NCBI GenBank assembly: GCA_050949825.1 | Contig: JBMNGL010000013.1 | Span: 11,038 to 75,037, forward strand | DNA from: Syntrophomonadaceae bacterium | GTDB taxonomy: Bacteria; Bacillota; Syntrophomonadia; Syntrophomonadales; Syntrophomonadaceae | Reading direction: 5' to 3' | Length of the DNA stretch: 64,000 nucleotides | Shown: positions 1 through 64,000 of the stretch, piece after piece | Position numbering within the stretch: the stretch's first letter is position 1 | How the letters are laid out: the number at the start of each line of letters is the position of its first letter | The notes under the pieces: model-generated | The model's input: only the letters and a program-made list of their open reading frames with translations | Database searches by the model: none | What the model was told of the DNA's origin: nothing | Translations under genes and position numbers: made by a program

Positions 1-1
1 T

Positions 2-814
2 GGCCATACCATTCAGATAGATCGGGTACGGGAACATTACCAGCAGGCGAAAGATGACCCGGCGGATTTAGCCCTTTTTAAACAGCTAAGGTTAAACATG
101 TGGTTGAAGCAGGATATCAAATGGATGCCTATGGAAAAATGGGATTTGTGTAATTCCCCGGTGGATCCGGAAGAACTAAAAGGTAAAGCTTGCTACGCTG
201 GTCTGGACCTATCATCTACCACGGATATCACTGCCTTTGTGCTGGTGTTCCCGCCAGAAGAGGAAGGGGACAAATACTATGTGTTGCCTTTCTTTTGGAT
301 ACCGGAAGAGACTCTTTACCAGCGGGTGAAAAAAGACAGCGTACCTTATGACATCTGGTACCAGCAGGGGCTGCTAAACCTGACAGAGGGGAACGTGGTC
401 CATTACGGCTTTATTGAAAAGTTCATCGAAAGACTGGGAGAGAAATACAACATCAAAGAAATTGTCTATGACCGCTGGGGAGCTACCCAGATGAGCCAGA
501 ATTTAGAGGGGATGGGCTTTATGGTAGTGCCTTTCGGCCAGGGTTTTAAGGATATGTCACCACCCACCAAGGAAATGATGCGCCTGGTTTTAAGCCAACA
601 AATCGCTCATGGCGGTCATCCGGTGCTTAGATGGATGGCAGACAATATTGTGGTGAGAACCGATCCTGCCGGCAACATTAAAGTGGATAAGGAAAAGTCG
701 GCAGAGAAGATAGACGGAATTGTAGCCATGATCATGGGCCTAGCCAGAGCCACAGTAAATCCGCCGGATGACGGGGGATCTATTTACGACCAGCGGGATA
801 TGATCATTTTGTAG
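2..814 (+). CDS. Phage terminase large subunit, C-terminal nuclease half (5' end lies left of the window)
   Basis: The frame is open from base 2, upstream of listed ORF 98..814. AGLDLSSTTDITAFVLVFP ... VYDRWGATQ ... KIDGIVAMIMGLARA looks like the RNase-H-like half of Terminase_1-type TerL. Portal, protease and capsid follow in canonical order. Confidence 0.85.
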   Translation, partial: GHTIQIDRVREHYQQAKDDPADLALFKQLRLNMWLKQDIKWMPMEKWDLCNSPVDPEELKGKACYAGLDLSSTTDITAFVLVFPPEEEGDKYYVLPFFWIPEETLYQRVKKDSVPYDIWYQQGLLNLTEGNVVHYGFIEKFIERLGEKYNIKEIVYDRWGATQMSQNLEGMGFMVVPFGQGFKDMSPPTKEMMRLVLSQQIAHGGHPVLRWMADNIVVRTDPAGNIKVDKEKSAEKIDGIVAMIMGLARATVNPPDDGGSIYDQRDMIIL

Positions 815-829
815 AGGGGGTAGATCAAC

Positions 830-1057
830 ATGGCTAAAGATTTTGATGTGATAAATAGGCCCAAGCATTATACCGATTCCAAGATTGAAGTCATCGATTA
901 TATCGAAGATAAAAAGTTAGGGTATTGTCTGGGTAATGCCATTAAATACATTTCCAGAGCTGGTAAGAAAAATCCCGCTACCGAAGTGGAAGATCTGAAA
1001 AAAGCTAAATGGTACCTGGAACGCAGGATTTTTGAACTAACTGGTTCTAATGAATGA
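830..1057 (+). CDS. Small phage protein, DUF3310-like
   Basis: 75 aa. The INRPKHYT ... IEVIDYIE ... GNAIKYISRAGKK ... AKWYLERRI pattern is typical of DUF3310 phage proteins. A G-rich SD lies upstream. Confidence 0.6.
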   Translation: MAKDFDVINRPKHYTDSKIEVIDYIEDKKLGYCLGNAIKYISRAGKKNPATEVEDLKKAKWYLERRIFELTGSNE

Positions 1058-1095
1058 ATAGGAGTAGCTGCTAATGAAAAGGGGTGATGTAAAAT

Positions 1096-2325
1096 ATGGC
1101 AAACTTATTTAGATGGCTCTTTAAAGCCCGGGATAAGCCACATGATAGTGTCAGTGGAGCACCGGTCTTTTATATGGGGCAAAGTGTAGCAGGCAAGGTA
1201 GTCAATGAAAGAACCTCAATGCAGACCACAACAGTCTATGCCTGTGTAAGAATCATTGCTGAGACAGTGGCCTCATTACCTCTGCACACCTACCGGTACC
1301 GGGGGGAAGGAAAAGAAAAGATGTATGACCATCCCCTGTACCGGATTTTGCATGATGAGCCTAATCCGGAGATGAGCTCCTTTACCTTGCGAGAGACTAT
1401 GATGACCCATCTTCTCCTCTGGGGGAACAGCTATTGTCAGATTATCCGAAATGGTCGGGGAGATGTGCTGGGGTTATACCCGCTTTTACCGGATAAGATG
1501 GTGGTAGACCGGGATCAAAAGGGTGAGCTTTACTACACCTACCGTAAGGAAGGACAAAGCTATTATCTGGGTACTGATGAAGTGCTGCATATTCCCGGCC
1601 TGGGTTTTGATGGGGTCATGGGCTACTCGCCAGTGGCTTTAGCTAAAAACGCCATCGGTTTAAACATCGCCGCCGAGGAATACGGAGGCAGATTCTTTGC
1701 CAACAACGCCACCCCCACGGGGATTCTCTCCACTTCCGGGACCTTAAAGGATCCCACCAAGGTAAGGGATGCCTGGCAGGCCGCTTATGGGGGAAGTAAT
1801 AATCATAAAGTGGCGGTTTTAGAAGATGGCCTTCAGTACCAGGCCATCAGCATGCCCAACTCCGATGCCCAGTTTCTAGAGACCCGGAAGTTTCAGATTG
1901 AAGAAATTTGTCGAATCTTTCAGGTGCCGCCACATATGGTGGCCGAATTAAGCCGATCCAGCTTTTCCAATATAGAAAACATGGCCATCAGTTTTGTGGT
2001 TCATACCATCCGTCCCTGGCTGGTACGGATTGAACAGACCATAAACCGTAAGCTTTTTAAGGAAAAAGAAAAGGGTCAATATTTTGTTTCCTTTAATGCT
2101 TCAGCTCTTTTGCGGGGTGATTATAAATCCCGGATGGACGGTTATGCCATTGGCATTCAAAACGGATTCTTTTCTGTTAATGATGTAAGAAGAATGGAAA
2201 ACCTGGATCCGATTCCTGAAGAGGAAGGCGGGGACCTTTATCTTACCAATGGTAATATGCTGCCTCTAAAGTTGGCGGGGGCTTATGCCAAGAAGGCCTT
2301 GGAGGAAAGCGGGGGCGAGTCATGA
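1096..2325 (+). CDS. Phage portal protein (HK97 family)
   Basis: 409 aa. Portal signature region GILSTSGTLKDP ... KVAVLEDGLQYQAISMPNSDAQFLETRKFQIEEICRIFQVPPHMV. It sits directly after the terminase. Confidence 0.9.
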   Translation: MANLFRWLFKARDKPHDSVSGAPVFYMGQSVAGKVVNERTSMQTTTVYACVRIIAETVASLPLHTYRYRGEGKEKMYDHPLYRILHDEPNPEMSSFTLRETMMTHLLLWGNSYCQIIRNGRGDVLGLYPLLPDKMVVDRDQKGELYYTYRKEGQSYYLGTDEVLHIPGLGFDGVMGYSPVALAKNAIGLNIAAEEYGGRFFANNATPTGILSTSGTLKDPTKVRDAWQAAYGGSNNHKVAVLEDGLQYQAISMPNSDAQFLETRKFQIEEICRIFQVPPHMVAELSRSSFSNIENMAISFVVHTIRPWLVRIEQTINRKLFKEKEKGQYFVSFNASALLRGDYKSRMDGYAIGIQNGFFSVNDVRRMENLDPIPEEEGGDLYLTNGNMLPLKLAGAYAKKALEESGGES

Positions 2326-2443
2326 GGATATGTATATATATATGAAGTAATACGGGTGAAAAAGTAAATAACTTCAAGAATAATCAAGCATTTCTTTTCG
2401 AAGGAGTGCTTTTTTATTGTGCCTAAAAAAGGAGGTTGATGGG

Positions 2444-3256
2444 ATGGATAAATTTTGGCGCTGGGTGATGAACGAAGCCCAGGATGCTGCAGTAAGAACC
2501 CTCTATTTAGAAGGGTATATTGCAGAGTCTTCCTGGTTTGATGATGACATCACCCCCAAACAGTTTAAGAGTGAGCTTTATGGTAGCGGATCTGGTTCTG
2601 ATGACATCATCGTAAAGATACATTCGCCGGGGGGAGACTGTTTTGCTGCAGCTCAGATCTATAACATGCTTAAAGAATATCCCGGCAAGGTCAGCGTCCA
2701 TGTGGATGGTCTGGCAGCCAGTGCGGCATCGGTAATCACCATGGCCGGAGATGAAGTATGTGTTTCTCCCCTTTCAGTAATTATGGTCCATAATCCTGCC
2801 ATGTTTATTGCAGGAGAAGTGGCGGATCTTCAGGTTGGCATTAATTTACTCAGTGAAGTGAAGGAGAGCATCATCAACGCCTACCAAAATAAGACCGGTC
2901 TTTCCCGAACGAAAATTTCTCATATGATGGATGCGGAAACCTGGATGAGTGCCCATAAGGCTATTGAGCTTAAGTTTGCCGACAGGATTCTATATGAGGC
3001 TACCCCTATGGATACGGCGGATCATGGTTTTATCTTTGATCAGCTTACCGTAACTAACACCCTTTTAAAAAAGCTGCCGGGGATTAAAGCCAGGATGCTG
3101 GAGCAGACAGGAAGCAAAGGAGCAGATGAACCCGTAGACAACAAACAGCCTAACGATTCCCGGGAAACACCGGAGCAACCGGTTGAAGCTGATTTAAACC
3201 AGGTACCTGTAAGCCAGCTACAAAAACGACTGAATCTAATTAAAAATTGGAGGTAG
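2444..3256 (+). CDS. ClpP-like (S14) prohead maturation protease
   Basis: HSPGGDCFAAAQIYNML ... VDGLAASAASVITMAGD ... MVHNP. Start placed at ATG 2444 behind aggagg (2429-2434). Listed ORF is 2417..3256. Confidence 0.85.
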   Translation: MDKFWRWVMNEAQDAAVRTLYLEGYIAESSWFDDDITPKQFKSELYGSGSGSDDIIVKIHSPGGDCFAAAQIYNMLKEYPGKVSVHVDGLAASAASVITMAGDEVCVSPLSVIMVHNPAMFIAGEVADLQVGINLLSEVKESIINAYQNKTGLSRTKISHMMDAETWMSAHKAIELKFADRILYEATPMDTADHGFIFDQLTVTNTLLKKLPGIKARMLEQTGSKGADEPVDNKQPNDSRETPEQPVEADLNQVPVSQLQKRLNLIKNWR

Positions 3257-3261
3257 AGAAA

Positions 3262-4455
3262 ATGAAAAGAATTCAAGAATTAAGAGAAAAACGGGCCACT
3301 GTCTGGGAACAGGCCAAAAAGTTCTTAGACGAACACCGTCAGGAAAACGGCCTTATTTCTCCGGAAGACACCGCAGTCTATGAAAAGATGGAAGAAGAAG
3401 TGGTCAATCTGGGCAAAGAAATAGAACGTCTGGAGCGCCAGGAGATGATGGATAGGGAGTTAGCTGCCCCTATTAATAAACCTTTGACTACCCGTCCGGA
3501 GAGGATGGAAGAAGAAAAGACCGGCAGAGCCACCGATCAATATAAGGCTGCATTTTGGGGGGCTATGCGAAATCGGGTAAACCCAACAGTGCAAAATGCC
3601 CTTAGGATAGGCGAGGATACGGAAGGCGGGTATCTGGTCCCGGATGAATACGAGCGTCAGCTGATTCAGGCTTTAGAAGAAGTCAATGTGATGAGAAAGC
3701 TCTGCCATGTGATTTCCACCAGCTACGGGGATAGGAAGATTCCGGTAGTGGCCAGTCATGGCCAGGCTTCCTGGATGGATGAGGCGGGACCTTTTGTAGA
3801 AAGCGATGATAGCTTCACCCAGGTTAGCCTTTCAGCCTATAAGTTGGGGACCATGCTGAAAATCTCTGATGAACTTTTGCATGATGCCTTCTTCGATCTG
3901 GAAGGATATGTGTCCACCGAATTTGCCAGACGAATTGGAGCTGCGGAAGAAGAGGCTTTCCTTTTGGGAGACGGCAGCAGCAAGCCCACAGGGCTACTTC
4001 ATACCACTGGAGGAGCTGAGGTTGGTGTCACAGCGGCCAGTCCCACCGCTATTACCATGGAGGAAGTAATTGACTTATTCTTTAGCCTAAAAGCACCTTA
4101 TCGTAAAAATGCTACCTTTGTGGTCAACGATGCAACGGTAAAAGCGATCCGCAAGCTGAAAGATGGGCAGGGCCAGTATTTGTGGCAGCCTTCCATCACT
4201 CAAGGAACCCCGGATACAATCTTAAACCGTCCAGTGGTAACCTCTCAATATATGCCGACAGCAGCCGCCAGTGAGAAAACCATCCTCTTTGGTGATCTCA
4301 GTTATTACTGGATTGCTGACCGTCAGGGCAGAACTTTTAAACGCCTGAACGAATTGTATGCAGCTAATGGGCAAGTGGGATTTTTAGCCTGGCAGCGCCT
4401 TGATGCTAAGCTAATCCTTAGCGAATCTATAAAGGTTCTTCAGCAGAAAGCCTAA
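3262..4455 (+). CDS. Major capsid protein, HK97 fold
   Basis: N-terminal charged coiled-coil (delta-domain-like) followed by GGYLVPDEYERQLIQAL and a C-terminal capsid core. ATG 3262 lies behind ggaggtag. Listed ORF is 3247..4455. Confidence 0.9.
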   Translation: MKRIQELREKRATVWEQAKKFLDEHRQENGLISPEDTAVYEKMEEEVVNLGKEIERLERQEMMDRELAAPINKPLTTRPERMEEEKTGRATDQYKAAFWGAMRNRVNPTVQNALRIGEDTEGGYLVPDEYERQLIQALEEVNVMRKLCHVISTSYGDRKIPVVASHGQASWMDEAGPFVESDDSFTQVSLSAYKLGTMLKISDELLHDAFFDLEGYVSTEFARRIGAAEEEAFLLGDGSSKPTGLLHTTGGAEVGVTAASPTAITMEEVIDLFFSLKAPYRKNATFVVNDATVKAIRKLKDGQGQYLWQPSITQGTPDTILNRPVVTSQYMPTAAASEKTILFGDLSYYWIADRQGRTFKRLNELYAANGQVGFLAWQRLDAKLILSESIKVLQQKA

Positions 4456-4517
4456 GCGAATAAATAAGGGCGGGTAGTCTATTTGGCTACCTGCCTAATT
4501 TTTGAGGAGGTAGAACC

Positions 4518-5165
4518 ATGGGATACAACACAAAAAACTATACCGAGCAAGGCGGTGAGAAAACTGTCATTGGCGGGATTTTGGAAGTTAAAGCGGGGGG
4601 TTCTTTGGAAATTAAAGAAGGAGCATTTTTAAAGGGACTCCCTATAGCTTCAAACCAGGCCAACAGCACCGCCGCCACGGTCAGTGATCTAAAGAATAAC
4701 TTCAACGACTTGCTGGCCAAGCTTAAGGATGCCGGTTTCATGGAATTTGACACCTGGAACTTATCCGTTGCTAAAGCACCGATAACTACTGAGGGGCAGC
4801 CGATAACAGAAAATCAAAGCAAGGTTAGTGATGTTACCATTGCCGATGGCATAATCAGTGTTACGGTTGATGTGGAAGGGCTGGTGGAGTTTGATAGTTC
4901 TAATCCTGCACAAGGCATTCATAAATGGGTAGGGATTTTAATATCTACCGGACTTTCTGATATCACCAAAATCAAATACAACGATTATCAGCTAACACAG
5001 GCTGATGTAACAGAAGCAGCCAGTGTAGGCGGCACAGACGGAGATATCATTATGTGGCTAAAATGTGATGAGATTATAGAAACCCCTAAGCTCTTTACGC
5101 TGTGGTCTTCCGGCTATGAAGAAACCGAATTTATGGTTGAAATAGTGGCTCCAGCAGTGGAATAA
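4518..5165 (+). CDS. Hypothetical phage head-associated protein (head fibre / decoration-like)
   Basis: 215 aa. SD gaggagg is upstream. The N-terminus MGYNTKNYTEQGGEKTVIGG resembles head-fibre-type proteins. The call rests mainly on position after the capsid gene. Confidence 0.4.
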   Translation: MGYNTKNYTEQGGEKTVIGGILEVKAGGSLEIKEGAFLKGLPIASNQANSTAATVSDLKNNFNDLLAKLKDAGFMEFDTWNLSVAKAPITTEGQPITENQSKVSDVTIADGIISVTVDVEGLVEFDSSNPAQGIHKWVGILISTGLSDITKIKYNDYQLTQADVTEAASVGGTDGDIIMWLKCDEIIETPKLFTLWSSGYEETEFMVEIVAPAVE

Positions 5166-5174
5166 GGAAAGGAT

Positions 5175-5492
5175 GTGGCGGAGATGACACTACTTGAAAA
5201 GGTTAAGGCCAACCTTATTTTAGACCATGACAGTGATGATGAGTTACTGGAGATGTATATCGCCGCCGCTATTTCCTATGCAGAGAGCTTTCAACATTTA
5301 AACCCGGGAACCTATGAACAAATGCCAATGTCAGCTACCACCCAGCAGGCTGTCATTATGCTTTCATCTCACTTTTACGAATCCCGGGATGGCTCTACCG
5401 GCGGTTTCTTCGGCGATAACGTTAAGGCCTCGGAGCAGGTCTGGAACGCTGTTCATCTTCTTTTGCGCATGGGAAGGGAGTGGAAGGTGTGA
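5175..5492 (+). CDS. Head-tail connector protein (gp6-like)
   Basis: 105 aa. The pattern LEKVKANLILDHDSDDELLEMYIAAAISYAE is typical of gp6-like connectors. Position fits the head-tail joining module. Confidence 0.65.
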   Translation: MAEMTLLEKVKANLILDHDSDDELLEMYIAAAISYAESFQHLNPGTYEQMPMSATTQQAVIMLSSHFYESRDGSTGGFFGDNVKASEQVWNAVHLLLRMGREWKV

Positions 5493-5606
5493 AAAAAACC
5501 GGGTCTGGCCGGCAAAGAAAAAGACAGAAATGTTGCTACCGAAAAGGCAGACACAAGAATCGCAACCATGGATACGATGAAGCCTTAAAAAAAGGCGGTG
5601 AAATAG

Positions 5607-5936
5607 ATGAGCTTTGGGAAAATGATAATCCTGGTGGATATTATCGAGACTACCACCAGCCAAGACGAAGAAGGCTTTGTGAAGAAGGAAGATAACATCA
5701 TCGCCAGTACGCGGGCATACCGGGAAGAACGTAACCCTTCCCGGAAATGGGTTAACCTGGCTGCCTACACCGAAGCCGATGCTTTGTTCCAGTTGCGGGT
5801 GATTCCTGACCTTGAGTTGAAAGCTGGAATGATTCTGGTCTGTGATACTGGGAGTTACACCATCATCAATGTAGAAAAAGTAAAAGGACTCTACCTTGAG
5901 GTTTTGGCAAAAAAGCTGGAACCCACCAAGGCATAA
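5607..5936 (+). CDS. Head closure / head-tail adaptor protein
   Basis: 109 aa with small beta-rich adaptor-like sequence (RAYREERNPSRKW ... FQLRV ... YTIINVE). SD aaaggcggtg is upstream. Confidence 0.6.
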   Translation: MSFGKMIILVDIIETTTSQDEEGFVKKEDNIIASTRAYREERNPSRKWVNLAAYTEADALFQLRVIPDLELKAGMILVCDTGSYTIINVEKVKGLYLEVLAKKLEPTKA

Positions 5937-5953
5937 AAAGGGGAGGGGGAGCA

Positions 5954-6385
5954 TTGGCAAGACTAAGTTATAAAATGCCGGAAGATTTTTTATTAAAAGT
6001 ATCAGCTCTGGCAGATAAAACCGATGTAATTATACCCAAGGTGCTTGAGGAAGGCGGCAAGGTGGTAGCGGATAAAGTGAAAGCTAACCTACAGGCAGTG
6101 GTGGGCAGCAATCTGAAAACAAAACCTCGCTCCACCGGGGAACTTATAAAAGCTTTAGGGGTAAGCCCGGCAGGGCTGGATCGAAACGGCAATTATAACG
6201 TCAAGGTGGGCTTTGATGAACCGCGGGATGATGGGGAGTCCAATGCCAAGATTGCCAATATTTTAGAATATGGTAAATCCGGTCAACCTGCTAAGCCATT
6301 CTTAAAACCAGCTAAAACCGCCAGTAAAAAAGCCTGTATTGAAGCTATGAAAAGGAAGCTGGATGAAGAAATCAATAAATCCTAG
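5954..6385 (+). CDS. HK97 gp10-like tail-component protein
   Basis: 143 aa with TTG start behind gggagggggag. GESNAKIANILEYGKSGQPAKPFLKPA matches the HK97-gp10 family signature. Confidence 0.65.
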   Translation: MARLSYKMPEDFLLKVSALADKTDVIIPKVLEEGGKVVADKVKANLQAVVGSNLKTKPRSTGELIKALGVSPAGLDRNGNYNVKVGFDEPRDDGESNAKIANILEYGKSGQPAKPFLKPAKTASKKACIEAMKRKLDEEINKS

Positions 6386-6397
6386 GAAGGGAGGCAG

Positions 6398-6754
6398 ATG
6401 GTGAACAGCTATAACAGTATTTTAAGAGACATCAAAAAAACGTTAACGAGTACCGGGCTTCCTATGGAAACCGGAGTGTTCAGCGACCAGGCTCCCGAAG
6501 AGTATCTAGTAATTACTCCTATGAATGATCTCTTCGACCTTTTTGCTGACAATCTGCCTCAGATGGACCTACAGGAAGCCCGGATTTCTTTGTTTAGTAA
6601 AGGCAACTATATGACCAGAAAAAACCAGGTAGTGGCTTTACTCATATCCAGTGACTTTACTATTACTGACCGCCGCTATATAGGAGAAGAGGCGGAAACA
6701 GGCTTTCACCATATAGCTATTGATGTGGCTAAAGAATATGCAGTAACCCTATAA
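6398..6754 (+). CDS. Tail completion / tail terminator-like protein
   Basis: 118 aa. Called only by position between the gp10-like protein and the major tail protein. SD gaagggagg is upstream. Confidence 0.4.
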   Translation: MVNSYNSILRDIKKTLTSTGLPMETGVFSDQAPEEYLVITPMNDLFDLFADNLPQMDLQEARISLFSKGNYMTRKNQVVALLISSDFTITDRRYIGEEAETGFHHIAIDVAKEYAVTL

Positions 6755-6797
6755 CCGGCTAGCTTGCCGGATTTTATTTTGAAAGGAGAGATGGATC

Positions 6798-7682
6798 GTG
6801 GCAACCATAGGATTGGATCGGCTATATTACGCCAAAATCACCGAAGATACAAATGGTGATGAAACTTACGGCACTCCCCAAATATTGGCCAAGGCCATGA
6901 CCGCTGAGCTAAGTGTAGAGCTTATTGAAGCAATCCTTTATGCAAATGATGCGGCATCTGAAGTAGTTAAGGAATTTAAAAGCGGGTCTTTAAGCCTGGG
7001 GGTGGATGATATAGGGCCTTTAGTGGCCCAGGATTTAACCGGATGTAAAATTGACAGCAACAATGTAGTAGTTTCCAGAAGTGAAGATGGAGGTAGTCCG
7101 GTAGCTATCGGGTTTCGGGCTAAAAAGTCTAACGGAAAATATCGTTACTTTTGGCTTTACCGGGTTATCTTTAGTGTTCCCGCCACCAGCCTTGCCACCA
7201 AGGGGGATTCTATTACCTTTAGCAGTCCCACCATAGAAGGTACCGTTTTTAGGAGAAACAAACTGGACGGGGAGAATAAACATCCCTGGAAAGCAGAAGT
7301 GACGGAAGGAGATAACGGAGTGGCAGCTTCCACCATTACCAATTGGTTCGCATCTGTTTATGAACCCGACTTCACCGAGGTGACCCCCACCATTACCATT
7401 ACGACTCAACCGGCAGCCACAACGGAAGTGACCGCAGGCAGCATTACCGGCAGCCTTTCGGTGGTAGCCAGCAGCAATACCAGTAACCCGGTTACTTACC
7501 AGTGGTATGAAAACACCGTGGACAGTTCCACCGGCGGCACAATTATCAATGGGGAAACCTCAGCCAGCTTTGACATTCCTACTGATTTGGTAGCTGGTAC
7601 CTATTATTACTACTGTGTCTTAAGCTTAAGTGGAGCTGAGAGCGTGACCACCACTGTGGCTACCGTGGTAGTTTCAGAATAA
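6798..7682 (+). CDS. Major tail protein with C-terminal Ig-like domain
   Basis: 294 aa. The N-terminal 190 aa look like a phi13-type major tail protein (IGLDRLYYAKITED). The C-terminal T/S-rich segment TYQWYENT ... GTYYYYCV looks like an Ig-like decoration domain. Confidence 0.75.
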   Translation: MATIGLDRLYYAKITEDTNGDETYGTPQILAKAMTAELSVELIEAILYANDAASEVVKEFKSGSLSLGVDDIGPLVAQDLTGCKIDSNNVVVSRSEDGGSPVAIGFRAKKSNGKYRYFWLYRVIFSVPATSLATKGDSITFSSPTIEGTVFRRNKLDGENKHPWKAEVTEGDNGVAASTITNWFASVYEPDFTEVTPTITITTQPAATTEVTAGSITGSLSVVASSNTSNPVTYQWYENTVDSSTGGTIINGETSASFDIPTDLVAGTYYYYCVLSLSGAESVTTTVATVVVSE

Positions 7683-7699
7683 GGATGGGAGGATGACTT

Positions 7700-8116
7700 A
7701 TGACTAATGAAGTAAAACCGTTAGAAATAGATGAGGCTTCTGAAGAAAGAAGTACAGTGATAACCATTGGCAATAGGGAGTACCGGCTGATTCTCACCAC
7801 GAAAGCGACCAAAGCCATTGCCAAGCGTTATGGGGGGCTAGAGAAGCTTGGCGAAAAACTCATGAAAACAGAAAACTTTGAAATGGCCTTAGACGAGATT
7901 ATTTTTCTGATTACTTTGCTGGCCAATCAGTCCATCCTAATCCACAATCTCAGGAACAAAGAGGATAAGCAGGAACTCTTAACCGAAGAAGAGATGGAGC
8001 TTTTGACCTCGCCTTTGGATCTGGCCCAGTACAAAAATGCTATTATGGCCAGCATGTTGAAGGGCACCAAAAGAAATGTGGAGAGTGAAGAATCAAAAAA
8101 CGAGGCAGTCGGGTAA
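7700..8116 (+). CDS. Tail assembly chaperone (gpG-like, 0-frame product)
   Basis: 138 aa acidic protein between the major tail protein and the tape measure. It ends 13 nt after an A_AAA_AAC slippery heptamer. Confidence 0.7.
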   Translation: MTNEVKPLEIDEASEERSTVITIGNREYRLILTTKATKAIAKRYGGLEKLGEKLMKTENFEMALDEIIFLITLLANQSILIHNLRNKEDKQELLTEEEMELLTSPLDLAQYKNAIMASMLKGTKRNVESEESKNEAVG

Positions 8117-8140
8117 GTGAGGAGGCACTCTTTACCCGAC
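8095..8140 (+). promoter_or_regulatory. -1 programmed ribosomal frameshift signal (slippery heptamer plus stem-loop)
   Basis: A AAA AAC at 8095-8101 is in the correct X_XXY_YYZ phase of ORF 7700..8116. After a 6-nt spacer there is a perfect 9-bp stem, gtcgggtaa (8108-8116) with ttacccgac (8132-8140), and a 15-nt loop. Confidence 0.7.
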
Positions 8141-8148
8141 TCCTTTAT

Positions 8149-10619
8149 GTGCGCCCAGATAGGGCATTGCCTAATGTGGTGTAGGAGCCACTCCGAACGA
8201 TAACTCGGGAAATAACCCACTTAACCGAAAGGCGAAAGCTGGCACGGGAACAAAGCACGGTGGGAAAGCGGTAAGTCACCTTAAAACACATTGGTGCGAC
8301 TGAACTGCAATATTAAGCGGATATAAGGTTTAAATTGGGTTTATTGAATGCGAGTTTCCAGTTTCTGTTAGTCGTAGGCGGAGGAAATGTGTTTGTAACC
8401 TCTGGAGCAGGAAAGGTTGTCATTAATAGAGGGACAATCGGTTATCAAATATCCTGTTCAACACGCAAGAGAACTTGTGATAACGAAACGAAAGCAAAAC
8501 CGACAATCCGCACATACCTGTAGGCAGTGTTAACTGGGGATACCCTAAACAGGAACGCCACAACGCGGCTATAGCCACAGGGCTTGAATACCCTGCATGG
8601 GTACGGAGCGTTCGTAGTAGTCCGAGGACGGGAAAGCCGTCCACATGGCGAAGGGACGCAGTTGTTGTGTACTAAAATCAAAATTGATTAGGGAGGAAAA
8701 CCTCATATGCAACCAACAATAGAGATTTTAGCAAGAATCAGCGTAAACTCTAACGCAAACAAGGATGAAGTTTTTACAAGACTTTACCGCTATTTGTTGC
8801 GACCAGATATCTACTTTGAAGCATATAAAAACCTGTATGCCAATAACGGAGCAGCGACCCGTGGCGTGGATAATGATACCGCAGACGGTTTTAGCGAAGC
8901 GAAAATTGATAAAATAATAAAATCGCTTAGTGATGAAACCTACACGCCAAAATCAGTGCGAAGAACTTATATCGATAAGGGAAACGGGAAAAAGCGACCG
9001 TTGGGCATTCTGACTTTTACGGACAAACTGGTGCAGGAGGCACTTCGTATGGTACTTGAAGCTGTGTATGAACCGTCTTTCTTGGATTGGTCGCACGGTT
9101 TCAGACCGAACCGAAGCTGTCATACCGCGCTGGCAAGTTTGAAGAAAGAGTTTACAGGGGCGCGTTGGTTTGTCGAGGGCGACATTAAGGGTTGTTTTGA
9201 TAATATCGACCACGCCGTTTTAATAAGTATGCTGAACAAGAAAGTGAAGGATGCACGAATAGTCAAACTGATTTACAAATTTTTAAAAGCAGGTTATATG
9301 GAAAATTGGCAGTACCACAACACCTACAGCGGTACTCCGCAAGGCGGAATTATTTCGCCGTTGCTTGCCAATATCTATCTGCACGAACTGGATAAGTTTG
9401 TAATGATGTTAAAGGCAGAGTTTAACAAGCCGAGAGAAACCCATTCCACGTATGAATACGGGGTTATAAGAAGAAAGATGAAAAAACTCCGTAAGGAAAT
9501 CGAAAACGCGGACGGTGACAAGCGTGGGCAATTGCTTGATGAATATAAAGCAACTCGCGCACAGTTATTACAAACCCCCGCGAAGTCACAAACTGATAAG
9601 AAAATCAAGTATATCAGATATGCAGACGATTTTTTGATTGCCGTCAACGGAAGTCGTGAGGACTGTGCGGAAATCAAGCGCAGGTTATTCGAATTTATCG
9701 GACAGACCTTGAAAATGGAACTCAGCGACGAAAAAACGTTGATTACCCATAGCAATGATTACGCGCGGTTTTTGGGCTACGATGTACGTGTGAGGAGAAA
9801 TGGAAAAATTAAGCGCGGCGGTAAAAATGGTTGTACTAAACGCACGCTTAGCAATAATGTGGAACTCTTAGTGCCCTTTGAAGATAAAATCAATAAATTC
9901 CTGTTCTCAAAGGGTGTTGTTAAACAACGGCTGAACGGTACTGTCTACCCAACGCACAGACCCGCCCTGGAACGATTGACCGACCTTGAAATTGTGATGA
10001 CCTACAACGCCGAACTCCGTGGAATATGCAATTATTACAGATTAGCCAGCAACTATAATAGTCTTGGGTATTTTGCATATCTGATGGAATATAGTTGTTT
10101 ACGAACGCTTGCAGGAAAACACAAATCAAAGGTTAGCAAAATCAAGGAGAAGTTCAAAGACGGTCATGGCAAATGGGGTATTCCTTATACGACTAAAAAG
10201 GGTGAAAAGCGCTGTTATTTCGCTAAATTAGCCGATTGCAAAGGGGCAAAATTCTGTACGGATATATTGCCAAACGCTTTTGTAATCCACATGAGCGCAA
10301 GAAATACCTTTGAAAACAGGTTGAAAGCGAAAGTTTGCGAGCTATGTGGGACAACGGATGCAGAACACTATGAAATTCATCACATTCACAAGGTAAAAGA
10401 CCTCAAAGGGAAAGAGCCTTGGAAAGTGGCGATGATAGCCAAACGGCGAAAAACTATGGTGGTTTGCAGAAACTGTCATAACACAATTCATCATTAAGAG
10501 TTTAACTGACCAAACAACAATGGGGAGCCGGATACCTTGAGAGGGGTAAGTCCGGTTCCGGGAGAGGACTGTGCAAACCTACCGTAGAAATGCGGCAAGG
10601 CGGCATTTTCCTACTCCAC
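8149..10619 (+). mobile_element. Group II intron, class IIA (Ll.LtrB-like), complete, with intron-encoded protein
   Basis: The 5' end gtgcgcccagataggg and the following ...aaccgaaaggcgaaagctggcacgggaacaaagcacgg... closely parallel the Ll.LtrB 5' region as I recall it. Domain V is gagccggataccttgagaggggtaagtccggttc (10525-10558). Domain VI ends ...cctactccac at 10619. Removing 8149-10619 restores an open frame. Confidence 0.9.
8707..10497 (+). CDS. Group II intron reverse transcriptase / maturase with C-terminal HNH endonuclease domain
   Basis: RT blocks (RPLGILTFTDKLVQEA, GTPQGGIISPLLANIYL, IRYADDFLIAV). Maturase X region (YNAELRGICNYY). C-terminal CELCG ... HHIHKV ... CRNCHNTIHH is an HNH/Zn motif. 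Confidence 0.95.
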   Translation: MQPTIEILARISVNSNANKDEVFTRLYRYLLRPDIYFEAYKNLYANNGAATRGVDNDTADGFSEAKIDKIIKSLSDETYTPKSVRRTYIDKGNGKKRPLGILTFTDKLVQEALRMVLEAVYEPSFLDWSHGFRPNRSCHTALASLKKEFTGARWFVEGDIKGCFDNIDHAVLISMLNKKVKDARIVKLIYKFLKAGYMENWQYHNTYSGTPQGGIISPLLANIYLHELDKFVMMLKAEFNKPRETHSTYEYGVIRRKMKKLRKEIENADGDKRGQLLDEYKATRAQLLQTPAKSQTDKKIKYIRYADDFLIAVNGSREDCAEIKRRLFEFIGQTLKMELSDEKTLITHSNDYARFLGYDVRVRRNGKIKRGGKNGCTKRTLSNNVELLVPFEDKINKFLFSKGVVKQRLNGTVYPTHRPALERLTDLEIVMTYNAELRGICNYYRLASNYNSLGYFAYLMEYSCLRTLAGKHKSKVSKIKEKFKDGHGKWGIPYTTKKGEKRCYFAKLADCKGAKFCTDILPNAFVIHMSARNTFENRLKAKVCELCGTTDAEHYEIHHIHKVKDLKGKEPWKVAMIAKRRKTMVVCRNCHNTIHH

Positions 10620-10760
10620 TATGGGACGGTACAATTGAATCGCCGGGAAGAAGAAGTCTGGCTGATGCCTATTGGTTATTTGATGGATTTGTGGGAATGT
10701 CATAAGCAGTTTATTGTGGGATTGCCAAGCCTAAAAAAATCGCCTTCATTGATGAGGTAA
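10620..10760 (+). CDS. Exon 2 of the gpT (-1 frame) extension of the tail assembly chaperone
   Basis: Joining 8148 to 10620 continues the -1 frame as ...EEALFTRLLY|YGTVQLNRREEEVWLMPIGYLMDLWECHKQF... up to TAA 10758-10760. The segment is too short to appear in the ORF track. Confidence 0.55.
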   Translation, partial: YGTVQLNRREEEVWLMPIGYLMDLWECHKQFIVGLPSLKKSPSLMR

Positions 10761-10881
10761 TTCCTGAGTGGCTTTGATTTTTCCGATTCAAAGTTACAAT
10801 ATTTTACCATAAAGGATGAAAAAATCTTCAGACTCGAAGGACACCGGAGGAGATAAACTGGAATAGCGTACTCTTTTGCCG

Positions 10882-10910
10882 TTGTATTTTAAGTAAAATA
10901 AGGGTACAAT
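10882..10910 (+). promoter_or_regulatory. Candidate sigma-A promoter for the toxin-antitoxin pair
   Basis: TTGTAT (10882-10887), 17-nt spacer, TACAAT (10905-10910), about 25 nt upstream of the antitoxin start. Confidence 0.3.
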
Positions 10911-10934
10911 AATAGCTGCAAAGGAGTTGATGTT

Positions 10935-11183
10935 ATGCCTAATATAAAACCGGTGTCAGATTTAAGAAGCTATAACGAAGTTCTAAAAGATATTGATGTA
11001 GGGGAACCTGTATTTTTAACTAAAAATGGCCGGGGGAAATATGTAATTCTTGATATTAAAGAATATCAAAAGAGCCAGGCTACTATTAAACTTCTATCAA
11101 AGTTGTTGGAGGCGGAAAAAGCTATAAAGACAGGTGAAGAGTGGCTTTCAGAGGAACAAGTCAGGAAAGAACTTGGAGTGTAA
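10935..11183 (+). CDS. Type II antitoxin, Phd/YefM family
   Basis: 82 aa. N-terminus IKPVSDLRSYNEVLKDIDVGEPVFLTKNGRGKYVILDIKEY is the Phd/YefM fold signature. Its stop is 3 nt before the toxin start. Confidence 0.8.
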   Translation: MPNIKPVSDLRSYNEVLKDIDVGEPVFLTKNGRGKYVILDIKEYQKSQATIKLLSKLLEAEKAIKTGEEWLSEEQVRKELGV

Positions 11184-11186
11184 TTT

Positions 11187-11528
11187 ATGCACAAGCTAAG
11201 AATTAACCCTCTGGCAAGACAAGATTTGCTTGGTATTAAAGAATACATTACAAATGATTTGGATAGTCCCGGTGCTGCTATTAATGTAATTTCAAAAATT
11301 GTTGAAAGCTATGAAAAGCTAAAGGAGTTTCCGCTACTAGGTATTGAATTGTCACCAAAAATCAACATCGAAACCGATTATCGATATTTGATTAGTGGCA
11401 AGTATATAGTGTTTTATAAATTAGATGATACCTATGTGTCTATTTGTCGAATACTTTATGCCAGACGAGATTATATAAGAATACTTTTTGAAGAACCTCA
11501 ATTTACGGAGGATACAGATATGGAATAA
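11187..11528 (+). CDS. Type II toxin, ParE/RelE superfamily
   Basis: 113 aa. LRINPLARQDLLGIKEYI ... YRYLISGKYIVFYKLDDTYVSICRILYARRDY is typical of ParE-like toxins. It is tightly coupled to the upstream antitoxin. Confidence 0.8.
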   Translation: MHKLRINPLARQDLLGIKEYITNDLDSPGAAINVISKIVESYEKLKEFPLLGIELSPKINIETDYRYLISGKYIVFYKLDDTYVSICRILYARRDYIRILFEEPQFTEDTDME

Positions 11529-11590
11529 TGTATAGGCAAGAGGTTATTTTATAGTTCTGTGAGTCAATAAATAATTGAAAAATATAACAA

Positions 11591-11618
11591 GACACTCTAA
11601 AACCAGGGTGTCTTTTTT
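11591..11618 (+). terminator. Intrinsic terminator after the TA pair
   Basis: gacac (11591-11595) pairs with gtgtc (11608-11612), followed by tttttt. Confidence 0.5.
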
Positions 11619-11647
11619 CATGCCTATAAGGGAGGAGGTGAAACACT

Positions 11648-13825
11648 GTGGCAGATTCTTTTGGCCTTAAAATCGGAATTGAAGGAGAAAAGGAATTTAA
11701 AAATGCCCTAAGGGAAATCAACCAGAGCTTTAAGGTGCTGGGTTCAGAAATGAATCTGGTCACATCTCAGTTTGACAAGCAGGATAAATCCATTCAAGCG
11801 ATAACAGCCAGAAACAATGTACTAAATAAAGAGATTGAAGCACAGAAGGAGAAAATCAGCACCTTGGAAGCTGCCCTAAAAAACGCCTCCGATTCCTTTG
11901 GTGAAACAGATCGAAGAACTCAGAACTGGGCTACCCAGCTTAATAATGCCAAAGCAGAACTTAACAATATGGAACGAGAGTTGGAGGAGTCCGCCGCCGA
12001 TGCGGACAAACTTGGCGACGAGCTGGAGGAAACAGGTAAATCTGCAGATGGTGCTGGCAGTAGGTTTGAGAAACTAGGCGGTATCTTAAAAGGTGTCGGA
12101 GCGGCAATGGGTACAGTGGCCGTCGCAGCCGGTGCCGCTGCGATAAAACTCGGCAAAGAGGTGGTGCAACAGTTCGGTGAACTGGAACAGAATCTTGGCG
12201 GGTCGGAAGCCGTGTTCGGCCAATATGCCGCGTCAATCCAAAAGACGGGCGAGGAAGCCTACAAGAACCTCGGCGTGTCACAGAGTGATTATCTGGCTAC
12301 CGCTAACAAGATGGGGGCCTTGTTCCAAGGCTCCGGCATTGAACAGCAAAAAAGCCTTGAATTGACGGAAAAGGCAATGCAGCGGGCGGCAGATATGGCA
12401 TCTGTGATGGGCATTGATATGCAGATGGCTTTGGATTCTGTTGCGGGAGCAGCCAAGGGCAACTTCACGATGATGGATAACCTTGGCGTTGCGATGAATG
12501 CTACCAACATTGAAGCCTACGCCCTCGCCAAGGGCCTGGATTTCACCTGGGCATCTGCTACAAACGCCGAAAAAGCTGAAGTCGCAATGCAAATGTTCTT
12601 TGAGAATACAGAGCAGTACGCGGGAAACTTTGCCAGGGAATCCACACAAACCATAACCGGCTCCATCGGGTTGATGAAGGCTGCGCTCGGCTCGTTCACA
12701 GCGGGGCTTGGCAACACCAACGCTGACATGACGAAGCTAACACAGAACCTAGTGGACGCTTTTCAGGCGGTGGTTAAAAACATTGTGCCTGTCTTAGAGA
12801 ATATCGTAACTGCACTGCCGATAGCAATGGATGCGATTCTGTCGGCGGTCGGCGATCTGCTTCCTACACTGCTTAATACTGTCACGAATTTGTTTAGCCA
12901 GGTACTGGAAACAATCCTGAACCTATTTCCGGAGCTTATTCCGGCCACCGTTGATGCGATTATGACGATTGTCGGTGCACTAATCGATAACCTCCCGCTA
13001 ATAATCGATGCGGCGGTGCAATTAGTGACCGCTCTTGTAGAAGGCTTAGGCCTTGCTTTGCCGGAATTGATTCCTGCGGCGATGAGTGCGGTGATAACAA
13101 TCGTACAAGGGCTGCTTGAGAACATGGATAAAGTCATCGAGGCGGCTTTTGCCATAATAACTGGACTGGCGGAAGGGCTTTTAAATGCTCTGCCACAGCT
13201 TATTGAGGCGTTGCCTCATATCATTACTAGCATCATTAATTTTATTACAGGAAATCTGCCCACAATTATTGGATTAGGCGTTGAACTTACAATTATGCTT
13301 GCGGCTGGATTAATTCAGGCCCTGCCTCAATTAGTCGCAAGCCTGCCGCAGATTGTGTTCGCCATTATAACTGGCATAGGAAAAGCTGCTGTCTCCATAG
13401 TGGAAATTGGCAGAAATATCATGACCGGTCTTTGGAGTGGAATTGCATCTATGCTAGGCTGGATCCAAAGTAAAGTAAACAGCATGGTAAGCGGTATCGT
13501 GAGCAGTATGAAAGGGGTACTAGGGATCCGCTCACCATCTAAAGTCTTTGCTGGTATTGGTGAAAACATGGGGCAAGGAATTGGAGAAGGGTTTAGTAGT
13601 GCTATGAAAGATGTAGAAAAAGAAATGGCTAGGGCTATTCCTACCGACTTTGATTTAGATATGAATAGTGTAGTCAGCGGGGTAGAAGCCGGCAGCAGCG
13701 GAGCAGTCTTTGATGTGACCATTCCCTTAACCATTGACGGAAATATCTTAACCCGAGTAATTGCCCAGCTGCAGTGGAACCAAAATACGGTCACCGTTAG
13801 AAACCTGGGAGTAGCCGGAGCTTAA
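11648..13825 (+). CDS. Tail tape measure protein
   Basis: 725 aa with GTG start behind gggaggaggtg. N-terminal coiled coil, then a long Ala/Gly/Leu/Ile-rich repetitive helical region (LPxLIxA-type repeats). Position is upstream of the tail tip genes. Confidence 0.9.
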   Translation: MADSFGLKIGIEGEKEFKNALREINQSFKVLGSEMNLVTSQFDKQDKSIQAITARNNVLNKEIEAQKEKISTLEAALKNASDSFGETDRRTQNWATQLNNAKAELNNMERELEESAADADKLGDELEETGKSADGAGSRFEKLGGILKGVGAAMGTVAVAAGAAAIKLGKEVVQQFGELEQNLGGSEAVFGQYAASIQKTGEEAYKNLGVSQSDYLATANKMGALFQGSGIEQQKSLELTEKAMQRAADMASVMGIDMQMALDSVAGAAKGNFTMMDNLGVAMNATNIEAYALAKGLDFTWASATNAEKAEVAMQMFFENTEQYAGNFARESTQTITGSIGLMKAALGSFTAGLGNTNADMTKLTQNLVDAFQAVVKNIVPVLENIVTALPIAMDAILSAVGDLLPTLLNTVTNLFSQVLETILNLFPELIPATVDAIMTIVGALIDNLPLIIDAAVQLVTALVEGLGLALPELIPAAMSAVITIVQGLLENMDKVIEAAFAIITGLAEGLLNALPQLIEALPHIITSIINFITGNLPTIIGLGVELTIMLAAGLIQALPQLVASLPQIVFAIITGIGKAAVSIVEIGRNIMTGLWSGIASMLGWIQSKVNSMVSGIVSSMKGVLGIRSPSKVFAGIGENMGQGIGEGFSSAMKDVEKEMARAIPTDFDLDMNSVVSGVEAGSSGAVFDVTIPLTIDGNILTRVIAQLQWNQNTVTVRNLGVAGA

Positions 13826-13851
13826 ATAAATTAAAGGAGGGCAGTCCGGCC

Positions 13852-14979
13852 ATGATTGACATATATGCAGGAAGTACCCTGATTCAATCCATTAAAAAAG
13901 TCATGAGTGCTAACTTAAGAGAAACCCTGGATGGGGAATATACCCTATCCTTTACAGTACTGGCCAAGTCTGCCCTGGCTTTAAAAACCCGGCAGGTAGC
14001 TAAAATAGATGGCCAGTCCTTTGAGATTGTGCAGATTAGTAAATCCCTTCAGGGGGATCTACCTATCTGCTCAGTCCTTTGTGAACATGTGTCATATCTA
14101 CTTAATCATGAAATGTATAACATCACTGAATTTGATTTTACCGGAGATCCTACCGCAGGATTAACTCAAGTTTTAGCGGGAACACCTTTTACAGCCGGTA
14201 TCGTAGATTTCACCGATAGTGTTACTATGAAAATCAACCAAAAGGTCTCCAGAAGAGCGGCCCTGATGCAGTACATCGCCATCTTAGGCGGGGAGATTGA
14301 ATACGACGGTTACAAGATTAATATCAGAGAACATCGGGGCAGCATTGACTACCTGCCGGTAATGGATTCTAAGAACGTAACTAATGTGGCCGTATCTTAT
14401 GATTCCCGGGAGAATAGTTCTTCCTATGATATTGCCTTTTTTAAGTTGCTGGATTTATCTGTGGGGGATAATGTTCAGATTGTCTTTACCCCCCTGGGGA
14501 TTAACGTCAAGACCAGGATTATTTCCTTAGAGTACAATCCCTTCTATAGATATAACATCCGGGTGGAAGTAGGTTCCTACCGGCCCAGTATTTCCGATAC
14601 CTTCTACCGGATAGAAAGCTCTATTAGTGGTGTGAGCAGTTCGGTAGATAATCTGCAAAACCAGGTCTATGACCTGCAGGTTTCTTACACCATTGTCAAG
14701 GAACTATCTGTGGTGGATAACACCGTCAATGTTACCTATGAAGTAGAAAAAGGAGCAAGCCATCAGTACCATGCCCAGTACAGTTTTACCACCGATGCTA
14801 GCGGGCGGATTACCTCCATTACCTTAGAAGATATATTCTCAGAGCTTTTGTTAAAAGAAGTATCTTCATTAATGGTTGATGAAGCTTCTTTTGCTGTTAC
14901 TTATGCAGACGCCAGTACAGCAAATTACACCTATACTACTGACAGTAGCGGCAGAATCACCACCATTGAAAAAGTCTAA
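13852..14979 (+). CDS. Tail tip protein (distal tail / Tal-like N-terminal domain)
   Basis: 375 aa directly after the tape measure. The N-terminal LDGEYTLSFTV pattern resembles prophage-tail N-terminal domains. The C-terminus carries two YTTD(A/S)SGRIT(S/T)I repeats. Confidence 0.5.
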   Translation: MIDIYAGSTLIQSIKKVMSANLRETLDGEYTLSFTVLAKSALALKTRQVAKIDGQSFEIVQISKSLQGDLPICSVLCEHVSYLLNHEMYNITEFDFTGDPTAGLTQVLAGTPFTAGIVDFTDSVTMKINQKVSRRAALMQYIAILGGEIEYDGYKINIREHRGSIDYLPVMDSKNVTNVAVSYDSRENSSSYDIAFFKLLDLSVGDNVQIVFTPLGINVKTRIISLEYNPFYRYNIRVEVGSYRPSISDTFYRIESSISGVSSSVDNLQNQVYDLQVSYTIVKELSVVDNTVNVTYEVEKGASHQYHAQYSFTTDASGRITSITLEDIFSELLLKEVSSLMVDEASFAVTYADASTANYTYTTDSSGRITTIEKV

Positions 14980-14992
14980 AGGGGGTTGAAAC

Positions 14993-16054
14993 ATGACTTA
15001 TCATCGTAATTATAATAACCCATTAGCTATCTGGACCGCCTTTGGAGGCCGGGGGAGCGTTACTGTGGCTACTCCAACTCTCAATTGGAGTAAGAAATAC
15101 TATAGCGACTTCGGCTATACCCAGTATGGCAGTGAAACCCAAATTGATGTATATGACAACGGATCTGCTCAAATCGCGGTGTATTATGCCAAAACCCCCT
15201 ATATGTCCTACTACAACCAAAGTACTAAACAGTGGACAGTAGTTAGTGTACCATGGTGGAGCTACGGACAGCCTTATATCCTCTGGGCAGGAGAAGGGGT
15301 CTTTTTAGCTTGCATTGTGGGTCTAGCTAATATCATCGCCTCCTTTGACGGGATAACTTGGTATAATGCCGGTTATTGTCAAGGTGCCAAGAACGATATG
15401 ACCTGCGGTGCCTACGACCCTGCAACTAGCTGCGGGGTAGTATCTTGGTGGTACTATCAGTCTCCCCTTTACTATAGCTACGATTCTTTGAAGGAACGTA
15501 CCGCCTGGACACTGGTCGGGGCTGACGGAACATCAGTCCCGGTTTTCAGGTACCTGACTATGCATAAAGGAAACTTTGTGGGAATCGTTAGCAGCAGCAA
15601 AGCTATCGCCAAGGCCAGTTCAAGCAGTCCCGGCAGCTGGTCTACTACCATTGCCGCAGATTTGAATGAAACCAATTATATGAACATCCGTTCAATTAAT
15701 GGGAAGCTCTTTGTCATGAAGTGGAATTATATCAATAGTATCTACCATGTAAAATTATGTGTTTTAAACGACAGTGCTACGGAGCTGACAGAGACTAATC
15801 TATATAATGTGGGGGGCTTAGCTGATAACAATATCCCCAATCCCAACAACATCATCTGGATGGCAGACTGGGGTAAATATGCCCTCTTTGCAGAAGAGAT
15901 GCTCTATGTTTCAGACGATGGCCTAACCTGGGAAGGGGTAGAACAGCCAGGGCTTAGTGTTAGCCAGTACGACAATTTTGAAGGTGCTATTTATGTGCCG
16001 GGAGATGGCTTCTATATAAAGGCCACCGGCTATGTCTACTACGCTCCCTATTAA
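14993..16054 (+). CDS. Hypothetical tail protein, candidate receptor-binding protein
   Basis: 353 aa, Trp/Tyr-rich, with two Asp-box-like motifs (SFDGITW, SDDGLTW) that suggest a beta-propeller. It is the last structural gene before the holin. Confidence 0.35.
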   Translation: MTYHRNYNNPLAIWTAFGGRGSVTVATPTLNWSKKYYSDFGYTQYGSETQIDVYDNGSAQIAVYYAKTPYMSYYNQSTKQWTVVSVPWWSYGQPYILWAGEGVFLACIVGLANIIASFDGITWYNAGYCQGAKNDMTCGAYDPATSCGVVSWWYYQSPLYYSYDSLKERTAWTLVGADGTSVPVFRYLTMHKGNFVGIVSSSKAIAKASSSSPGSWSTTIAADLNETNYMNIRSINGKLFVMKWNYINSIYHVKLCVLNDSATELTETNLYNVGGLADNNIPNPNNIIWMADWGKYALFAEEMLYVSDDGLTWEGVEQPGLSVSQYDNFEGAIYVPGDGFYIKATGYVYYAPY

Positions 16055-16083
16055 AGACGCCTTAATACTAGGGAGAAGAATTA

Positions 16084-16111
16084 CGCCTTAAGAGATTAGG
16101 GCGTTTTTTTT
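16084..16111 (+). terminator. Intrinsic terminator after the structural operon
   Basis: cgcctta (16084-16090) pairs with ttagggcg (one mismatch), followed by a run of 8 T. Confidence 0.6.
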
Positions 16112-16130
16112 ATATGCAGAAAGCGAGGTA

Positions 16131-16553
16131 ATGAACATGAAAGAAATATGGACCTACATACAAATCGCCATTACCGCCATCGGTGGCTGGCTGGGCTGGT
16201 TTTTAGGCGGCCTTGATGGCTTCTTATATGCTCTGGTAGCCTTTGTGGTTCTAGATTATATTACCGGGGTGATGTTGGCATTCCTGGAAAAAAGGCTATC
16301 CAGTGATATAGGTGCTCGGGGGATCTTTAAAAAAGTGATGATCTTTTGCCTGGTGGGCGTGGCCCATATTATTGATAGCAATATTATCGGAGAGGGCAGT
16401 GTAATTCGCACAGCAGTAATTTGCTTTTATTTATCTAATGAAGGCATCAGTATCATCGAAAATGCTACTCAGATGGGACTGCCGGTTCCTGAAAAGCTTA
16501 AAGATATCCTGGCACAGCTAAAGGATGGAGGGGATAAGGATGAAACCAAGTAA
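16131..16553 (+). CDS. Phage holin (holin_4_1 / TcdE-like family)
   Basis: 140 aa with three predicted TM helices. LDYITGVMLAFLEKRLSSDIGARGIFKKV ... FYLSNEGISIIENATQMGLPVP is the family signature. It overlaps the endolysin start. Confidence 0.8.
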   Translation: MNMKEIWTYIQIAITAIGGWLGWFLGGLDGFLYALVAFVVLDYITGVMLAFLEKRLSSDIGARGIFKKVMIFCLVGVAHIIDSNIIGEGSVIRTAVICFYLSNEGISIIENATQMGLPVPEKLKDILAQLKDGGDKDETK

Positions 16554-17523
16554 TCTTAAGACCAAATACATGACCAGAAATGACTGCTACACTGCTGGCA
16601 GGAAGATCACACCAAAAGGAATCATGGTTCACTCCACCGCAACTCCGGGTGTGATGGCGGCGGATTGGTTTAGCCGGTGGAATAAATCCTATAAGGTGGG
16701 GGAGATAAACCATCAGGCTTGTGTTCATGCTTTCGTAGATGATAAGGAAATCTGGCAGCACCTGCCCTGGAACCATCGGGGCTGGCATGCCGGGGGTAAA
16801 GCCAACGATACTCATATCGGAATAGAGCTTTGTGAACCGGGTGGGTTTTCTTATTCTGGCTCTACCATGGTAGGCTATGATGTAAAAAAGAATGAAGCTT
16901 ATTTTCGTGCTGCTTGGAAGAATGCAGTGGACCTATGTATCTTTCTTTGCAAACAATATGGTCTGACGGAGAAGGATATCCTCGGCCATGCTGAAGGCCA
17001 TAGACAAGGTATTGCTAGCAATCATGCAGATCCTTTGCACTGGTACCCAAAACATGGGGAGAGTATGGACACCTTCCGAGCGGCAGTAAAAGCGGCACTT
17101 AATAAAACCGAGAATGAGAACAGTTTTAGACTTGCTGTAGGAGATGTAGTGGAAATTAGAGCTTCGGCAACTAGGTATTTTCCCAGTGGACCATTAATAC
17201 CTCCTTGGGTTAAAGATACCTATCATGAAGTAACGCAAATAACAGCCAGCGGGAAAGAAGTTTACAAAGGCGGTAAACACAGTGTACTCCTGGGGAATAA
17301 AGTTCATAAACTAACAGGCAATGTGTCTGCAGGCATAATGACTTGGGTGGATATCGATGAGCTTAATTTAATATCTTCCAAAGTAAAGGAAGGAGAACAG
17401 CTTGCCCGGGCGGAAAAATTCTACCGAGTACAGGTAGGCGCTTTTAGCAAACAAGAAAATGCTGAAAAGCTGATGAAAGAACTGGCCCGGGCAGGGTTCA
17501 ATGCCTATGTGAAATATGAATAA
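16540..17523 (+). CDS. Endolysin: N-acetylmuramoyl-L-alanine amidase (Amidase_2/PGRP) with C-terminal SPOR domain
   Basis: GIMVHSTATPG ... WHAGGKANDTHIGIELCEP ... GHAE is amidase_2. The C-terminal FYRVQVGAFSKQENAEKLMKELARAGFNAYVKYE is a SPOR domain. ATG 16540 lies behind ggagggga. Listed ORF is 16525..17523. Confidence 0.9.
   Translation: MKPSNLKTKYMTRNDCYTAGRKITPKGIMVHSTATPGVMAADWFSRWNKSYKVGEINHQACVHAFVDDKEIWQHLPWNHRGWHAGGKANDTHIGIELCEPGGFSYSGSTMVGYDVKKNEAYFRAAWKNAVDLCIFLCKQYGLTEKDILGHAEGHRQGIASNHADPLHWYPKHGESMDTFRAAVKAALNKTENENSFRLAVGDVVEIRASATRYFPSGPLIPPWVKDTYHEVTQITASGKEVYKGGKHSVLLGNKVHKLTGNVSAGIMTWVDIDELNLISSKVKEGEQLARAEKFYRVQVGAFSKQENAEKLMKELARAGFNAYVKYE
17415..17523 (+). repeat. Direct repeat copy 1 (3' end of the endolysin gene)
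   Basis: 109 nt, matching 18012-18120 with 3 mismatches. Confidence 0.95.
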
Positions 17524-17597
17524 CTTCTCGATTTATGTTATCATTTATGATAACACAAATGCGGAACACGGCATATACTTGGATTGGGGGTGTAAGG

Positions 17598-17882
17598 ATG
17601 AGTGAAGCAGGAGTAAAGTTTTCGGAAGTGAAGGAGCTTTTAATGAAAGATGAAGAGTTCAAAGTAGAGTATGAAAAGCTAAAACCGCGTTATGATGTCA
17701 TTTCACAAATTATTGAAGCAAGAACAAGCCAAAACATTACCCAAGAGGAACTGGCACTTCGGGTTGGAACTAAAAAATCCAACATCAGTCGCTTGGAAAG
17801 CGGAACTTACAATCCATCTCTTGATTTTCTGGCTAAAGTAGCCCGTTGTCTTGGAAAAGAGGTACAGGTAACCTTAAAATAA
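17598..17882 (+). CDS. XRE-family helix-turn-helix protein (HigA/antitoxin-like architecture)
   Basis: ITQEELALRVGTKKSNISRLESGTYNPSLDFLAKVARCLG is a classic HTH_XRE. ATG 17598 lies behind gggggtg. Listed ORF is 17535..17882. Confidence 0.8.
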   Translation: MSEAGVKFSEVKELLMKDEEFKVEYEKLKPRYDVISQIIEARTSQNITQEELALRVGTKKSNISRLESGTYNPSLDFLAKVARCLGKEVQVTLK

Positions 17883-17930
17883 CGTTTTGAGGGAAGTTAT
17901 TTATAAAATAATAGTACTACGGATGATGAA

Positions 17931-17960
17931 GGCACTGAGAAATCAGCGCCTTTTTCTTTT
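17931..17960 (+). terminator. Candidate intrinsic terminator after the XRE gene
   Basis: ggcactga / tcagcgcc stem (one mismatch) followed by tttttcttttt. Confidence 0.4.
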
Positions 17961-18011
17961 TCAGTAAGATTGTGGATCCAGTCTCAGTTCCGCTGGATAA
18001 ACCGGTTCAGC

Positions 18012-18120
18012 AAAATTCTACCGAGTACAGGTAGGCGCTTTTGGCAATCGAGAAAATGCTGAAAAGCTGATGAAAGAACTGGCCCGGGCAGGGTTCAATG
18101 CCTATGTGAAATATGAATAA
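18012..18120 (+). pseudogene. Orphan SPOR-domain gene tail (direct repeat copy 2 of the endolysin 3' end)
   Basis: Encodes KFYRVQVGAFGNRENAEKLMKELARAGFNAYVKYE plus a stop. The frame is open upstream to about 17960 but no start or catalytic domain is present. Confidence 0.85.
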
Positions 18121-18133
18121 AGGGGCTCCGAGA

Positions 18134-18168
18134 GAGTTGGTGTGTTAAGCACATCAGCTCTTTTTTTT
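18134..18168 (+). terminator. Intrinsic terminator after the SPOR relic
   Basis: gagttggtgt pairs with acatcagctc (allowing G-U pairs), followed by 8 T. Confidence 0.5.
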
Positions 18169-18349
18169 ATCCCTTTTTAGATCGGAAATGACTTGATAAA
18201 TACTCGACTTAGAGGGAATATGTGACATGCGAAAAGCCTTAAAAGCCCCTATTTCAAAGGGTTTTGGGGCGATATATATTTTTCCGCTTTTAAGTTAAAT
18301 GGCTACTAACCATGATACGAAAAGCGGGATAAAGAAAGGAGGAAACTAA

Positions 18350-19735
18350 GTGAGTAATGCGTTGTTGGATGCTGTAGCTACAAAAAATATTAATCCCGGT
18401 TTAGATCAAATGGTGAGTGTGGTTCCAATTTCGGATAAGAATAATTTTGATCAGGCCCCTCGAAAGCCTAGAGTTGCCTCTTATTGTAGAGTGAGTACCG
18501 AAGAAGAGATACAGCTGGGTTCATTGGAAAATCAAATTATCCACTATACGAACCATATCAGATCAAATAAAGAGTGGCAGTTTGTAGGGGTATTCTCAGA
18601 CAGAGGCAAATCAGGGACTAAAACTGGAAGCCGTACCGGGTTTAATAGAATGATCCGTAGAGCCATGGCCGGCGAAATCGATATTATTCTGTGCAAATCT
18701 ATTTCACGGTTTGCGAGAAATGTACTGGACACTCTAAACATTGTAAAATCACTAAGCGAAAAAGGCGTGACAGTAATATTCGAAAAAGAAGCGATAAATA
18801 CTTCGAAAATGTCCAGTTCAATATTGTTGACTGTACTCGCCTTATTTGCGGAGGAAGAGAGTCGGAACATCTCTGAAAACATTGAATGGTCATTAACAAA
18901 GCGATTTGAGAATGGAGAAGTAAGAGCTGTAAAGATACTTGGGTATGATTTCAATAAGGATAAAGAATGGATAGTAGTAGAAAGTGAAGCCGGAATTGTA
19001 AGAGAAGCTTATAGGTTGTTTCTCGAAGGCAAAAGCATGTCGGAAATTGCCGAGATATTCATTGAAAGGGGTTACAGAAAAAAGAATGGAAGAATTGATT
19101 GGGACGGAAGCGGTGTTAGGGGACTTCTAACTAATGAACGCTATACCGGTGATGTGCTTAGCAGAAAGACCTGCACTCTAGATTTTAGAAGCCATAAATC
19201 TGTAGTAAATGATGGTCACAAGCCCCAGTATTATATTGAAAATCATCATGAAGGAATTATATCAAAGGAAGATTTCCAACGGGTTCAAGATATTCTTTCT
19301 CAAAGTGTGTCTACTGCAAAAGGAATTAGGAAAAAAACATATCCCTTATCCAAAAGATTAAAATGCACTAATTGTGGGGCTAATTTTCATCGGCAGGAGA
19401 ATCCAAATGGGAAGGTTGATTGGATATGTAGCACCAGCAAGAAAAGCAAGAAATTATGCAAGATGGAGCCAATCACTCAGGAACAAATTGAAAAATTGCT
19501 AATCGAAGGCTTTTATAAAAGATATGGAATTAATGCTGCTACCGATGGCGGAGAACTAAAAAGGCGGCTAATGAAAGAGCTGATGAATGCTGAAGCGGCC
19601 CGGGACAGGGAACAAAACCTTCTAAGGGTAAAGCTAGAGAAAGTATCTAATAAAAGAAAACAAGGCTGTAATAGACGGTTTAAATATAGAGCCGATAAAA
19701 GAAAAGAGAATTGCTTTAGAAAAGCAAATTGCTGA
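18350..19735 (+). CDS. Large serine recombinase 1 (body; C-terminus displaced by an apparent +1 frameshift)
   Basis: GTG start behind aaggagg. Motifs are ASYCRVSTEEE, SRFARN, ENHHEGII and zinc ribbon CTNCGANF ... C. The last ~30 listed residues (KRKQGCNRRFKYRADKRKENCFRKANC) look like out-of-frame translation. Confidence 0.8.
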   Translation: MSNALLDAVATKNINPGLDQMVSVVPISDKNNFDQAPRKPRVASYCRVSTEEEIQLGSLENQIIHYTNHIRSNKEWQFVGVFSDRGKSGTKTGSRTGFNRMIRRAMAGEIDIILCKSISRFARNVLDTLNIVKSLSEKGVTVIFEKEAINTSKMSSSILLTVLALFAEEESRNISENIEWSLTKRFENGEVRAVKILGYDFNKDKEWIVVESEAGIVREAYRLFLEGKSMSEIAEIFIERGYRKKNGRIDWDGSGVRGLLTNERYTGDVLSRKTCTLDFRSHKSVVNDGHKPQYYIENHHEGIISKEDFQRVQDILSQSVSTAKGIRKKTYPLSKRLKCTNCGANFHRQENPNGKVDWICSTSKKSKKLCKMEPITQEQIEKLLIEGFYKRYGINAATDGGELKRRLMKELMNAEAARDREQNLLRVKLEKVSNKRKQGCNRRFKYRADKRKENCFRKANC

Positions 19736-19970
19736 AAGAGCCACTGATTGGGAGCTATTTGATAGGGATGAAGCCTTCCGAAGAAAGGCACTGGGTAAAC
19801 TGAAAGACCTACAAGGGTCGGTACAATCAATAAATAGAATATTGGATATATCTTTTATGAGAGCCTGGGTGATTCGAATTAAAATCGAGTCACCTTATTT
19901 ATTTACCGTAAAGTGGATTGATGGAAGCAAAACGGTAGCGGGGCAGTTCAGAAGGAGGTATATGTTATGA
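19638..19970 (+). pseudogene. Detached C-terminal segment of large serine recombinase 1 (+1 frame)
   Basis: The frame open from 19638 reads ...KAVIDGLNIEPIKEKRIALEKQIAERATDWELFDRDEAF ... YLFTVKWIDGSKTVAGQFRRRYML and stops at 19968-19970. This is a family-typical LSR C-terminus, and the stop overlaps ATG 19967 of the next gene. Confidence 0.7.
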
Positions 19971-21688
19971 GAATGAATACTCCAGCTGTTGTAAATCCCC
20001 GGGTTCGAGTTATTCCTGCAAAGGTTGAAACAAACAGCGATGGAGGAAATCCAGAAGGGCAGAAAAAGAAGATTGCCGTTTATGCTCGTGTTTCTACATT
20101 TGAAGAGGAACAACAATCAAGCCAGGAGCTTCAAGAAAGCTACTTTAAAGAAATGATTGCCAATAATGAAAACTGGGAATTGTATAAAGTCTATGCCGAC
20201 CATGGAGTTACTGGAACAAATACAAAAAATAGAACCGCCTTTAATGAGATGATTGAAGATGCAAAGGAACAAAAATTCGATTTAATCATAACTAAATCAA
20301 TTAGCCGGTTTGCTAGAAATACCCTTGATTGTTTGACCTATGTACGTATGCTAAAAGGCTTAAAAAAGCCCGTGGGCGTGATTTTTGACCGTGAACGAAT
20401 TTCGTCTTTGGATAGTAGCTCCGAAATGCTACTTACAATAATTGCCAGTATTAGCGAAGAAGAGAGCAAAACCATTAGTGCCAATGTCTGCTGGGGCGTA
20501 ACCAAAAGATTTTCTCAAGGTATCCCCCATATCCCCACAACTTATTTTCTAGGATATGACGAGGATGAAGAAGGCAATCTTATTATAAATGAAAAGGAAG
20601 CTAAAACGGTAAGACGGATTTATAGAGAACTTCTTGCCGGGAAAGGAACCGTGCTAATTGCAAAAGGATTGACCAAGGATAAAGTTAAAACCGCCAGGGG
20701 AAACACCAAATGGACCAGCGATTCGGTTCTTAAGCTGCTACGAAATGAGAAATATGCCGGGCATGCCCTTTGCCAGAAGTCGGTCACCCTTGACCCCCTT
20801 ACCCATAAACGGGTGAGAAATAAAAACCACAAACCTCAATACTTTATCAGGAATCATCATCCGCCTATTATTTCGGAAGAAGACTGGAATGAAGCTCAAA
20901 AAGAACTAGACCGGAGAAGTAAAATGCTCCACGACCCGGGTGGAAAATATCGAAGGGCTTATAGCGGCAGGTCACCTTTTTCTAATATGTTTTTTTGCGG
21001 AACATGTGGAATGCCAATAATCCGGAGAAGAATTACTTCAAGAAATAAAGAAAAAAAATATCACTTTACTACTTGGCATTGCCGGGTAGCATCCCATAAA
21101 TATAAAGCAGATTTCAAATGTAACGCCAAGTATATCTGGGAAGAGGTTATTGAGAGGGCGTACAATGAAATGCTGCTTAAAATGTCCAAGGAAATTGACC
21201 AGATCCGTGCCGAAGGTGAGGAAGCCATAGAAGATGTAGATCTATCAGCAGATGAGACCAGAAGATTGAAAGAGCTGGATGAGATTATCAAACGGATTGG
21301 CAATCGAATAAGTGAGCTATCCATGAGGGAGAGCGTAACCAATGATCAAATTTATGATGCTACCTTAAGGAATCTAATTTACGAGTCGCAGATATATCAG
21401 CAAGAATATGAGGCACTGCTTAAAAGCCAGGACGAAAGCAACTATATAAGAAAGAACCTGGAGACGCTGATTAAACACCTACAAACCATAGAGGATTATG
21501 AAACCTTTAATGCCAACATCTTTAAAGAGATTGTAGAAAGCGGTATTTTTCATGAAGATTACGAAATAGAATTTATATTTAAATGCGGCATAAGAAGAAA
21601 AGCCTACGGATGGAGAAGAGGGAAAAACCCGGTGGAACCAATGGAATCAGGCATTGAGCAAGAAATAGACTATAAAAACAGCCTGTAA
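19967..21688 (+). CDS. Large serine recombinase 2
   Basis: 573 aa. Motifs are IAVYARVSTFEEEQ, SRFARN, RNHHPPII, zinc ribbon CGTCGMPI ... C, then a coiled coil and C-terminal beta motif YEIEFIFKCG. Confidence 0.9.
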   Translation: MRMNTPAVVNPRVRVIPAKVETNSDGGNPEGQKKKIAVYARVSTFEEEQQSSQELQESYFKEMIANNENWELYKVYADHGVTGTNTKNRTAFNEMIEDAKEQKFDLIITKSISRFARNTLDCLTYVRMLKGLKKPVGVIFDRERISSLDSSSEMLLTIIASISEEESKTISANVCWGVTKRFSQGIPHIPTTYFLGYDEDEEGNLIINEKEAKTVRRIYRELLAGKGTVLIAKGLTKDKVKTARGNTKWTSDSVLKLLRNEKYAGHALCQKSVTLDPLTHKRVRNKNHKPQYFIRNHHPPIISEEDWNEAQKELDRRSKMLHDPGGKYRRAYSGRSPFSNMFFCGTCGMPIIRRRITSRNKEKKYHFTTWHCRVASHKYKADFKCNAKYIWEEVIERAYNEMLLKMSKEIDQIRAEGEEAIEDVDLSADETRRLKELDEIIKRIGNRISELSMRESVTNDQIYDATLRNLIYESQIYQQEYEALLKSQDESNYIRKNLETLIKHLQTIEDYETFNANIFKEIVESGIFHEDYEIEFIFKCGIRRKAYGWRRGKNPVEPMESGIEQEIDYKNSL

Positions 21689-21834
21689 CCCTGGTAGCCT
21701 TAAATAGCTAAAATATTTAAAGCCTATATAAACAAGAAAACTCCGTAAACCTATAAAGATTGTACTTGCAATAGTTTGATATGGATGCAAACATACGAAC
21801 AAATGCAATCGTTGATAGGTGGGGAGTTTTTTTT

Positions 21835-24800
21835 ATGGATGAAAAAAATAAGGCCATGTGGGTACACACCCTGTGGGATCCACTTGAAAAAATAGACCAG
21901 AGTCCACTTCATAGTAAAAAAGACGGTATTAAGGTCGCGGCCTATTGCAGGGTGAGCTTAGACTCGCTTAATATATCAGAATCACTGGAGAGCCAGGTTA
22001 GTCACTATACCCATTTTATCGGCAGAAAAAAGAATTGGAAGTTCGTCGGCATCTATTTTGATAATCTAGTTTCAGGCAGAAAGGCATCACTAAGACAAGG
22101 CTTCACACGGATGCTCAGGCACTGCGATGAAGGGAAGATAGACCTTATACTAGTCAAAAATGTATCCAGGTTCTCCAGAAATGCAAAAGAGCTTATTGAG
22201 ATTGTTGAACGGCTAAAAGAAATTAACGTAACGGTCTATTTCGAAATGGAAAATATCGAGAGCACTAGAAGTGATACTACCTATCTTCTAAATATATTTG
22301 CTAGCATCGCCCAGGCCGAGATAGAAGCGATATCTTACAATATAAAATGGAGCTATGAGAAAAGGACACTTGAAGGTAAAGCTGATATTGGAGATATGTA
22401 TGGATATGATAAAGCCGAAGTAAATGGTGAAACAATAATTAAGATTAATGAAGAAGCTGCTCAAATTGTAAGAGAGATTTTTGTGATGTACCTCAACGGG
22501 TATAGTTCTTATAAGATAGCTGGAGAACTAAGTAGAAGAAATATTAAGACTAAACAGGGAAAAAAGCTTTGGAATTCAAGCACCATTACAGGCATTTTAT
22601 CAAATATTTCATATACAGGAGATATATTGGTTAGAAAAACAATTCAAGATATGCTGACAAACAAAATACGATCAGCCAAAGGTATAGAAGATCAGTATTT
22701 TATTGAAAATCATCATCCAGCAATTATAAGTAAAGAAGTATTTGAACAAGTACAAGAAGAGATAAAGAAAAATGGAAAACCTAGTTCCCCTTATACTCGT
22801 AGATATAATCCGTTACTTAAACGCGTTCATTGTGGGAATTGTGGCTATAAATTTAACAGAAATAAAAATAGGGGTAAAGATTATTTTAAGTGTGTTAGTA
22901 AAATGACCAATAAGAGCCTTTGTGTAAGTCCTGTGATTAAAGAAGATGACATAATAAAAATAATGCTTGGAGGATTCAAAGAACGGTTTGATATAGAAAA
23001 TCCGAAAATCATAAAGATGCTGCAAAGATTTTTAATCAGAATAAATCAAAATGATCATTTTGAATTCCACCGCCTCAAAGCTTTGAACCAGATTCAATTA
23101 GCAAAAAGCTTGCGAGGCGTTGAATACACAGATGAAGATATCGAGCAAATGGAAGAAAGTTATAAGGAATTTGAAAAAGAACTAGTAAAAATAGAAGATG
23201 ATAGGAAGTTCCGATTAGAAGCAATTAAATGGTTGGATACTGTAGAAAATTTTGAAGCCTTCGAAAACCAAGCCACAATTGAATATATGCGTGGCTGGAT
23301 AAAAGAAATTACCATATATTCATTAAACGATTATAAAATCCACTGGATTGATGGAAAAAACACAGAGATCGGAAGTTGTATATCAATTAAACCAGAACTT
23401 GAAGAGCCTTTGGTAGATGAGAATTTAATAGAATTACAGATCAAAGGTTCTTTTGAAGAAAATAAAATCACCTTAGAGAAAGGAGGTGATATACAGAGTA
23501 AGGAGGGAGTTATGGTGCAAGCTGCAAAAAGGTTAAAGTCTGAAAAGCTAAAGTCTGAAAAAAAGTCTGATTTAATGTTTTTAAATATAAAAAAGCAAAT
23601 AAGCAATTCTGTAGTAATGCAAACTACTGTGCCTATACCTAGTAAGAAAAAACTGAAAGTAGCAGCTTATATTCGAGTTTCCACAGAAAGCGACCAACAG
23701 GAAATAAGTTTAAAGACGCAATATACGTATTTTTTGTACTACATTTTGCGGGATCCTCAGTATATTCTGGTTGATATCTATATAGATGATGGAAAGAGTG
23801 GGCTGACTACAAAAGGAAGGACAGAATTTAATCGCTTAATAGACGATTGCGTCGATAGTAAAGTGAATTTAATCATCACAAAATCCTTATCTAGATTTGC
23901 TAGGAATACAGTAGATACTCTCAAATGTTTAAATCTTCTAAAAAATCTAGATCCTCCGGTAAATGTGTGGTTTCAGAAAGAAAATCTTTATTCTTTAGAT
24001 GAAAAAAGCGATCTATTAATAAAACTACTTTCAGTTATTGGGCAGGAAGAAAGTTTGAATATGGGCGAGTCTATTGCTTGGGCGAAAAGGAGTTTAGCTC
24101 AAAGAGGAATAGTTAATCCCGGGCGATTAGCTTACGGCTATTATTACGGGGAAAATAAAGAATGGTTAATAAATAAAGAGGAAGAAAAAGTTGTAAAAAG
24201 AATTTACAAAGAATATCAAGAAGGAAAGAAAATTCAAAAAATAGCCAAGGGTCTTGAGAGTGAATCAATCCCATCTCCAAGTGGACGAAAAAATTGGGAT
24301 CCAAATACAATTAAGGATATATTAATTTCAGAGACTTACAGAGGCAACTATGTTTTTCAAAAATTTTATAATTCGTCAGGTTTAATAAAGAAAAAAACAA
24401 AAAACCAAGGTGAATTACCAATGTATTTTATTGAAAATCATCATCAACCTATAATTGATAGTGAAGAATGGGAAAATATTCAAGAAATAATGAAAATTAG
24501 AGATAAGGAGAGGCAAGATAAAATAGAAAAATATCTACCAGATACTAAAAAGAATGAAGCGTTTTCTAAAAAACTATACTGTGAAAAATGCCATAGTTAT
24601 TTAGGATATATAAGACAGGTAGATAGGGGAAAAAATAATAAGGGAAATAGGCATTGGAGATGTTATAGTGCAAGAAAAGGTAAAGGTTGTGATTCTATAC
24701 ATTTAAAACAGGAGTATATAGAGGAAAACTTTTCTCAATGCTTAATGGACATAAGGCATAATGAAGCTTTTAGAAAATATATCAATCAATATAAAGAGTC

Positions 24801-25500
24801 AGTAAAAATCACTCCAGAGGAAGAAAAATTAAGAGAAAGGTTAAATTTAGAAAGAGAAGAATTAAATCAAAAGTTATATGCAGAAGTAGAAGGAGAGCTT
24901 AATAAAAAAGGCAAAGATGCAAAACAAGTAGATAAATTGATTGATAAGATTATGAAGTTACGACAACAGATAAATACGTTTACACAAAGAGAAGAACAGC
25001 TTGAGTTAATTGAAGAAGATATAGCTGCCATAATGAAGAGTTTAAAAGACTATAAAGATAATAAAAAAACAGGCACAGGATATTATATGAAAGCGCCTAA
25101 ATTTAATAAAGAAATATTTGAAGAACATATAGAAAAAGGAACCGTTGCTGGTGATGGGAAAATTATATATAAATTTAAATCGGGATTTGAGTGGGCAGCA
25201 CCAATTGACTATTCAAACTTTCAAATAAAAGCAAGAAGAAAAATTGCGGCAAAGAGAGCTAAAGAAAAAGCAGAGTATTTAAAGGGGCCTGAGGTAACAG
25301 AATTATTAGAATATTGTATAGAGCCAAAGACTTTTAAAGAAATGCAGAATTTTTTAGGTAAGTATACAGCCTATCATTCTTTTAGAAAACACATACTTGT
25401 GCCTTTGTTAAAACAGGGAATTGTAAAGATGACCATACCGGATCAACCCGTTCATAGATTACAAAAATACTATTCGGTTGACAGGAAGAAACGCAATTGA
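21835..25500 (+). CDS. Fused double large serine recombinase (modules 3 and 4 in one ORF)
   Basis: The frame is uninterrupted from 21781 to 25500. ATG 21835 behind aggtgggga is preferred as the start. There are two full sets of catalytic, recombinase and zinc-ribbon motifs, with Ser codons at 21955-21957 and 23680-23682. An internal SD plus in-frame ATG lies at 23501-23514. Confidence 0.85.
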   Translation: MDEKNKAMWVHTLWDPLEKIDQSPLHSKKDGIKVAAYCRVSLDSLNISESLESQVSHYTHFIGRKKNWKFVGIYFDNLVSGRKASLRQGFTRMLRHCDEGKIDLILVKNVSRFSRNAKELIEIVERLKEINVTVYFEMENIESTRSDTTYLLNIFASIAQAEIEAISYNIKWSYEKRTLEGKADIGDMYGYDKAEVNGETIIKINEEAAQIVREIFVMYLNGYSSYKIAGELSRRNIKTKQGKKLWNSSTITGILSNISYTGDILVRKTIQDMLTNKIRSAKGIEDQYFIENHHPAIISKEVFEQVQEEIKKNGKPSSPYTRRYNPLLKRVHCGNCGYKFNRNKNRGKDYFKCVSKMTNKSLCVSPVIKEDDIIKIMLGGFKERFDIENPKIIKMLQRFLIRINQNDHFEFHRLKALNQIQLAKSLRGVEYTDEDIEQMEESYKEFEKELVKIEDDRKFRLEAIKWLDTVENFEAFENQATIEYMRGWIKEITIYSLNDYKIHWIDGKNTEIGSCISIKPELEEPLVDENLIELQIKGSFEENKITLEKGGDIQSKEGVMVQAAKRLKSEKLKSEKKSDLMFLNIKKQISNSVVMQTTVPIPSKKKLKVAAYIRVSTESDQQEISLKTQYTYFLYYILRDPQYILVDIYIDDGKSGLTTKGRTEFNRLIDDCVDSKVNLIITKSLSRFARNTVDTLKCLNLLKNLDPPVNVWFQKENLYSLDEKSDLLIKLLSVIGQEESLNMGESIAWAKRSLAQRGIVNPGRLAYGYYYGENKEWLINKEEEKVVKRIYKEYQEGKKIQKIAKGLESESIPSPSGRKNWDPNTIKDILISETYRGNYVFQKFYNSSGLIKKKTKNQGELPMYFIENHHQPIIDSEEWENIQEIMKIRDKERQDKIEKYLPDTKKNEAFSKKLYCEKCHSYLGYIRQVDRGKNNKGNRHWRCYSARKGKGCDSIHLKQEYIEENFSQCLMDIRHNEAFRKYINQYKESVKITPEEEKLRERLNLEREELNQKLYAEVEGELNKKGKDAKQVDKLIDKIMKLRQQINTFTQREEQLELIEEDIAAIMKSLKDYKDNKKTGTGYYMKAPKFNKEIFEEHIEKGTVAGDGKIIYKFKSGFEWAAPIDYSNFQIKARRKIAAKRAKEKAEYLKGPEVTELLEYCIEPKTFKEMQNFLGKYTAYHSFRKHILVPLLKQGIVKMTIPDQPVHRLQKYYSVDRKKRN

Positions 25501-25520
25501 ATATCTTATTAAGAATGAAA

Positions 25521-25575
25521 CCCACTGAGTAGCTAGATAGAAATTATCAGGCTACTTGGTGGGTTATTTTTATTT
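25521..25575 (+). terminator. Intrinsic terminator after the recombinase array
   Basis: cccactgagtagc (25521-25533) pairs with gctacttggtggg (25551-25563), followed by ttatttttattt. The sequence type recurs at 30581-30651. Confidence 0.6.
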
Positions 25576-25579
25576 GCTT

Positions 25580-27345
25580 GCATTCCTGTAATGCTTAAGA
25601 ACGATCTTTGAAAAAAGAGACGCCCATCAATACAATTGAATTGTGCTGATCCGCGACAGAAAGGCACAAAACAAAAGATTGAGGAGGCGTCCCTATATGA
25701 AAAGTACACAAAACGAGAAGATTTCGCAAATTAAATTTGAGACCCTGGTTGTTGGAATTGACATTGGTAAAGAGACCCACTATGCAAGAGCCTTTGATTA
25801 CAGAGGGATAGAGCTGGCCAGGCTGTTGAAATTTAGCAACACAGACCAAGGATTTGAACGATTGGACCAGTGGATGCGTGATATATGTAAGCAGCAAGAG
25901 AAGACTGAGATCATTGTCGGCTTTGAACCCACAGGACATTACTGGTTTACGCTAGGGGATCATCTCAAACGCCAAGGACACAAACTGGCCATAGTCAACC
26001 CGTTCCACGTCAAGCGAACCAAAGAACTGGATGACAATAGTCCTACCAAGAACGACCGTAAAGACCCGAAAACTATCGCCATGTTGGTGAAAGATGGACG
26101 TTATCGGGAAGTGTACATACCCGACGACATCTATCAAGAACTAAGAGAAGCGGTATCAGAACGGGAACGGCTGCAGGAGCAATTGACTTCTATTTACAAC
26201 AGGGTCGTTAGATGGCTTGACATCCGGTTTCCAGAGTTCACAACAGTCTTCAAGGACTGGAGAAGAAACGCAGCATTGATGGCTCTCAGAAGCTTTCCAA
26301 CACCAGAGAAGGTTATGGAAATGGGTGTTGATGCGATTGTCGAGACGTGGAGAAAGCAAATGAAGCGCGCCAGCCTAAAACGTGCAGAAAGACTGGTAAA
26401 AGCGGCAAGTAGAAGCGTAGGTCGAACTAGCGGTAAAGTGGCCTCCGAGGCCAGCTTGCAAAACCTGCTGGCAGAATATGACCTGTACTGTCAGCAATAC
26501 GACAAGCAAGAACAGCTCATGCAAGAACTGCTGATGCAAGTACCTAATGCTGATAAACTCCTGGATATCAAAGGGGTTGGCCTGATAACAGCAGCCACCT
26601 TTGTCGGCGAAGTAGGCGATATCAGTAGGTTCCAAGATCCTAGACAAATACAGAAGCTGGCTGGACTCAATCTGGTAGAGAACAGTTCCGGCAAACACAA
26701 GGGAAAGACCACTATCAGCCGTAGGGGTAGAAGACGACTGAGACACAGCTTATTCTTTTCCATGATTGCCATGCTGGGAAAAAACCAAGAGTTTCGGCTA
26801 CTTCACCAAAGAAACCTGATGCGGGAAAATAATCCGCTCAACAAGATGCAGTCCATCATCGCACTCTGCGGTAAGTTGATCCGGGTCTTCTTTGCAATAC
26901 TAACCAAAGGCGTTGATTACAGCCCAGAGAAGATGCTGGGGGACATGGAGCAGTCAATTAGAGTAGCCGCCTAGATTGGCAATAGAGACTATACCATAGC
27001 GATTGTTATCCCGTTATTGCCAGCATAAGATGGCTACCCGCAGTCACTTAAATGCAGCGATGAACGAAGCTTCAAGAACCAAATATCACGATAAAAACGG
27101 GAGCCGGGACAGTCAGGTTGAATTTCACCATAAGGGCAATGACCCCGCTTAGGAGCATGACTGACGTTCCACCTCTTGGATAGGCAGGACGAAGGAATTA
27201 AGGGCTTTAGACCCAGGAAGACATGGGAGGGTTGCTGCCAGGAGATGGTGTGGAATCCCACTGGCCACAATACAAGAAACCAAGCGGCTTAGCGGAGCTC
27301 TACTCACCATCACCCATAATTACACATAGATGTAACAAACAAGAG
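25580..27345 (+). mobile_element. IS110-family insertion sequence (boundaries approximate)
   Basis: Contains the transposase below and long non-coding flanks. No terminal inverted repeats were seen, as expected for this family. The left limit is set by the preceding terminator and the right limit by the IS256 end. Confidence 0.5.
25697..26974 (+). CDS. IS110-family transposase (DEDD N-terminal domain plus Transposase_20 C-terminal domain)
   Basis: LVVGIDIGKETHYA at the N-terminus. LLDIKGVGLITAATFVGEVGDISRF ... LAGLNLVENSSGKHKGKTTISRRGRRRLR at the C-terminus. ATG 25697 lies behind gaggagg. Listed ORF is 25643..26974. Confidence 0.9.
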   Translation: MKSTQNEKISQIKFETLVVGIDIGKETHYARAFDYRGIELARLLKFSNTDQGFERLDQWMRDICKQQEKTEIIVGFEPTGHYWFTLGDHLKRQGHKLAIVNPFHVKRTKELDDNSPTKNDRKDPKTIAMLVKDGRYREVYIPDDIYQELREAVSERERLQEQLTSIYNRVVRWLDIRFPEFTTVFKDWRRNAALMALRSFPTPEKVMEMGVDAIVETWRKQMKRASLKRAERLVKAASRSVGRTSGKVASEASLQNLLAEYDLYCQQYDKQEQLMQELLMQVPNADKLLDIKGVGLITAATFVGEVGDISRFQDPRQIQKLAGLNLVENSSGKHKGKTTISRRGRRRLRHSLFFSMIAMLGKNQEFRLLHQRNLMRENNPLNKMQSIIALCGKLIRVFFAILTKGVDYSPEKMLGDMEQSIRVAA

Positions 27346-27349
27346 ATGG

Positions 27350-28858
27350 GCTGTCCGTAAACAAAATGTAATCGTGAGAAAACAAGCGATACTGGAAGTA
27401 TAGCTTAGTTTATTAAGGGAGGTTATCAAATGGCAAAATCAAAGAACATTCTCACGGACAAAGAAATGGAGCTGGTAAGTCTGCTGATGCAAGACTGCCA
27501 AAGCACCGGGGACATTCAGACGAAGTTGAAACGCTTGTTTGCAGGAACGATTGAACAGATGCTTGAAGCCGAAATGGATGAACATTTAGGCTATGAAAAG
27601 CATTCGGTAGAGGGCAACAATAGCGGTAATTCACGCAATGGGTACAATCACAAGAGCATTATCAGCGATTATGGTGAAAGCGAAGTCGCCATACCCCGCG
27701 ACCGTAACGGTGAATTTGAACCAAGAATTCTTGGAAAGCGACAAACACGAACCGATGAAATTGAGCAGAAGATAATGGCGATGTACTCTAAAGGTATGTC
27801 ACAGCGCGACATAGAGGATAATCTGCGCGAAATATACGGGGCAGATATCTCACAAACCTTGATTTCAAAGATCACAGATAAAATTTTACCGGAAGTAAAT
27901 GAATGGCAAAACCGTCCGCTGGAAGCGATTTACCCTATAGTTTACTTTGACGGCATTATGTTCAAAAGCCGTAAAGACAGCCAAATTATTAACAAGTGTG
28001 TCTATTCAGTCTTGGGCATTGATATGAACGGCCAGAAGGATATTTTAGGGATTTGGATAAGCGAGAACGAGGGTGCTTCATTTTACGCAAGCATTTGCTC
28101 CGACCTTAAGAAACGCGGTGTTACAGACATTTTTATCGCTTGCCACGATAACCTGAAAGGGCTTGGAGAAGCCATTAACGCAGTATTTCCAAAGACTAAG
28201 CAGCAGTTATGCATAGTACACCAAATCCGCAATTCAACTAAGTTTGTGCAATACAAGGACAGAAAGCAAATCTGTGCTGATCTCAAGAAAATCTACGGCG
28301 CAGTAAATCTTGATGATGCGGAGTATGCAAAAGAAGAGTTTCGGGAAAAATGGGATAAAAAATACCCATCGATTATGCGCTCCTGGGATGCAAATTGGGC
28401 TGAACTTACTACATTTTTCAACTATCCCGAGCAGATAAGGCATTTAGTCTATACGACCAATGCAGTCGAAGCATATCACAGAATGGTGCGCAAATTCACG
28501 AAAGCAAAGGCGATTTTCCCGACTGACGACTCAATAAGAAAGGTTGTTTTCCTGTCGGTCAAGGAAATCGCGAAAAAATGGACGAAGCCGGCGCGAGATT
28601 GGGCAATGGCATACAGCCAGATTATGATTTTCTTTGCAGATAGATTTGCGGCTTAAAGGCCGCCTGGGGGCTCTGCCCCCAAACCCCCGAGATTTATCCG
28701 CTTGGGGCTTACCGGTGAAACGAAAAACAGCGAGCAATAAACCCGCTGTTTCACCGTATAAGCCGTAGCATGCGTGGGGTTGCTCCTCAGCATTGCCCTG
28801 TTTGTGCTACTATAAAAGTATTAACGAAATTTTGGATGATTATTCCGTTTACACTAAA
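27350..28858 (+). mobile_element. IS256-family insertion sequence (boundaries approximate)
   Basis: The transposase gene is flanked by imperfect inverted ends around ccgtaaacaaaatgtaatc (27355-27373) and the reverse of gattattccgtttac (28838-28852). Confidence 0.45.
27430..28656 (+). CDS. IS256-family (Mutator-type) transposase
   Basis: 408 aa. YPIVYFDGIMFKSR ... GIDMNGQKDILGIWISENEGASFY ... CIVHQIRNS ... TTNAVEAYHRMVRK are the family-typical blocks. Confidence 0.9.
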   Translation: MAKSKNILTDKEMELVSLLMQDCQSTGDIQTKLKRLFAGTIEQMLEAEMDEHLGYEKHSVEGNNSGNSRNGYNHKSIISDYGESEVAIPRDRNGEFEPRILGKRQTRTDEIEQKIMAMYSKGMSQRDIEDNLREIYGADISQTLISKITDKILPEVNEWQNRPLEAIYPIVYFDGIMFKSRKDSQIINKCVYSVLGIDMNGQKDILGIWISENEGASFYASICSDLKKRGVTDIFIACHDNLKGLGEAINAVFPKTKQQLCIVHQIRNSTKFVQYKDRKQICADLKKIYGAVNLDDAEYAKEEFREKWDKKYPSIMRSWDANWAELTTFFNYPEQIRHLVYTTNAVEAYHRMVRKFTKAKAIFPTDDSIRKVVFLSVKEIAKKWTKPARDWAMAYSQIMIFFADRFAA

Positions 28859-28864
28859 GCGTGT

Positions 28865-30028
28865 TCAGAACCATTTGCTGCTTTTAATTAGGTCGTACCA
28901 GTTGAAGTTCATTCCCATAAAACGCTCGATTTCATCAATTTTTATTGTGCTCAATTTACCTTCTAAAATTTTAAACTCAGAGCGAATTTCTTTAATGAAG
29001 TTATAAAGTTGCTGCTTGTCCATAAATAGCGATAATGAAAATATAAGAGAATAAATTCCTCGACGGGCATTTAGACGTTTGTTTTTTCGAGAAGTATTTA
29101 ATCTCCTTCTATGAGCCGGATTAACAGCATATGGTAATTTGTGTCCAAAATTCATGAAGTTATCATCAATGGGGACCCTTATCTTTGAAAGATAGAATCT
29201 CTCGTTGTGAGCACACGTATTTCTGAATAAACTTAGTACCTGTAAAATACGGGAGGTATTTATAATATGTAGATCATCAGAGATGCAAGAGAAATTATTA
29301 ATACCTAGAGTTTTTATCATATGGAGTTGAACATCTTTCTTTTGTAGTGTAAATAGATGGCTGACATTTCCAAAAGTTAAGACATTCATTAAGATCCACA
29401 TTGGCATGTAACCATGCTGCTCTAAGTAAGATTTTATTGAATCATTTTTATTTTTTCTTTGCTGCCCAAGTGTTCGGTATACCGTAGAGATGTAATTGTC
29501 ATAAACTGAAAGTCTATCCAATGTAGAAAATTTTCCATTTGGCCGAGTTCTATGTACTGTTGTGCTGACAATTCCATAACTATCGATATTATGTATGCTG
29601 TAAGAAGAAGTCAAATCGTAATATTTTCTCCGAAGATATTCACTGTCTCTATGAAGAATTGATTTTTCAACATCTGAATTATCAGGGTTACCGTTGAGAT
29701 GGTAGTTGTAGAAAGATTGTACAATCTGGTTTTTTATAATTTCTTCAACCCTTAATATTTCTTTCAGAAAAATGAGGCGAAGGTTTGCGTCAAAGATTAA
29801 TAGCGCCTCTAACTCACTTAATCTAGTACCAGTTTTGTATTTCTCAACACTACTGGATCCCTGGTAAAGGAAGGGGTCTTTATAAGCGTTAATCAAATTA
29901 TAATAATTATATTTCTTAAGAAGCTCTTTTTCCTCGCTTCCATTAGGAATAGTCATATTCCGGCTTCTTAATATTTTGATTCTTTCGCTGTGTGTAGAAA
30001 AATATTTTTCCAAAATTAATTCCCCCAT
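28865..30028 (-). CDS. Abi_2-family abortive-infection protein (AbiD/AbiF-like)
   Basis: 387 aa and AT-rich. LLIFDANLRLIFLKEILRVEEIIKNQIVQSF ... NTCAHNERFY matches the Abi_2 pattern as I recall it. No convincing SD precedes the start. Confidence 0.7.
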   Translation of the reverse strand: MGELILEKYFSTHSERIKILRSRNMTIPNGSEEKELLKKYNYYNLINAYKDPFLYQGSSSVEKYKTGTRLSELEALLIFDANLRLIFLKEILRVEEIIKNQIVQSFYNYHLNGNPDNSDVEKSILHRDSEYLRRKYYDLTSSYSIHNIDSYGIVSTTVHRTRPNGKFSTLDRLSVYDNYISTVYRTLGQQRKNKNDSIKSYLEQHGYMPMWILMNVLTFGNVSHLFTLQKKDVQLHMIKTLGINNFSCISDDLHIINTSRILQVLSLFRNTCAHNERFYLSKIRVPIDDNFMNFGHKLPYAVNPAHRRRLNTSRKNKRLNARRGIYSLIFSLSLFMDKQQLYNFIKEIRSEFKILEGKLSTIKIDEIERFMGMNFNWYDLIKSSKWF

Positions 30029-30033
30029 ATATG

Positions 30034-30140
30034 TAGAAAGACCGAGGGCAACGAATTACCCGCGGTCTTTAATCGATCTTTTCTAAATAAATTATAACAC
30101 AGCTTGAATTTGAATCAATAGCAAAATACATAATAATTCC
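30034..30140 (+). repeat. Diverged direct repeat R1 (hairpin-containing element-terminus sequence)
   Basis: Aligns over ~107 nt with 30177-30283. It contains the hairpin agaccg ... cggtct followed by ttaatcgatc. Confidence 0.75.
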
Positions 30141-30176
30141 AAAACGACCAAAAATTTGATTGGTGAAGATGAAAAT

Positions 30177-30283
30177 TAGAAAGGCTGGAGGTTAGAGAAA
30201 CCCGCAGCCTTTAATCGATCATCCAGTGAATGTATAATATCACATGGTTTTGATCGAATCAACAGTATTTTACCCATAATTGC
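30177..30283 (+). repeat. Diverged direct repeat R2
   Basis: Homologous to R1. Its hairpin is aggctg ... cagcct, with two compensatory pair changes relative to R1. It is preceded by ggtgaagatgaaaattag (30162-30179), which matches the 3' end of the decayed recombinase gene at 35552-35570. Confidence 0.75.
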
Positions 30284-30580
30284 TGATTCTATACTGGCTA
30301 GAGATAGAGAAACTACATATAGTTAATATATGCAGATAAATCAAAAAGTAGTACAACATTGGAAGAAAAAAATCCTAAAAAGCGAAAATTGGCTATTTAA
30401 GCAGTGATATTCTTTAGGGGAACTATGGGTCCTAAACCAAATAAAAAGCGGACACGGGGCAAACTGGGGGCTCGATTTTTTAGACTCCGTAAAATTATAA
30501 TGTTTTAGCGTGATTTTGTTATAACGATTTAGCTCATTCTATTGTGGTGGGCTTTTATTTATTCCTTAAATTATCAGGAA

Positions 30581-30651
30581 CCCATTTAGATGGAATCTTG
30601 CTTCGGTAGAGTACCGAGGTAGAGGGCATCTAGGGTGGGTTATTTTTTATT
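30581..30651 (+). terminator. Long hairpin plus T-run (element-end terminator, copy 1)
   Basis: cccatttagatg ... catctagggtggg with an inner cttcggta/taccgagg stem, followed by ttattttttatt. Homologous to 35625-35706. Confidence 0.55.
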
Positions 30652-30720
30652 GCAGAAAACTGATAGCTACTAAGAATATCAACTTTTTACTTGACATTTT
30701 GAAATATACTAGTTTTCTAT

Positions 30721-30742
30721 TTATCCTTTTAGAATCATGGAG
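30721..30742 (+). other. att-like junction core, copy 1
   Basis: ttatccttttagaatcatggag matches 35809-35830 at 19 of 22 positions. The two sequences diverge completely after ...catggag. Confidence 0.55.
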
Positions 30743-30773
30743 AAATGGCATATTTGTATTTAACATTAGCAGG

Positions 30774-31115
30774 ATGAATGAGTTTATTGACGCCCATTCA
30801 GAGCAATTGACTACTGATGTTATTGATGTTGCCTATTATTATAATTTAGTGAAGCACCATGAGTTTAAAGATGACTATGTTCGGCAGGCTGATCTGGAAC
30901 GTCCGGTTATCCTGGCTGAAATTGCGCCAGACAGGTTAGAGATGGGTATGGGAGTAAATCCGAACATTTACTATGAGCGGGGATATAATTTAATTGACGG
31001 ACATCACCGGGTTGTCAAAGCCCACTGGTTGGGCGTCAAAACATTGCCCGCTTATATTTTCCGCATGGAACAGCATATAAATTTCCTGGCGCAAGGTGTT
31101 ACTGCCACCCCATAA
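30774..31115 (+). CDS. ParB/sulfiredoxin-fold (ParB-like nuclease domain) protein
   Basis: 113 aa from ATG 30774. YNLIDGHHRVVKAHWLG contains the DGHHR motif of ParB N-terminal-like domains. Listed ORF is 30699..31115. Confidence 0.6.
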   Translation: MNEFIDAHSEQLTTDVIDVAYYYNLVKHHEFKDDYVRQADLERPVILAEIAPDRLEMGMGVNPNIYYERGYNLIDGHHRVVKAHWLGVKTLPAYIFRMEQHINFLAQGVTATP

Positions 31116-31199
31116 TGTCCAGCAATAGACGATGTTAAATGTCCAAAAACTGACGGACGTAGTGACCGAAGATATTAGCCCCATTGGGGGCAGGGAGAA

Positions 31200-32000
31200 C
31201 TAACTCAATTCTCCCTGAACAACAAACTTCACCATGTGATCATCAATAATATTTCGATTGTTTTGTGCTCCATATATCAGGCAATGAGTACAAACCTTGT
31301 TTACCATTCTGGCAGCTCCACTAGAAAACTTAAATATCTCATCTACAGCATTATCCGAAAAAATATCATGGTCGGCACCGGCATAAGCCAGGTGTGTTTT
31401 AATGTATTCGCCTACTTCTGCCCGGTCCAGATAAGGCAACTTGCACTGCAGGTCAATGCGCTGCCTGATTGCTGCGTAAGATTGGAGTTTAAGCCGTTCC
31501 CAGAGTTCGTTTTGTCCTACCAGGATTAAAGCCATCGGGCTCTGTGCATCCATTTTGAAGTTTAGTAGGAAACGGACTTCTTCCAGCATTTCTTTGTCTA
31601 AAAGATGGGCTTCATCTACGATAACCACGGGCTCTAGATGATGGATGCCTTGCATAAGTTCAATCTCTTTATGTAATTGGCGTTTGGCATCGCCCCGATA
31701 GAACTTGGCCTCACAACCTAATTGTTCAAGGAGACCTTTGTAAAAATGCCGGGGGGTCAATTTGGAATCAGCCAGGTACATCATCATAAACCGGGATGTA
31801 TCTAAAGTTTCTTTAAGCTTACGTATGGTGGTAGTCTTGCCGGTTCCACAGTCCCCGGTTAACACTGCAAACATCTGGCGCTGAGCGGTATATTCTAAAC
31901 GTCCCAGGGTTTCTTCCAGCATATGCGATTGATACAACTGATCAGTGGGGATATCCCTGGAAAACGGTGTTCTTTCCAGACCATAAAAACTCTCAAACAT
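31200..32000 (-). CDS. AAA+ ATPase, transposition helper (TniB/ExeA-like)
   Basis: Walker A GDCGTGKTT and Walker B VVIVDEAHLL. Its start overlaps the transposase stop by 8 nt. Confidence 0.85.
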   Translation of the reverse strand: MFESFYGLERTPFSRDIPTDQLYQSHMLEETLGRLEYTAQRQMFAVLTGDCGTGKTTTIRKLKETLDTSRFMMMYLADSKLTPRHFYKGLLEQLGCEAKFYRGDAKRQLHKEIELMQGIHHLEPVVIVDEAHLLDKEMLEEVRFLLNFKMDAQSPMALILVGQNELWERLKLQSYAAIRQRIDLQCKLPYLDRAEVGEYIKTHLAYAGADHDIFSDNAVDEIFKFSSGAARMVNKVCTHCLIYGAQNNRNIIDDHMVKFVVQGELS

Positions 32001-33348
32001 GGCTTTCCCCCTCCTTCCTTACCTTCCGGTAGGAGACAGCAGGGATTTGGTGTTCTTTACGCTCCTGGTTTTTCCTGGCGGCTGCATTTAGTAGCCTTGA
32101 AGAATTAGCTGGAGCCTTCTGTAAATGCTCGGGTAGTTTAGGCCTGGGAGCACTCCGCTCTCCGATAACCAGTTCTTTAGCTTTAAAAGGTTTGTGGCCT
32201 TCGTATTCAATAGTAAGTTCGCTGATATCGGCTGGATCATAGATAACATCTACCTTGCAGCCAATAAAGGTTAGTCCTACTTCGTATTTTTTCCCCGCAA
32301 AACTGATGCAGCCTGCCTTATCTACTTTTCTTTCTTCGCAATGGAGGAAAGCACTGGCTATTGTTTCGGGGTCTAGAAATTTTAATGCTTTCCTGTCACT
32401 GCGATAAGCAGTCTGAGGACTAATGTTTCCTTCTAACCCGGAATGGGGCTTGTTCTGATAACACTCCTCCAACCAGACCTCAAATAGCTGGTTTAATTTA
32501 TCCAGGGTTTGAGGTTTCTCCAGAACCGCTTCAGCCAGGAAGGAATCTACTACCCGGTTAAATCGTTCTGATTTCCCGGTAGCTTCAGGGGAATAGGGCT
32601 TGGCAAAGAGTAAGCGAATCCCCATTTTAGCGCAAGCTCTTTTCATCCATTTGGTTCGATACTGGCTACCGTTATCGAAATATACTTTCTCTGGTACCCC
32701 ATATTTTAAAATGGCCTGGCGGAAAGCATCTTCTACGATTACCTGATCCAAAGTGGGATAGAACTGACCATGCAAAATATATCTGGTCGCATCATCCACG
32801 AAGGTCACAAGATAAACCTGCTTCTTTTTCCCGTCTTTGCCTATGGGTAGGTATGGGCCATATTTTATGTCGGAATGCCAAAGTTGGTTACGGTATTTCT
32901 TCTGGTAACGCCGGGCAGCTGTACCGGTATCGGCATACATACGCATGTGCCGGGCGCTGTAACCTCGTTCGGCCAGTTTCTCTTGCAGGGTACTGCGCTT
33001 GATTTGTCCTGGCTCTACCACCCCTTCCCATTCTAGAATTTGAATAATCTGTGCAATGCTACGGCTCGGTACCTGCCTGCGCAAAAGGATTGCCTGTTCC
33101 AGGATGTTAACCGGTATTGCTTCGTCACTTCGTCGCTCGCCCTTACCTTTGGGTTTGAGTCCGCTAAAACCATCCTTCTGATACTGGGCCAGGTATCTGC
33201 GCAGGGTACGTTCGGATATGCCGGTCTGTTCGCATATCCTGGCTTTAATCTGCCTGGCCTGAGCGCTATCCAGCCCTTCGGCCAGGAGTGGGGACAGGAT
33301 TTGCACTCGCTGCTCGGCAATTTCGTCTGCTTTCTTTTGGTCTCTCAT
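31993..33348 (-). CDS. DDE transposase/integrase (rve core, Mu-like)
   Basis: N-terminal HTH region. WHSDIKYGPY ... VTFVDDATRY ... YFDNGSQYRT ... PYSPEATGKSERFNRV forms the D,D(35)E core. Confidence 0.9.
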   Translation of the reverse strand: MRDQKKADEIAEQRVQILSPLLAEGLDSAQARQIKARICEQTGISERTLRRYLAQYQKDGFSGLKPKGKGERRSDEAIPVNILEQAILLRRQVPSRSIAQIIQILEWEGVVEPGQIKRSTLQEKLAERGYSARHMRMYADTGTAARRYQKKYRNQLWHSDIKYGPYLPIGKDGKKKQVYLVTFVDDATRYILHGQFYPTLDQVIVEDAFRQAILKYGVPEKVYFDNGSQYRTKWMKRACAKMGIRLLFAKPYSPEATGKSERFNRVVDSFLAEAVLEKPQTLDKLNQLFEVWLEECYQNKPHSGLEGNISPQTAYRSDRKALKFLDPETIASAFLHCEERKVDKAGCISFAGKKYEVGLTFIGCKVDVIYDPADISELTIEYEGHKPFKAKELVIGERSAPRPKLPEHLQKAPANSSRLLNAAARKNQERKEHQIPAVSYRKVRKEGESHV

Positions 33349-33397
33349 GCTGATTACCTCCTTTTTCAGGTTTCAGCATGAGTGTAAAGCTATACTG

Positions 33398-33883
33398 TTA
33401 TGGACAAAAGGCGAAACGGGTATGTATCCATAAATTTAAGTTGGCTATGGGGCGGACAACTCTGGCTAGCCATCCCGGAGCATCCCCTACATAATGCCAA
33501 ATCCTTTGGAGCTTGGACTCAGGAAGATCGGATTTATCTTCCACAGATTCTTTGCCATAACGGATTGTAATTGATTCCAGGCAACCTTGAAAGTAATCGA
33601 CCTTCTCATTAAACCATTTTCTCCATCGGTTCAGAGTAGATTCATCAGAGATAACACTAAGCTCTGAATCATTGCTAACCACTGCCTCAATACTTTCACT
33701 AACATGGAGTTTGTATGGCACAAGCATATCCGGTAGTTCGTGGTGGATACGGTTACATTCAATGCATCTTAACCTACGAATGATTAAAACTATCTTTTCC
33801 CCTGAGGCAGTGATACATTTTCTCTGGCGGCTACCGATTACTTTTAATTTTCCACTACAACACGGGCAGGGAAGTTGCTCCAA
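33398..33883 (-). CDS. Zinc-ribbon protein of the transposon (DUF6431-like)
   Basis: CPCCSGKLKVIGSRQRK ... RRLRCIECNRIHHELPDMLVPYK. It is the first gene of the element. The N-terminal 48 codons are duplicated at 38189-38332. Confidence 0.65.
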   Translation of the reverse strand: MEQLPCPCCSGKLKVIGSRQRKCITASGEKIVLIIRRLRCIECNRIHHELPDMLVPYKLHVSESIEAVVSNDSELSVISDESTLNRWRKWFNEKVDYFQGCLESITIRYGKESVEDKSDLPESKLQRIWHYVGDAPGWLARVVRPIANLNLWIHTRFAFCP

Positions 33884-34092
33884 GCTCCTAACAAAAAACT
33901 CCCTTATCGGGGTTTAAATCTAATTGATAATTTGTTACAATTACCATACCTTTGGGGGACGCTTCTGGTGCTTCTGTTGGAGCAGTTGCACATTTAACAG
34001 AGGCGTCTTTTCCTTTCCCTAAGATATGGTCATTATATCCAGCAATTCTCGGTCAGGCAATACCGTCAGCTTTTGGACGGTTTAGGTTGGCT

Positions 34093-35570
34093 GTAACAGG
34101 GTATCCAAAGCTTGGCTCAAAGAGGCATCATCACAAGGATAACTGATATTTATGGTTATCACATTACCAAGAATAGAGAATGGCATATTGTAGAAAAAGA
34201 GGCGGCGGTTGTTCGTTTAATGTATCAGCTTTATGCTGCCGGGAAAAGCATTTTTGAAATTATTAAGTACTTAAATAAAAAGAAAATCCCAAGTCCTAAT
34301 GGTTATGAATTTTGGAATTACCATACGATAAAACAAATTTTAGGAAGTGAAAAATATATGGGGGGACTATAATTTTCAGAAGACCTATACTCCTAGCATA
34401 GTAGGAAGCAAGCCTAGGGTTAATCGTGGCCAGGTGCCCCAATATTATATAGAAAAGCATCATCAGCCGATTGTAGATAAAGACCTCTATAAAAAGGTGC
34501 AGGAAATTCTAAATCAAAACAAAAGGACAATTACTTGGGAGGCCAGAAAAGATGGAACCGCAGGGAGAGAATTGTACTATCAAAAGTTTTATTGCAGTGA
34601 GTGCGGGGGCTTAATCTCCAGGTATAGTAGCAGCTGCTATGATTCCAAAGAAGGAAGTACATGGAGATGTAGAAACTCAAATAAAATAGCCAGCACTACG
34701 TGTAATGTTACACGGATGATACTGGAGCAATACTTGGATTATAATTTTGTGCTTACTCTTAAGGCGATTAAAAAGAGTCATGAATTTAGAAATTTGATGA
34801 GAGATTATTTTAAATTCTTGGAACTTAAGCCAGAGGAACAAAAGCATATGAAATTCTTAGAAGAGCAAACAGACAAGCTCAATCAAGAGCTATATTAGGG
34901 CCGTGGATACCCAGGTTCAAAAAAATGGCCAAGACACAAACCAGATTAATCAAATCACAAGTGACATTGTTAACCTGCGTCAGCGGCTTCAGGTCTATTG
35001 GGATAGGATGGAAAAGCTAAAGAGAGATCGTGAGCGCTTGGAAAAGCTACTGAATTACTGTGAAAAAATGAAGCCTCTATCTTTTAAAAAATTTCACCAC
35101 ATGCGCCCTCGCATCAAGCCAGGGGATAGTATTTATTCAACTACAAATAATGCAAGGAATAGTAGCTATATTGATCCGGCAGGTGAGGATTATTTTCCGG
35201 AAGATGTGTTTAGGGAACAAGTTATTAGCGGAACAATTGACGGTGATGGCCGCATAAAATACAAGTTTGCTGAGGGTATTGAGTTTGGGGTTGATATGAT
35301 ATATGAAGAGTATAAAAAAACTTTTGAAAAGGAAAAAGCAAAGATCCAGCTTGAAGAACTTCTTAATTCCAGTGAGGTAATGGAAACGAAGGAATTCTGT
35401 AAAACTACAAAAACAACTAAAGAGATACGCGAACCCATCTAGGCATTAAATCGAATAACTCCTTTGATAAACGGATACTCAAACCACTTTGTAAAGCCGG
35501 TAAATTGAAACAGGAGCAAGGAAACACCTCTAAGTGTTATCTTTATTCTTGGGTTGAAGATGAAAATTAA
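34093..35570 (+). pseudogene. Decayed large serine recombinase (fifth copy; 5' truncated, at least 3 frameshifts)
   Basis: Begins at ...SLAQRGI, just after where the catalytic domain would end, abutting the transposon end. It is collinear with module 4 of the fused recombinase (EKYMGDYNFQKTY vs ETYRGNYVFQKFY; EKHHQPIV vs ENHHQPII). Frame breaks lie at the G-run 34360-34365, near 34890-34905 and at the C-run 35434-35436. The stop is at 35568-35570. Confidence 0.85.
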
Positions 35571-35624
35571 ATAGTCTTGATGGGATCGAATTAACAAATA
35601 ATAAGGATTAGTGCATTTGAAAAA

Positions 35625-35706
35625 GACTCAGTAAGAAAGAATCTAACTTCGGCACAGTACCGAGGGGAGAGGAAATCTTACTGAGTCTTTTTTTTTGTTC
35701 AAATAA
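35625..35706 (+). terminator. Long hairpin plus T-run (element-end terminator, copy 2)
   Basis: gactcagtaag (35625-35635) pairs perfectly with cttactgagtc (35687-35697), followed by 9 T. The inner cttcggca/taccgagg stem matches 30581-30651. Confidence 0.7.
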
Positions 35707-35808
35707 ATAAGCAATTTAGTAAGACCTATAATAATAGGAAGGAAGTCGGTCCATCACGTTGTGGTGGGCTTTTTTTATTGCGGTTTTCAAATGTACATTT
35801 ATATTTGT

Positions 35809-35830
35809 TTATCCTTCGCGAATCATGGAG
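35809..35830 (+). other. att-like junction core, copy 2 (island / comM boundary)
   Basis: ttatccttcgcgaatcatggag. comM-coding sequence follows immediately. Confidence 0.6.
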
Positions 35831-36665
35831 TTCTTCCCAGCATGACCGAAGAAGAGGCTCTGGAAACCACGAAAATTTACAGTGTAGCCGGAATGCTAAA
35901 AGGAAAGGGACATTTGATCAAGGAACGTCCGTTCCGGGCGCCTCATCACAATGCTTCCACCAAATGCCCTAATTGGAGGAGGGAACAATGCTACCCCCGG
36001 GGAAATATCCCTGGCCCATAACGGGGTATTATTTCTGGATGAAATTGTGGAGTTCAGCAAGAAAACGCTGGATGCCTTAAGGCAGCCTATGGAAGATAAA
36101 GAGGTTACCATTTCCCGGGTGAAATACAGCAACACTTATCCGGCTAGCTTCATGCTGGTAGCAGCCATGAATCCCTGTCCCTGTGGTTATTATGGAAGTG
36201 ACAAATGCCGGTGCAGCGATTATGAGGTGATCAAATACCGACAACGATTATCAGGCCCCATAATGGATCGGATGGATATTCAAAAATATGTTCAGCCGGT
36301 TAATTTTATTAATCTATCCGAGTATGCTTTTGGCAAGAGCTCCACAGAGCTTCGGGAAAGGGTTGAATTGGCCAGAGGCATTCAGAAGAAGAGGTTTGCA
36401 AAGATTGCAGGAATCAATTGCAATGCTCAGATGGGACATGCTCTGATTAAGGAATTTTGTGAGTTGGATACAGAATGCCAACGCTTGCTGCAGGGTGGCT
36501 TATGACCGATTCAAATACAGTGCCAGAACCTATTATAAATATCTGAAGGTGGCAAGAACCTTTGCTGATTTGGACGGTGCAGCAGGCATTCGCAAAAAGG
36601 ATGTGGCGTCAGCCCTGATGGCCCGGGATCTGGAGAAGGAAAAGGCGGGTATGATGGTCATTTAG
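35812..36665 (+). pseudogene. comM: comM/yifB (Mg-chelatase-like competence ATPase), 3' part only, with two frameshifts
   Basis: [23 protein letters not shown] ... [11 protein letters not shown] / [27 protein letters not shown] ... LRQPMEDKEVTISR ... / YSARTYYKYLKVARTFADLDG are ComM blocks spread over three frames. The breaks are at the A-run 35962-35964 and near 36488-36492. The N-terminal ~235 codons, including Walker A, are absent. Confidence 0.85.
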
Positions 36666-36674
36666 GAGACAGGC

Positions 36675-37811
36675 ATGGAGTATTGGATCTGGTTAAAACA
36701 AATCAGCGGTATCGGAACTATCCTGGAAAAAAGATTATTAGATCGTTTCCCATCCCCTCAAGCAATTTATGAAGCCTGTGCAGAAGAACTGCTGTCAGTG
36801 GAGGGAATAGGCCCTACCTTGGCCAAAGTCATTCGACAGCAGCGGTCTTTAGATCAAGCCAGGACCCTATTGGAAGGGACTCTGAAGCAGGATATAAACT
36901 TATTGACCTACCATGACCCCTTATATCCTGCTATGGCCCAACAATCTTCGGAAGCTCCCACCATCTTATATTATAAGGGAAAGATTAGAGAAAATAGCAC
37001 CGGCGTGGCCATTGTGGGTTCCCGCCGATGTACAGATTATGGGAAACAGGCGGCCGTGGAAGCAGCCTATTTTCTGACCAAACATGATATTCCGGTAATC
37101 AGCGGGATGGCCAAGGGCATTGATGGCTATGCCCATACTGCCTGTTTAAAAGCCGGAGGATACACCATTGCCCTTCTGGGAAATGGGGTTGATATTTGTT
37201 ATCCCAAGGAACATGATGGGTTATTGGCCGGTATCATTGAAAACGGCGCGGTTATTTCTGCATACCCGCCCGGGACCAGACCGCGTCCTGAATACTTCCC
37301 GGAGAGAAATGAACTCATCAGCAGTTGGAGCCACAAAGTGTTTGTGGTTGAGGCGGGAGAAAACGGCGGGGCATTAATTACAGCAGGGTTTGCCAGAGCC
37401 CAGGGAAAAGAAGTCCACGTTTTACCCCATGAGATACTTAATCCAAGCGGAAAAGGCAATAATCGGCTGATTGCCCAAGGTGCTCATATCTATTTGCATC
37501 CGTCACAATTGTTGCCAAACTCTGATTTAGGTTCAGCGGGTATAGCTTCAATAAATAACCACCTTCCTGCTGAAAATGAAGAAATACCTAACCTGACCAG
37601 GGTGGACCCAAGCAGTGAACATCTCCGTAAACCCGATAGACAGCTAAGCCATACCGAGCAGAAAATTCTCTCCAGTCTCTCTTCGGCTCCAAAGACCATC
37701 GAAAAAATAAGTGCAGACACCCAGATAGACCAGCTTCAGTTGATCCAGGTTCTTTCTCTGATGGAACTGGAAGGTTTGATCCGGACTTACCCAGGGGGCA
37801 GGTTTGTGTGA
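36675..37811 (+). CDS. dprA: DNA processing protein DprA (Smf)
   Basis: GVAIVGSRRCTDYGKQAA ... VISGMAKGIDGYAHTACL ... TIALLGNGVDICYPKEH ... FPERNELISSW is the DprA Rossmann-like core, with a C-terminal winged-helix-like tail. Confidence 0.9.
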   Translation: MEYWIWLKQISGIGTILEKRLLDRFPSPQAIYEACAEELLSVEGIGPTLAKVIRQQRSLDQARTLLEGTLKQDINLLTYHDPLYPAMAQQSSEAPTILYYKGKIRENSTGVAIVGSRRCTDYGKQAAVEAAYFLTKHDIPVISGMAKGIDGYAHTACLKAGGYTIALLGNGVDICYPKEHDGLLAGIIENGAVISAYPPGTRPRPEYFPERNELISSWSHKVFVVEAGENGGALITAGFARAQGKEVHVLPHEILNPSGKGNNRLIAQGAHIYLHPSQLLPNSDLGSAGIASINNHLPAENEEIPNLTRVDPSSEHLRKPDRQLSHTEQKILSSLSSAPKTIEKISADTQIDQLQLIQVLSLMELEGLIRTYPGGRFV

Positions 37812-37831
37812 GACTGGTGCCTGACAGTGCT

Positions 37832-37855
37832 GGGTGCCTGACACCAACTTATCAA
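37832..37855 (+). repeat. 23-24 nt direct repeat, copy A
   Basis: gggtgcctgacaccaacttatcaa, 21 nt after the dprA stop. A partial extra copy ctggtgcctgaca lies at 37814-37826. Confidence 0.9.
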
Positions 37856-37982
37856 CTTAAAGCCAGCCGGAAAAGCTTTTTTGAATGAGATTATGCCCGC
37901 TTACTTTAAAGTTCTCTTTAAAGATCCTGAAATAAGAGATAATATTGCTAGCATTACGATTGAAGGTTATTGTTATAGCTAG

Positions 37983-38343
37983 CCTAAACCGTCCAAAAGC
38001 TGACGGTATTGCCTGACCGAGAATTGCTGGATATAATGACCATATCTTAGGGAAAGGAAAAGACGCTTCTGTTAAATGTGCTAATGCAGCAACAACAAAA
38101 GCACCAGAAGCGTCCCCCAAAGGTATGGTAATTGTATCAAATTATGAATTAGATTTAAACCCCAATAAGGGAGTTTTTTGTTAGGAGCTTGGAGCAACTT
38201 CCCTGCCCGTGTTGTAGTGGAAAATTAAAAGTAATCGGTAGCCGCCAGAGAAAATGTATTACTGCCTCAGGGGAAAAGATAGTTTTAATCATTCGTAGGT
38301 TAAGATGCATTGAATGTAACCGTATCCACCACGGAAGCATGGC
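37983..38343 (+). mobile_element. Partial inverted second copy of the transposon right end
   Basis: Corresponds to 34086-33726 in reverse orientation. It includes the terminal repeat and the first 48 codons of the zinc-ribbon gene (38189-38332). It stops abruptly at repeat copy B. Confidence 0.85.
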
Positions 38344-38366
38344 GGTGCCTGACACCAACTTATCAA
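38344..38366 (+). repeat. 23 nt direct repeat, copy B
   Basis: ggtgcctgacaccaacttatcaa begins exactly where homology to the transposon stops. Confidence 0.9.
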
Positions 38367-38624
38367 TAAGTTCCCCTTCTCCAAAGCCTCAGCCTCCATC
38401 CCCTGCCGACCGTATTAGGTAAGCCAGATGACAAATTAATGTTACCACATACAATATAAACAGATGAAACCAGGATAAATTGGGTGTGAGATAGAAATGG
38501 AACAGAAATGGTAAGAAAAAACACCACAAAGGCCCCATTCAGAGAAGGAGCACCTCCCATATTTCTGGGTCGGTGACGGTCTTAATCAAAATATTAATTG
38601 TTAAAGGATGTAATCCATTTGCAT

Positions 38625-39689
38625 ATGAAAAGTATAAGCTCACGAGAGATCGCCATGGCCTTTACCGGCAGTATACTAGGGGCCGGTTTTGTGTCAGGGC
38701 AGGAACTTATGCAGTTCTTTGCAGTATTCGGTAGTTGCGGATTGGTAGGTATGTTTCTTGCCATCCTCTTGTTCTTCGTGCTTAGCTACTTCGTCATGAA
38801 CATTTCAAAACAAACAGGCATTACCGAGTTTGATAAAATCATTGTAAGAAGTGAAAGAACATGGCTCCGTGCAGTCTTTGGCGGGGTATTTATTTTTTTC
38901 CTGTTTGGGGTTGTCGTTATTATGATCGCGGGGGCGGGAGCACTGCTGAATCAGGTCTTCGGTATCCCCACAATCACGGGAAAGGCACTCATGGCTGTCC
39001 TCCTGGGAGTAGTAGCACTGTGGGAAGCCCGGGGGGTACTTACAGCATTTAGTATTACGGTTCCTCTCTTGATTGTAGTTGCCATGATTTCCGGAGTTTT
39101 ATCATTTTTCTGTTTTGATGGCACCGATTTGGCTGCCCGGCCCTTTTCCGAGGCCAATCCGTTGCTTGGGAACTGGCTGTTTTCTACTATTGTGTTTGTT
39201 TCCTACAATATGATGGTAATCATCTCTATACTGGTGCCGATTGCAACGGGGGTAAGAGAAGAAAAAACTATTCGTAAAGGTGTTTTTCAGGGTGCGGTTC
39301 AACTATTGATTGTATTCGCATGTATCTTGCTCCCTTTGATTTTAAATCATGCTATGCTGGCGGATGCAGAACTCCCCATGCTTACCCTTGCTGAACGAAT
39401 ACATCCTGTTTGGGGGGGAGTTTATGCAATTCTCCTGTTTTGCGGAATGTTTGGGAGTTCATTGTCTTGCCTTTTTGGAGTAACCTTCCGTATAAAGAGA
39501 ATGAAAAATGTGAAGGGAAGCGCCGTGGTTCCAATACTGGTTGTCGTAGCTTTCATGGGGAGCATTGTAGGCTTCAAAGAACTCATAGCCATTATCCTGC
39601 CTATTTGCGGCTATTTTGGGTTCTTTGCCATGATAGGTATTTGTATGCATTTTCTATCGCTGCCAAAGAAGAAGACCCCGGGTGCCTGA
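38625..39689 (+). CDS. YkvI-family membrane protein
   Basis: About 10 predicted TM helices. The N-terminal GSILGAGFVSGQELMQFF is the YkvI-type signature. ATG 38625 is preferred. Listed ORF is 38598..39689. The stop codon lies inside repeat copy C. Confidence 0.65.
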   Translation: MKSISSREIAMAFTGSILGAGFVSGQELMQFFAVFGSCGLVGMFLAILLFFVLSYFVMNISKQTGITEFDKIIVRSERTWLRAVFGGVFIFFLFGVVVIMIAGAGALLNQVFGIPTITGKALMAVLLGVVALWEARGVLTAFSITVPLLIVVAMISGVLSFFCFDGTDLAARPFSEANPLLGNWLFSTIVFVSYNMMVIISILVPIATGVREEKTIRKGVFQGAVQLLIVFACILLPLILNHAMLADAELPMLTLAERIHPVWGGVYAILLFCGMFGSSLSCLFGVTFRIKRMKNVKGSAVVPILVVVAFMGSIVGFKELIAIILPICGYFGFFAMIGICMHFLSLPKKKTPGA

Positions 39690-39703
39690 CACCAACTTAT
39701 CAA
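39680..39703 (+). repeat. 23-24 nt direct repeat, copy C
   Basis: gggtgcctgacaccaacttatcaa. Its tga (39687-39689) is the stop codon of the preceding gene. Confidence 0.9.
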
Positions 39704-39849
39704 TATATTTAAGCAATATAATTTAAAAACTTTATTAATCAAAGATCCTTCGAAACAAATTCTTAATCAAATTAAATTTAAGACTATCCGATTCATTTTC
39801 GTGTGAACTTACAGATTATTGACAAAAACTGGGCAAGGGAGGGAGAAAA

Positions 39850-40545
39850 ATGGATCAGAAGTATTCAAAGGATGCAGGATGGGCTTTCATAGTGCTATTG
39901 GGAATATATTTTTTCATTTGCGGTGGATTAGTATACTTACACAACAGGGGAATATGTGAATTTGCAGTTAACATGAACAGTATCGACAATATAATCTTTA
40001 GCCTGCCTATGGTGGCATTATATCTGCTGGTGTTTCTTGCCGGGACTGCTGGTTTCGCTCGAGGAAAATATATGTTGGAGAAACTCCCTCTGAATATGCG
40101 CCTTAAGCAGGAATTGCAGGTGCGGACTATGGACCGAGCGAACATAAAGACAAAAATCAGAGCCGGTTCTCAAGTTAAACCAGGAGACAGTTTTTCTGAT
40201 GTGTTAAACAACCTGGTAGCATCACGGCTATCAATACTTGCAGTGATTGATGAAAAAAATGAGGTAACCGGAGTACTCACCGCTAACGATTTACTACTAT
40301 ATATTCAGAAGAGATTGAAGAACAATGAGTGTAACCAACTGTTAAGTCTGCAGGATGTCAAAGTCAGCGATTTAAAGCCCAGCGAGCCCAGGTTAGTGGT
40401 GTCAAGTGAGCGGCTGCAATCGGTAATCGAGACCATGATCCAACACCAGCACACCAAACTAATTGTTACTGATCAGGGCAAATTTAGCGGAACAGTTGAT
40501 GCTCTTGATATTCTAGCTGAATTAATGGAAGAACAACCCGATTAG
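39850..40545 (+). CDS. Membrane protein with C-terminal CBS-pair-like domain
   Basis: Two N-terminal TM helices. The C-terminal ~120 aa (VASRLSILAVIDEKNEVTGVLTANDLL ... HQHTKLIVTDQGKFSGTVDALDIL) look like a CBS pair. SD agggaggga is upstream. Confidence 0.6.
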   Translation: MDQKYSKDAGWAFIVLLGIYFFICGGLVYLHNRGICEFAVNMNSIDNIIFSLPMVALYLLVFLAGTAGFARGKYMLEKLPLNMRLKQELQVRTMDRANIKTKIRAGSQVKPGDSFSDVLNNLVASRLSILAVIDEKNEVTGVLTANDLLLYIQKRLKNNECNQLLSLQDVKVSDLKPSEPRLVVSSERLQSVIETMIQHQHTKLIVTDQGKFSGTVDALDILAELMEEQPD

Positions 40546-40713
40546 TGTGACAAACGAGGACATGGAGCCAGTTGATCTCTACAAGGTCTCCAAGATCAAA
40601 CTTATCTCCCCAGGAGAGCAGGGCGACACATCAGCACCCCGGGAATTGGTGCTGCCGGAGCTCTGGAGGTTTATCGGGAAAGGGGACACCGGAGACTGGC
40701 TGCCAGTACCCTG

Positions 40714-40737
40714 GGTGCCTGACACCAACTTATCAAC
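40714..40737 (+). repeat. 23-24 nt direct repeat, copy D
   Basis: gggtgcctgacaccaacttatcaa followed by a second aacttatcc. Confidence 0.9.
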
Positions 40738-40753
40738 TTATCCGTGGTGAGTT

Positions 40754-41356
40754 TTATTTCAATAAATTATTGGCTTGGATTTCAAAATCATTAAGAGTGA
40801 CATTATCGTGAAGCACATAATTTCTGGAGTTATCTGGACTTCTCATCAAAAGACCGTTATCATAAAGATATTTTACTAAAAAATATACCAGTCTGCGAGG
40901 GGTTTTTTTATAATTTGTATTGGAACGAATTAATTCTATATTTTGTTCTAAAATCTTTGATATAGTAAAAAAGGACTCCTTTTCAAGCAGCTTTACAATA
41001 GTTTGTATTAGCTGTGAACATACCTCAAGGGGAACAATTACAGTTTGCGAGTCATAATCAATACGTATTACATGGTTTTTTTCATTATTTGCGTAGTCTG
41101 CATCTATCTGCGTATTGGTAGTATTTTTGGACTTTTTAGGGGGTAGCTGAGGCCAGTTATCCCTGAGATCCGTAAGGGTTTTCTTTCTAAGTTCTATTTC
41201 TGTTATAAGGTTTATAAGCGTATTAATATCAAAATCTGAAGCCTCTTGATTTGTTAATTCTGATTTAATCATATTGGTTAATTCTATTTGATAAGAGTTT
41301 ATTTTGTTTAGAAGATTTTCAAAAGCTTGATTGATTAAAATATCGGATGCCATCAA
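40754..41356 (-). CDS. Hypothetical protein (AT-rich orphan)
   Basis: 200 aa ORF with SD aaaggaggc upstream on the minus strand. No motif recognised. Visibly lower GC than its neighbours. Confidence 0.5.
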   Translation of the reverse strand: MMASDILINQAFENLLNKINSYQIELTNMIKSELTNQEASDFDINTLINLITEIELRKKTLTDLRDNWPQLPPKKSKNTTNTQIDADYANNEKNHVIRIDYDSQTVIVPLEVCSQLIQTIVKLLEKESFFTISKILEQNIELIRSNTNYKKTPRRLVYFLVKYLYDNGLLMRSPDNSRNYVLHDNVTLNDFEIQANNLLK

Positions 41357-41732
41357 TTAAATGCCTCCTTTCGATAAAAAAATTATAACATTTTAGGGAA
41401 AGGAATGCATCAGATTGTAAGGCCCCATCTTCGGATGAAGATAGCGAGAATTATATAGGATGTCGTTATATAATTTTGAGGTTAATGGCCAGAAGCTGAT
41501 TGGTTTAGAAATGTTGATAAAAGGATTGAGGGCGGCTTGACAACTTTGTGGAGATACCGGGGGAAATTACCGAAAAGCTTGCTGAATTTCGTTTTGAGTT
41601 TGATGACATCCGGGGGTACCTGGTAGAGGATGGCAGACAGCATTGGGAAGGAGCTCGTATATTATTTGGGGATAAATGTCAGGAATGGCGAGGGGGATGT
41701 AATTGGTGAGTCCCGGTGGGGTAGGTGTTTTC

Positions 41733-42368
41733 ATGAAATCCAGATGTAGACGTAATCTATGTATTGGGTTGCTGTTACTGGTTTTGGTAGCAGTTTTTCT
41801 ATATAATGCTGGACGGCTTCTGGTGGTAAAGGACGCTCCACAAGAGGCTGAGTTGATTGTGGTGCTCATGGGCAGTGGACCTGACCGCATGTTGGGGGCG
41901 GTGGACCTTTATAAGCAGGGTTATGCTGACCATATCCTTATGGTGGAGAACTGCCAGTCGGGTTTTGAACTATTGGAGCCTCGCGGAGTTGAGCTGCCCC
42001 GGGATGCGGAAGTGGCAGCTATGGCGGCAGTGCAGTTGGGGGTGCCGGAGGAGGCATTGGTTATACTGCCGGGGGATGCCTGCAGCACTCAGGATGAGGC
42101 TTTAATAGTGGCGCAATATGTGCAGGAGAATGCTCAGATAAAAACGGTGCTGCTGGTGACTTCAAGCTATCATTCTCTGCGCTCGGCACAGATTTTCCGC
42201 TGGGCCCTGGGGAGGAGCGGAACGGGCAGCAGGGTGCTGTCCTGCCCCACACCATATGATAATTTTGAAGCCGAGAAATGGTGGCGTTCACGGGAGCATG
42301 CCAAGAGTGTAATGCTGGAATATGCGAAATTGATAAATTTCTATTTAGTAGACAGATGGAGGGGATAA
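41733..42368 (+). CDS. DUF218 (YdcF/ElyC/SanA-like) protein
   Basis: N-terminal TM helix. ELIVVLMGSGPDRMLGAVDLYKQGYADHILMV ... STQDEA ... LLVTSSYHSLRS is the DUF218 pattern. ATG 41733 is preferred. Listed ORF is 41703..42368. Confidence 0.75.
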   Translation: MKSRCRRNLCIGLLLLVLVAVFLYNAGRLLVVKDAPQEAELIVVLMGSGPDRMLGAVDLYKQGYADHILMVENCQSGFELLEPRGVELPRDAEVAAMAAVQLGVPEEALVILPGDACSTQDEALIVAQYVQENAQIKTVLLVTSSYHSLRSAQIFRWALGRSGTGSRVLSCPTPYDNFEAEKWWRSREHAKSVMLEYAKLINFYLVDRWRG

Positions 42369-42393
42369 GTCCGGGGACTGTCCCCGAACATAT
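42365..42393. repeat. ~30 nt palindromic intergenic element, copy E
   Basis: ataagtccggggactgtccccgaacatat. The arms ataagtccggggac and gtccccgaacatat are near-complementary. Confidence 0.85.
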
Positions 42394-42410
42394 TCAGGGG
42401 GAGGGATACG

Positions 42411-43322
42411 ATGAAATACTTAATAATCGGAGCCGGAGGGACAGGCGGAAGCATCGGAGCATTTATGACCGAGGCGGGTAAGGATGTAACCGTTATTGCC
42501 AGAGGCAAACATCTGCAGGCGATTCAAAGATATGGTTTAAAGATGGAAACGTCATCTAAAGGGAACTATACAGTTTATCCCATGAAGGCTTTTGATATGG
42601 ATCATTATCATGATCAGCCGGATGTAATATTTAACTGTGTTAAAGGCTATTCACTGGAGGATACCATTCCTTTTATCAAAAGAGTGGCTCATAAAGATAC
42701 GGTAGTAATTCCGCTGCTGAATATCTATGGCACCGGGGGCAAGATGCAGGAACTATTGCCGGATATATTGGTGACAGATGGATGTATTTATATAGCTGCA
42801 GAGATTAAAAAGCCGGGAGTAATCTTGCAGAAAGGGGATATTTTCCGGGTATTATACGGTGTGAGAAAAAAGCAGGAGTACCGGCCTGTTCTTGAACGGG
42901 TGGCCGAAGATCTGCAGGACAGCGGTATCATGGCTATTGTGTCGGATAACATCAGAAGGGATGCATTTCAAAAATTCTCTTACGTGTCCCCCATGGCTGC
43001 CTGCGGTGCATTTTATGATATTAATGCTGGAGCTGCTCAGCAGGAAGGAAAAGTTAGGGATACTTTTATTGCGCTGATGGGGGAGATTGATGAATTGGCC
43101 CAGGCTATGGGCATACACTTTGCTGAAGATATCGTGAAAACCAATCTGGAGATTCTGGACAATCTCTCCCCCACAGCTTCTACTTCCATGCAGAGGGATT
43201 TAAAACAGGGTAAGAATTCCGAGATTGACGGTCTCATCTTTGAAGTCCTGCGTTTGGGCAGACAGTATGGTGTACATCTACCCACCTATGAAATCATTGC
43301 CGAGAAATTCGAAGCGGAATAA
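42411..43322 (+). CDS. 2-dehydropantoate 2-reductase family (ApbA/PanE) oxidoreductase
   Basis: N-terminal Rossmann MKYLIIGAGGTGGSIGAFM. The length of 303 aa and the C-terminal helical domain pattern (SMQRDLKQGKNSEIDGL) fit the family. Confidence 0.75.
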   Translation: MKYLIIGAGGTGGSIGAFMTEAGKDVTVIARGKHLQAIQRYGLKMETSSKGNYTVYPMKAFDMDHYHDQPDVIFNCVKGYSLEDTIPFIKRVAHKDTVVIPLLNIYGTGGKMQELLPDILVTDGCIYIAAEIKKPGVILQKGDIFRVLYGVRKKQEYRPVLERVAEDLQDSGIMAIVSDNIRRDAFQKFSYVSPMAACGAFYDINAGAAQQEGKVRDTFIALMGEIDELAQAMGIHFAEDIVKTNLEILDNLSPTASTSMQRDLKQGKNSEIDGLIFEVLRLGRQYGVHLPTYEIIAEKFEAE

Positions 43323-43363
43323 TTTCGAGGACAGTGAACTGAACCCCGGACTTATTAAGAATC

Positions 43364-43936
43364 TTAGCTAATAAAGGTTACCAATTCATCCAGGGGCTTT
43401 CTCTTCATCGGAGCGGCTGGCTGAGTCGGGTAGCCCAGCACGACCATACTTACGACATCCAACTCGACAGGTATATTTAACAGCTCCTTTACTCTGTCGG
43501 TTTCGTATAAGCTAAACCAGAGGGTGCCCAATCCCAGCGCATGTGCGGCTAGATGCATGTTTTGAATGGCGGCGCAGCAGGAAAAAGCATATCCCGTGCT
43601 CCGACCGGGCAGAAACTGATCTGCCCCGGTTTTTTTAGGGTCGCCCGCTATCACTATTATTACCGGGGCTTCGGTCAAGAACTCGAGGCTGAATTTGCTT
43701 ACCCATTTCCAGCCGCTGGACTGGTAGATCTTCTGTAGGGTATGCTGACAGGCTGCTTTTAGCTCTGCCTTAACATCAGCATTTTTAATAACAAAGAACT
43801 TCCAGGGCTGCAGATTCATTACCGACGGTGCCCACCGGCCTGCTTCTAGAATAGTGTTCAGCTTTTCATCTTCAACGGGCTGGTTCAAATAACTCCGGTG
43901 GGAACGCCTTTCCTTGATGGCTTGCATAATATCCAT
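43364..43936 (-). CDS. Nitroreductase-family protein
   Basis: 190 aa. IKERRSHRSY ... ILEAGRWAPSVMNLQPWKFFVI ... AIQNMHLAAHALGLGTLW. Confidence 0.8.
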   Translation of the reverse strand: MDIMQAIKERRSHRSYLNQPVEDEKLNTILEAGRWAPSVMNLQPWKFFVIKNADVKAELKAACQHTLQKIYQSSGWKWVSKFSLEFLTEAPVIIVIAGDPKKTGADQFLPGRSTGYAFSCCAAIQNMHLAAHALGLGTLWFSLYETDRVKELLNIPVELDVVSMVVLGYPTQPAAPMKRKPLDELVTFIS

Positions 43937-43988
43937 TTTATTCCTCCCCTGTAATTTAATACAATGTCAAATAGGTGTTTGCATTATA

Positions 43989-44019
43989 AATAATTCCGGG
44001 GACTGTCCCCGAACTTATT
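43989..44019. repeat. ~30 nt palindromic intergenic element, copy F
   Basis: aataattccggggactgtccccgaacttatt. Confidence 0.85.
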
Positions 44020-44058
44020 GCTGCATGTGGTAAACCGGGGGAGCCGGAAAGAGGACGC

Positions 44059-46233
44059 TTAATAGTGTGCTTTTCCCTGCTGGGGAAACCGCAGCTTGAA
44101 AGTAGTCCCCGCAGGGTTGCTCCTGACTTCGAGTCTGGCATTATGTCGGGCGGCGATGCTGTAGCAAATGGACAATCCCAATCCGGTGCCATTTTCCTTG
44201 GTAGTGAAAAAGGGTATACCGATTTTATCCATTATCTCGGGTTTTATCCCCGGTCCCTCGTCCTTCACATACAATACGATGTCGCTTTCCTCAACCGTGG
44301 TGCCGATAGTCAAGGTTCCGCCGGGTGACATGGCTTCCAGGCCATTGTGGGCCAGGTTGAAGATTACCTGGCGAATCTCGTTCTGGTCAATCATTGGCAT
44401 GGGAGGCCTCCCTAATTCCAGGTTTATTTTCTGCCCTTTAAAATTTGCCTCGGCCTCAAGCATGGGATAAATGGTTTTTACCACCTGGTCAATATATTGA
44501 GCCTGCAGGCAGACCATTTTATCCTTGGCCATACCCAAAAACTCGGAAATGATTACGTTGGCCCGGTCGAGTTCTTCCACCATGAGATCCAGGAATTCAC
44601 TGTCTTCTTGGTACTTTTCTTTAAACATCTGCAAGAAGCCGCGGACTGATGTCATCGGGTTTCTGATTTCATGCCCGATGCTGGCTGCTATTTCTCCAAT
44701 GAGATTTAAGTTTGACAGGCGCGCCATCTCTTGCTCAATTCGTTTCTGTTCAGTAATATCAATCAGAGTGGTAATGCGACAAAGTTTTTCGTTTAAGTAT
44801 AATAAATTACTCCACAGCAGACCGCGACGGATATTACCTGATTTGGTACGGAAATCGACTTCAAAACTCTCCAGCTTTCTTTTTTTCTTAATCAAGCTGT
44901 CCAGCTTTTGCTTTTGTGCCGTGTCGGCGAAAAGATTTATCTCGCTGATGGGTCTGCCTATAATTTCATAACGATTGTAGCCCATGCCCGCAAATATTGC
45001 CTCATTGGCATCAATAAATATTCCTTCATGGATTGAGGATAAGGTCATCATGATAGGACTTTCATGAAAAACCTTGGAGAACTTTTCTTCTGAGATGCGC
45101 AAGGTATTTTCCGCCTGCTTGCGAGCAGTGATATCAATAGAAATGCCTGCAAACCGCAGTGCTTTGCCTTGTTCATCTCTTACCACCACCTTGCCGCGCT
45201 CTAGAATCCATTTCCATTCTCCCGATTTGGTTAACAAGCGCAGTTCTGATTCGAATTTAGGGGTTTTCCCGCGTAAATGAGCAAACAACGAATTCTTCGC
45301 TTCAGGAAAATCGCAGGGATGAATAAGATTTTTCCAGGTACTGATGGTTGGTTCAAGTTCTTCTAGTGAATATCCAAGCACATCAGCCCAGCGCCGGCTA
45401 AAATAGACTCTGTCCGATTGCAAATCCCAATCCCAATAGCCGTCATTACTCGCCTCCAATACCATCCGCAAGCGTTCTTCACTTGCACTTAAGGCCAGGT
45501 CCGATGCTTCTAACTGGCGCATCTTCTCCAGGCCTATAGCTGACAGTACTTGTCCCAGTTTTGAATAGAAATCCATTACCAGTTTGACTTGCTGTTCGGG
45601 AACGATAGTAATTTTGTGAAGTGCATCAATATAGGCATCTTCATCAAAACCAAACTGCCGGGCCTGCCTTCTGAAAAAACCTTCGTCCGGGGGCTCTTCC
45701 AACAGTTGCCCCATGTAGATGGTAGCTATATGTCGGCCTTCCAATATTATCGGGGTAGCATAGTCGATAAGTCCGTTTAAACATTTATATCTGATATAGG
45801 AATCTTGCAGATGGGCCGATATGTATTTATCACTTTGTTTACATTGCTTTTCTGTTTCCCTACAAGTGCGATGAAACTTGAGGCACATATCTGACCAACC
45901 GTTCCTGCTGAGAATATTGCCGTCGCTATCAAGCAAGGCATGCCCTATTCCTGTAAGCTGATAAAAAGAATCAAACAATTGTTGAATCAGCGCAATATCT
46001 ATGAGATCCGAGATGTGATATTTATGTGCTTTATTAATGGGGTTTTGCGGTTTCTGATCCTGGGACAAGGAATCGTTTCTGTCAATCGGGTAGCGGTAAT
46101 CGGTAGACTGCAGCGCAGGTCTCATAATCCTGGGGTTTTGTTCCTGTTGGGCACGTTCCAGTTCCGCAAGCTTTTGCTGCAATTCGGTTATTTCCGCTAT
46201 GAGTTGCTCTTTTGTTTTATCTTCATGACCCAC
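44059..46233 (-). CDS. Sensor histidine kinase with PocR-like and PAS domains
   Basis: The PocR-like segment has a Cys-rich motif (MCLKFHRTCRETEKQCKQSD). Two PAS regions follow, then the H-box SIGHEIRNPMTSVRG and HATPase N/G boxes (NLAHNGLEAM, DEGPGI, GTGLGLS). GTG 46233 behind ggagg is preferred as the start. The listed ORF extends to 46326. Confidence 0.85.
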   Translation of the reverse strand: MGHEDKTKEQLIAEITELQQKLAELERAQQEQNPRIMRPALQSTDYRYPIDRNDSLSQDQKPQNPINKAHKYHISDLIDIALIQQLFDSFYQLTGIGHALLDSDGNILSRNGWSDMCLKFHRTCRETEKQCKQSDKYISAHLQDSYIRYKCLNGLIDYATPIILEGRHIATIYMGQLLEEPPDEGFFRRQARQFGFDEDAYIDALHKITIVPEQQVKLVMDFYSKLGQVLSAIGLEKMRQLEASDLALSASEERLRMVLEASNDGYWDWDLQSDRVYFSRRWADVLGYSLEELEPTISTWKNLIHPCDFPEAKNSLFAHLRGKTPKFESELRLLTKSGEWKWILERGKVVVRDEQGKALRFAGISIDITARKQAENTLRISEEKFSKVFHESPIMMTLSSIHEGIFIDANEAIFAGMGYNRYEIIGRPISEINLFADTAQKQKLDSLIKKKRKLESFEVDFRTKSGNIRRGLLWSNLLYLNEKLCRITTLIDITEQKRIEQEMARLSNLNLIGEIAASIGHEIRNPMTSVRGFLQMFKEKYQEDSEFLDLMVEELDRANVIISEFLGMAKDKMVCLQAQYIDQVVKTIYPMLEAEANFKGQKINLELGRPPMPMIDQNEIRQVIFNLAHNGLEAMSPGGTLTIGTTVEESDIVLYVKDEGPGIKPEIMDKIGIPFFTTKENGTGLGLSICYSIAARHNARLEVRSNPAGTTFKLRFPQQGKAHY

Positions 46234-46773
46234 GGGCAATTGCCTCCAGCGGATTTGTTTCACTTTATATATATACAATAACCCAATTTGATGGTAAATA
46301 ATGTCGAATATGGCATGAAAAATCAAATTTTATTTAAATACGTTTTGCGATAATCAAAGGACGTCATACGATGTAATTCTGCACTTTTAAGGTCGCCCTA
46401 TTTATGGCCAAATTTCGACCTGTTTAGGAATAAATCTTAAGAATAGGTTCGATATTTTAATCAGCTCATTTCGGAGCATTACGAGAGTTGTCACAAACAC
46501 TGCCGTTTATTTGGTTAAATTTTTGTACTTCAGTAAGATCAAGGAAGAGTGCGGGGTGATTATATCAGATGGCTTTACAGGTACTCGTCTGAAAAAGTCA
46601 GAAAAATCCGGGCTTAATGTAGGCTTTTGTCCCAAAATAACTTTTATTTGTACTCCGGCTGGAGCGATGAAGCATGACAAAATAGTTTCCGCCCATTGAC
46701 AGCAGCCTGAATGTATAGACAACAAATAGGAAAATAAAAAGGGCAGCCGAATCAGGGTTTATAGTATAGTATT

Positions 46774-48690
46774 TTATTCAATAACGACCGGGTTATGGAT
46801 TAAAGCATATTGAGGATTGGTCAGGGGCTGGTCGTAAGGATTAAGTGCATAGGCATATTTATTTCCGATGAGAAAATCATATTGAAGGATTTCATATTGA
46901 GTAAATTGCTCTTTGGTTATATTTTCATGATGCAGATGCTGAGCCGCAGTAACCAGATTGGAGCCTTTTTGGCTTAAAGTGTAGAGAAAGTCTGTTAAAG
47001 GGGTGCCGGTTTTCTTGCTATGGGACAGGACGTAGGAACTGAGAAAACTTGAGGAGAGCCGCAGACTTTCCCTGCGGTTGGAAAAGTTATCCCAGACTAT
47101 GATAGGAACGCTGTATTTTTTCAAGTAATCGTCATAGGAAGAATCATTCTGAAAATAACCCGCCTCTTTGTACACCTCACAGTCATTCCCCAGCATGGGC
47201 AGGTGATCACCAAAAAACACCACCATGGTAGGCTCATTTTGCATTTTCAGGCCTTCAATTAAAAGCTCCAGGGATTTATCCACATCAGATATGATGTTGG
47301 TGTAGTTTTCAAGGATAAACCGGGTTTCGGGTTCAAGCTCAGCGCTGATTTTAATCGGTAAATCCGGATTTTCCATGTTGGAGTAAGGGCCGTGAGCCTG
47401 CATGGAGATTGCAAAGATGAAATCAGGTTTATCCGTTTGTTCCAGCACTTGCAGAATTCTTTGGGACAGTTCAGTATCGCGGATATAGGGCCCGCTGTAC
47501 TCAGGATTGCTAAATGAGTCCTTGCTGATAAAGCATTCAAATCCCAAATTCGGATAAACGCTATTGCGCCGATAGAACCAGTCATCATAGGTGTGAATAG
47601 CAGTGGCTGCATAGCCTTGTTTTTTCAATATGGCGGGCAAGGCTTCAATAGGTTTGTGAACGAATTGAATATAGGGAATGACACCCTGGGGAAGAAATTG
47701 GGTGGAAAATCCCGTCAACACCTCGAATTCGGTATTTGCCGTACCGCCGCCATAAACCGGAGCCAGCATAACTCCGCTGTTATGCTTATGCTGCAAGGCA
47801 TGGAAATAAGGGAGAGGGTCTTCGCTAAAGGATATTCCTGGCAATACGGTGGGATCCCAAAAGGCCTCACTCATTACCAGGATGATATTGGGGGAGAAGT
47901 TCCGATCTACAGCATAGGAGGGAACGCACTGCCTGACAATGGTTTCAATAGTTCCTGCTTGATAAAAACCCGGCTCTTCAACAGATTGGCATTTGGCATT
48001 GAGAACAAAAGCAAGCATCATGCCATTTTCTTCGCAGTTGGCTTTCTGATTCCAGTTTATAAAATGCAGGGCAAATGTTTTCTCCAGGGTATTGGATTGG
48101 AATGTAGTCAATAATATTGAGATGCTTAGCAAGGCAACGGCAACCTTTTTATGTAAAGGATATTTTTCCTTGGGAGTAAACAAGAAGGCGATGAAGACAA
48201 TCACTGCCAGGCTAACGATCTCAATCAGCAAAATAGGTGATACCAGGTTGAGCAGTTCAAAGCTTTTGGAAATATTCAGGGCTTCTTTTCCGATCACAAA
48301 ATCCCAGTGCAGCAGAGGCTCTCCTCTTAACAGCAGTTTTTGACGGCTGATGAATCCGGCCACAGAGAATAAAGTCACAAACAATACCCCGCAAGCCCCA
48401 TATATCCTGCGGGGCAATATATAAAAAATATTGATTAAACCAAAAACTATAGCATACCCGGCCAGGAACTGATTGGGGTAACTGCTTATCCAGGATAGGG
48501 TTGCGGCAAGACTGCCACGGATTATTAATTCCGGTAAGAATAAAGCGATAAAAGGTATCAGTGCTAACAAAGCAAGATTGAACATAGTACTCCCTTCAAA
48601 AGCAAGCCGCCAGGCAGGCCCCAAAAATCTCCCTATCCCCTGTTTCACCATTTCCGGGGACATCTTTTTAATTATACTACTGTATAGCAT
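46774..48690 (-). CDS. LTA synthase-family (sulfatase-fold) membrane protein
   Basis: 638 aa. N-terminal multi-TM region, then an extracellular sulfatase-like domain (NIILVMSEAFWDP ... GGGTANTEFEVLTG ... SMQAHGPY ... FFGDHLP). Confidence 0.8.
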   Translation of the reverse strand: MLYSSIIKKMSPEMVKQGIGRFLGPAWRLAFEGSTMFNLALLALIPFIALFLPELIIRGSLAATLSWISSYPNQFLAGYAIVFGLINIFYILPRRIYGACGVLFVTLFSVAGFISRQKLLLRGEPLLHWDFVIGKEALNISKSFELLNLVSPILLIEIVSLAVIVFIAFLFTPKEKYPLHKKVAVALLSISILLTTFQSNTLEKTFALHFINWNQKANCEENGMMLAFVLNAKCQSVEEPGFYQAGTIETIVRQCVPSYAVDRNFSPNIILVMSEAFWDPTVLPGISFSEDPLPYFHALQHKHNSGVMLAPVYGGGTANTEFEVLTGFSTQFLPQGVIPYIQFVHKPIEALPAILKKQGYAATAIHTYDDWFYRRNSVYPNLGFECFISKDSFSNPEYSGPYIRDTELSQRILQVLEQTDKPDFIFAISMQAHGPYSNMENPDLPIKISAELEPETRFILENYTNIISDVDKSLELLIEGLKMQNEPTMVVFFGDHLPMLGNDCEVYKEAGYFQNDSSYDDYLKKYSVPIIVWDNFSNRRESLRLSSSFLSSYVLSHSKKTGTPLTDFLYTLSQKGSNLVTAAQHLHHENITKEQFTQYEILQYDFLIGNKYAYALNPYDQPLTNPQYALIHNPVVIE

Positions 48691-49056
48691 ATAATGTGTG
48701 CGGATACCACCCCAATCACTGTAAAAACAAGGGCAGATCCAAATTTGACCTGCACCCGGCGTTATATGATGGTGCAGCCGGAAGGGGGGATATATCTATC
48801 CTGGGCTGCATTATGAAGGGAATTATGGCCAATTTGCAGAATGTTGCGGAATGTTTAAATGGGGAAGGGCTGCTCAGTTTGATTGCGTATGGTGGTATGA
48901 AAGCAGTACAATAACTGCCTGGAGCGAATGGAGTTATTCAGTTGAAAACGGTTATGGGCTGTGGAGCGAAAGCCTTGCAGCTGCCCGAAAAGGCCGTTGA
49001 TTTCAGTTAAGGGAACGGTGCTGGAGGAAATGGGGTTTATTTATGATGGGTAGGAC

Positions 49057-49087
49057 AATAAGTCCGGGGATAGACCCCGAACTTATT
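49057..49087. repeat. ~30 nt palindromic intergenic element, copy G
   Basis: aataagtccggggatagaccccgaacttatt. Confidence 0.8.
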
Positions 49088-49101
49088 GCCGCTTTTGCCC
49101 C

Positions 49102-49953
49102 TCAGACGAAGGCTTTTATTATCATGGGTATTACTGCTTTGGCTACGGCTGCATTGGAGCCGCCGGAGAGGATGAAAAGCACGGGCTTGCCCCGGGAAAA
49201 GTCATGGATTTTCCGGGCGAAATGTTCAAAAGCGGTTTCTGTTAGAGCAAATGCTCCATAATCATTATGATGCGAGTCATGACCGAAAATGACCATTAAT
49301 AATTCATAGTCCCAGCTGCGCTCCAACACCCGGTCAATGGCTTGAAGAAAGTCGTTGTCTGTGGCCGATAATGGCAGACCTATGTCATAGTTGTTGAGTT
49401 TGTCATCTTGCTGACCCAATTTGTATTGAGAATGGAAATTGATATGGATGACCCCGGGATCTTTCCCCAACAGATTACGGGTGCCGTCACCGAAATGGGG
49501 GTCAACATCTATTATCATGATGTTTCCCGCTCCCAACTGGCGCAGTTTCATTACCGCCATGGCCGCATCGTTATAATAACAAAAACCCCAGAATTCACGG
49601 CGCGAGGCGTGATGTCCGGCAGTCCCTACAAAACAGAAGGCAAAGTCCAGCTCACCGCGGGAGAGCATTTCAGCGGCCTGCACTACTCCGGCGGCGGAAA
49701 GCAGAGCTACCTGGTGATAGCCCTCATAACGAACCCGCTGAATGTGGCCGGGTTCGTGGCATAAAGCCAATAGTTTTTCTATATCATCACTGAGCCGGGG
49801 TGTAAAATGGGTGATGCGGTTAGTCGCTATCAGGTCTTGCAGTGCCTCGAAGCCCGGCTTAACTCTGTGGCGCAGAATCGGATGTCCCTTTTCAGCAAAA
49901 TCAGGATGATACCATACGCCTGCTCTCATATTATTCACCTTCTCCCTGGTCAT
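49102..49953 (-). CDS. Histone deacetylase-family (arginase/deacetylase fold) protein
   Basis: GTAGHHASRREFWGFCYYND and IDVDPHFGDGT are HDAC-type active-site and metal-binding motifs. Confidence 0.8.
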   Translation of the reverse strand: MTREKVNNMRAGVWYHPDFAEKGHPILRHRVKPGFEALQDLIATNRITHFTPRLSDDIEKLLALCHEPGHIQRVRYEGYHQVALLSAAGVVQAAEMLSRGELDFAFCFVGTAGHHASRREFWGFCYYNDAAMAVMKLRQLGAGNIMIIDVDPHFGDGTRNLLGKDPGVIHINFHSQYKLGQQDDKLNNYDIGLPLSATDNDFLQAIDRVLERSWDYELLMVIFGHDSHHNDYGAFALTETAFEHFARKIHDFSRGKPVLFILSGGSNAAVAKAVIPMIIKAFV

Positions 49954-50047
49954 TTCTTATTATTGCCCTATATATAGAGTATACTGTATTTTCCCCTACA
50001 GCACTGGCTTTGAAGCAAACATCTTCCATTTTGGAGCAAGCACGGGT

Positions 50048-50099
50048 TACACGGATGACACGGGGACGGGGGTGACAACAACCCCGTGTCACCCGTGTA
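50048..50099. promoter_or_regulatory. 18-bp inverted repeat in a divergent intergenic region (candidate operator or hairpin)
   Basis: tacacggatgacacgggg (50048-50065) and ccccgtgtcacccgtgta (50082-50099) are complementary at 17 of 18 positions, with a 16-nt spacer. Confidence 0.5.
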
Positions 50100-50234
50100 T
50101 GATGCCCCGGTTTGCTTTGAAAGGCTGGATATTTTGGCTATATTGTGCATAATAGGGTATGAAGGCCGAAGCCCCGTGAATAAATTTTCATTGGGTTTAA
50201 TTTATTAAATTAAAGTAAAAGGGAGGAAATTATT

Positions 50235-50417
50235 ATGGCCAAAATAAAAATAACTATGGAAGCGGTAGTCGAGTATGAATTTTACCCCACCGATTATCCG
50301 GAAGATATGACCGCGGAGAAGGTAGCTGAAATGGATTGCAAGGAATATGCGACCGACCCCGGCCAATTCCTCGGTGGAGCCAAAGAAATCAATTTTGGTT
50401 TTCAAGTAGAAGAGTAG
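50235..50417 (+). CDS. Small acidic hypothetical protein
   Basis: 60 aa. A strong SD aagggagg lies 8 nt upstream. No motif recognised. Confidence 0.45.
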   Translation: MAKIKITMEAVVEYEFYPTDYPEDMTAEKVAEMDCKEYATDPGQFLGGAKEINFGFQVEE

Positions 50418-50466
50418 CTTGCGCAGATATTGCAGTCTTTTACATAGATTATGCTAGGAGATCATC

Positions 50467-51318
50467 ATGAAATTCAGCCTGGTTATGGCTACACTGAACC
50501 GCTTTGATCAACCCAGGCGTTTCCTGGAACACCTCGACAAGCAGAGCTATCGTGATTTTGAGCTCATTGTGGTTGACCAGAATCCCGATGATCGGTTGGT
50601 CGACCTGATTTGTCATTATAAAACGCGTTTTCCCATTAGTCATATCCGCAGCAACACCGTTGGGGTATCGTTGGCGCGGAATCTGGGTTTGCAGCATGTC
50701 AATGGCGATTTGGTGGGATTTCCTGATGATGATTGCTGGTATGGGGAAAGGCTTTTGGAGCAGGTTGTGGCACATTTTGAAAGCCACCCGGAATGGGACG
50801 GGCTATCAGGACGAACCATAGATGCCCGAGGCATCACCAGCCTGGGGCGCTACGACCGCGAAGCAGGCCGGCTTAACCGTTACAACATTTGGACGCGGAC
50901 CAATACCAACACCATTTTCCTGCGCCTCGCGATGATCGCATCCCTGGCAGGCTTTAATACTGCGCTGGGATTGAATATTGATGGGATATGGGGGGGCGCT
51001 GAGGATGTCGAATATGTCTTGCAGGCGGTGGAGAAGGATTATTACATTCAGTACTTGCCTGATCTGACCATTTACCACGAAAACCCGGTGCCGGTTTACG
51101 ATGCTAAAGCCCTGCTTCGCGCTCGCTCCTACGGTGCCGGTATGGGGGGAGTTTTAAGAGCCTACCGCTACCCGCTGTGGTTTGTTGCCAACACCTGGGG
51201 CCGCGCCCTGGCGGGATGTGGGTTTTACCTGCTATCCTGCAACAAGCCGAAAGCTTTGTATCATTGGCAAACCCTGCTGGGGCGTATAACGGGTTGGGCA
51301 CAATGGCCGCCGGGATAA
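50467..51318 (+). CDS. Family 2 glycosyltransferase
   Basis: SLVMATLNR ... ELIVVDQN ... GFPDDDCWY (a DxD-type motif). SD aggag is upstream. Confidence 0.8.
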   Translation: MKFSLVMATLNRFDQPRRFLEHLDKQSYRDFELIVVDQNPDDRLVDLICHYKTRFPISHIRSNTVGVSLARNLGLQHVNGDLVGFPDDDCWYGERLLEQVVAHFESHPEWDGLSGRTIDARGITSLGRYDREAGRLNRYNIWTRTNTNTIFLRLAMIASLAGFNTALGLNIDGIWGGAEDVEYVLQAVEKDYYIQYLPDLTIYHENPVPVYDAKALLRARSYGAGMGGVLRAYRYPLWFVANTWGRALAGCGFYLLSCNKPKALYHWQTLLGRITGWAQWPPG

Positions 51319-51436
51319 ATTCGGCAGAAGCGGAACTGCCCGGCATCGTTTTAGTTTAATAATTTGGATATTTATTATTTTGAGCTCTTGTTTTAGGGTT
51401 TACTATAGTATTTGATTTTTTAGAGGTGAGATACTG

Positions 51437-53332
51437 ATGGAGAAAACTCAATTCAAAACGGAATCCAGGCGGCTGTTGGATCTGATGATCAATTCGGTCT
51501 ACACCAACCGGGAGATCTTTTTGCGCGAGTTGATTTCCAATGCCAGCGATGCCATTGACAAGTTGTATTTCCGTTCTTTAACCGATGAAAAGGTAGGGAT
51601 GAGCAGGGCGGATTTCGCCATTCAGATTGAAATTGATAAGGAAAAGCGTACCCTGACCATATCTGATAATGGCTGCGGCATGACTGCCGCTGAACTGGAA
51701 AGCAATCTGGGGACTATCGCCAATAGCGGATCTCTGGCCTTTATGCAGGAGATTGAGAACAGCGGGGTTGCGGACGTTGATATCATTGGCCAGTTTGGGG
51801 TCGGTTTTTATTCCGCTTTTATGGTCAGCAAACGGGTGGTGGTTATCACCCGGGCTTATGGAGCTGATGAAGCCTTTCAATGGGAGTCGGAAGGCTTGGA
51901 TGGGTATTTGATTACTCCTGCCAATAAGACAGGGGTGGGAACCGAGGTCATACTCACCCTCAAGGATAATAGCGAAGCGGACAATTATGACGAGTTTATG
52001 GACCAGTATCGCATCCAGGCCATTGTCAAGAAGTATTCGGATTATATCCGCTATCCCATCAAAATGGAGCTGGAAAAGCGGCGCCCCCTGGAAGGCCAGG
52101 AAGGCGAGTTCGAAAGCTATAGGGAAACCGAAACGCTCAATAGTATGGTCCCCATCTGGCGGAAGAACAAAAGCGAAATAAGCGATGAGGATTACCATTA
52201 TTTCTATAGAGACAAGTTTTTCGATTTCGACAATCCGCTGCGGGTGATTCATAGCAATATTGAGGGGAAGGCCACTTATAATGCGCTTATGTTCATTCCT
52301 GCTCGCACCCCCTATAATTATTACAGCAAGGAGTATGAAAAGGGCTTGCAGCTGTATTCAAACGGGGTTTTGATTATGGAAAAATGCGGCGACCTTTTGC
52401 CGGACCATTTCAGCTTCGTAAGGGGACTGGTGGATTCGCAGGACTTGTCGCTGAATATTTCCCGGGAGATGCTGCAGCATGACCGCCAGTTGAGGCTTAT
52501 TGCCACCAACCTGGAGAAGAAGATCAAGAGCGAATTGCTGGATATGTTGAACAATGAGCGCGAAACCTATGAGAGGTTTTTTGCGAGCTTCGGGCTGCAA
52601 TTGAAATGGGGTGTTTACAAGGACTTTGGCGCCCAACGGGAGTTGCTGAAGCCGCTTTTGATGTTCTATTCTTCGCATGAGAAAAAACTGGTTACGGTTG
52701 ACGAGTATATCAGTCGCATGCCGGAAGAACAGAAATATATTTACTATGCCAGCGGAGACAGCGTGGATAAAATCGACCGCTTGCCCCAGACCGAGCTGCT
52801 CAAGGACAAGGGGTTTGAAATCCTCTATTTGACCGATGATGTGGATGAGTTTGCCCTGAGGATCTTGCATGACTATGACGGCAAAGAGTTCCGCTCCGTT
52901 TCCAGCGGCGATCTGGGCCTGGAAGATGAAGCGGAAACGCAATCAGCACAGGAACAGGCCCAGGACTATAAGGAGCTGTTCGCCTTTATGAAAGACGCTC
53001 TGGCCGGCAAGGTGAAGGAGGTTCGCCTCTCCCAGCGCTTGAAATCGCACCCGGTTTGCTTGAGCAGCGAGGGCATGCTGTCCCTGGAGATGGAAAAGAT
53101 ATTGAATGCCATGCCTGCGGATCATGAGATCAAGGCGGAACGGATCTTGGAGATTAATGTCAGCCATCCTATTTTTGAAACCCTCTCCAGGCTGTATCAA
53201 GAAGATCAGGACAAGCTTAAAACGTATGCGGAATTGATCTACAACCAGGCGCTGCTGATTGAGGGCATGAGCATCGAGGACCCGGTACAATTTTCTAACG
53301 CTTTATGCGACATTATGGCCCAAATGGCCTAG
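51437..53332 (+). CDS. htpG: Molecular chaperone HtpG (Hsp90)
   Basis: [31 protein letters not shown] and [14 protein letters not shown] are Hsp90 signatures. The length is 631 aa. Confidence 0.95.
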
Positions 53333-53408
53333 CAACAAACCATGAGTCCGGGACTGTGACATGCGCCCGTTTCTGGTAGGAGGTTTTTATTATCTGACCT
53401 GTCTACCT

Positions 53409-53657
53409 TTAGGGGAGCATAACACAGTCCTGGACTTTTGCTTTCGGACCTTGGTGGCCTCCCCTTGATTCCCGGGAATACATAACCAGGGGCCCAAAAC
53501 CCGCACAAATATAAGAAAGTTCATCGTTAGGTGTTTTTATCATAACGATGGCTGAAAGACCGCCGTAGTCTCGAAGTCCTTGGAGTTGTTGGATTTTCGC
53601 TGAGCCCTCGTTATGAGTTAGCGGGAATACAGGCTGACACCCTCGTTGCCCGGTCAT
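53409..53657 (-). CDS. Hypothetical small protein
   Basis: 82 aa ORF whose ATG overlaps the stop of the upstream gene (ATGA). No motif recognised, so coding status is uncertain. Confidence 0.3.
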   Translation of the reverse strand: MTGQRGCQPVFPLTHNEGSAKIQQLQGLRDYGGLSAIVMIKTPNDELSYICAGFGPLVMYSRESRGGHQGPKAKVQDCVMLP

Positions 53658-54466
53658 CCCGTTTTATGGCTGAAGAGGCCGGCAACTTTGCGATAGGCTT
53701 CATTAAGGTATTGTTGTGGTGTCATGGCAAGTTGCTGGGTAGGGCTGGCGGTTACTTCCAGGCTGATTGCTCCGGAATAGGTGTCAAGAGGCAGGAGCTG
53801 GCATACCAACTGCCAATCGATATGGCCCTGTTCTGGCAGCCAGTGGCGGTCTTTTATGCCGTCATTGTCCGATAAATGGGTGCACAGGAGCCTGGGTCCG
53901 CATTTTTTCAGAATGAACTCTTTGTCACTGCTGTACAGCCAATCATGGGAACTGTCGTAGCAAAAGCCCAGATATTTCGTTTCTATGCGGGAAAGAACAT
54001 AATCAATGAAGTGAACATCACCGGTATTTTCGATGGCAATTACCACCTCGGCTTCTTCAGCCGCTTTAACAATGCGGTTGATGCTGTCCAAACCGAACTT
54101 ATTGGGCTGTGGGGGATAGGAACGATCCAGGATGTGCATCACCATAATAGGTATGTTGCATCGCGCAAATTCCTCTATCCAGGTTAGATGTTTATTGATA
54201 ATGCTATTGCGTCTGCTTTTGCTCTCCGACCAGAGGTCGTCGATGTGATCATAGGGAACATGCGCATTTTCCAGAATCAAACCGGAATCCCGCACCATAC
54301 GTGGCATTATGGCTTTGCTGATGGCGGGGGAGCCGATTTCGTCCTCCCACCACAGTGAGGTTGAGGAAAAACCGGCCTGTCGAATTAAGGCCAGCCTTTC
54401 CGGCAGGGGCATGACCCATCCGAACCAGGAAAATATGCCAAAGGGAATGGTCCGACTGAGTTCCAT
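53654..54466 (-). CDS. Sugar phosphate isomerase/epimerase (xylose isomerase-like TIM barrel)
   Basis: 270 aa. The pattern of VIAIENTGD ... CYDSSHDW ... THLSDNDG ... SLEV resembles AP_endonuc_2 / TIM-barrel family metal ligand positions. Confidence 0.65.
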   Translation of the reverse strand: MELSRTIPFGIFSWFGWVMPLPERLALIRQAGFSSTSLWWEDEIGSPAISKAIMPRMVRDSGLILENAHVPYDHIDDLWSESKSRRNSIINKHLTWIEEFARCNIPIMVMHILDRSYPPQPNKFGLDSINRIVKAAEEAEVVIAIENTGDVHFIDYVLSRIETKYLGFCYDSSHDWLYSSDKEFILKKCGPRLLCTHLSDNDGIKDRHWLPEQGHIDWQLVCQLLPLDTYSGAISLEVTASPTQQLAMTPQQYLNEAYRKVAGLFSHKTG

Positions 54467-54514
54467 TAATTCACGCCCCTTTTAATTAGAGATTATTAAT
54501 ACGATAAACAGGTT

Positions 54515-55866
54515 GTCATCCCAAGCGAGTATATCATTCTAAGCTAAGCTTGTCATTCTAAGCGGAGCTAGTCATCCTGAGCGAAGCGAAGGATCTTACC
54601 CGGGGGTTGTTCGCTGCGCGAAAGATCCTTCGGGCGTTGCCCTCAGGATGACAAAGTCGGGCGCTGCCCTTAAGGATGACAAAAAGACGGGCGTTGCTGA
54701 GGTGTCATCCTGAGCGAAGCGAAGGATCTTACCCGGGGGTTGTTCGCTGCGCGAAAGATCCTTCGGGCGTTGCCCTCAGGATGACAAAGTCGGGCGCTGC
54801 CCTCAGGATGACAAAAAGACGGGCGTTGCTGAGGTGTCATCCTGAGCGGAGCGAAGGATCTTACCCGGGGGTTGTTCGCTGCGCGAAAGATCCTTCGGGC
54901 GTTGCCCTCAGGATGACAAAGTCGGGCGCTGCCCTTAAGGATGACAAAGTCGGGCGCTGCCCTTAAGGATGACAAAGTCGGGCGCTGCCCTTAAGGATGA
55001 CAAAGACGGGCGTTGCCCTTAAGGATGACAAAGACGGGCGTTGCCCTCAGGATGACAAAGTCGGGCGCTGCTGAGGTGTCATCCTGAGCGAAGCGAAGGA
55101 TCTTACCTGGGGGTTGTTCGCTGCGCGAAAGATCCTTCAGGCGCTGCCCTCAGGATGACAAAGTCGGGCGCTGCCCTTAAGGATGACAAAGACGGGCGTT
55201 GCTGAGGTGTCATCCTGAGCGAAGCGAAGGATCTTACCCGGGGGTTGTTCGCTGCGCGAAAGATCCTTCGGGCGTTGCCCTCAGGATGACAAAGTCGGGC
55301 GCTGCCCTTAAGGATGACAAAGACGGGCGTTGCTGAGGTGTCATCCTGAGCGAAGCGAAGGATCTTACCCGGGGGTTGTTCGCTGCGCGAAAGATCCTTC
55401 GGGCGTTGCCCTCAGGATGACAAAGTCGGGCGCTGCCCTTAAGGATGACAAAAAGACGGGCGTTGCTGAGGTGTCATCCTGAGCGAAGCGAAGGATCTTA
55501 CCCGGGGGTTGTTCGCTGCGCGAAAGATCCTTCGGGCGCTGCCCTTAAGGATGACAAAGACGGGCGTTGCCCTTAAGGATGACAAAGACGGGCGTTGCCC
55601 TTAAGGATGACAAAGACGGGCGTTGCCCTTAAGGATGACAAAGACGGGCGTTGCCCTTAAGGATGACAAAGACGGGCGTTGCCCTTAAGGATGACAAAGA
55701 CGGGCGTTGCCCTTAAGGATGACAAAGACGGGCGTTGCCCTTAAGGATGACAAAGACGGGCGTTGCCCTTAAGGATGACAAAGACGGGCGTTGCCCTTAA
55801 GGATGACAAAGACGGGCGTTGCCCTTAAGGATGACAAAGACGGGCCTTGCCCTCAGGATGACAAAG
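54515..55866 (+). repeat. Hierarchical non-coding repeat array (7 long hairpin modules interleaved with 28-nt units)
   Basis: The long module gtcatcctgagcgaagcgaaggatc ... gatccttcgggcgttgccctcaggatgac starts at 54571, 54704, 54836, 55078, 55209, 55340 and 55473. The spacing is 131-133 nt except for one gap of 242 nt. Each is followed by 28-nt units of the form gatgacaaag(t/a)cgggcg(c/t)tgccct(t/c)a(a/g)g. Confidence 0.95.
55542..55849 (+). repeat. Perfect 28-nt tandem repeat block
   Basis: cccttaaggatgacaaagacgggcgttg repeated head to tail. Ten identical copies span 55542-55821, followed by one copy with a single change. Confidence 0.95.
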
Positions 55867-55987
55867 GGGGGGCAGTGGCTCTTAGCCCTGCCTTCGTGGG
55901 CACGGCCCCTTTCGCCAGTCCTCCCGAGATGTTTGATAGCACCATATCCTAACGGTTGTTAAAAAGACAAGAATATTGTGATAGTAT

Positions 55988-56017
55988 TTGCCTATTCATA
56001 TATAGTTGTCCTATAAT
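55988..56017 (+). promoter_or_regulatory. Candidate sigma-A promoter of the riboswitch-controlled operon
   Basis: TTGCCT (55988-55993), 18-nt spacer, TATAAT (56012-56017), about 15 nt upstream of the riboswitch. Confidence 0.45.
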
Positions 56018-56029
56018 GGGAAAAAACAA

Positions 56030-56212
56030 TATTGGTTGCGCTGGGTGCCTCTGTAAGAGGATAATAGGGAACCAGGTGAGAAACCTGGACGGTCGCGCCA
56101 CTGTGAGCAGATATGCTTTTCCAAATGCCACTGGGTCCAAGCAGGCCTGGGAAGGGGGAAAAAGTTAACTGCAAGTCAGGAAACCTGCCCAATGCATCGC
56201 AGTATCAACCTT
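56030..56212 (+). ncRNA. Cobalamin (AdoCbl-type) riboswitch
   Basis: aatagggaaccaggtgagaaacctggacggtcgcgccactgt, then gccactggg ... cctgggaagg, then the B12 box aagtcaggaaacctgcc (56173-56189). P1-like pairing is ggttg (56034-56038) with caacc (56206-56210). Confidence 0.9.
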
Positions 56213-56250
56213 CGCGTAGAGAGGGGGATAGGTGCATGTGAAAATATATG

Positions 56251-56286
56251 GCCTCAACTTCTTTATAGGGAAGTTGAGGCTTTTGT
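56251..56286 (+). terminator. Intrinsic terminator (riboswitch expression platform)
   Basis: Perfect 10-bp stem gcctcaactt (56251-56260) with aagttgaggc (56271-56280), then ttttgt. Confidence 0.75.
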
Positions 56287-56474
56287 ATGTTATGAGGTCA
56301 ATGATAGGGACGATAAACAATCTCGACTAAAATCATCATTATGTCGATTGCTGTTGAATGGATTGAATAGTGGTCGGCGTTAGGCGTCCGTTATTCCTAA
56401 TCTTAATTTTAGACATATTACAACAGAAAAATTATTATTCGTTCTGCATTAAGTGGATAAGGGGGGCTATATTA

Positions 56475-59400
56475 ATGCAAAAACGTTTTTTAGTGCTTTT
56501 GACTATGGCAGCCATGCTGCTAAGCCTGTTATTGGCTGTTCCTGTTGTGGGATCAGGGACTGTAGAGGTTGATTTGCGGGTAGAGGGAATAACAGAGACG
56601 ATTTATGAAGGTTCAGCGGCAGTGGAGCCGGGGGCCACCGCTCTGGATGTATTGGAACAGTCTTTGACAGTGGCGGGGGTCGTATATGAAATCACTGATG
56701 ACCCCACCTTTGGGAAGTATATAAAATCAATTAAAGGAGAAGCCGCCGGGGCTTTTGGCGGTTATGACGGCTGGCTGTACCTGGTCAACGGCAGCATGGC
56801 CGCATTGGGTGTGGCCGAATACGAAATACAGGATGGGGACGAACTGGTATTCTACTACGGGATGTACCCGCCCGATACTCTGATTCCTGAGGTTGAAATC
56901 AGCCCGGCAGAGCCGGAAAGCGGCGAAGAAATCACCGTTACGGTCAGCTCCAGTTATTACAATTGGGAGACTGAGAAGACGGTAAACGTGCTGGTGGAAA
57001 ACGCCACGGTGGCCTGCAACGGCCAGGAATACACCACGGATGAGCAGGGTGTTGCCACTATAGCAGGTTTGGATGCGGGAAGCTATACGCTGCGGGTGAG
57101 CAAGGATGTCTTGGGCAGCTATCCGGCCCTGGTCAGAAGCGGAGCTATCCCCCTGACGGTATCGTTGCCTGCCGACAAAACCGTGCAGGTCAGGGTGGAA
57201 GGCAGCCGGCAAAACCTTTTCGATGATGAAGTTACGGTAGCCTCAAGCGGGGAGCAGCAAACCGCTCTGGATGCACTGGAACAGGCCTTGACCGGGGCGG
57301 TGATCGATTATGAAATCACTGATGACCCCACCTTTGGGAAGTATATAAAATCAATTAAAGGAGAAGCCGCCGGGGATTTTGGCGGTTATGACGGCTGGCT
57401 GTACTTGGTCAACGGCAGCATGGCCGCCTCTGGTGCAGACCAGTATGAAATACAGGACGGGGACGAACTGGTATTTTACTACGGGAAGTACCCGCCTGAC
57501 ACCTTGATCCCGGAAGTAAGAATCAGCCCGGCAGAGCCTGAAAGCGGCGAAGAAATCACCGTTACGGTCAGCTCCAGTTATTACAATTGGGAGACTGAGA
57601 AGACGGTAAACGTGCTGGCGGAAAACGCCACGGTGGCCTGCAACGGCCGGGAATACACCACCGATGCGCAGGGGGAAGCCACCATACCGGGATTAGCCCG
57701 GGGAAGCTATACGCTGCGGGTGAGCAAGGATGTCCCGGGCAGCTATCCGGCCCTGGTCAGGAGCGGCGCCATACCTCTAACGGTAGTGGCGGCGGGAAAT
57801 GATGACCTGCAGGAAGGTATTGATAAAGCCATCGATTATTTAATCGCCCAGCAAGAGGAGGATGGGAAGCTGGGACCCAACGCGGCCCTGGCCCTGTATA
57901 AAGCGGGCCGGGATGTTTCGCAAATCACCACAAACGGCAAAAACGACCTGGATTACCTGCAGCGCCTATTGCAGGACGACTATGCCGGGTATATTAACAG
58001 CACCTCCCGGCTGGCTTTAACCATCATGGAGATTGTGGCCGGAGGCGGCGACCCGGCTGATTTTGCCGGGCATAATCTGGTCGCGGAATTGACCGCTCTC
58101 CAGGATGACAACGGGCTTTTTGGCACCAATGAGGAGCAGGATTATATTGTTACCCAGTATTGGGCCATAATGGCCTTGCATGAAGCCGGGGTTGATATTC
58201 CCCAAGCCCAGCAAGCCCGGCAGTGGCTGCTGGAAAATGTCAGCAGCAATGGGGGCTGGAGTTGGGCGGTTGGCGAAGGTCCTTCACCGGATATGACCGC
58301 TTATGTCATCAGAGCCTTGCTGGTTTTGGGAGAAGCGCCCGATAGCGACGCCATCACCAATGCCAAGACCTATCTCAAGACCTATCAGCATGAAGACGCC
58401 GGCTTCGATAATGGCTGGACATCTGATTCCAATGTGTGGACAACCGCAGAAGTGATAAAAGCACTGGTGGATTTGGATATAGATCCATCCGGCGACACCT
58501 GGAGCATGGATGGATATAATCCCGTGCTCTACCTGCTCAACCAGCAAAAGGCTTCGGGGGAAATAGGCAACCTGGCCGGCACGGCCGACAGCCTGACAGC
58601 CCTGGTGATGTTCGCGGCAAAATATGATTTGGATGAAAACGGCTCTGATCCATCGCATACTGGCGGCGGAGGCGAAGGCAGCGCGGACACCATCAGTGTG
58701 AAAATTGCGGTTGTCGGGCCGGGGAATGAATTTTTATTCAAACCGGGCGAGGTCACTATATCGAAAAAGGGTCGCTTCGGCCTGACGGCTATGGAAGCCT
58801 TGGAGGCCACCGGTTTGAGCTGGAGTTTTTCCACGGAATGGGAAGGTTTTGTAGTGGCTATTGAAGGTGTTCGGAATGCGGGACTAAACGGGTGGTGCTA
58901 CAGTGTCAATGGTCAAAGCGCCACGGTTTTAGCCATGGATCAAGCGGTTTCATCCGGCAGCAGAGTGATCTGGTGGTACAGCACCGATGCCATGTCAAAT
59001 GGACCCACCTGGCAGGAACTGCTGGACTTGAGCGCAGCAGCAGGAGGAGCGGCGGCAGTTGTAAAGCCTGCCGATGAAGATGAAGTTAAGAATAATCTGG
59101 CGCAATATGGTGAGCAATTGGATACGGCTTTCGCACGGGTGCAAAATGCCGACGGCAGTCCGCTGCTGGTATTGAACGCCGACAAGAGGATGACGCCGCT
59201 TGACGCTGTTGCCCTGAAGAAAGAACTGGACAACAACCGGGTCCACCTGCAGCAGCCGGCCGGAGCTGAAGAAACGCTCATGGTCGACAATGAAATCGCT
59301 TTGCTGGTTCCTGAGAATGCTCTCCTTGAGGAGACCAACCTTACGGTAAAAGAACTGGGGACTCAGGAAGCGCCCCAGCAATACGCAGTCAGGCTGGCTT

Positions 59401-60179
59401 CATCGGTTTACGAGTTCGGACCGGATGGCCTGGTGTTTGCCCAGCCGGTGACCATTTCCATTACGGTTGCCTTAACCGACGATATTAACCTGGAGGATTT
59501 GACCCCGGCCTGGTATGATGAAAAATCCGGGCAATGGATTCCGCTTCCGGCGGTAATTGACCTGGAAACTGGTCAAGTGGTATTCAGGATTGATCATTTC
59601 ACCAGTTTTGCCATTATTCAGAAGCCGCCGCGCCCGAGTTTTAACGACCTGGAAGGCTATGCCTGGGCACAGGAGGCCATCGAAATCCTGGCCGGTCAAA
59701 ATGTCATTGCCGGCACCGGGCAGGGCTTTGAACCGGGCCGGAACATCACCCGGGCGGAGTTTGTGAAGCTGGTGGTGACTGCAGCAGGATTGGAGGCCAA
59801 AAAGGGACAGATCAGTCAATTTAGCGACGTGAAGGCCGGGGATTGGTTCGAGCCCGCCATTTGCAGTGCCTGTTCGCACCAACTGACGGCAGGATATGCT
59901 GATGGCAGCTTCAAACCGGGCCAGAGTATCAGTCGCTATGAAGTGGCGGTTATTCTGCACAATGCAGATAAAAACAAAGTGCTGAACGGTTCGACAGGAC
60001 TAAGCTATGCAGATAGCAATAACATTCCCGATTGGGCCGCTGGCGGGGTGAAATATGTCCAGGCCGCCAAGCTTATGCAAGGCTATGAAGACGGTTCCTT
60101 TGGCGGCAGCAGACCGCTCACCCGGGCTGAAGCTGCCGTTATCATCTACCGGTATCTGAACGCCAGGCTGATAAGCTAG
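56475..60179 (+). CDS. Secreted SLH-anchored protein with three DUF4430 (transcobalamin C-terminal-like) domains, Ig-like domains and an alpha/alpha-toroid (prenyltransferase/terpene-cyclase-like) domain
   Basis: ATG 56475 lies behind aaggggggc, and the signal peptide is MQKRFLVLLTMAAMLLSLLLAVPVVGSG. DUF4430-like segments contain GYDGWLYLVNG (twice) and LNGWCYSVNG. Toroid repeats lie around DYLIAQQEEDG ... LQDDNGLFG ... NGGWSW ... QHEDAGFDNGW. There are three C-terminal SLH motifs (FNDLEGYAWAQEAIEIL, FSDVKAGDWF, YADSNNIPDWAAGGVKYV). Listed ORF is 56370..60179. Confidence 0.8.
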   Translation: MQKRFLVLLTMAAMLLSLLLAVPVVGSGTVEVDLRVEGITETIYEGSAAVEPGATALDVLEQSLTVAGVVYEITDDPTFGKYIKSIKGEAAGAFGGYDGWLYLVNGSMAALGVAEYEIQDGDELVFYYGMYPPDTLIPEVEISPAEPESGEEITVTVSSSYYNWETEKTVNVLVENATVACNGQEYTTDEQGVATIAGLDAGSYTLRVSKDVLGSYPALVRSGAIPLTVSLPADKTVQVRVEGSRQNLFDDEVTVASSGEQQTALDALEQALTGAVIDYEITDDPTFGKYIKSIKGEAAGDFGGYDGWLYLVNGSMAASGADQYEIQDGDELVFYYGKYPPDTLIPEVRISPAEPESGEEITVTVSSSYYNWETEKTVNVLAENATVACNGREYTTDAQGEATIPGLARGSYTLRVSKDVPGSYPALVRSGAIPLTVVAAGNDDLQEGIDKAIDYLIAQQEEDGKLGPNAALALYKAGRDVSQITTNGKNDLDYLQRLLQDDYAGYINSTSRLALTIMEIVAGGGDPADFAGHNLVAELTALQDDNGLFGTNEEQDYIVTQYWAIMALHEAGVDIPQAQQARQWLLENVSSNGGWSWAVGEGPSPDMTAYVIRALLVLGEAPDSDAITNAKTYLKTYQHEDAGFDNGWTSDSNVWTTAEVIKALVDLDIDPSGDTWSMDGYNPVLYLLNQQKASGEIGNLAGTADSLTALVMFAAKYDLDENGSDPSHTGGGGEGSADTISVKIAVVGPGNEFLFKPGEVTISKKGRFGLTAMEALEATGLSWSFSTEWEGFVVAIEGVRNAGLNGWCYSVNGQSATVLAMDQAVSSGSRVIWWYSTDAMSNGPTWQELLDLSAAAGGAAAVVKPADEDEVKNNLAQYGEQLDTAFARVQNADGSPLLVLNADKRMTPLDAVALKKELDNNRVHLQQPAGAEETLMVDNEIALLVPENALLEETNLTVKELGTQEAPQQYAVRLASSVYEFGPDGLVFAQPVTISITVALTDDINLEDLTPAWYDEKSGQWIPLPAVIDLETGQVVFRIDHFTSFAIIQKPPRPSFNDLEGYAWAQEAIEILAGQNVIAGTGQGFEPGRNITRAEFVKLVVTAAGLEAKKGQISQFSDVKAGDWFEPAICSACSHQLTAGYADGSFKPGQSISRYEVAVILHNADKNKVLNGSTGLSYADSNNIPDWAAGGVKYVQAAKLMQGYEDGSFGGSRPLTRAEAAVIIYRYLNARLIS

Positions 60180-60300
60180 GCTGTTCAAGCTGATCGCGAT
60201 TATTCTGCCGGCATTACCGAACCGGCCGGCTGCTGCGGCAGACGGCCGGAGACGGCCGGAGGTAGTGCACAGCCCAATGTACAACGAGATGAGGGGGGTA

Positions 60301-61470
60301 ATGGTGAATTACAGTATACGCAATATGGTCATTGTCTTCCTGGCAGCCCTCCTGCTGCTGGGCATATCCGGCTGCACGGTGAAAAACGAGCAGTTTTCAC
60401 CGGTGAATCCTGCCGCTGTCGGCGGCTCCGGGACCGCCAACAGCCTTGACCCGCAAGAGGCCAATGCAGGTGCGGACAGTTCTCCAGATAAAGCGGCGCC
60501 GGATTCCCGGACCGCCAGCGCCGGTGAAGATGCCAATGGAGCTCAATCCGGCGCAGTAAGCAGCGCCGGGGTTGATAATGCCAGGCAGAGTCAGATTTCA
60601 AACACCGCCAAGGGCACGGTTTCATTATTGATCAGCCGCAATTACGGCCGGCAAAATTTGATCCGGGAACATATATCCCTTGAGCCGGGATGGACCATTC
60701 TTGATGTTTTGAATACCTCAGCGCAAGTAACTACCAAATGGGATGGCAGCTTTGTAGACAGCATTAACGGAATGCAATCGAATTCCGGCGGTTTAACGGG
60801 TAAAAATCATGACTGGTTTTACTTTATTAACGGCATTTGCGCCGATGTGGGCGCCCCTGAATACATTTTGCGAGCCGGGGAAAAGGTATGGTGGGACTAT
60901 CATGCCTGGGGAAACACGGGGCTTACCAACCCGGCGGTGATAGGCTGCTACCCAGAGCCGTTTGTCCATGGCTATCGCGGTAAATCAGGACCGACGACGG
61001 TCATGAGTTCAGCCGCAAACAGCAGTCTGGCCCAAGCCGTGCAGCAAGCCCTGCAGGCTCAAGGGGCGGCCTCGGTTCAATGCAGCGCTTTAAACAATGA
61101 ACTGCTGCAAAATCGCCCCGGACCCATTATAGTGGTGGGAACCTGGGATGAATTAAAACAACTGCCCTGGCTGGATGGTTTTAATAAATCCTTTAGAAAA
61201 AACGGCACCAGCGTTCATTTTAAAGACGATGGAGTGGAATTATTGGACGGCCGCGGCAAAGTGATCCAAAACAGCGGTCCCGGTACAGGTATTATAGCCG
61301 CCTCGGCTGCCGGTTTGGGAAACTATAAAGTGCTCTGGCTGCTGGCCGGCACGGATCAGAATGGCCTGCAAAATGCAGTGAACACCATGGTGCATCATCC
61401 CCAGCAGCTTAACGGCTTATATCACGCGGCGGTCATATCCGGGCAGGTTATTCGTTTGCCATTGGAGTAG
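60301..61470 (+). CDS. DUF4430-domain lipoprotein
   Basis: The lipobox is LLLLGISGC. A low-complexity linker follows, then a DUF4430-like segment (WDGSFVDSINGMQSNSGG ... HDWFYFINGICADVGAPEYILRAGEKVWWDY). ATG 60301 lies behind gagggggg. Listed ORF is 60265..61470. Confidence 0.7.
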   Translation: MVNYSIRNMVIVFLAALLLLGISGCTVKNEQFSPVNPAAVGGSGTANSLDPQEANAGADSSPDKAAPDSRTASAGEDANGAQSGAVSSAGVDNARQSQISNTAKGTVSLLISRNYGRQNLIREHISLEPGWTILDVLNTSAQVTTKWDGSFVDSINGMQSNSGGLTGKNHDWFYFINGICADVGAPEYILRAGEKVWWDYHAWGNTGLTNPAVIGCYPEPFVHGYRGKSGPTTVMSSAANSSLAQAVQQALQAQGAASVQCSALNNELLQNRPGPIIVVGTWDELKQLPWLDGFNKSFRKNGTSVHFKDDGVELLDGRGKVIQNSGPGTGIIAASAAGLGNYKVLWLLAGTDQNGLQNAVNTMVHHPQQLNGLYHAAVISGQVIRLPLE

Positions 61471-61483
61471 AAGGAAGTTGGCC

Positions 61484-62398
61484 ATGCTGGTTTTTCGCGA
61501 AAAGAATAATTTAATACATCAGTTGCATCCCATCACCAGTCTGACCTTCATCGGGGTGGTCTTTGTACTGTCCCTGACCTGCTCCCATCCTATTTACCTC
61601 TTAGGGTTGCTGGCGGTGACAGGCATGGTGATCATTGCCGCCGGGCACTGGGAGGAATGGCTCGTCTATCTTAAGTTCAGCCTGCTCATGATCGCCATGC
61701 TCATGATTATTAATGTTGTTTTTGTGCATATAGGGGATACCGTGCTGTTTGCCGGACCCAGGCTCCCGGTGATAGGAAAGTTGAATATAACCCTGGAAGC
61801 GCTGGCCTATGCGGGGGGAATGGGGATGAGGCTTCTGGTTATCATCAGTGTTTTTTGTCTTTACACTTATGCCATCCATCCTGACAAGGTGTTGAAACTG
61901 TTCAGCAAATGGGGCCACAAATCGGTGCTGGTGATCACTTTATCCACGCGCTTGTTCCCCCTCCTGGTGCAGGATTATCTGCGCATTACCGAGGTGCAGC
62001 GCTGCAGGGGAGTGAAATTCGCTTCCGGCAGTTGGTGGGAGCGCTTGAACAAGGTTTTGTCCGTAGTCAGCGTACTGCTGGTATCCTGCCTGGATCGAGC
62101 CCTGCAGCTGGCCGAGTCCATGCAGGCCCGCGGCTATGGCAGCGGCAGCCGCAGCAGTTATGATCGTGAATTATGGCGGCCCCGGGATTTTGTCATTTTA
62201 AGCGCTCTGGGGGCCGGATTGATTTGCGGCCTGTGGAGTGCGCTTAAGGGATGGTCGGCATATTTGTATTATCCCCATCTGGCGGCTTTCCGGCCGGAGG
62301 AGATAAAAATGGCCGCTTTTATTGTACTGATGTTGAGTGTGCCGGCCTGGCTTAACTGGGGGTGGCTTAAATGCCGGTTATTGCGATCAAAGATTTGA
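61484..62398 (+). CDS. ECF transporter transmembrane (T) component, EcfT/CbiQ family
   Basis: About 6 TM helices, and the conserved cytoplasmic ...RALQLAESMQARGY... arginine-containing coupling helix. Listed ORF is 61478..62398 (TTG start). ATG 61484 is better spaced from the SD. Confidence 0.75.
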   Translation: MLVFREKNNLIHQLHPITSLTFIGVVFVLSLTCSHPIYLLGLLAVTGMVIIAAGHWEEWLVYLKFSLLMIAMLMIINVVFVHIGDTVLFAGPRLPVIGKLNITLEALAYAGGMGMRLLVIISVFCLYTYAIHPDKVLKLFSKWGHKSVLVITLSTRLFPLLVQDYLRITEVQRCRGVKFASGSWWERLNKVLSVVSVLLVSCLDRALQLAESMQARGYGSGSRSSYDRELWRPRDFVILSALGAGLICGLWSALKGWSAYLYYPHLAAFRPEEIKMAAFIVLMLSVPAWLNWGWLKCRLLRSKI

Positions 62399-64000
62399 CC
62401 TACTATTATCCTGATACTGAACCCCCGGCCCTGGATAAAATCAATTTGGATATTCACGAGGGGCAAATGATTCTGCTATTGGGCGGCTCCGGCAGCGGAA
62501 AATCGAGCCTGGTGCGCGCCATAGCCGGGTTGATTCCTGAATATTACGGCGGGACATACCAGGGCAAAGTGCTGCTGAACAAGCAGGAGATATTAAAGAT
62601 GGACCGCCGTACGGTGGCGCAGCAGGTGGGCCTGGTATTTCAAGATCCGGAAAGCCAGCTGGTTATGACCGGTGTGGAGCAGGAAGTGGTGTTCGGCATG
62701 GAGAACCTGGGCTTGCCCAATAAGCTGATGAAGCGGCGGGTCATGGAAGTCACCAGTGCTTTGAGCATTACCGAGTACCTGCATCATTTCATACCGGAAT
62801 TGTCGGGAGGGCAGAAGCAAAAGGTGGCTTTGGCCTCCGTACTGGCCATGCAGCCGCGCATATTGCTGCTGGATGAACCTACCTCACAGTTGGATCCTGT
62901 CGCCGGTGAAGAGATTCTGACCATGGTAAGAAGGCTTAACGAAGACAATGGTATAACCGTGGTTTTGGTGGAGCAGCGCCTGGAAAGATGTTTTCATTTG
63001 GCGGATCGCATCCTGGTCATGGAGCGGGGCAAGATTATCCACGACCAAACCAACCCGGCATCTCCGGGCCAATTGGCCTTTGCCAGGGACATCCCCTGCC
63101 TGCCGCCTTTGGCACAGTTGTTTATGCGGGCCGGCTCCTCTGAAATTCCCGCCACGGTAAAGCAAGGCCGCCGCATTATCAGATCCTATGCGGTCCCGGA
63201 TGCCGTCTATGCGGCAATGCCCGCTGATAAACCCCGCCGGGATCAGCAGATGGGCCAGAAGTCAGAATTGTTGGCAATAAGCAGCCTGTGGTTCTCCTAC
63301 CCCCATGGCAAGGAAGTGTTGAAAAATGTTAATTTTAAGATAAATGCGGGGGATTTTATTGTGCTTATGGGGGAAAACGGCGCCGGAAAAACCACCCTTA
63401 TGAAACAGATTAACGGTCTGTTAAAGCCGGACCGGGGACAGGTAGTCTTCCTGGGGCAGGACACCAAACATCGTTCGGTGGAGGATATGGCCGCGGATAT
63501 CGGCTACCTGTCGCAAAACCCCAGTGATTATCTATTCCTGCCCACAGTGCGCGATGAAATGGATTTCACCTTGCACAACCTGGGGCTTACAGATGACGGA
63601 TACAGCCGACAGCTCCTGGAAGGTTTGGGAATCGATGGCTGCCTGGAGATCAACCCGCGTGATTTGAGCACCGGGCAGCGGCAGAGGGTGGCCCTGGCTT
63701 CGGTTTTGCTCAGCCGACCCAAACTGCTCTTGCTGGATGAACCGACGCGAGGGTTGGATTATGTTTTGAAGGAGCAGTTAGGGGCCATTTTGAAGCATAT
63801 TCAGGCCCGGGGAACGGCGATTCTGGTCATTACTCATGATGTGGAATTCGCAGCGGAATTCGCTGATGAAATTGCATTAATGGACCAGGGGGGCATTATT
63901 GCCCAGGGAGACAAGTATTCCATGCTGTCCAATTCCACTTTTTATTCCCCGCAAACCAGCAAGCTGTTTAACAATATCGCCGATGGCATAGTCACTATGG
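62371..64000 (+). CDS. ECF transporter ATPase, duplicated ABC domains (EcfA-EcfA' fusion), 3' end outside the window
   Basis: ATG 62371 overlaps the EcfT stop. There are two Walker A motifs (GGSGSGKSS, GENGAGKTT), two signature motifs (LSGGQKQ, LSTGQRQ) and two Walker B motifs (LLLDEP twice). The frame is open to base 64000. It is absent from the ORF track because no stop lies in the window. Confidence 0.85.
   Translation, partial: MPVIAIKDLTYYYPDTEPPALDKINLDIHEGQMILLLGGSGSGKSSLVRAIAGLIPEYYGGTYQGKVLLNKQEILKMDRRTVAQQVGLVFQDPESQLVMTGVEQEVVFGMENLGLPNKLMKRRVMEVTSALSITEYLHHFIPELSGGQKQKVALASVLAMQPRILLLDEPTSQLDPVAGEEILTMVRRLNEDNGITVVLVEQRLERCFHLADRILVMERGKIIHDQTNPASPGQLAFARDIPCLPPLAQLFMRAGSSEIPATVKQGRRIIRSYAVPDAVYAAMPADKPRRDQQMGQKSELLAISSLWFSYPHGKEVLKNVNFKINAGDFIVLMGENGAGKTTLMKQINGLLKPDRGQVVFLGQDTKHRSVEDMAADIGYLSQNPSDYLFLPTVRDEMDFTLHNLGLTDDGYSRQLLEGLGIDGCLEINPRDLSTGQRQRVALASVLLSRPKLLLLDEPTRGLDYVLKEQLGAILKHIQARGTAILVITHDVEFAAEFADEIALMDQGGIIAQGDKYSMLSNSTFYSPQTSKLFNNIADGIVTM

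Follow-up and report, generated by a model that had tools for sequence, protein, structure and literature searches.

An Ll.LtrB-like group IIA intron in the frameshifted extension of a phage tail assembly chaperone gene

The window, by which we mean the whole 64,000-nucleotide stretch of DNA analysed here, very probably carries an intact and recently mobile group IIA intron of the Ll.LtrB type, inserted at a conserved homing site in the T part of a tail assembly chaperone gene that belongs to a Heliusvirales-like temperate siphophage of gut Bacillota. The interrupted gene and its surroundings are built from the following elements:

6798-7682, + strand: major tail protein gene, immediately preceding the chaperone gene (phrog_88; TIGR01603, maj_tail_phi13)
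7700-8116, + strand: tail assembly chaperone G ORF, 0 frame, 138 aa, ending in TAA at 8114-8116 (assigned from gene order; phrog_2115, 'tail protein')
8095-8101, + strand: slippery heptamer A_AAA_AAC for -1 frameshifting, conserved in homologues
8101-8148, + strand: T exon 1, 16 codons of the -1 frame (RGSRVSEEALFTRLLY), read from the sequence
8107-8141, + strand: frameshift-stimulating hairpin, 10 conserved bp (8107-8116 with 8132-8141), 5 nt after the heptamer, supported by covariation
8149-10619, + strand: group IIA (Ll.LtrB-like) intron, 2471 nt, 5' GUGCG, 3' ...CUACUCCAC
8182-8184, + strand: TAG closing the -1 frame in unspliced RNA after 11 intron codons, read from the sequence
10620-10760, + strand: T exon 2 as read in the window, 46 codons plus TAA at 10758-10760, with delta' UA at 10620-10621

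The chaperone identity of G rests on gene order and on the frameshift cassette. G lies between the major tail protein gene and a tape measure gene at 11648-13825, an order repeated in L001-L004. Its family has at least 8000 members, every one of them named 'hypothetical'; neither G nor GT found a match in Pfam, NCBIfam or PDB sequence and profile searches, an exact-protein look-up of the window's G returned no record, and an AlphaFold2 model of G built on a 30-sequence alignment (pLDDT 51) was judged unusable. The -1 programmed frameshift of tail assembly chaperone genes of the lambda G/GT type was reportedly described by Levin and colleagues in 1993 and by Xu and colleagues in 2004. The present locus resembles lambda in its overlapping ORFs between the major tail protein and the tape measure, in a heptamer near the end of G and in a T part without a start codon; it differs in having a covariation-supported hairpin after the heptamer, and in the interruption of the T part by an intron.

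In 65 distinct homologous sequences the heptamer (AAAAAAC, columns 4-10) never varies, and the L201-L210 lineage carries A_AAA_AAG as its heptamer instead. Across the 65 sequences 98.8% of the hairpin cells are paired and four pairs show compensatory changes, compared with 22-55% pairing in controls where the partner was slid by 1-3 columns; the minimum free energy of the hairpin is -26 kcal/mol (z=-5.8). The 5' arm contains the G stop codon, and the window's sequence allows a longer stem, 8102-8145. The -1 frame is open only from 8089, after the TGA at 8086-8088, and has no start codon in 8089-8148, so T can be reached only by frameshifting. A contiguous 201-aa GT ORF (P0010) is present in one assembly. 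The GT product is unannotated in all four GenBank records examined. The intron starts 47 nt after the slippery site, at a codon boundary of the -1 frame, and 7 nt after the last conserved pair of the hairpin. An earlier note on this DNA had placed the slippery site, the intron ends, the TAG at 8182-8184 and the codon-boundary insertion correctly; its figure of 8 nt between hairpin and intron corresponds to a stem counted to 8140.

The functional parts of the intron, together with the exon positions that it recognises, are listed below:

8137-8141, + strand: IBS2 (CGACU, -12 to -8), wholly within the 3' arm of the hairpin, complementary to EBS2
8142-8148, + strand: IBS1 (CCUUUAU, -7 to -1), seven pairs with EBS1, one of them a G-U at -4
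8370-8374, + strand: EBS2 (AGUCG), at the position homologous to Ll.LtrB EBS2 in the domain I alignment
8424-8432, + strand: delta (UA, 8424-8425) and EBS1 (AUAGAGG, 8426-8432) in an 11-nt loop at 8422-8432, from the Ll.LtrB alignment
8707-10497, + strand: intron-encoded protein, 596 aa, with RT, maturase X, D and HNH endonuclease regions (Pfam, LtrA, TIGR04416)
10525-10558, + strand: domain V, 34 nt, AGC triad (RF00029 alignment)
10560-10619, + strand: domain VI and 3' end, with A10613 as candidate branch point, 7 nt from the 3' splice site

At the level of sequence, 8149-10619 is confirmed as a complete group IIA intron. It begins with GUGCG at 8149 and ends with ...CAC at 10619, in keeping with the GUGYG start and AY-type end of group II introns; its removal restores the host frame, and its exact ends are fixed by comparing the empty-site allele L066 with L010. 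A scan with the Rfam model RF00029 (domains V/VI), proposed in the earlier note, matched 10523-10619 over the whole model at 54.6 bits (gathering score 40, E=5.8e-08), and the spacing of A10613 from the 3' end matches that of the aligned Ll.LtrB copy. The Rfam D1-D4 models gave no match in 8050-10700, even at a permissive E<0.1, and the class call therefore rests on direct alignment with Ll.LtrB, which is ~70% identical at the nucleotide level over the full intron (1-2471). Considering that the 5' 560 nt of the intron, the same part that these models missed, agree with Ll.LtrB in 411/576 columns (71%), the missing match seems to stem from incomplete coverage by the models and not from a different structure. 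The delta sequence lies directly 5' of EBS1 in one loop, which is the IIA arrangement (IIB introns have EBS3 instead). The proposal of class IIA is thus upheld by the nucleotide identity, by the LtrA-like protein domains and by the homologous EBS1, delta and EBS2 loops.

The intron had also been credited with an intact RT-maturase-HNH ORF, and the protein at 8707-10497 is indeed full-length and LtrA-like. It aligns end to end with LtrA (residues 1-596, E=3e-249), which is by far the best PDB match (832 bits; class C and other RTs reach no more than 146); Pfam finds RVT_1 (PF00078), Intron_maturas2 (PF01348) and AI2M-like_HNH (PF21368), the YADD motif is intact, and the HNH region aligns with that of LtrA. 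Codon 102 (9010-9012) is CTG and encodes Leu, in contrast to the Pro (RPLGIP) of LtrA and of the other intron variant. GenBank record PV036457.1 lists a 'reverse transcriptase' and small hypothetical ORFs where this intron lies.

For group II intron mobility, Ll.LtrB serves as the principal model in bacteria. Together with LtrA it comes from the relaxase gene ltrB of Lactococcus conjugative plasmids, and its likeness to the window's intron goes beyond overall identity: the lengths are 2492 and 2471 nt, both introns begin GUGCGCCCAGAUAGGG, the 11-nt delta/EBS1 loop and the EBS2 loop occupy the same positions, the IBS1 pairing of each includes a G-U at -4, and the Shine-Dalgarno/domain IVa stretch is almost identical. 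The differences lie in the setting. The window's intron sits in a phage chaperone gene, within a segment translated only after a -1 frameshift; its EBS sequences match another target; and its hosts are phages of gut Bacillota rather than lactococcal plasmids.

EBS1 and IBS1 form 7 bp and EBS2 and IBS2 form 5 bp, the pairing expected of a group II intron, and delta pairs with exon-2 positions +1 and +2 (UA) in all occupied sites. All seven occupied unique sites have at most one mismatch to EBS1, EBS2 and delta, compared with 27 of 71 unoccupied ones. In alignments read by eye, the EBS1 loop fits its own 5' exon in 9 of 10 related intron families, Ll.LtrB among the ten, as does the EBS2 loop in those families checked. 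The intron belongs to a larger set of Ll.LtrB-like introns, whose members fit different conserved sites in late genes: in the portal gene, in the major tail protein gene, at two sites in G and at two in T. The L135 family splits the frameshift hairpin itself, and codons 1-7 of the major tail protein (MATIGLD, 6798-6818) are the target of another family, empty in the window.

Removal of 8149-10619 joins ...FTRLLY to YGTVQLNRREEEVWLMPIGYLMDLWECHKQF..., with 46 further codons, and the predicted ligated-exon junction reads ...CUCCUUUAU joined to UAUGGGACGG. This join, predicted in the earlier note, equals the contiguous sequence of intron-less homologues, the comparison that the note had suggested: 18 phage records match contiguously across it, and the T part matches in, for example, the intron-less PV036459.1, whose DNA reads through as ...CCCGACTCATTTAT TATGGCACC... 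The exact empty-site allele is L066, which is 97.7% identical to the intron-plus L010 over 3.9 kb, with the break exactly at the intron ends. Moreover, one identical G protein is encoded with the intron in L205/L207/L209 and without it in L201-204/206/208/210. The proposed dependence of T on splicing also holds up: the -1 frame lacks a start codon before the intron, and the conserved T part would be gained only after splicing, so that the GT fusion should need spliced RNA.

These observations suggest how the locus may work. G would be made from any late transcript, spliced or not, since its stop codon precedes the intron by 33 nt. Complete GT would need a -1 frameshift plus precise splicing, and on unspliced RNA ribosomes that have shifted frame would terminate after 11 intron codons. 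A double constraint on its DNA, by the 3' arm of the hairpin and by the invariant FTRLxYYG codons, is the probable reason why this site was colonised; such a constraint would keep the sequence conserved across many phages and thereby make it a durable homing target. Intron ribonucleoprotein produced during lytic growth or induction could then invade co-resident related phages. The effect on the G:GT ratio, if there is any, is most likely a by-product. Related introns lie in the heavily translated portal and major tail protein genes, and the position of the intron therefore looks driven by target conservation and not by regulation.

The earlier suggestion that the intron 'may still be mobile' is strengthened by its distribution. 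At least seven phage lineages or exon contexts, with flanks that differ by 5% to >35%, carry at this one site copies that show 0-2 differences per 2471 nt. The window's intron shows 0/2471 differences from those of L012/L014, with flanks that differ by 5-6%, and 1/2471 from those of L004/L010, with flanks that differ at >35% of aligned positions. The match to PV036457.1 is 2470/2471, and the adjoining identical flank amounts to only 6 nt upstream and 2 nt downstream. (A 100% hit of the intron had raised the idea that the window is PV036457.1 itself; with flanks of just ~68% identity and a different arrangement of genes, it was rejected.) Near-identical copies at one site in diverged phages argue for recent spread, and the comparison indicates an intron that is intact and was recently mobile.

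The exon downstream of the intron has a peculiarity in this window:

10716-10718, + strand: 2-nt insertion (TG or GT), in this window only, recognised from the relatives' sequence
10733-10739, + strand: A_AAA_AAA heptamer in the shifted frame, read from the sequence

At the insertion site the relatives L012, L014, L015 and L020 read TTTATTGGGATT, and relatives encode 51 codons after the join, compared with 46 in the window. The insertion puts the conserved C-terminus of T (GIAKPKKIAFIDEVIPEWL, stop at 10775-10777), the last ~20 residues, out of frame, and the window's last 15 codons (VGLPSLKKSPSLMR) are its product. The count of 46 codons given in the earlier note is correct, but the note missed that exon 2 is frameshifted relative to every relative and that the C-terminus is aberrant. 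Look-ups of the frameshifted exon-2 ORF and a DNA scan found the insertion allele nowhere else. In this window even spliced RNA would encode a GT with an aberrant C-terminus. A -1 slip at 10733-10739 would, speculatively, restore ...KKIAFIDEVIPEWL and its stop codon. A second programmed frameshift at this A7 run was considered and is unlikely: no stimulatory structure was found downstream of the heptamer (z=0.66), and the relatives do not need one.

Considering the exon-2 frameshift and the replacement of the conserved RPLGIP Pro by Leu in the intron protein, this copy may lie in a defective prophage. The strongest alternative to the scheme above carries this further and treats the locus as a dead end, with no functional GT with or without splicing and the intron a passenger in decaying DNA. 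We consider this a possibility to be taken seriously, though the less probable one. The restriction of the insertion to the window, its destruction of a C-terminus kept by every relative (...GIAKPKKIAFIDEVIPEWL), the Leu substitution, and the transposases and other mobile elements just past the prophage end would all fit a decaying element. Decay is harder to reconcile with an intron RNA that does not differ at a single one of its 2471 positions from copies in relatives with an intact T, with the recurrence of the Leu-102 variant in 8 independent contigs and at least two exon contexts, and with the open reading frames of the window's other late genes. Perhaps the insertion is an assembly error, and the A_AAA_AAA run in the shifted frame could partly rescue its effect.

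Another alternative concerns the route by which an active intron spreads, which might be chiefly homologous recombination or double-strand-break repair between co-infecting phages and not RNA-based retrohoming. One lineage does show co-conversion. L205 and L204 are 100% identical over 4948 nt upstream, and then differ at -1 and +2 and, over the following 146 nt, at 7 positions; for its first ~75 nt, exon 2 of L205 is the same as that of the window. Because a ~75-nt tract of 3' exon was carried along, the L205-type event suggests homologous recombination and not classical retrohoming. The phages are also mosaic, L013 having a different exon-2 tail. As a general account, however, recombination seems rather improbable, since the insertion that separates L010 from L066 is clean, with identical flanks and no co-conversion, the identity between the window and PV036457.1 collapses within a few nucleotides of the intron on either side, and the occupied sites are those that match EBS1, EBS2 and delta. 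An intact YADD motif and endonuclease, near-identical copies and otherwise clean flanks are the marks of a mobile intron.

Could splicing and frameshifting nevertheless be coupled? IBS2 lies entirely in the 3' arm of the hairpin and, in the window, part of IBS1 (8142-8145) is paired in the extended stem, so hairpin formation and exon binding by the intron would be mutually exclusive on the pre-mRNA. It is conceivable, though we hold it improbable, that the chaperone frameshift cassette is a recurrent homing target of Ll.LtrB-like introns at which the two processes are physically coupled. Ribosomes terminating at the G stop codon, in the 5' arm, could then open the stem and license splicing, and in introns of the L135 type the hairpin would be present only after exon ligation. 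If this is true, splicing would gate or tune the supply of GT, and the ribonucleoprotein could also play a part when co-resident phages compete. A stronger claim, that the intron's position is adaptive, with the G:GT ratio or the timing of tail assembly being tuned by a splicing efficiency that is linked to the hairpin, appeals to the same overlap and to the second family that splits the hairpin; it is less probable still. Most members of the family do without any intron (the best 80 of 556 IMG/VR relatives have none), intron-plus and intron-minus alleles coexist within one lineage, and such logic does not apply to the sister introns in the portal and major tail protein genes. That there is no real intron here, only an assembly chimera or a chance resemblance, can be dismissed, because the same junctions recur in more than 15 independent assemblies from GenBank, IMG/VR, JGI, ENA and Logan.

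To our knowledge, group II introns in phages were recognised only in 2025. The published paper on these introns covers IIA examples and also an intron from phage c-st, in a gene for a 'minor tail protein'. Its introns likewise lie in conserved protein genes and were validated by intron-less homologues and EBS/IBS pairing; the words 'tail', 'chaperone' and 'frameshift' do not occur in its main text, nor does the paper document, at population level, a single intron moving among many phages. The group I introns in capsid and tail genes of Cluster J mycobacteriophages (PMC3706429) are comparable in that self-splicing elements must be removed from essential late structural genes. They differ in ribozyme class and in moving by homing endonuclease rather than RT ribonucleoprotein, and none is reported within a frameshift extension (PMC3706429). 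Our literature search found no group II intron in a tail assembly chaperone gene or combined with a programmed frameshift, and the Heliusvirales paper mentions neither introns nor frameshifts.

The finding matters for annotation, since the intron is recorded as separate ORFs in PV036457.1 and GT is missing from the four GenBank records examined. For the biology of these phages, the locus places a natural intron closely related to Ll.LtrB within an essential late gene, where only ribosomes that have shifted frame translate the interrupted segment, with filled and empty alleles within single lineages and near-identical copies across phages that are otherwise ~65-70% identical. It is therefore a tractable natural system for studying how retroelements move between viruses in co-infections or polylysogens, how a doubly constrained RNA and protein-coding sequence becomes a homing site, and whether splicing and programmed frameshifting interact on one mRNA.

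G, the 0-frame ORF of the tail assembly chaperone, lies between the major tail protein and tape measure genes and carries a frameshift cassette near its end:

6798-7682: major tail protein gene (phrog_88, TIGR01603), upstream of G
7700-8116: G ORF, 138 aa
8095-8101: slippery heptamer A_AAA_AAC
8107-8116 and 8132-8141: arms of a hairpin that starts five nt past the heptamer
11648-13825: tape measure gene (phrog_58), downstream of G

The G stop codon (TAA, 8114-8116) is inside the 5' arm of the hairpin. The -1 frame, which encodes the extension T, opens at 8089 after a TGA (8086-8088) and has no ATG, GTG or TTG before 8148. The G family comprises at least 8000 protein clusters and at least 556 confirmed IMG/VR loci. 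The heptamer does not vary among 65 distinct sequences. In the same set 98.8% of cells in the 10-bp hairpin are paired and four pairs show compensatory changes, against 22-55% pairing in controls that slid the partner by 1-3 columns. The stem in the window folds at -26 kcal/mol (z=-5.8). Such comparisons show the frameshift cassette to be genuine and conserved. Gene order and this cassette are the grounds for the putative label "chaperone"; no match came from sequence searches of Pfam, NCBIfam and PDB, and the AlphaFold2 model was too low in quality for use. The spliced T segment matches phrog_10988. One JGI protein from a single metagenome assembly (P0010, 201 aa) is a contiguous ORF equivalent to the predicted G-T fusion (...ESKKRGGRVSEQALFTRLIYYGTV...); the allele may be naturally fused, or the A-run may contain a homopolymer error.

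The intron, which starts GUGCGCCCAGAUAGGG... at 8149, interrupts T. In unspliced RNA the -1 frame stops at a TAG (8182-8184), and removal of 8149-10619 joins FTRLLY to YGTVQLNRREEEVWLMPIGYLMDLWECHKQF.... The earlier note's description of G, the heptamer, the intron position, this stop codon and the join reads as claimed, and the intron-less homologues that it proposed as a check agree: of 19 phage records hit by the spliced T segment in tblastn, 18 are contiguous across the join (PV036459.1, for example, has ...CCCGACTCATTTAT TATGGCACC...). Filled and empty alleles can also be compared directly. A Bacillota MAG with the intron (L010) and an IMG/VR contig without it (L066) share 97.7% identity over 3.9 kb of upstream sequence and 98.3% across the 290 nt available downstream, and their alignment breaks precisely at the intron ends. 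An identical G protein (P0007) is found with the intron in metagenome contigs L205, L207 and L209 and without it in L201-L204, L206, L208 and L210. On this sequence evidence, the exon join is correct as predicted.

By homology, the element at 8149-10619 is an Ll.LtrB-type group IIA intron and a new member of that lineage. The RF00029 model (domains V/VI) scores 54.6 bits against 10523-10619, with a gathering score of 40; the Rfam D1-D4 models gave no hit in the 5' part. The 2492-nt copies of Ll.LtrB in Lactococcus relaxase genes are about 70% identical to the full 2471-nt window intron; the alignment of the 5' 560 nt has 411 identical columns out of 576. The class check proposed in the earlier note is thereby answered, and the alignment supplies the exon pairings as well:

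8137-8141: IBS2, CGACU, partner of EBS2
8142-8148: IBS1, CCUUUAU, partner of EBS1
8370-8374: EBS2, AGUCG, by homology to Ll.LtrB
8424-8425: delta, UA, in the 11-nt loop 8422-8432, by homology to Ll.LtrB
8426-8432: EBS1, AUAGAGG, in the same loop, by homology to Ll.LtrB

Delta pairs with nucleotides 1-2 of exon 2. Independent support for the EBS assignment comes from a ten-family domain I alignment that includes Ll.LtrB: on inspection by eye, 9 of 10 families have an EBS1 loop complementary to their own 5' exon, and the same holds for the EBS2 loop in the families checked. The ORF at 8707-10497, which had been called an intact RT-maturase-HNH frame, deserves that description, having RVT_1, Intron_maturas2 and AI2M-like HNH Pfam domains, aligning with LtrA residues 1-596 end to end (E=3e-249), and retaining YADD and the HNH cysteines and histidines. 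Its codon at 9010-9012 is CTG (Leu); in LtrA and the other intron variant this residue is the Pro of RT motif RPLGIP. Leu is probably tolerated here, since eight independent contigs, in two or more exon contexts, share it.

The suggestion that the intron may still be mobile is strengthened by near-identical copies at the same boundary in diverged phage flanks, which point to recent spread. The copy in PV036457.1 (L004; phage IMGVR 15682261, Ca. Heliusvirales) has one difference in 2471 nt; its flanks are about 68% identical to the window, and the match directly beside the intron is limited to 6 nt on the upstream side and 2 nt on the downstream side. This phage and L010 each show one difference from the window in the intron and, in the flanks, differences at more than 35% of aligned positions; for the close relatives L012 and L014, the flanks are 5-6% different and the intron 0/2471. 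More copies, each with 0-2 differences and placed at the same codon boundary, came up in searches by sequence pattern and by exact protein; they lie in other exon contexts (L007, L009, L010, L016 and the L205 group), and relatives L012-L015 carry such copies too. As a rough measure, the sites being mutually related, 7/7 occupied unique sites have no more than a single mismatch to EBS1, EBS2 and delta, versus 27/71 unoccupied ones. In the PV036457.1 record, both the intron and the GT fusion are unannotated; 49083-51713 (L004 5997-8627) is given a "reverse transcriptase" and four small minus-strand hypothetical CDSs, and a 61-aa ORF begins within the intron 3' end.

How does the intron move? The clean L010/L066 pair is consistent with retrohoming. 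Two JGI metagenome contigs of one phage lineage, L204 (empty) and L205 (filled), are 100% identical over 4948 nt upstream; the first differences are at -1 (C/T) and +2, and seven more fall within the following 146 nt. About 75 nt of exon 2 in L205 equal the window's exon 2, which indicates co-conversion and hence that inter-phage recombination also moves the intron. The empty L204-type allele, TTTAC/TTTGG, is a poor match for EBS1 and delta, and could be a variant that resists homing.

Related introns form a swarm. The 16-nt 5' end shared with Ll.LtrB, GTGCGCCCAGATAGGG, occurs in 103 IMG/VR contigs, and the EBS1 loop is complementary to its own 5' exon in nearly all families read by eye. The 5' exons represent a few conserved late-gene sites, plus capsid-like ones:

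Portal protein, after ...VLHIPGLG[FY]DG: about 40 loci
Start of the major tail protein, after MATIGLD: about 25 loci
G, two sites, after ...TKEIA and after ...ALDEI[IV][IV]
T, the window's own site and a second inside the hairpin loop

In the window, the portal (1614/1615) and major tail protein (6818/6819) sites are unoccupied. In contig L135 (IMGVR_UViG_3300033161_000210, 193-2677; also L155) a different Ll.LtrB-like intron of 2485 nt splits ...GTCGGGTAAGTGATGAGGAGTTA from TTTACCCGAC..., between the hairpin loop and 3' arm and 14 nt upstream of the window's site, so that the frameshift hairpin would form only after splicing. A Bacillota MAG (L009, JBMNKX010000007.1) has two group II introns in one chaperone gene (reverse complement 2705-5163 and 5415-7885); the one in G lies between ...ALDEII and WLITLLANQ and has its own 594-aa protein, and the one in T is of the window type.

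The earlier note overlooked a 2-nt insertion, TTTATTG[TG]GGATT (TG or GT, window 10716-10718). All homologues read ...ECHKQF, then x-G-[LI]-[AS]-[KR]-P-..., and terminate in ...ID[DEG][VI]IPxxx. Because of the two extra nucleotides, which are absent in the nearest relatives (L012, L014, L015, L020), the conserved T C-terminus GIAKPKKIAFIDEVIPEWL, with its stop at 10775-10777, is out of frame, and exon 2 of this copy is damaged. The insertion is either a mutation or an assembly error; ORF look-ups and a DNA scan did not find the allele elsewhere. Five codons past it, in the shifted frame, lies an A_AAA_AAA run (10733-10739), where a -1 slip could restore the last 12 residues (...KKIAFIDEVIPEWL); no downstream stimulatory structure was found there, leaving a programmed event unsupported.

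Between the chaperone and tape measure genes are a PhdYefM antitoxin (10935-11183) and a ParE toxin (11187-11528), a pair present in L012 and L014 and absent in PV036457.1 and PV036459.1. Three consecutive large serine recombinase genes (18350-25500; 461, 573 and 1239 aa), the last containing two resolvase/recombinase units and, at its C-terminus, a Fic-like domain, lie at an apparent prophage end. Beyond them are:

27430-28656: Mutator-family transposase
28865-30028, minus strand: Abi_2 gene
31993-33348, minus strand: rve/Mu-type transposase

A cobalamin riboswitch (RF00174, 56026-56206, 110 bits) upstream of a 1269-aa ORF (56370-60179) is in what looks like host DNA.

In the proposed scheme, late transcription would yield a pre-mRNA, and G could be translated from any such RNA. 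Full GT would come only from spliced RNA, by ribosomes shifting at 8095-8101; ribosomes that shift on unspliced RNA would make G plus 16 T residues and 11 intron-encoded residues. IBS2 is wholly within the hairpin 3' arm, and the extended stem of the window pairs part of IBS1 as well, so exon binding by the intron would compete with the hairpin. One speculative possibility is that termination of ribosomes on the G stop, within the 5' arm, would open the stem.

The first survey of group II introns in phages dates from 2025 (PMC12350094). Its main text mentions no tail genes, chaperones or frameshifts, and within two of its supplementary files the sole tail entry is a minor tail protein of phage c-st. 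Other papers mention prophage-borne introns in no tail-chaperone or frameshift context, the Heliusvirales paper does not mention introns, and mycobacteriophages are known to carry group I introns in their capsid and tail genes. A literature search combining group II introns with tail assembly chaperones or programmed frameshifts gave no relevant case.

The observation and its main interpretation are sound, with splicing and GT dependence as predictions. Considering that sister introns occupy heavily translated genes and that most family members lack any intron, a selfish element using a highly conserved target, rather than a regulator, is the simplest interpretation. What is new is the arrangement of known parts: an intron within a frameshift-dependent extension, and a sister that splits the frameshift hairpin itself.

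Follow-up and report, generated by a model that had tools for sequence, protein, structure and literature searches.

A single gene in this bacterial DNA joins two complete large serine recombinases (LSRs) in one polypeptide. It spans positions 21781-25500 (+) of the window, the whole 64,000-nucleotide stretch of Syntrophomonadaceae DNA that was analyzed, and was recognized as a fused double LSR from its open reading frame (ORF), its domain content and its homologues. The fusion is genuine and is conserved in many Bacillota prophages. The presence of two complete modules, designated C and D, in a chain of ~1,221 amino acids is a departure from the described LSR family, in which the norm is one catalytic module in a chain of about 450-700 amino acids, with a homodimer occupying each attachment (att) site. 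The reading that best accounts for the evidence as a whole, and that we consider fairly likely to be correct, is of a maintained gene specifying two competent LSRs on a disordered tether, set in a cassette that arose by duplication of a recombinase pair, acting as a single-chain heterodimer and supplemented by free module D.

Two recombinase modules in one reading frame

The ORF runs through 1,239 codons without an internal stop, bearing out the preliminary description in this respect. Its extent from 21781 stands as an open frame; as the point at which translation begins, ATG 21781 is less likely than ATG 21835. The latter has GGGGAG 8 nt upstream and yields an N-terminus, MDEKNKAMWVHTLWDP, that agrees with the family consensus, whereas ATG 21781 lacks a Shine-Dalgarno (SD) sequence; the spacing of GGGGAG and the fit to the consensus identify ATG 21835 as the likely start, from which the ~1,221-residue product follows. 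Pfam detects PF00239 (Resolvase), PF07508 (Recombinase) and PF13408 (Zn_ribbon_recom) in two stretches each of the ORF, and module HMMs built for this work locate C at aa 51-536 and D at aa 624-1141, so that the two nonoverlapping sets of domains anticipated for a double recombinase are indeed found. Module C (21931-23388, +) consists of Resolvase and Recombinase domains, zinc ribbon with coiled coil, and a terminal WIDG motif; module D (23650-25203, +) has the same domains with a long coiled coil, and is followed by a winged-helix C-terminal tail (Pfam Fic-like_C, aa 1171-1230; 25291-25470, +) that is recognized both by Pfam and in the AlphaFold model. The claim that all LSR landmarks occur twice also holds, with every quoted motif in its place: AAYCRVS (aa 53, with the Ser59 codon at 21955-21957, +), SRFSRN (aa 129), ENHHPAII (aa 309), the zinc-ribbon motif CGNCGYKF (aa 351) and the C-terminal motif YKIHWIDGKNTEIG (aa 518, nt 23332) in C; AAYIRVSTESDQQ (aa 628, with the Ser634 codon at 23680-23682, +), SRFARN (aa 704), ENHHQPII (aa 885) and the zinc-ribbon motif CEKCHSYLGY (aa 934) in D. 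A terminator-like hairpin and T-run, read from the sequence and conserved in L038 (a related locus, of which more below), lies 3' of the gene at 25517-25572 (+).

The defining features of an LSR are thus duplicated within one chain: the catalytic Resolvase domain with its nucleophilic Ser and conserved Arg occurs twice, and PF07508 followed by a four-cysteine PF13408 with a coiled-coil insertion is found in both halves. S59, R130 and R133 of C and R632, S634, R705 and R708 of D are invariant across 29-70 sequences, as are all eight zinc-ribbon cysteines (C351, C354, C371 and C381; C934, C937, C961 and C970) in the family alignment. Purifying selection covers the entire fused gene, linker included, with dN/dS ratios of 0.13-0.17 for C and 0.12-0.32 for D. 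Judged by these residues and ratios, both halves look active. The two halves are not equivalent: the additional Fic-like_C winged helix and the unusually long coiled coil of D might signify that one half is a noncatalytic accessory, a module for DNA targeting or for control of directionality that has merely kept the LSR fold. This is very unlikely, given that the nucleophile and the catalytic Arg are invariant in both halves of every sequence examined and that dN/dS is equally low in both; a chain with two competent recombinases remains the better account.

The AlphaFold2 model of the fused protein (mean pLDDT 81.7, pTM 0.49) consists of two confident LSR bodies on either side of the sole long segment of low confidence. 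That segment is the linker, about 80 residues (aa 542-620; 23404-23640, +), which varies in sequence and length across the family (75-140 aa, poorly conserved) and is predicted to be disordered. In the model, both zinc-ribbon regions carry long inserted helices, and the top Foldseek matches are the integrase-DNA complexes of SPbeta, phiC31 and Bxb1. The pLDDT and pTM output gives no confident placement of C relative to D, and neither supports nor excludes an intramolecular dimer.

Conservation and age of the fusion

The same open frame recurs in 89 two-module homologues of about 1,070-1,350 aa, drawn from the 85 homologues of one search, the best 150 matches of another, and fetched loci. The two-module proteins among the 85 share 32-65% identity with the present one, mostly over 93-99% of its length, and among 1.84 billion representatives, searched exhaustively, there are about 23 clusters (at 50% identity) of at least 1,000 aa. 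The sources are isolate genomes, metagenome-assembled genomes (MAGs) and viral contigs; the isolates include Proteinivorax tanatarense, with a complete chromosome, and Litchfieldia, Solibacillus, Niallia and Robertmurraya, and the IMG/VR viral contigs carrying the gene were found by an alignment-based scan. A single-sequence scan of viral contigs yielded no match, nor did a megablast search with the fused gene against phage and plasmid collections, in which it accordingly has no annotated near relative. The database search proposed at the outset as a check returns many serine recombinases that exceed 1,000 aa and possess a pair of catalytic domains. The first impression that a fused tandem LSR had not been described survives as far as the literature goes, since full-text searches in varied wording found no natural example; it does not extend to the architecture itself, which is common in databases, where the proteins are labeled merely 'recombinase family protein' and for which NCBIfam has no dedicated model.

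These findings dispose of the simplest objection, that two adjacent LSR genes have been merged by an error of sequencing or assembly or by very recent loss of a stop codon. An RBS-like sequence and start codon in the linker, as well as a frameshift in the neighboring recombinase gene of the window, could be cited in its favor, but the frame between 23376 and 23640, where a stop or frameshift had been considered the decisive test, is uninterrupted here and in L038, an independent MAG locus 92.8% identical to the present one. Openness of the frame in L038 and in the 89 homologues, which come from genomes, MAGs and viral contigs and whose identity falls as low as 32%, excludes a missed stop in the present assembly. 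In a tree of modules, the fused C halves are monophyletic, as are the fused D halves, and the two subtrees are congruent. With purifying selection extending across the linker as well, conservation of the fusion has already refuted an artefact or fresh pseudogene, and the probability left to it is negligible. The tree shows instead that the fusion is old, having originated once, before the phage lineages of Bacilli and Clostridia diverged.

A probable internal ribosome-binding site and start

The linker contains two conserved SD-like islands, AAAGGAGGTGA at 23479-23489 (+) and AAGGAGG at 23500-23506 (+), followed by an in-frame ATG at 23512-23514 (+), which is the codon of Met578. All three elements of the site originally pointed out (aaggaggtga at 23480-23489, aaggaggga at 23500-23508 and ATG 23512) are present, but they do not serve equally well: AAGGAGG is suitably placed, 5 nt before the ATG, whereas the first SD is 22 nt away and wrongly spaced. 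In six genes from four lineages, (A/G)AGGAGG-N5-8-ATG/GTG occupies the homologous position of the linker, though the encoded residues differ; in L081 the internal Met has been replaced by Val, yet the codon is GTG, which is still a start. AGGAGG occurs only 2-3 times in each of these 3.7-kb genes and the linker holds one in every case, invariably spelled with GAG and AAG codons, although GAG accounts for only 24-34% of Glu codons. Conservation at the nucleotide level in the six genes strengthens the suggestion that the locus yields both a fused protein and free D: in the clade of the present gene, initiation at Met578 probably generates a 662-aa module D as well. The accompanying proposal that the SD is the relic of a formerly separate gene is sustained with regard to its presence; since the fusion is old and of single origin, maintenance by selection is more likely than a recent leftover. 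The distant fused genes of L001, L002, L003, L083 and L007b lack the internal SD and start, and free D is therefore not essential to the fused architecture.

An internal start also raises the prospect that the gene is an operon or polyprotein in disguise, with separate C and D as the functional entities, produced through the internal start, through cleavage of the linker or both, and with no special role for the full-length chain. The conserved SD and start in the present clade fit such a scheme, a linker predicted to be disordered would be accessible to proteases, and known multi-LSR systems are made up of separate polypeptides (PMC4701971). We nevertheless regard it as rather unlikely. If the covalent link were irrelevant, a stop codon ahead of the internal start should carry almost no cost, and it is hard to explain on that basis that none has been tolerated in the linkers of about 90 diverged genes; the distant members dispense with the internal start altogether, and searches of Pfam and NCBIfam found no protease or intein signature in the fused protein. 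A covalently joined C-D, probably accompanied in some lineages by free D, is more readily reconciled with these facts.

The recombinase cassette

A cassette in the order holin, amidase, LSR-A, LSR-B, fused C-D, with the fused gene in last place, occupies the right end of a siphovirus-like prophage. LSR-A (18350-19967, +) is a paralogue of module C, and LSR-B (573 aa; 19967-21688, +) of module D. LSR-A has suffered a 1-nt insertion near 19640, and the final ~106 residues, among them FTVKWIDG at 19914, are consequently encoded in another frame. The parallel drawn earlier between the end of module C and the end of the first recombinase is real in that FTVKWIDGSKTVAG is present at nt 19914, but because of that insertion it is out of frame with the main ORF. 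With LSR-A frameshifted and insertion sequence (IS) elements next to the cassette, the present copy of the system may have lost full function.

The order A-B-CD is kept in 14 loci besides the window, preceded by holin and amidase in L007, L038, L081, L083, L085 and L086, and also occurring in L001, L084, L091, L092, L093, L099, L100 and L141. A, B, C and D constitute four separate orthologous groups, each its own clade across hosts, with A sister to C and B sister to D; C and D modules are about 32% identical. These relationships fit duplication of a gene pair whose second copy was fused once. The A and B genes overlap by 4-17 nt in the loci compared, suggesting that they are translationally coupled, C and D being covalently joined instead. 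The cassette would accordingly represent a duplicated recombinase pair, the first as overlapping genes, the second merged into one polypeptide. The correspondence of A to C and of B to D, with A-B tied by gene overlap and C-D by fusion, is evidence of the Rosetta-stone type that the partners in A-B, and likewise in C-D, cooperate physically.

The number of modules is not fixed. The L087/L088 cassette has five, and the fused gene is the sole LSR gene at L003 and L090, which speaks for a fused protein that may suffice on its own, so a stoichiometry that puts A-B on one site and C-D on the other cannot be general. P0116/P0146 had the appearance of a natural split of the fusion; P0116 turned out to be an extra paralogue at the first position of a five-module cassette, whose last gene is nonetheless a fused one. 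P0107, a candidate stand-alone C, sits on a 1.9-kb contig and is uninformative.

Comparison with known multi-recombinase systems

CcrA and CcrB of SCCmec constitute the textbook heteromeric LSR system, in which adjacent genes specify two separate proteins, both of them needed; these two different LSRs reportedly have to act together. What the present system has in common with it is the adjacency of coding sequences for two different LSRs; the difference is covalent fusion. CcrB is also the top NCBIfam match of the fused protein, but at 212 bits against an equivalog cut-off of 900 (CcrA, 94 against 700; CcrC, 125 against 900), scores so far below the cut-offs that the fused protein is not a Ccr orthologue. 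Each half matches canonical phage LSRs in Foldseek and phmmer searches and, like the integrases of SPbeta (SprA/YokA), phiC31, Bxb1 and A118/LI, possesses a full N-terminal domain, recombinase domain, zinc ribbon and coiled coil. The position of the gene beside the attachment site and the role of prophage integrase are likewise shared. Those enzymes, however, are homodimers and homotetramers of one ~450-620-aa chain working on quasi-symmetric att sites, whereas two diverged modules are joined here.

A close precedent for the cassette as a whole is provided by the Tn1806-like streptococcal integrative and conjugative elements (ICEs), which have serine integrase triplets consisting of three separate polypeptides (Ambroset et al. 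2016, PMC4701971). The paralogues of the triplet cluster by position, indicating an ancestral multi-gene module, and integration disrupts genes, including those of another resident element (PMC4701971). The present cassette resembles the triplets in having several co-oriented LSR genes at the end of the element, with products that cluster by position, and in gene-disrupting integration that extends to another resident element's genes (PMC4701971). It differs in its carrier, a tailed prophage rather than a conjugative element, in its usual complement of four modules (sometimes five, or two) and in that the distal two modules form one polypeptide, not separate ones. Engineered fusions of phiC31 integrase with its recombination directionality factor (PMC5737554) and split-intein integrases (PMC6868429) indicate that LSRs tolerate covalent partners; those constructs are artificial and link an integrase to a cofactor or to intein halves, whereas the natural case joins two complete recombinases. 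The fused protein offers integrase engineers, who at present try to assemble such enzymes by hand, a ready-made scaffold for recombinases with specificity for two different half-sites, and the family provides a handle on the long-standing puzzle of mobile elements with two, three or more LSR genes.

A proposed single-chain heterodimer

Serine recombinases act as tetramers whose halves rotate by 180 degrees relative to each other. To our knowledge, every large serine integrase characterized so far is assembled from copies of one chain. C-D would constitute a single-chain heterodimer, one polypeptide filling both nonidentical half-sites of one att site; the four subunits of the synapse would be furnished either by two C-D polypeptides or by C-D together with an A-B dimer, and free D initiated at Met578 would adjust the ratio of D to C. 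The existence of a stable natural covalent pair of integrases raises the question of how it passes through subunit rotation, and whether the tether limits or directs that rotation. We entertain, tentatively, the more specific arrangement in which the tether spans the subunit-rotation interface and C-D combines with coupled A-B to form a fully heteromeric synapse, with a dedicated module for each half-site. If so, four dedicated modules would allow these phages to use completely asymmetric attachment sites, and could account for insertions in varied coding sequences, including recombinase genes of resident prophages.

The prophage end and its targets

A conserved phage right-end motif, TTATCCTTTTAGAATCATGGAG, forms the phage-side arm of the right junction at 30721-30742 (+); the left end of the prophage is outside the window. 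The interval 25577-30633, between the fused gene and the end motif, holds IS110, IS256 and Abi_2 and has no counterpart in L038. A second copy of the motif at 35809-35830 (+) closes a decayed resident element (30743-35830); directly beyond it, from 35831, comes the 3' part of host comM. Two other readings of the sequence beyond the junction were discarded: 30743 is not the terminus of the adjacent transposon, whose inverted repeats are at 31141 and 34078, and 30743-31132 is not an LSR remnant, having no LSR similarity and containing a short ORF that specifies a ParB-like DGHHR motif.

The end motif lies directly against truncated host genes (comM in the window, galE in L091 and the UDP-glucose dehydrogenase gene in L038), and it is on this arrangement that a putative function of the fused protein in attP x attB recombination is based. 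Identical phage ends are joined to differing target genes; the coding sequences hit by insertions are diverse, and among them are recombinase genes of rival prophages already resident, which are entered at fixed codons. Comparison of the end motif with the LSR-gene targets disclosed no convincing common core sequence.

Constant phage ends on variable targets could also fit a module dedicated to target binding, and hence an arrangement in which C and D are bound to different att sites and rotate together as part of one half of the synapse, the link driving or stabilizing synapsis of phage and target DNA. The 80-residue flexible linker of the AlphaFold2 model would be long enough, and such a tether would not cross the rotation interface, avoiding the topological problem of placing C and D on one site (as would follow from the subunit-rotation mechanism, PMC11607074). 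With a lone fused gene, two copies would then have to lie head-to-tail across the synapse, a feasible but less simple arrangement, and we assign bridging in trans only a small share of the probability; the single-chain heterodimer on one att site continues to be preferred. As a separate observation, a comparison of the junction flanks for a common target motif yielded only a weak GAAGAAG at about +17 in comM and galE, which is not treated as evidence.

Architecture of the fused recombinase gene

The open reading frame at 21781-25500 of the window (plus strand) runs through 1,239 codons without interruption, and Pfam finds the Resolvase, Recombinase and Zn_ribbon_recom domains twice in it. HMMs built from the family place the N-terminal large serine recombinase (LSR) module, C, at amino acids 51-536 and the C-terminal module, D, at amino acids 624-1141. 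The preliminary description had claimed this tandem arrangement, and its sequence landmarks are all found in place, including the catalytic serine codons at 21955-21957 and 23680-23682 as well as the Shine-Dalgarno-like (SD) sequences and the ATG at 23512 in the linker between the modules. The true start of the gene is probably ATG 21835: GGGGAG lies 8 nt upstream of it, ATG 21781 has no SD, and the N-terminus read from ATG 21835 fits the family consensus MDxxDKxMWVxTLWDP. A start at this codon makes the fused protein ~1,221 aa long. Pfam also identifies a Fic-like_C winged helix (PF21247) at the end of module D (amino acids 1171-1230, window 25291-25470), which is kept in closer relatives and is present on a truncated D-type remnant in the MAG locus L038; this additional domain may bind DNA or a partner, and to our knowledge has not been described for LSRs.

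The fused frame is not an artefact. Window 18053-25576 has a collinear counterpart in L038 (92.8% nucleotide identity), where the fused gene (1,222 aa) is also open. A word-indexed protein search yielded 85 homologues, the majority 1,150-1,350 aa long and aligning over about 96-99% of the query at about 33-65% identity, from sources that include Anaerotalea, Proteiniclasticum, Cytobacillus, Alkalihalophilus, Heliorestis, Desulfitispora, Litchfieldia, Virgibacillus, Proteinivorax and Solibacillus; 'recombinase family protein' is the sole annotation on all of them. An exhaustive HMMER search of 1.84 billion representatives gave 2,409 matches with E < 1e-30, among which ~23 clusters (50% identity) of at least 1,000 aa span both modules. 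Fused genes are also carried by Robertmurraya beringensis and by IMG/VR viral contigs, Niallia hominis (L001) has three within 25 kb, and 89 two-module proteins were gathered in all.

CcrA/CcrB constitute a documented multi-LSR set of separate genes. The LSR 'triplets' of streptococcal ICEs are also separate genes, which cluster by position and can integrate into other elements' genes (PMC4701971). In contrast to both, C and D share one polypeptide. Searches of open-access full texts turned up no account of a naturally fused double LSR, and NCBIfam has no model for one, its best matches (CcrB, XisF, CcrC and CcrA) lying far below cut-offs. The sequences are already in databases; the architecture and the logic of the cassette appear to be unreported.

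Two putatively active modules on one chain

In C and D alike, the nucleophile serine and its flanking arginine, both SRFxRN arginines and the full set of four zinc-ribbon cysteines are invariant (29 and 70 aligned sequences). In close pairs, dN/dS is 0.13-0.17 for C and 0.12-0.32 for D; the linker gives 0.19-0.20, with values of 0.23 and 0.47 for two more distant pairs. Both modules look functional as enzymes. The AlphaFold2 model (70-sequence alignment; mean pLDDT 81.7) has a single long low-confidence stretch, at full-length residues ~542-620, and this is the linker, which is poorly conserved and ~75-140 residues long across the family. The pTM of 0.49 is as expected for two bodies without a fixed mutual orientation. 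Foldseek matches the model best to the DNA complexes of full-length SPbeta, phiC31 and Bxb1 integrases. In sequence, the solved chains closest to modules C and D are catalytic domains, 3g13 and 3guv respectively.

The serine-recombinase synapse is composed of four subunits, two per DNA site (e.g., γδ resolvase and LSR complexes), and an LSR has its N-terminal catalytic domain at the center and its C-terminus at the outer end of its half-site. A disordered tether of ~80 residues would be ample for C and D to be linked, C-terminus to N-terminus, while both are bound to a single site; this geometry and tether length lead us to read C-D as a candidate single-chain heterodimer that would occupy one asymmetric att site. 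The single genes upstream, LSR-A and LSR-B, would supply an unfused, translationally coupled equivalent, and the synapse would comprise either (CD)2 or CD with A-B. The tether would either cross the rotation interface (cis model) or link the subunits of one rotating half (trans model).

Origin of the four modules

Pairwise BLAST resolves four orthologous groups: between the window and the Robertmurraya/Niallia cassettes, identity is 47% for A-A, 52% for B-B, 40-44% for C-C and 37-40% for D-D, with cross-type values of 29-42%. In a neighbor-joining tree of 181 modules, A is sister to C and B to D; the 37 sampled fused C halves all group in a single clade, the 37 fused D halves all in a second, and the branching of these two clades largely agrees. 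The simplest history consistent with this tree is that a two-gene pair was duplicated, that its second copy was fused once, and that the C and D halves then co-evolved.

A probable internal start in the linker

In six fused genes representing four lineages of the closer clade (window, L038, L084, L085, L081 and L082), (A/G)AGGAGG precedes an in-frame start by 5-8 nt at the homologous linker position; the start codon is ATG, or GTG in L081. The encoded residues vary (KEGVM, KEESKM, EEGAKM, EEDVNV, EEDANM). AGGAGG occurs only 2-3 times per 3.7-kb gene, with the linker copy present in every case, and the linker SD always uses GAG and AAG codons, even though just 24-34% of the Glu codons of these genes are GAG. 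The linker holds a second conserved island, ATCACCT..GAGAAAGGAGGTGAT. Such nucleotide-level conservation inside a fast-evolving linker supports a functional ribosome-binding site, so that the locus probably yields full-length C-D together with free D, two products that had already been suggested from the window alone. The internal SD and start are absent from the more distant fused genes examined; the feature is therefore not intrinsic to the fused architecture.

The prophage cassette

The start of the window already lies within a siphovirus-like prophage, whose genes for large terminase, portal, major head, major tail, tape measure, holin and amidase are followed by an HTH regulator, LSR-A (18350-19735), LSR-B (19967-21688) and the fused gene. 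Among the tail genes, immediately upstream of the tape measure, a 596-aa ORF (8707-10497) matches PHROG 'reverse transcriptase' and is HNH-like over a C-terminal stretch; it resembles a reverse transcriptase of the group II intron type placed within the late region. LSR-A has a 1-nt insertion near 19640 relative to its 92%-identical L038 orthologue, and its last ~106 residues, with an FTVKWIDG motif at 19914, lie in another frame (19630-19967). Either LSR-A is damaged or this is a sequencing error; the frameshift implies that the window's copy of the system may be decaying.

The holin-amidase-A-B-fused CD order recurs in L007, L038, L081, L083 (a complete isolate chromosome), L085 and L086, and A-B-CD in L001, L084 and the viral contigs L091, L092, L093, L099, L100 and L141. 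The A and B genes of most relatives overlap by 4-17 nt; short overlaps are the usual signature of translational coupling. A five-module cassette in L087 (7412-12191) and L088 (725-9140), 3' of holin and amidase, has three single LSR genes (534, 486 and 572 aa) followed by a fused 1,193-aa double LSR. A lone fused gene of the ~1,070-1,090-aa subfamily, with no other LSR gene nearby, occupies L003 (3806-7063) and L090 (7192-10392), which suggests that a fused protein can serve as an element's only recombinase. These two genes are flanked by opposite-strand cell-wall polysaccharide genes (UDP-glucose dehydrogenase, glycosyltransferase, VanZ, epimerase); a similar neighborhood flanks L038, L084 and L086.

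Phage ends and apparent stacked integration

At the right end of these phages a motif of ~22 bp, TTATCCTTTTAGAATCATGGAG and variants, is conserved; it lies ~150-370 bp past the fused gene in L038 (13853-13874, with a further copy at 15888-15909) and L091 (13959-13980). Other copies are at L081 13045-13066, L082 4010-4031 and 15888-15909, L099 17608-17629, L141 9857-9878, L084 10696-10717, L085 12389-12410 and L001 9989-10010. In the window a 5-kb segment (25577-30633) without counterpart in L038 lies between the terminator of the fused gene and the phage end, and shifts the motif to 30721-30742. Its genes are for an IS110-family transposase (25643-26974), an IS256/Mutator-family transposase (27430-28656) and, on the minus strand, the abortive-infection protein Abi_2 (28865-30028). 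Abi_2 is likewise directly 3' of the fused gene in L085, so it may be phage cargo, with only the IS elements recent insertions.

A second window copy of the motif (35809-35830) closes a decayed resident element and adjoins comM, of which only the 3' part persists (35831-36505; Mg_chelatase profile positions 88-203), followed by dprA (36675-37811). In the resident element, a ParB-like ORF and a TniA/TniB transposon accompany a module-2-type LSR remnant (34079-35442) that is frameshifted and has no Resolvase domain; host comM is disrupted by the stacked elements. The small ORF (30775-31132), immediately right of the phage end motif, has a ParB/sulfiredoxin-like 'LIDGHHR' motif and no Pfam match at E < 0.001. 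The transposon (31133-34078, minus strand), with inverted repeats of 16 nt (31141-31156, 34063-34078), interrupts the element beside the LSR remnant; its products are a DUF6431 protein, a TniA-like rve/Mu-transposase_C protein and a TniB-like AAA_22 ATPase.

The right-end motif each time precedes unrelated sequence: truncated comM, galE, UDP-glucose dehydrogenase or N-terminally truncated resident LSR genes. Identical or near-identical ends are joined to different truncated genes, galE in L091 and UDP-glucose dehydrogenase in L038. At five loci, the ends of phages of the type represented by protein P0012 are joined at precisely one shared codon, just before EKENIDT, in the module-2-type LSR gene of a resident element; in L038 the target is the D half of an L091-type fused gene. 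Ends placed inside resident LSR genes make it appear that these phages stack by integrating into one another's recombinase genes. Dense arrays in L001 (703-20446, holding the three Niallia hominis fused genes) and L082 (Anaerotalea alkaliphila, 1-20493, with several fused genes and N-terminally truncated remnants) indicate that related elements accreted repeatedly at one locus.

Follow-up and report, generated by a model that had tools for sequence, protein, structure and literature searches.

Two homologous arms lie 5.1 kb apart in the window, the 64,000-nucleotide stretch of Syntrophomonadaceae DNA analysed here. With a probability of roughly three in four, they are the right-end arms of two related elements with large serine recombinases (LSRs) that inserted separately into two targets, the 5-kb spacing being most likely secondary. 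Arm A adjoins a ParB-like gene and arm B an accessory comM paralogue (comM'); since the junctions fall in two different genes, they represent two separate insertion events, and the initial annotation's proposal of tandem or successive integration at one site is not supported. The spacing is probably secondary because the 3-kb insertion sequence (IS) that bridges the two sides lacks a target duplication. On this reading, a large prophage, E1, would have joined at arm A to codon 33 of the ParB-like gene and a second element, E2, at arm B to comM' at about codon 240, both at the same arm base, after ...CATGG-AG. Two ISs and an Abi_2 cassette would have entered between the last integrase gene of E1 and arm A, and IS-mediated deletion or recombination would have brought the ParB-like fragment and the E2 LSR remnant together. 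We infer both this succession and the part that the IS played in it. The region is a pile-up of mobile DNA in decay, not a tandem integration at one site.

Two arms with a common end

We built an nhmmer profile from ten such right ends, A and B included, and searched it against this genome. The only matches were arm A (30557-30742, forward strand, E=3.6e-44), arm B (35613-35830, forward strand, E=4e-33) and a half copy (25469-25576, forward strand, profile positions 12-107, E=1.3e-13). Arm A, which also aligns with eight arms of other contigs, consists of a terminator hairpin (30579-30641) with a T-run, about 95 nt that include a TTGACA box, and the core TTATCCTTTTAGAATCATGGAG. Arm B is the most diverged copy in the alignment, with two insertions, one of them containing a second small terminator (35748-35776); its core reads TTATCCTTCGCGAATCATGGAG. 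As first described, the 22-nt cores (30721-30742 and 35809-35830) are identical at 19 of 22 positions; core plus hairpin-loop motif occur in this genome only at the A and B sites. Folding bore out the hairpins and T-runs at both sites (-32 kcal/mol, z -4.7; -37.5 kcal/mol, z -6.5). Local alignment of hairpin A with hairpin B scored 39, against 21.9 +/- 2.5 for shuffles, and the final ~60 nt ahead of the break also scored 39, against 16.6 +/- 2.8. The likeness ends immediately 3' of CATGGAG, as had been reported, whereas the claimed identical order of parts does not hold: GTGGTGGGCTTTT stands 5' of the hairpin in A (30545) and between hairpin and core in B (35761), where it falls within a 19-nt insertion that forms the 3' half of the second small terminator.

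The same end, ...TTATCCTTNNNGAATCATGGAG, recurs at eight junctions on seven other contigs (L083, L084 twice, L085, L086, L087, L092 and L093), and the likeness always stops after GAG. All ten junctions end in ...GAATCATGGAG and together show seven kinds of right flank, five of them found only among the eight outside junctions. A search for further arms in IMG/VR found only L087. In L084 and L086, sequence with 93-94% nucleotide identity to the window (19152/20470-25576) leads without a break into the arm, the end of which lies 167 nt beyond the LSR stop codon. The half copy, which comprises terminator hairpin 1, lies directly 3' of the stop codon of the fused LSR gene and is truncated by an IS110-family element; in L084 and L086, hairpin 1 and the remaining arm are uninterrupted.

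The common end base in other contigs and the 167-nt distance from the last LSR gene in intact relatives uphold the earlier view of the shared part as the element-side arm of an LSR attachment site. The LSR gene reads toward the arm in L084 and L086, and arm B follows an LSR remnant; arm A is apart from its LSR gene only through later insertions. On the other side of the boundary, the target aligns from the very next base for A (L030 and L032), B (G006:C185) and the L084a junction (L087). The comparisons show that the arms are homologous, end at one sharp boundary, stand in this relation to LSR genes and adjoin an identifiable gene both at A and at B. The arms most likely represent the attP-derived half of attR in temperate-phage-type elements with an LSR array at the right end, the LSRs being the presumed makers of the junctions. 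We sought attL, or the left arm P', of E1 and E2 both here and in relatives and found neither, the contigs beginning inside the prophage; the view of these ends as parts of excisable LSR units therefore draws on one side only. A search of this assembly for 5' pieces of comM', native comM and the ParB-like gene likewise returned none.

Composition of the stack around the junctions

E1, which starts to the left of the window, comprises terminase, tail and lysis genes and then LSR1, LSR2 and a fused LSR3-4. Its integrase array (18350-25500, forward strand), assigned by Pfam and by the match to L084 and L086, ends in a double LSR fused into one 1239-aa protein, the C-terminal domain of which is Fic-like; the fused LSR of L084 and L086 is a continuous 1222-aa ORF. 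The gene content of E1 (HNH, TerS, TerL, portal, ClpP, HK97 capsid, SNF2/VRR-NUC) makes a Mu-like transposable phage unlikely as the cause of arbitrary flanks. A prophage found through the E1 early region (G043:C2) belongs to a different family and carries no arm. Beyond the array lie an IS110-family (25580-27422) and an IS256-family (about 27423-28859) element, both on the forward strand and identified by Pfam; C18 has a 91% copy, and partial ones occur elsewhere. They are later insertions, because in L098 hairpin 1 abuts the 3' end of Abi_2 without any IS. The Abi_2 cassette itself (28865-30283, reverse strand), recognized by Pfam and by homologues in L096 and L097, is cargo situated between hairpin 1 and arm A and comprises the gene (28865-30028) and the upstream repeats R1 and R2 (30034-30283). 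These repeats, which score 34 against each other (shuffles 15.2 +/- 2.3), had been taken as hints of older arm copies. The arm profile has no match there, and a doubled match to 30034-30099 stands upstream of the Abi_2 homologues of L096 and L097, two unrelated MAGs; R1 and R2 belong to the Abi cassette.

At junction A, what had been described as unrelated AT-rich DNA from 30743 onward is already the inside of an orphan ParB-like (DGHHR) gene, at about codon 33 of 168 according to the intact copies in L030 (77% nucleotide identity) and L032, with homology starting at 30743/30744. The fragment (30743-31094, forward strand, about codons 33-150) lies between arm A, to its left, and the 3-kb IS, to its right, and the break splits the conserved ..E(Y/F)(F/Y)PNGIF.. 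block of full-length homologues between P and N. The gene is sporadic, present in 3 of 31 relatives. L030 carries it intact in a non-phage, housekeeping-type context, among PNPOx-like, glucosamine-6-P isomerase-like and thioesterase genes, and in a same-genus genome a fragment of it adjoins an IS end and a tRNA-like repeat. The 3.0-kb IS or transposon that interrupts it at about codon 150 (31095-34098, reverse strand; DUF6431, rve/Mu-C transposase and AAA_22 ATPase by Pfam) is multicopy: C6 and C18 carry full copies, C13 a partial one. CTCTGG stands on both sides of the C6 copy, whereas the window copy has no target duplication (GCAAGG versus GGGTAT).

Directly at the IS end begins the frameshifted remnant of the terminal LSR gene of E2 (34099-35571, forward strand; translation, blastx and Pfam), which starts at the Recombinase domain and whose C-terminal end, judged from the reading of frames, would lie at about 35571. 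Its best blastx match is to residues 770-1144 of the fused LSR, that is, module 4. All that is left of E2, an older relative of E1, is the final two thirds of this module-4-type gene and arm B. The earlier reading of 35830 as the point where a decayed element meets a comM-like gene proved correct: alignment to the intact G006:C185 gene (81% nucleotide identity) begins exactly at 35831. The sequence from there is comM-like as stated, and belongs to a divergent accessory paralogue, not to the host's own comM. This comM' (35831-36662, forward strand; Pfam) is a frameshifted 3' part from about residue 240, followed by an intact accessory dprA paralogue, dprA' (36675-37811, forward strand; Pfam), with 69% amino-acid identity to its counterpart on G006:C185 and 33-40% to native dprA of this and related genomes. 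The accessory comM-dprA pair is common to one other genus. A native comM fragment resides on C3 (81-83% amino-acid identity to the same genus) and native dprA on C7. Further right, part of the right end of the 3-kb IS recurs in inverted orientation (37971-38333, reverse strand), and from about 38605, where same-genus matches start, the DNA is host-like again.

Target sites and competing accounts

The flank of L092 and L093 forms the beginning of a leader that is conserved ahead of polysaccharide operons, and seven other MAGs have this leader unoccupied, with AG ahead of it. The leader mirrors the arm, as AATCATGG-AG-CCGTGAGT (6/8) and as TTATCC...GGATAA; read by eye, TTATCCTTTT of the arm agrees with the reverse complement of AAATGGATAA of the primary flank at 9 of 10 positions, an imperfect dyad symmetry that flanks A and B do not show. 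It is the apparent primary attachment site of the E1/E2 family. A search for a leader-type site in this genome found none, and the best explanation includes a loose target choice with several secondary sites. We had considered L092 and L093 as attP, with CCGTGAGTATGGGAAANGGATAA as left arm P', and L107-L113 as attL; the right-hand DNA holds host PIG-L deacetylase, sugar transferase and DegT aminotransferase genes, and the CCGTGAGTATGGGAAANGGATAA motif opens the conserved ~115-nt leader. Because the flank consists of host polysaccharide genes and this leader, L107-L113 are unoccupied sites and L092 and L093 are attR. As for a structured RNA, the leader had no match in Rfam, and a consensus fold of six sequences gave no compensatory pairs. 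A candidate attL for the sugar-dehydrogenase target (G045:C429) proved to be a different gene, ending at the contig end.

AG ends every arm and precedes the conserved flank in the seven unoccupied primary-type sites. Comparison of L084a with L087, an essentially exact empty site at 99.95% identity, shows TA where AG is expected. A proline codon stands ahead of break A in 11 of 13 homologues, and the nearest relative, L030, reads CC there in place of AG. Before break B, comM' of G006 has GA, which two transitions would turn into AG. Given TA at L084a and CC at A, junction A and some others may not be simple attP x attB products. By eye, the right flanks share no convincing motif beyond the sugar-dehydrogenase flank, which by our own counts matches the primary flank at 12 of 25 positions, against about 6 of 25 for flank A.

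This mismatch bears on the chance, which we consider minor though worth weighing, that junction A is a secondary deletion or illegitimate join, running from the exact recombinase cleavage point of the E1 attR (or of a tandem junction) into the nearby ParB-like gene. It would suit the CC before the break in the intact gene, the missing AG at the analogous junction L084a and the poor resemblance of flank A to the primary flank, and in L030 an AG whose left side is P-like (CCATG-AG) stands 8 nt upstream of the break. For A, however, an empty site is available only from relatives at 77% nucleotide identity, and many loose secondary sites fit the five other flank types equally well. Efficient joining of mismatched overlaps is not known for serine recombinases, which also speaks against the secondary join.

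The context of the ParB-like gene weighs on a further account, nested successive integration, in which this gene was cargo of E2, E1 inserted there, and an IS-mediated deletion removed most of E2 between the ParB-like and LSR genes. The sporadic occurrence of the gene among relatives could mark it as such cargo, and the arms are merely 5.1 kb apart. The L084 relative also has an E1-type arm fused inside the LSR gene of an inner element, 2 kb upstream of the inner arm, and triple-LSR ICEs offer a documented case of nested insertion (PMC12942858). Yet the intact gene of L030 sits among non-phage genes, the same-genus fragment lies beside an IS end and a tRNA-like repeat, and none of the phage-family relatives seen carries the gene; the linkage of the two sides across the 3-kb IS is moreover not original, since the IS lacks a target duplication. 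We therefore judge nesting unlikely.

Tandem integration at one att site is very improbable. It would make 30742 an attP-like P-O-P' junction and 30743 (AAATGGCATATTTG...) the left end of an inner element in comM, much as the initial annotation had read 30742 as a junction of two related elements. The left sides of A and B are indeed homologous up to the same end base, and in type the inner LSR remnant corresponds to module 4 of the outer element. Against this, flank A is from its first base the in-frame continuation, from codon 33 onward, of a gene that is conserved across phyla and found intact in a non-phage context elsewhere, and it hardly resembles a left element arm. The break splits the invariant ..FPNGIF.. 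block, an unrelated N-terminus would have to come from the arm, and L084, the other nested case, has a different right flank. That the arms arose by duplication of a host segment, or are copies of a common terminator repeat, is next to impossible despite the terminator-like hairpins in both copies: on seven other contigs the same 120-190 nt follow LSR genes and stop at one shared point before unrelated right flanks, and this genome has them nowhere else.

Related systems and significance

Three serine integrases occur together in Tn1806-like streptococcal ICEs (Ambroset et al. 2016, PMC4701971; Yi et al. 2026, PMC12942858). As in those ICEs, several LSR genes in one orientation stand at the element end, insertion splits protein-coding genes, each family has several alternative target genes, elements nest in other mobile elements, and shared end repeats are very short. 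Here, Pfam finds at least three same-orientation LSR genes at the end (18350-25500), alongside several targets and nesting in L084. The conjugation module that defines ICEs is absent, with phage genes in its place: unlike the conjugative Tn1806-like elements, those described here are of prophage type (terminase, portal, HK97 capsid, tail, lysis), have two LSR modules fused in one ORF, reside in Syntrophomonadaceae and Pelotomaculum-type anaerobes, and have at least one junction without any shared repeat.

Among gene-splitting LSR prophages, Listeria A118 in comK and the Bacillus SPbeta and skin elements each have one integrase and one attB. They share with the present elements an integrase gene beside attR, a target within a gene and a sharp homology boundary at the crossover; the elements described here differ in their four LSR modules and in having no fewer than seven flank types. 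Integrases of the phiC31 type integrate at pseudo-attB sites when the primary attB is missing. A comparable situation may hold here, with a primary-looking leader present elsewhere and absent from this genome, and both window junctions in unrelated genes; unlike pseudo-attB sites, the secondary flanks show little likeness to the primary site, and in some of them the crossover dinucleotide is missing.

The arrangement overall is ordinary, its one oddity being the absence, at some junctions, of the shared AG that would be expected with serine recombination, and this is the sole point that might reward experiments. It is doubtful, though conceivable, that this multi-LSR family can join its right end to targets that have no shared crossover dinucleotide and little primary-site likeness, by transposase-like low-specificity insertion or by recombinase-initiated adjacent deletion; if so, the exact common end and the arbitrary flanks at junction A, L084a and L086 would be accounted for. 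For the island, the map is corrected from one block in a split host comM to a stack of unrelated pieces: a large prophage reaching to a broken ParB-like gene, an IS, an older E2 stub reaching to a broken accessory comM, and an accessory dprA. Beyond this region, the arms define the right end of a multi-integrase prophage family in syntrophic Bacillota, together with its likely primary attachment site and several secondary ones, which helps in the annotation of these genomes and in any search for serine integrases along with their sites.

Two homologous arms in the window

We found that the two arms in the window, A (30557-30742) and B (35613-35830), are genuinely alike. Their 22-nt cores (30721-30742 and 35809-35830) are identical at 19 of 22 positions, as the initial annotation had claimed, and the core together with the hairpin-loop motif CTTCGG.A.AGTACCGAGG occurs at these two sites only in the whole 2.9-Mb assembly. 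Both long hairpins are followed by T-runs and fold strongly (z -4.7 for A and z -6.5 for B versus shuffles). Local alignment of hairpin A with hairpin B scored 39 (shuffles 21.9 +/- 2.5), and the final ~60 nt ahead of the break likewise scored 39 (shuffles 16.6 +/- 2.8). The shared hairpin and T-run described initially are thus borne out, as is the end of similarity immediately past CATGGAG. The order of parts, however, is not the same: GTGGTGGGCTTTT lies upstream of the hairpin in A but between hairpin and core in B, where it sits within a short insertion that makes up part of a second small terminator. An arm profile matched the window's genome at three places only, namely A (full length, E = 4e-44), B (full length, E = 4e-33) and a hairpin half at 25469-25576; in the alignment, B is the most diverged of the arm copies.

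The arms as right ends of a phage family

Arm A is the right end of a large prophage, E1. Prophage late genes (terminase, portal, ClpP protease, HK97 capsid, a group II intron, tape measure, tail, holin and amidase; 1-17900) are followed by an integrase array (18350-25500) comprising the large serine recombinase (LSR) genes LSR1 and LSR2 and a 1239-aa ORF (21781-25500), which holds two complete LSR modules and a Fic-like C-terminal domain. Counterparts of this ORF in two other genomes are continuous at 1222 aa and about 94% identical in nucleotides (L084 1370-5038; L086 2684-6352), so it is a real fused double integrase and an assembly error is excluded. The group II intron (8707-10497; reverse transcriptase, maturase, HNH) lies in the tail-gene region and is absent in L087, G041:C6 and G043:C4, whose homology skips 8147-10618.

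Comparison with other loci revealed where the element ends. The pattern TTATCCTTNNNGAATCATGGAG was found in L083, L084 (twice, 2 kb apart), L085 (Pelotomaculum), L086 (Syntrophomonadaceae), L087 (an IMG/VR provirus), and two metagenome contigs, L092 and L093. Every true case is conserved over 120-190 nt leftward, and everything rightward of ...CATGGAG differs; this conserved stretch, common end and variable flank support the proposal that the shared part is the element-side arm of an LSR attachment site. Two further candidates, L094 and L095, were rejected as chance matches to TTATCCTTNNNGAATCATGGAG in which the conserved upstream part is missing. L084 and L086 are 93-94% identical to window positions 20470/19152-25576 and then pass directly into the arm, with 167 nt from the stop codon of the fused LSR gene to the arm end. 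The same kind of prophage is present in L087, G041:C6 and G043:C4, with late genes and LSR1-2 87-92% identical.

In the window, the hairpin half follows immediately after the fused LSR and is truncated by an IS110-family element (25580-27422), beyond which lie an IS256-family element (~27423-28859) and an Abi_2 gene (28865-30028, minus strand). At locus L098, the hairpin directly adjoins the 3' end of Abi_2, without an intervening IS, indicating that the order in E1 before IS insertion was fused LSR, hairpin 1, Abi_2 cassette, hairpin 2 and arm. The repeats R1 and R2 upstream of the Abi_2 gene, once taken as hints of older arms, belong to the Abi cassette instead.

Arm B is preceded by a frameshifted LSR remnant (34099-35571) that begins in the Recombinase domain right at the end of an IS. 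The best alignment of this remnant is to module 4 (residues 770-1144) of the fused LSR, and arm B is therefore the end of an older, decayed relative, E2. That an LSR made these junctions we infer from their position and pattern. Neither a left end nor a left arm nor a circular form was found; the window's contig starts inside E1, and the relatives' contigs do likewise. In the Pelotomaculum relative (G043:C4 31126-32410; L085/L090), a ~1.3-kb insertion splits the arm between the TTGACA region and the core, and LSR1 and the last LSR gene are ~18 kb apart with other DNA between.

Interrupted genes beyond the arms

The DNA right of arm A, initially described as unrelated and AT-rich from 30743, is already inside a ParB-like gene (reading frame 30743-31094). 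Homology to the ParB-like genes of L030 (77% nucleotide identity) and L032 begins at 30743/30744; these genes encode 168 aa and start about 100 nt farther upstream than the break, which splits the conserved block ..(D/E)E(Y/F)(F/Y)P-NGIF.. between P and N. Arm A is thus flanked by a broken gene of which about codons 33-150 are left. The gene is present in 3 of 31 related genomes, and its neighbours in L030 are housekeeping-type genes. On the side away from arm A, the fragment is cut by a 3.0-kb multicopy IS (31095-34098; DUF6431, rve/Mu-C transposase and AAA_22 ATPase; ends TGTTAC...GTAACA).

Right of arm B lie the 3' part of a comM-like gene (35831-36662) and dprA (36675-37811). Starting exactly at 35831 and running on through to dprA, the sequence aligns at 81% nucleotide identity with G006:C185, a contig from a different genus that carries an intact comM-like gene of 516 aa. 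The initial placement of comM coding sequence from 35831 is therefore exact, but the gene is not the host's own: this fragment, comM', shares 47-49% identity with same-genus comM and 90% with G006's extra copy. A native comM fragment on contig C3, 81-83% identical in amino acids to same-genus genomes, is cut by another LSR element. Native dprA is on C7, and the window's dprA is closest to G006:C185. The N-terminal halves of comM' and native comM are both absent from the assembly.

Identity of the accessory comM'-dprA' pair (L025 = G006:C185 3804-6483) to the native copies is about 50% and 35-40%; the pair is common only to that one genome of another genus, where it adjoins an IS200/RAYT-like transposase and toxin-antitoxin genes. 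Another, small element, carrying a 575-aa LSR and a capsid-like gene, splits native comM (C3:1-7516) at a point about 20 codons upstream of where the window's copy is broken. Downstream of dprA', the repeat GGTGCCTGACACCAACTTATCAA occurs four times (37827-37860, 38338-38371, 39675-39708 and 40708-40741); because copies also occur on C5, C7 and C13 and in G006 (L025 1589-1614 and 7229-7256), including beside the RAYT-like gene, it is possibly a REP-type repeat. From about 38605 onward, the DNA resembles same-genus genomes.

The 3-kb IS bears on how the two arms came to lie so close. A 6-bp target duplication, CTCTGG, borders an intact copy on C6, whereas the window copy is flanked by GCAAGG versus GGGTAT, without duplication, so the DNA on its two sides was probably not contiguous when the IS arrived. 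Most likely, IS-mediated deletion or recombination between two IS copies joined the ParB-like fragment to the LSR remnant. Before this, the ParB-like gene may have been part of E2, making E1 a nested insertion; true nesting does occur in the family, as L084 has an E1-type arm fused to the inside of an inner element's LSR gene, the inner stub being 99.95% identical to intact elements of L087 and L083. Alternatively, the gene may have belonged to DNA other than E2. Tandem integration at one site, as first suggested, is not supported, with comM' at one flank and a ParB-like gene at the other. An inverted 363-bp copy of the IS right end (37971-38333) brackets, with the IS, the LSR stub, comM' and dprA'. 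In a same-genus genome (L101), about 150 nt separate an IS end from the 3' fragment of a ParB-like gene.

Target sites of the phage family

Right flanks across the family are of seven kinds: a nucleotide-sugar dehydrogenase gene (L083, L084, L085), a galE-like gene (L087), a CapF-like gene beside a UDP-GlcNAc 2-epimerase gene (L086), an LSR gene (L084), comM' (arm B), the ParB-like gene (arm A) and the sequence CCGTGAGTATGGGAAANGGATAA (L092, L093). The last marks the beginning of a conserved ~115-nt leader that precedes polysaccharide-biosynthesis operons and is probably the recurrent attachment site of the family. In seven other MAGs the leader start is unoccupied, with AG before it each time, and the leader mirrors the arm (AATCATGG-AG-CCGTGAGT, and TTATCC...GGATAA). 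We therefore take the leader as the putative primary attB, with AG as the candidate crossover. A search of the window's genome found no leader-type site, consistent with both junctions in the window being secondary sites. The leader, which reads AGCCGTGAGTATGGGAAATGGATAAA...GGTTAAGAGCGATATAAAGAGG, lies at L107 3123-3245 and at matching places in L108-L111 and L092, in Pelotomaculum, Dethiobacteria and other Bacillota MAGs; L112 (Desulfitobacteriaceae) and L113 (Syntrophomonadaceae) have its first 26 nt only. Rfam contains no match to it, and no compensatory pairs emerged from 6 sequences.

Canonical serine recombinases require a matching dinucleotide. The exact empty site of the LSR-gene junction in L084 reads ...GACTGTA/AATCC, lacking AG. 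At junction A, a proline codon precedes the break in 11 of 13 homologues, and the nearest relative, L030, has CC; at junction B, G006 has GA, two transitions away from AG. Junction A and that of L084 may thus be secondary joins that begin where the recombinase cleaves, or this family may be more permissive than known LSRs. In comM', the Walker A codons TCCATGATTGCGAA (L025 about 4489-4502, 20-33 nt left of the position matching 35831) are the reverse complement of the arm-B core TTCGCGAATCATGGA save one gap, either by chance or as a trace of site recognition. Overall, the locus is an unremarkable accumulation of mobile elements; its one unexplained feature, the dinucleotide mismatch, merits an experiment.

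This phage family shares its use of multiple target genes and its nesting within other elements with the known triple-integrase ICEs (PMC4701971, PMC12942858). Four of its seven target kinds (sugar dehydrogenase, galE-like, CapF-like and the operon leader) are in cell-surface polysaccharide clusters. In lysogens, capsule or EPS genes would often be inactivated or uncoupled.

Follow-up and report, generated by a model that had tools for sequence, protein, structure and literature searches.

Introduction

Serine-integrase phages can act as reversible switches of the host genes that they interrupt. The Listeria phages phi10403S/A118 in comK and SPbeta in spsM (with SprA/SprB) are such active-lysogeny systems, in which the gene halves stay in frame, an active integrase and a directionality factor are present, and excision restores the gene. 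A second group of elements, the AbaR/Tn6019-type islands, occupies comM in Acinetobacter; these islands of Gammaproteobacteria move by Tn7-like transposition using a TnsD-type selector. ComM itself has a role in natural transformation as a branch-migration helicase, which has been demonstrated in Gram-negative species; we know of no demonstration of this function in Bacillota.

Mg-chelatase/ATP-dependent-protease (YifB/ComM) genes are the target of 12.4% of predicted site-specific large serine recombinases (LSRs), and competence genes are enriched among LSR targets (Durrant et al. 2022, PMC10083194). The Wolbachia prophage sr1WO splits a magnesium chelatase gene, and both secondary sites and later rearrangements separating the gene pieces have been described for it (Bordenstein & Bordenstein 2022, PMC9203015). 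Likewise, streptococcal ICEs carry triplets of serine integrases, encoded in tandem at the element end and oriented toward the target; they insert inside genes, some of which belong to other mobile elements, and the direct repeats are very short (Ambroset et al. 2016, PMC4701971).

Here, we analyzed a comM locus in a 64,000-nt stretch of DNA, which we refer to as the window. As in the elements surveyed in PMC10083194, an LSR-bearing element interrupts the coding sequence of a YifB/ComM homologue; unlike in those, all that persists of it is the right junction with a stump of the recombinase, whereas the partner half and attL are gone. The prophage sr1WO is comparable in being a tailed prophage with a serine recombinase that is flanked by Mg-chelatase-like gene pieces, but it belongs to another host phylum, carries a recombinase of an unrelated clade and usually keeps both halves. 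The comK and spsM switches share with our locus the interruption of a competence or developmental gene by a serine-integrase phage, yet in the window no 5′ half is present, frameshifts interrupt the remnant, and of the recombinase just a stump is left. Also in line with the AbaR/Tn6019-type islands, comM appears to be a gene in which large mobile elements land repeatedly and which thereby loses its function, although those islands do not use serine recombination. Finally, the relatives of the stump terminate LSR-LSR-LSR modules reminiscent of the ICE triplets (PMC4701971), but these modules are found in phages, downstream of holin and amidase genes, and the target is comM.

A truncated and frameshifted comM precedes dprA

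We compared the segment upstream of dprA with intact ComM proteins of relatives (512 aa; L081:1628-3166 and L082:1371-2909), which were reached via the neighbouring DprA. In tblastn searches these proteins matched the window in three frames at 91–95% identity, with residues 236–279 aligning to 35830–35961, residues 280–456 to 35963–36493 and residues 456–512 to 36492–36662. Residues 1–235 gave no match anywhere in the 64 kb with the same queries; the absent amino-terminal part thus amounts to exactly 235 codons, Walker A included. The remnant matched the Pfam profiles PF01078 (profile positions 43–207, E 2e-50) and PF13335, and its middle piece matched positions 277–456 of the NCBIfam model TIGR00368, against which the relatives' ComM scores 568 bits with a cutoff of 362. 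Missing from the remnant are PF13541, the N-terminal Lon-like ChlI domain, and the Walker A P-loop, both of which the relatives' ComM possesses (Walker A, GAPGCGKS). With the remnant as a query for related loci, the matches listed were all relatives at about 50% identity, and the ComM N-terminus as a query retrieved relatives but no piece belonging to the genome of the window.

At the DNA level, homology to the relatives' comM begins at 35831 (TTCTTCCCAGC...), and the alignment contains exactly two single-base insertions in the remnant, which therefore does not form a single uninterrupted reading frame. The original prediction, made from the letters of the window, had recognized ComM/YifB from 35831 onward, the loss of about 235 N-terminal codons with Walker A and a frame break at the A-run 35962–35964, all of which our comparison bears out. 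It had placed a second break near 36488–36492; the break exists, but lies a few bases away from there, where GG has become GGG (Table 1). Its suggestion that the gene is dead also holds, and at both breaks the window truly differs from the intact alleles of conspecifics. We conclude that 35831–36665 is the dead back half of comM, cut at a serine-recombinase insertion site.

The neighbouring dprA is intact and follows the comM stop after 9 nt. A comM–dprA pair with a 9-nt gap is also present in the annotated relatives L081, L082 and L084, and L193 has the pair with a gap of 16 nt. Two terminator-like hairpins are located between the recombinase stump and the comM junction, and a scan of the + strand of 35400–36750 yielded no sigma-70-like promoter. 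From this arrangement, dprA may have lost upstream transcription.

Table 1 Features of the comM locus and its surroundings in the window (window coordinates).
Feature	Coordinates	Strand	Basis or remark
Siphovirus-like prophage, 30.7 kb, runs off the left window end	1–30742	+	Pfam, Rfam
Arm P_I, homologous to P_II, at the prophage right end	30720–30742	+	Alignment
Host DNA, 31 nt upstream plus first 107 codons of geneX	30743–31096	+	X1 contig match
Three-gene IS, 3002 bp	31097–34098	−	Pfam; contig breaks at both ends; multi-copy depth
LSR3 stump, outermost large serine recombinase of the comM-splitting element	34099–35442	+	PF07508 only
Two terminator-like hairpins with T-runs	35620–35692 and 35748–35770	+	Inverted repeat and terminator scan
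Element-side arm P_II of right junction attR2	35785–35830	+	Conspecific contigs differ left of 35831
comM (YifB family) 3′ remnant	35831–36665	+	Residues 236–512 of 512, three frames
First comM frameshift	35962–35964	+	AAA vs AA in relatives and conspecific contigs (+1)
Second comM frameshift	36493–36495	+	GGG vs GG in relatives and conspecific contigs (+1)
dprA, intact, 378 aa	36675–37811	+	PF02481, TIGR00732
Inverted partial copy of the IS right end, 363 nt	37971–38333	−	Inverted repeats, 94–98% complementary

The comM homology starts at the right junction of an integrated element

The arm P_II ends ...GAATCATGGAG, and the crossover maps to 35830|35831, on the border of the TT that follows (35831–35832) or just within it; this TT is the first sequence shared with attB. 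The precise boundary against the empty site of near-identical genomes identifies 35830|35831 as an attR. That comM coding sequence starts exactly at the element boundary, as had been predicted, is confirmed by the homology and the conspecific divergence, both of which change over at this position. The P arm also occurs in L171 and in the isolate-type runs X28/X36/X41 with other right-hand partners; in L171 the next two letters are AG, and AA comes after the homologous arm at 30743. No attP was recovered, the P arm being without match in the viral contig collection, and a degenerate P-arm pattern was discarded, its sole match being an unrelated phage coding motif. An attL carrying the other comM half is absent from the window as judged by tblastn, and the place expected for it by conspecific synteny is occupied by the IS. 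Placing X47 and X3 on a relative's comM yielded no usable loose end for attL recovery.

The recombinase gene next to the junction, LSR3, points toward it from a distance of 389 nt. Of ~680 residues, the stump retains the ~446 at the C terminus, and the catalytic domain is missing, whereas full-length homologues comprise 678–682 aa with both PF00239 and PF07508, the relatives being the last gene of holin-amidase-LSR-LSR-LSR modules. Based on homologues in the runs X28/X36/X41/X25, we called three frame breaks in the stump: a +1 in the G-run 34355–34360, a +1 at TT 34894–34895 and a +2 (CGCG) at about 35426–35429. The recombinase piece had no close relative in the genome contig collection. Stump and arm together leave 1.7 kb (34099–35830) of the element that split comM.

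No published attB was matched to the site after RIPT(I). In IMG/VR contigs, recombinase genes adjoin comM fragments at several distinct positions; L172 and L174 were considered as instances of the same split position and rejected, as they still contain Walker A and are cut further upstream.

Conspecific metagenomes contain the empty site and an intact comM

Conspecific contigs from four unrelated metagenomes (X1–X4; sludge, bioreactor and two without stated habitat) cover 35831–37830 of the window. Those of X1 and X3 show one substitution and five gap letters relative to the window, the latter made up of the two extra comM bases and an in-frame 3-nt difference in dprA. Both extra bases are lacking in the comM contigs of X1–X4, and the remnant shows no substitutions against conspecific comM. 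Left of 35831, the conspecific contigs read AATCCATGATTGCGAAGCGTATTCCAACTA, the comM 5′ sequence encoding ...SMIAKRIPT(I). The X1–X3 contigs part from the window exactly at 35830|35831, and since they continue left into comM 5′, this position represents a true insertion junction.

The junction itself was recovered as a minor contig in X3 (35659–35856; 3.6x vs 11.8x) and in X47 (35759–36028), the latter with four substitutions and without the extra A. For the AAA allele, two sampled 31-mers of 35933–35994 occurred in no indexed public run, a result that is to be read as concerning these two words. A pattern for the comM 5′ end found no match in the metagenome contig collection, and many truncated N-terminal ComM fragments in public data stop at or near ...RIPT(I). 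Taken at this locus, the insertion is probably irreversible in the present strain, with the gene intact in conspecific strains.

Further irregularities were seen within comM of other populations. The X1 and X2 contigs break at the equivalent of L087:1702 (about nt 340 of comM), with a depth upstream of the break that is ~1.7–2 times the downstream depth, and one contig carries on from there as unrelated sequence (AATCCGCTCC...); this might reflect a second sub-population in which comM is disrupted in another way. In other genomes, L194:1150-1330 has a comM deletion from the ...RIPT site to the RPFRAPHH site, and L193:10650-10830 has an insert of ~65–80 nt near the L194 site in which short target sequence is duplicated. 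Either may be a scar left when an element was lost.

Host DNA and an IS separate the junction from a neighbouring prophage

The gene preceding the IS, termed geneX, starts with an ATG at 30774 and is cut by the IS 16 codons short of its stop. A 1913-nt X1 contig matches 30743–31096 with 0 differences and, beyond 31096, runs for 49 nt to the geneX stop, then crosses a Y1/REP transposase gene and reaches comM, of which it covers the first 340 nt (L087:314-1702, about 96% identity). The same arrangement from geneX to comM is given by X2 and X3. By 30 nt, the X1 contig overlaps a 2654-nt contig with the comM 3′ part and dprA, and the loose ends obtained from two references dovetail (...CTATTGGAATGA and TATTGGAATGATAAG...). 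The conspecific order is hence geneX, REP-type Y1 transposase gene, comM and dprA, and the counterpart of 30743–31096 lies about 1.1 kb upstream of comM. A tblastn search detected no Y1 transposase sequence anywhere in the window.

The IS encodes a DUF6431 zinc-ribbon protein, a Mu/rve-type transposase and an AAA_22 ATPase, its terminal inverted repeats begin TGTTAC, and its flanks (CAAGG / GGGTA) show no target-site duplication. In conspecifics these flanks are not adjacent, being at least 1.8 kb apart in addition to the element length. This is the configuration expected for an IS-mediated deletion, in which an entire IS, bounded by inverted repeats, lacks a target duplication and joins sequences that are apart in relatives. 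About 1.8 kb of host DNA is gone, from the end of geneX across the transposase gene to comM codon 235, and attL and nearly all of the integrated element are gone with it. The IS is present in about five copies (57.9x vs 11.8x host depth in X3), and the 363-nt copy is located 3′ of dprA, so that IS ends in inverted orientation enclose the segment from the stump through the comM remnant to dprA.

Host DNA before the IS implies that the prophage occupying the left part of the window is separate from the comM junction. The part of this prophage inside the window reads, in order, TerL, portal, ClpP protease and capsid, then a group II intron, tape measure and a tail protein, and lastly holin, amidase, serine recombinases, IS110, IS256 and Abi_2. 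Its serine recombinase genes start at 18350, 19967 and 21781, the last being a 1239-aa double. Over 1–3838, the prophage is 98.5% identical to the JGI contig L086, with one 6-nt and one 3-nt indel, and a search with the portal protein retrieved only a 4.8-kb JGI relative. The right end of the prophage forms the junction attR1 at 30742|30743, for which the conspecific empty site reads ...GAGTACTTCGT|AAATGGCAT. The big prophage is not inserted in comM, but ends at its own junction.

Several additional features of the prophage were noted. The group II intron (8707–10619) belongs to the tail region, where the head-tail genes precede it and the tape measure gene follows it, and consists of an RT/maturase/HNH ORF (8707–10497) and domain V/VI (10523–10619; Rfam RF00029); the related IMG/VR phage PV036457.1 (89% identity) has a reverse transcriptase at the same place. 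The 1239-aa ORF (21781–25500) contains two complete serine-recombinase units, with resolvase, recombinase and zinc ribbon each present twice, followed by a Fic-like C-terminal domain, and has a 1205-aa counterpart in L171. Just ahead of the first recombinase gene, the 3′ end of the amidase gene is present twice, as a 109-nt direct repeat (17415–17523 / 18012–18120, 97% identity). An abortive-infection-like Abi_2 gene (28865–30028, − strand) is positioned between the IS256 copy and the prophage right arm, and the non-coding right end carries extra single bases at 30366 and 30633 compared with near-identical low-depth X2 contigs.

Elsewhere in the window, a cobalamin riboswitch (56026–56206; RF00174, 110 bits) precedes a 1269-aa ORF at 56370. 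In the region 54.0–56.0 kb, metagenome depth is patchy and very high, and contigs break at numerous points.

Proposed history of the locus

Based on these data we propose a history of LSR integration, IS-associated deletion and decay that left comM irreversibly inactivated, to which we assign a probability of roughly 75%. The junctions, the empty sites, the gene order of conspecifics, the indels and the IS lacking a target duplication are direct observations; the order of events and the loss, rather than relocation, of the comM 5′ half are deduced, the loss from this locus only. An LSR-bearing mobile element would have integrated in comM between codons 235 and 236 (...CGT ATT CCA ACT A|TT CTT CCC...), producing the attR at 35830|35831, and a related phage would separately have integrated 31 nt upstream of geneX, giving rise to the prophage with its own junction. 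An IS-associated deletion would then have taken the last 16 geneX codons, the REP-type transposase gene and comM codons 1–235, together with attL and nearly the whole element, its outermost recombinase gene included as far as about codon 235. It could have proceeded by recombination of two direct IS copies or by adjacent deletion from one copy, leaving geneX′, IS, recombinase stump, arm P_II and comM′. Freed from selection, the stump would have gained three slippage insertions and the comM remnant two. The comM 5′ half and attL were most likely deleted together.

Two observations complicate the deletion step. With about five IS copies, collapse of two of them in the assembly would mimic a deletion, and a 961-nt X2 contig, in which P_I with AA is followed by 227 nt and then by sequence from 34099 onward, both flanks being identical to the window, suggests that the ancestral arrangement may have been nested and the history less simple. 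The window arrangement might derive from such a nested ancestor; this would not alter what is present here, but bears on where a 5′ half, if one survives, might lie. For the decay step, the spectrum is unusual for neutral change, as all five indels are insertions and comM has no substitution against conspecifics.

Alternative explanations

The original prediction had read base 1 to 35830 as sitting in a split comM, that is, one island of at least 35.8 kb with the comM 5′ half at its left end, possibly acting as an excision-dependent switch of the comK type. Such an island would account for an element that ends exactly within comM, for the intact-looking recombinase genes at 18350–25500 and, through nested integration as suggested by the P_I–stump join in X2, for a comM 5′ half located farther left; it predicts comM 5′ sequence ending ...CGTATTCCAACTA to the left of the window. 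However, the host DNA 30743–31096 and the IS intervene between prophage and comM junction, and the prophage has both its own junction at 30742|30743 and its own conspecific empty site, which contradicts the single island. As the prophage ends at that junction and the comM-splitter is the 1.7-kb stump, the 5′ half is not expected at the left island end. Nor does the proposed switch stand. A switch needs both gene halves intact and a functional cognate recombinase, whereas the window contains neither attL nor the 5′ half, the 3′ half is frameshifted twice, and the recombinase next to attR has lost ~235 N-terminal residues with its catalytic domain and carries three frame breaks. No excision can restore comM here, and we regard the single island as very improbable.

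Integration followed by IS-associated deletion, our preferred reading, also has to be set against errors of the assembly. The two frame breaks of the remnant could be consensus errors at short homopolymers, as the original prediction had cautioned: both are +1 changes in short runs, all five indels in 34099–36665 are insertions (G5>G6, T>TT, CG>CGCG, AA>AAA and GG>GGG), the remnant is free of substitutions against conspecific contigs, no public run contains the two sampled 31-mers around AAA, and X47 shares the junction without the extra A. However, 20 kb of host DNA (44001–64000) showed no 1-nt in-gene indel against three Illumina-derived metagenome assemblies, the differences being substitutions, in-frame indels and intergenic indels only, with 6 kb identical to X2. 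Similarly, the only indels relative to L086 in 3.8 kb of phage structural genes are in-frame, dprA is intact at a distance of 9 nt, the CG dinucleotide duplication in the stump is atypical of homopolymer error, and the breaks cluster only in already non-functional sequence. Consensus error therefore appears unlikely, and the frame breaks are probably real mutations, as judged from these comparisons. A further assembly effect would be that the join of geneX′, IS and stump is an artefact, in which two direct 3-kb IS copies were collapsed and a real segment with comM 5′, attL and the element body was skipped. The multi-copy depth of the IS is in keeping with a collapse, from which the absent target duplication would also be expected, but a 522-kb contig that passes through full-length IS, IS110 and IS256-type (Mutator family) genes implies long reads spanning 3 kb. 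In X3, moreover, the comM 5′ contig has a depth of 7.9x compared with 11.8x for the 3′ part, a gap of about the depth of the attR contig (3.6x), which fits a real loss. The comM 5′/3′ depth ratio of X1 and X2 is opposite to that of X3, and we therefore dropped these ratios as proof of loss. Overall, a collapsed assembly seems quite improbable.

Discussion

The arms described here (...CATGGAG) adjoin LSR3-type genes in several other contexts. In L171:5447-5700, a third arm variant directly adjoins the interior of an LSR3-type gene at ~residue 157; in X28/X36/X41, a P_II-like arm is followed after 54 nt by an LSR3-like interior corresponding to the stump start; and in X2 an arm lies 227 nt upstream of the stump start. 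That arms adjoin LSR3-type interiors at three positions suggests that related elements also land in each other's recombinase genes. One could speculate from this that multi-LSR phages use both comM and the catalytic region of each other's outermost LSR as targets, such that a newcomer disables and strands the resident; the stump in comM would then be a fossil of this contest at a locus polymorphic between comM-plus and irreversibly comM-minus states. We hold this broader scenario to be tentative, and rather doubtful at present.

Among the target classes described so far for LSR elements, comM-type genes are the commonest, and in this respect the locus adds little conceptually. It does provide a clean, population-resolved example of how an insertion turns permanent, by an IS-linked deletion followed by slippage indels, in which the deletion strips attL, the catalytic half of the recombinase and the 5′ half of the gene. 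For annotation, the finding of an island end in comM should not be extended to a neighbouring prophage without checking the intervening host DNA. If comM works in transformation in this lineage of Bacillota, strains with and without functional comM would co-exist in digesters and landfills.
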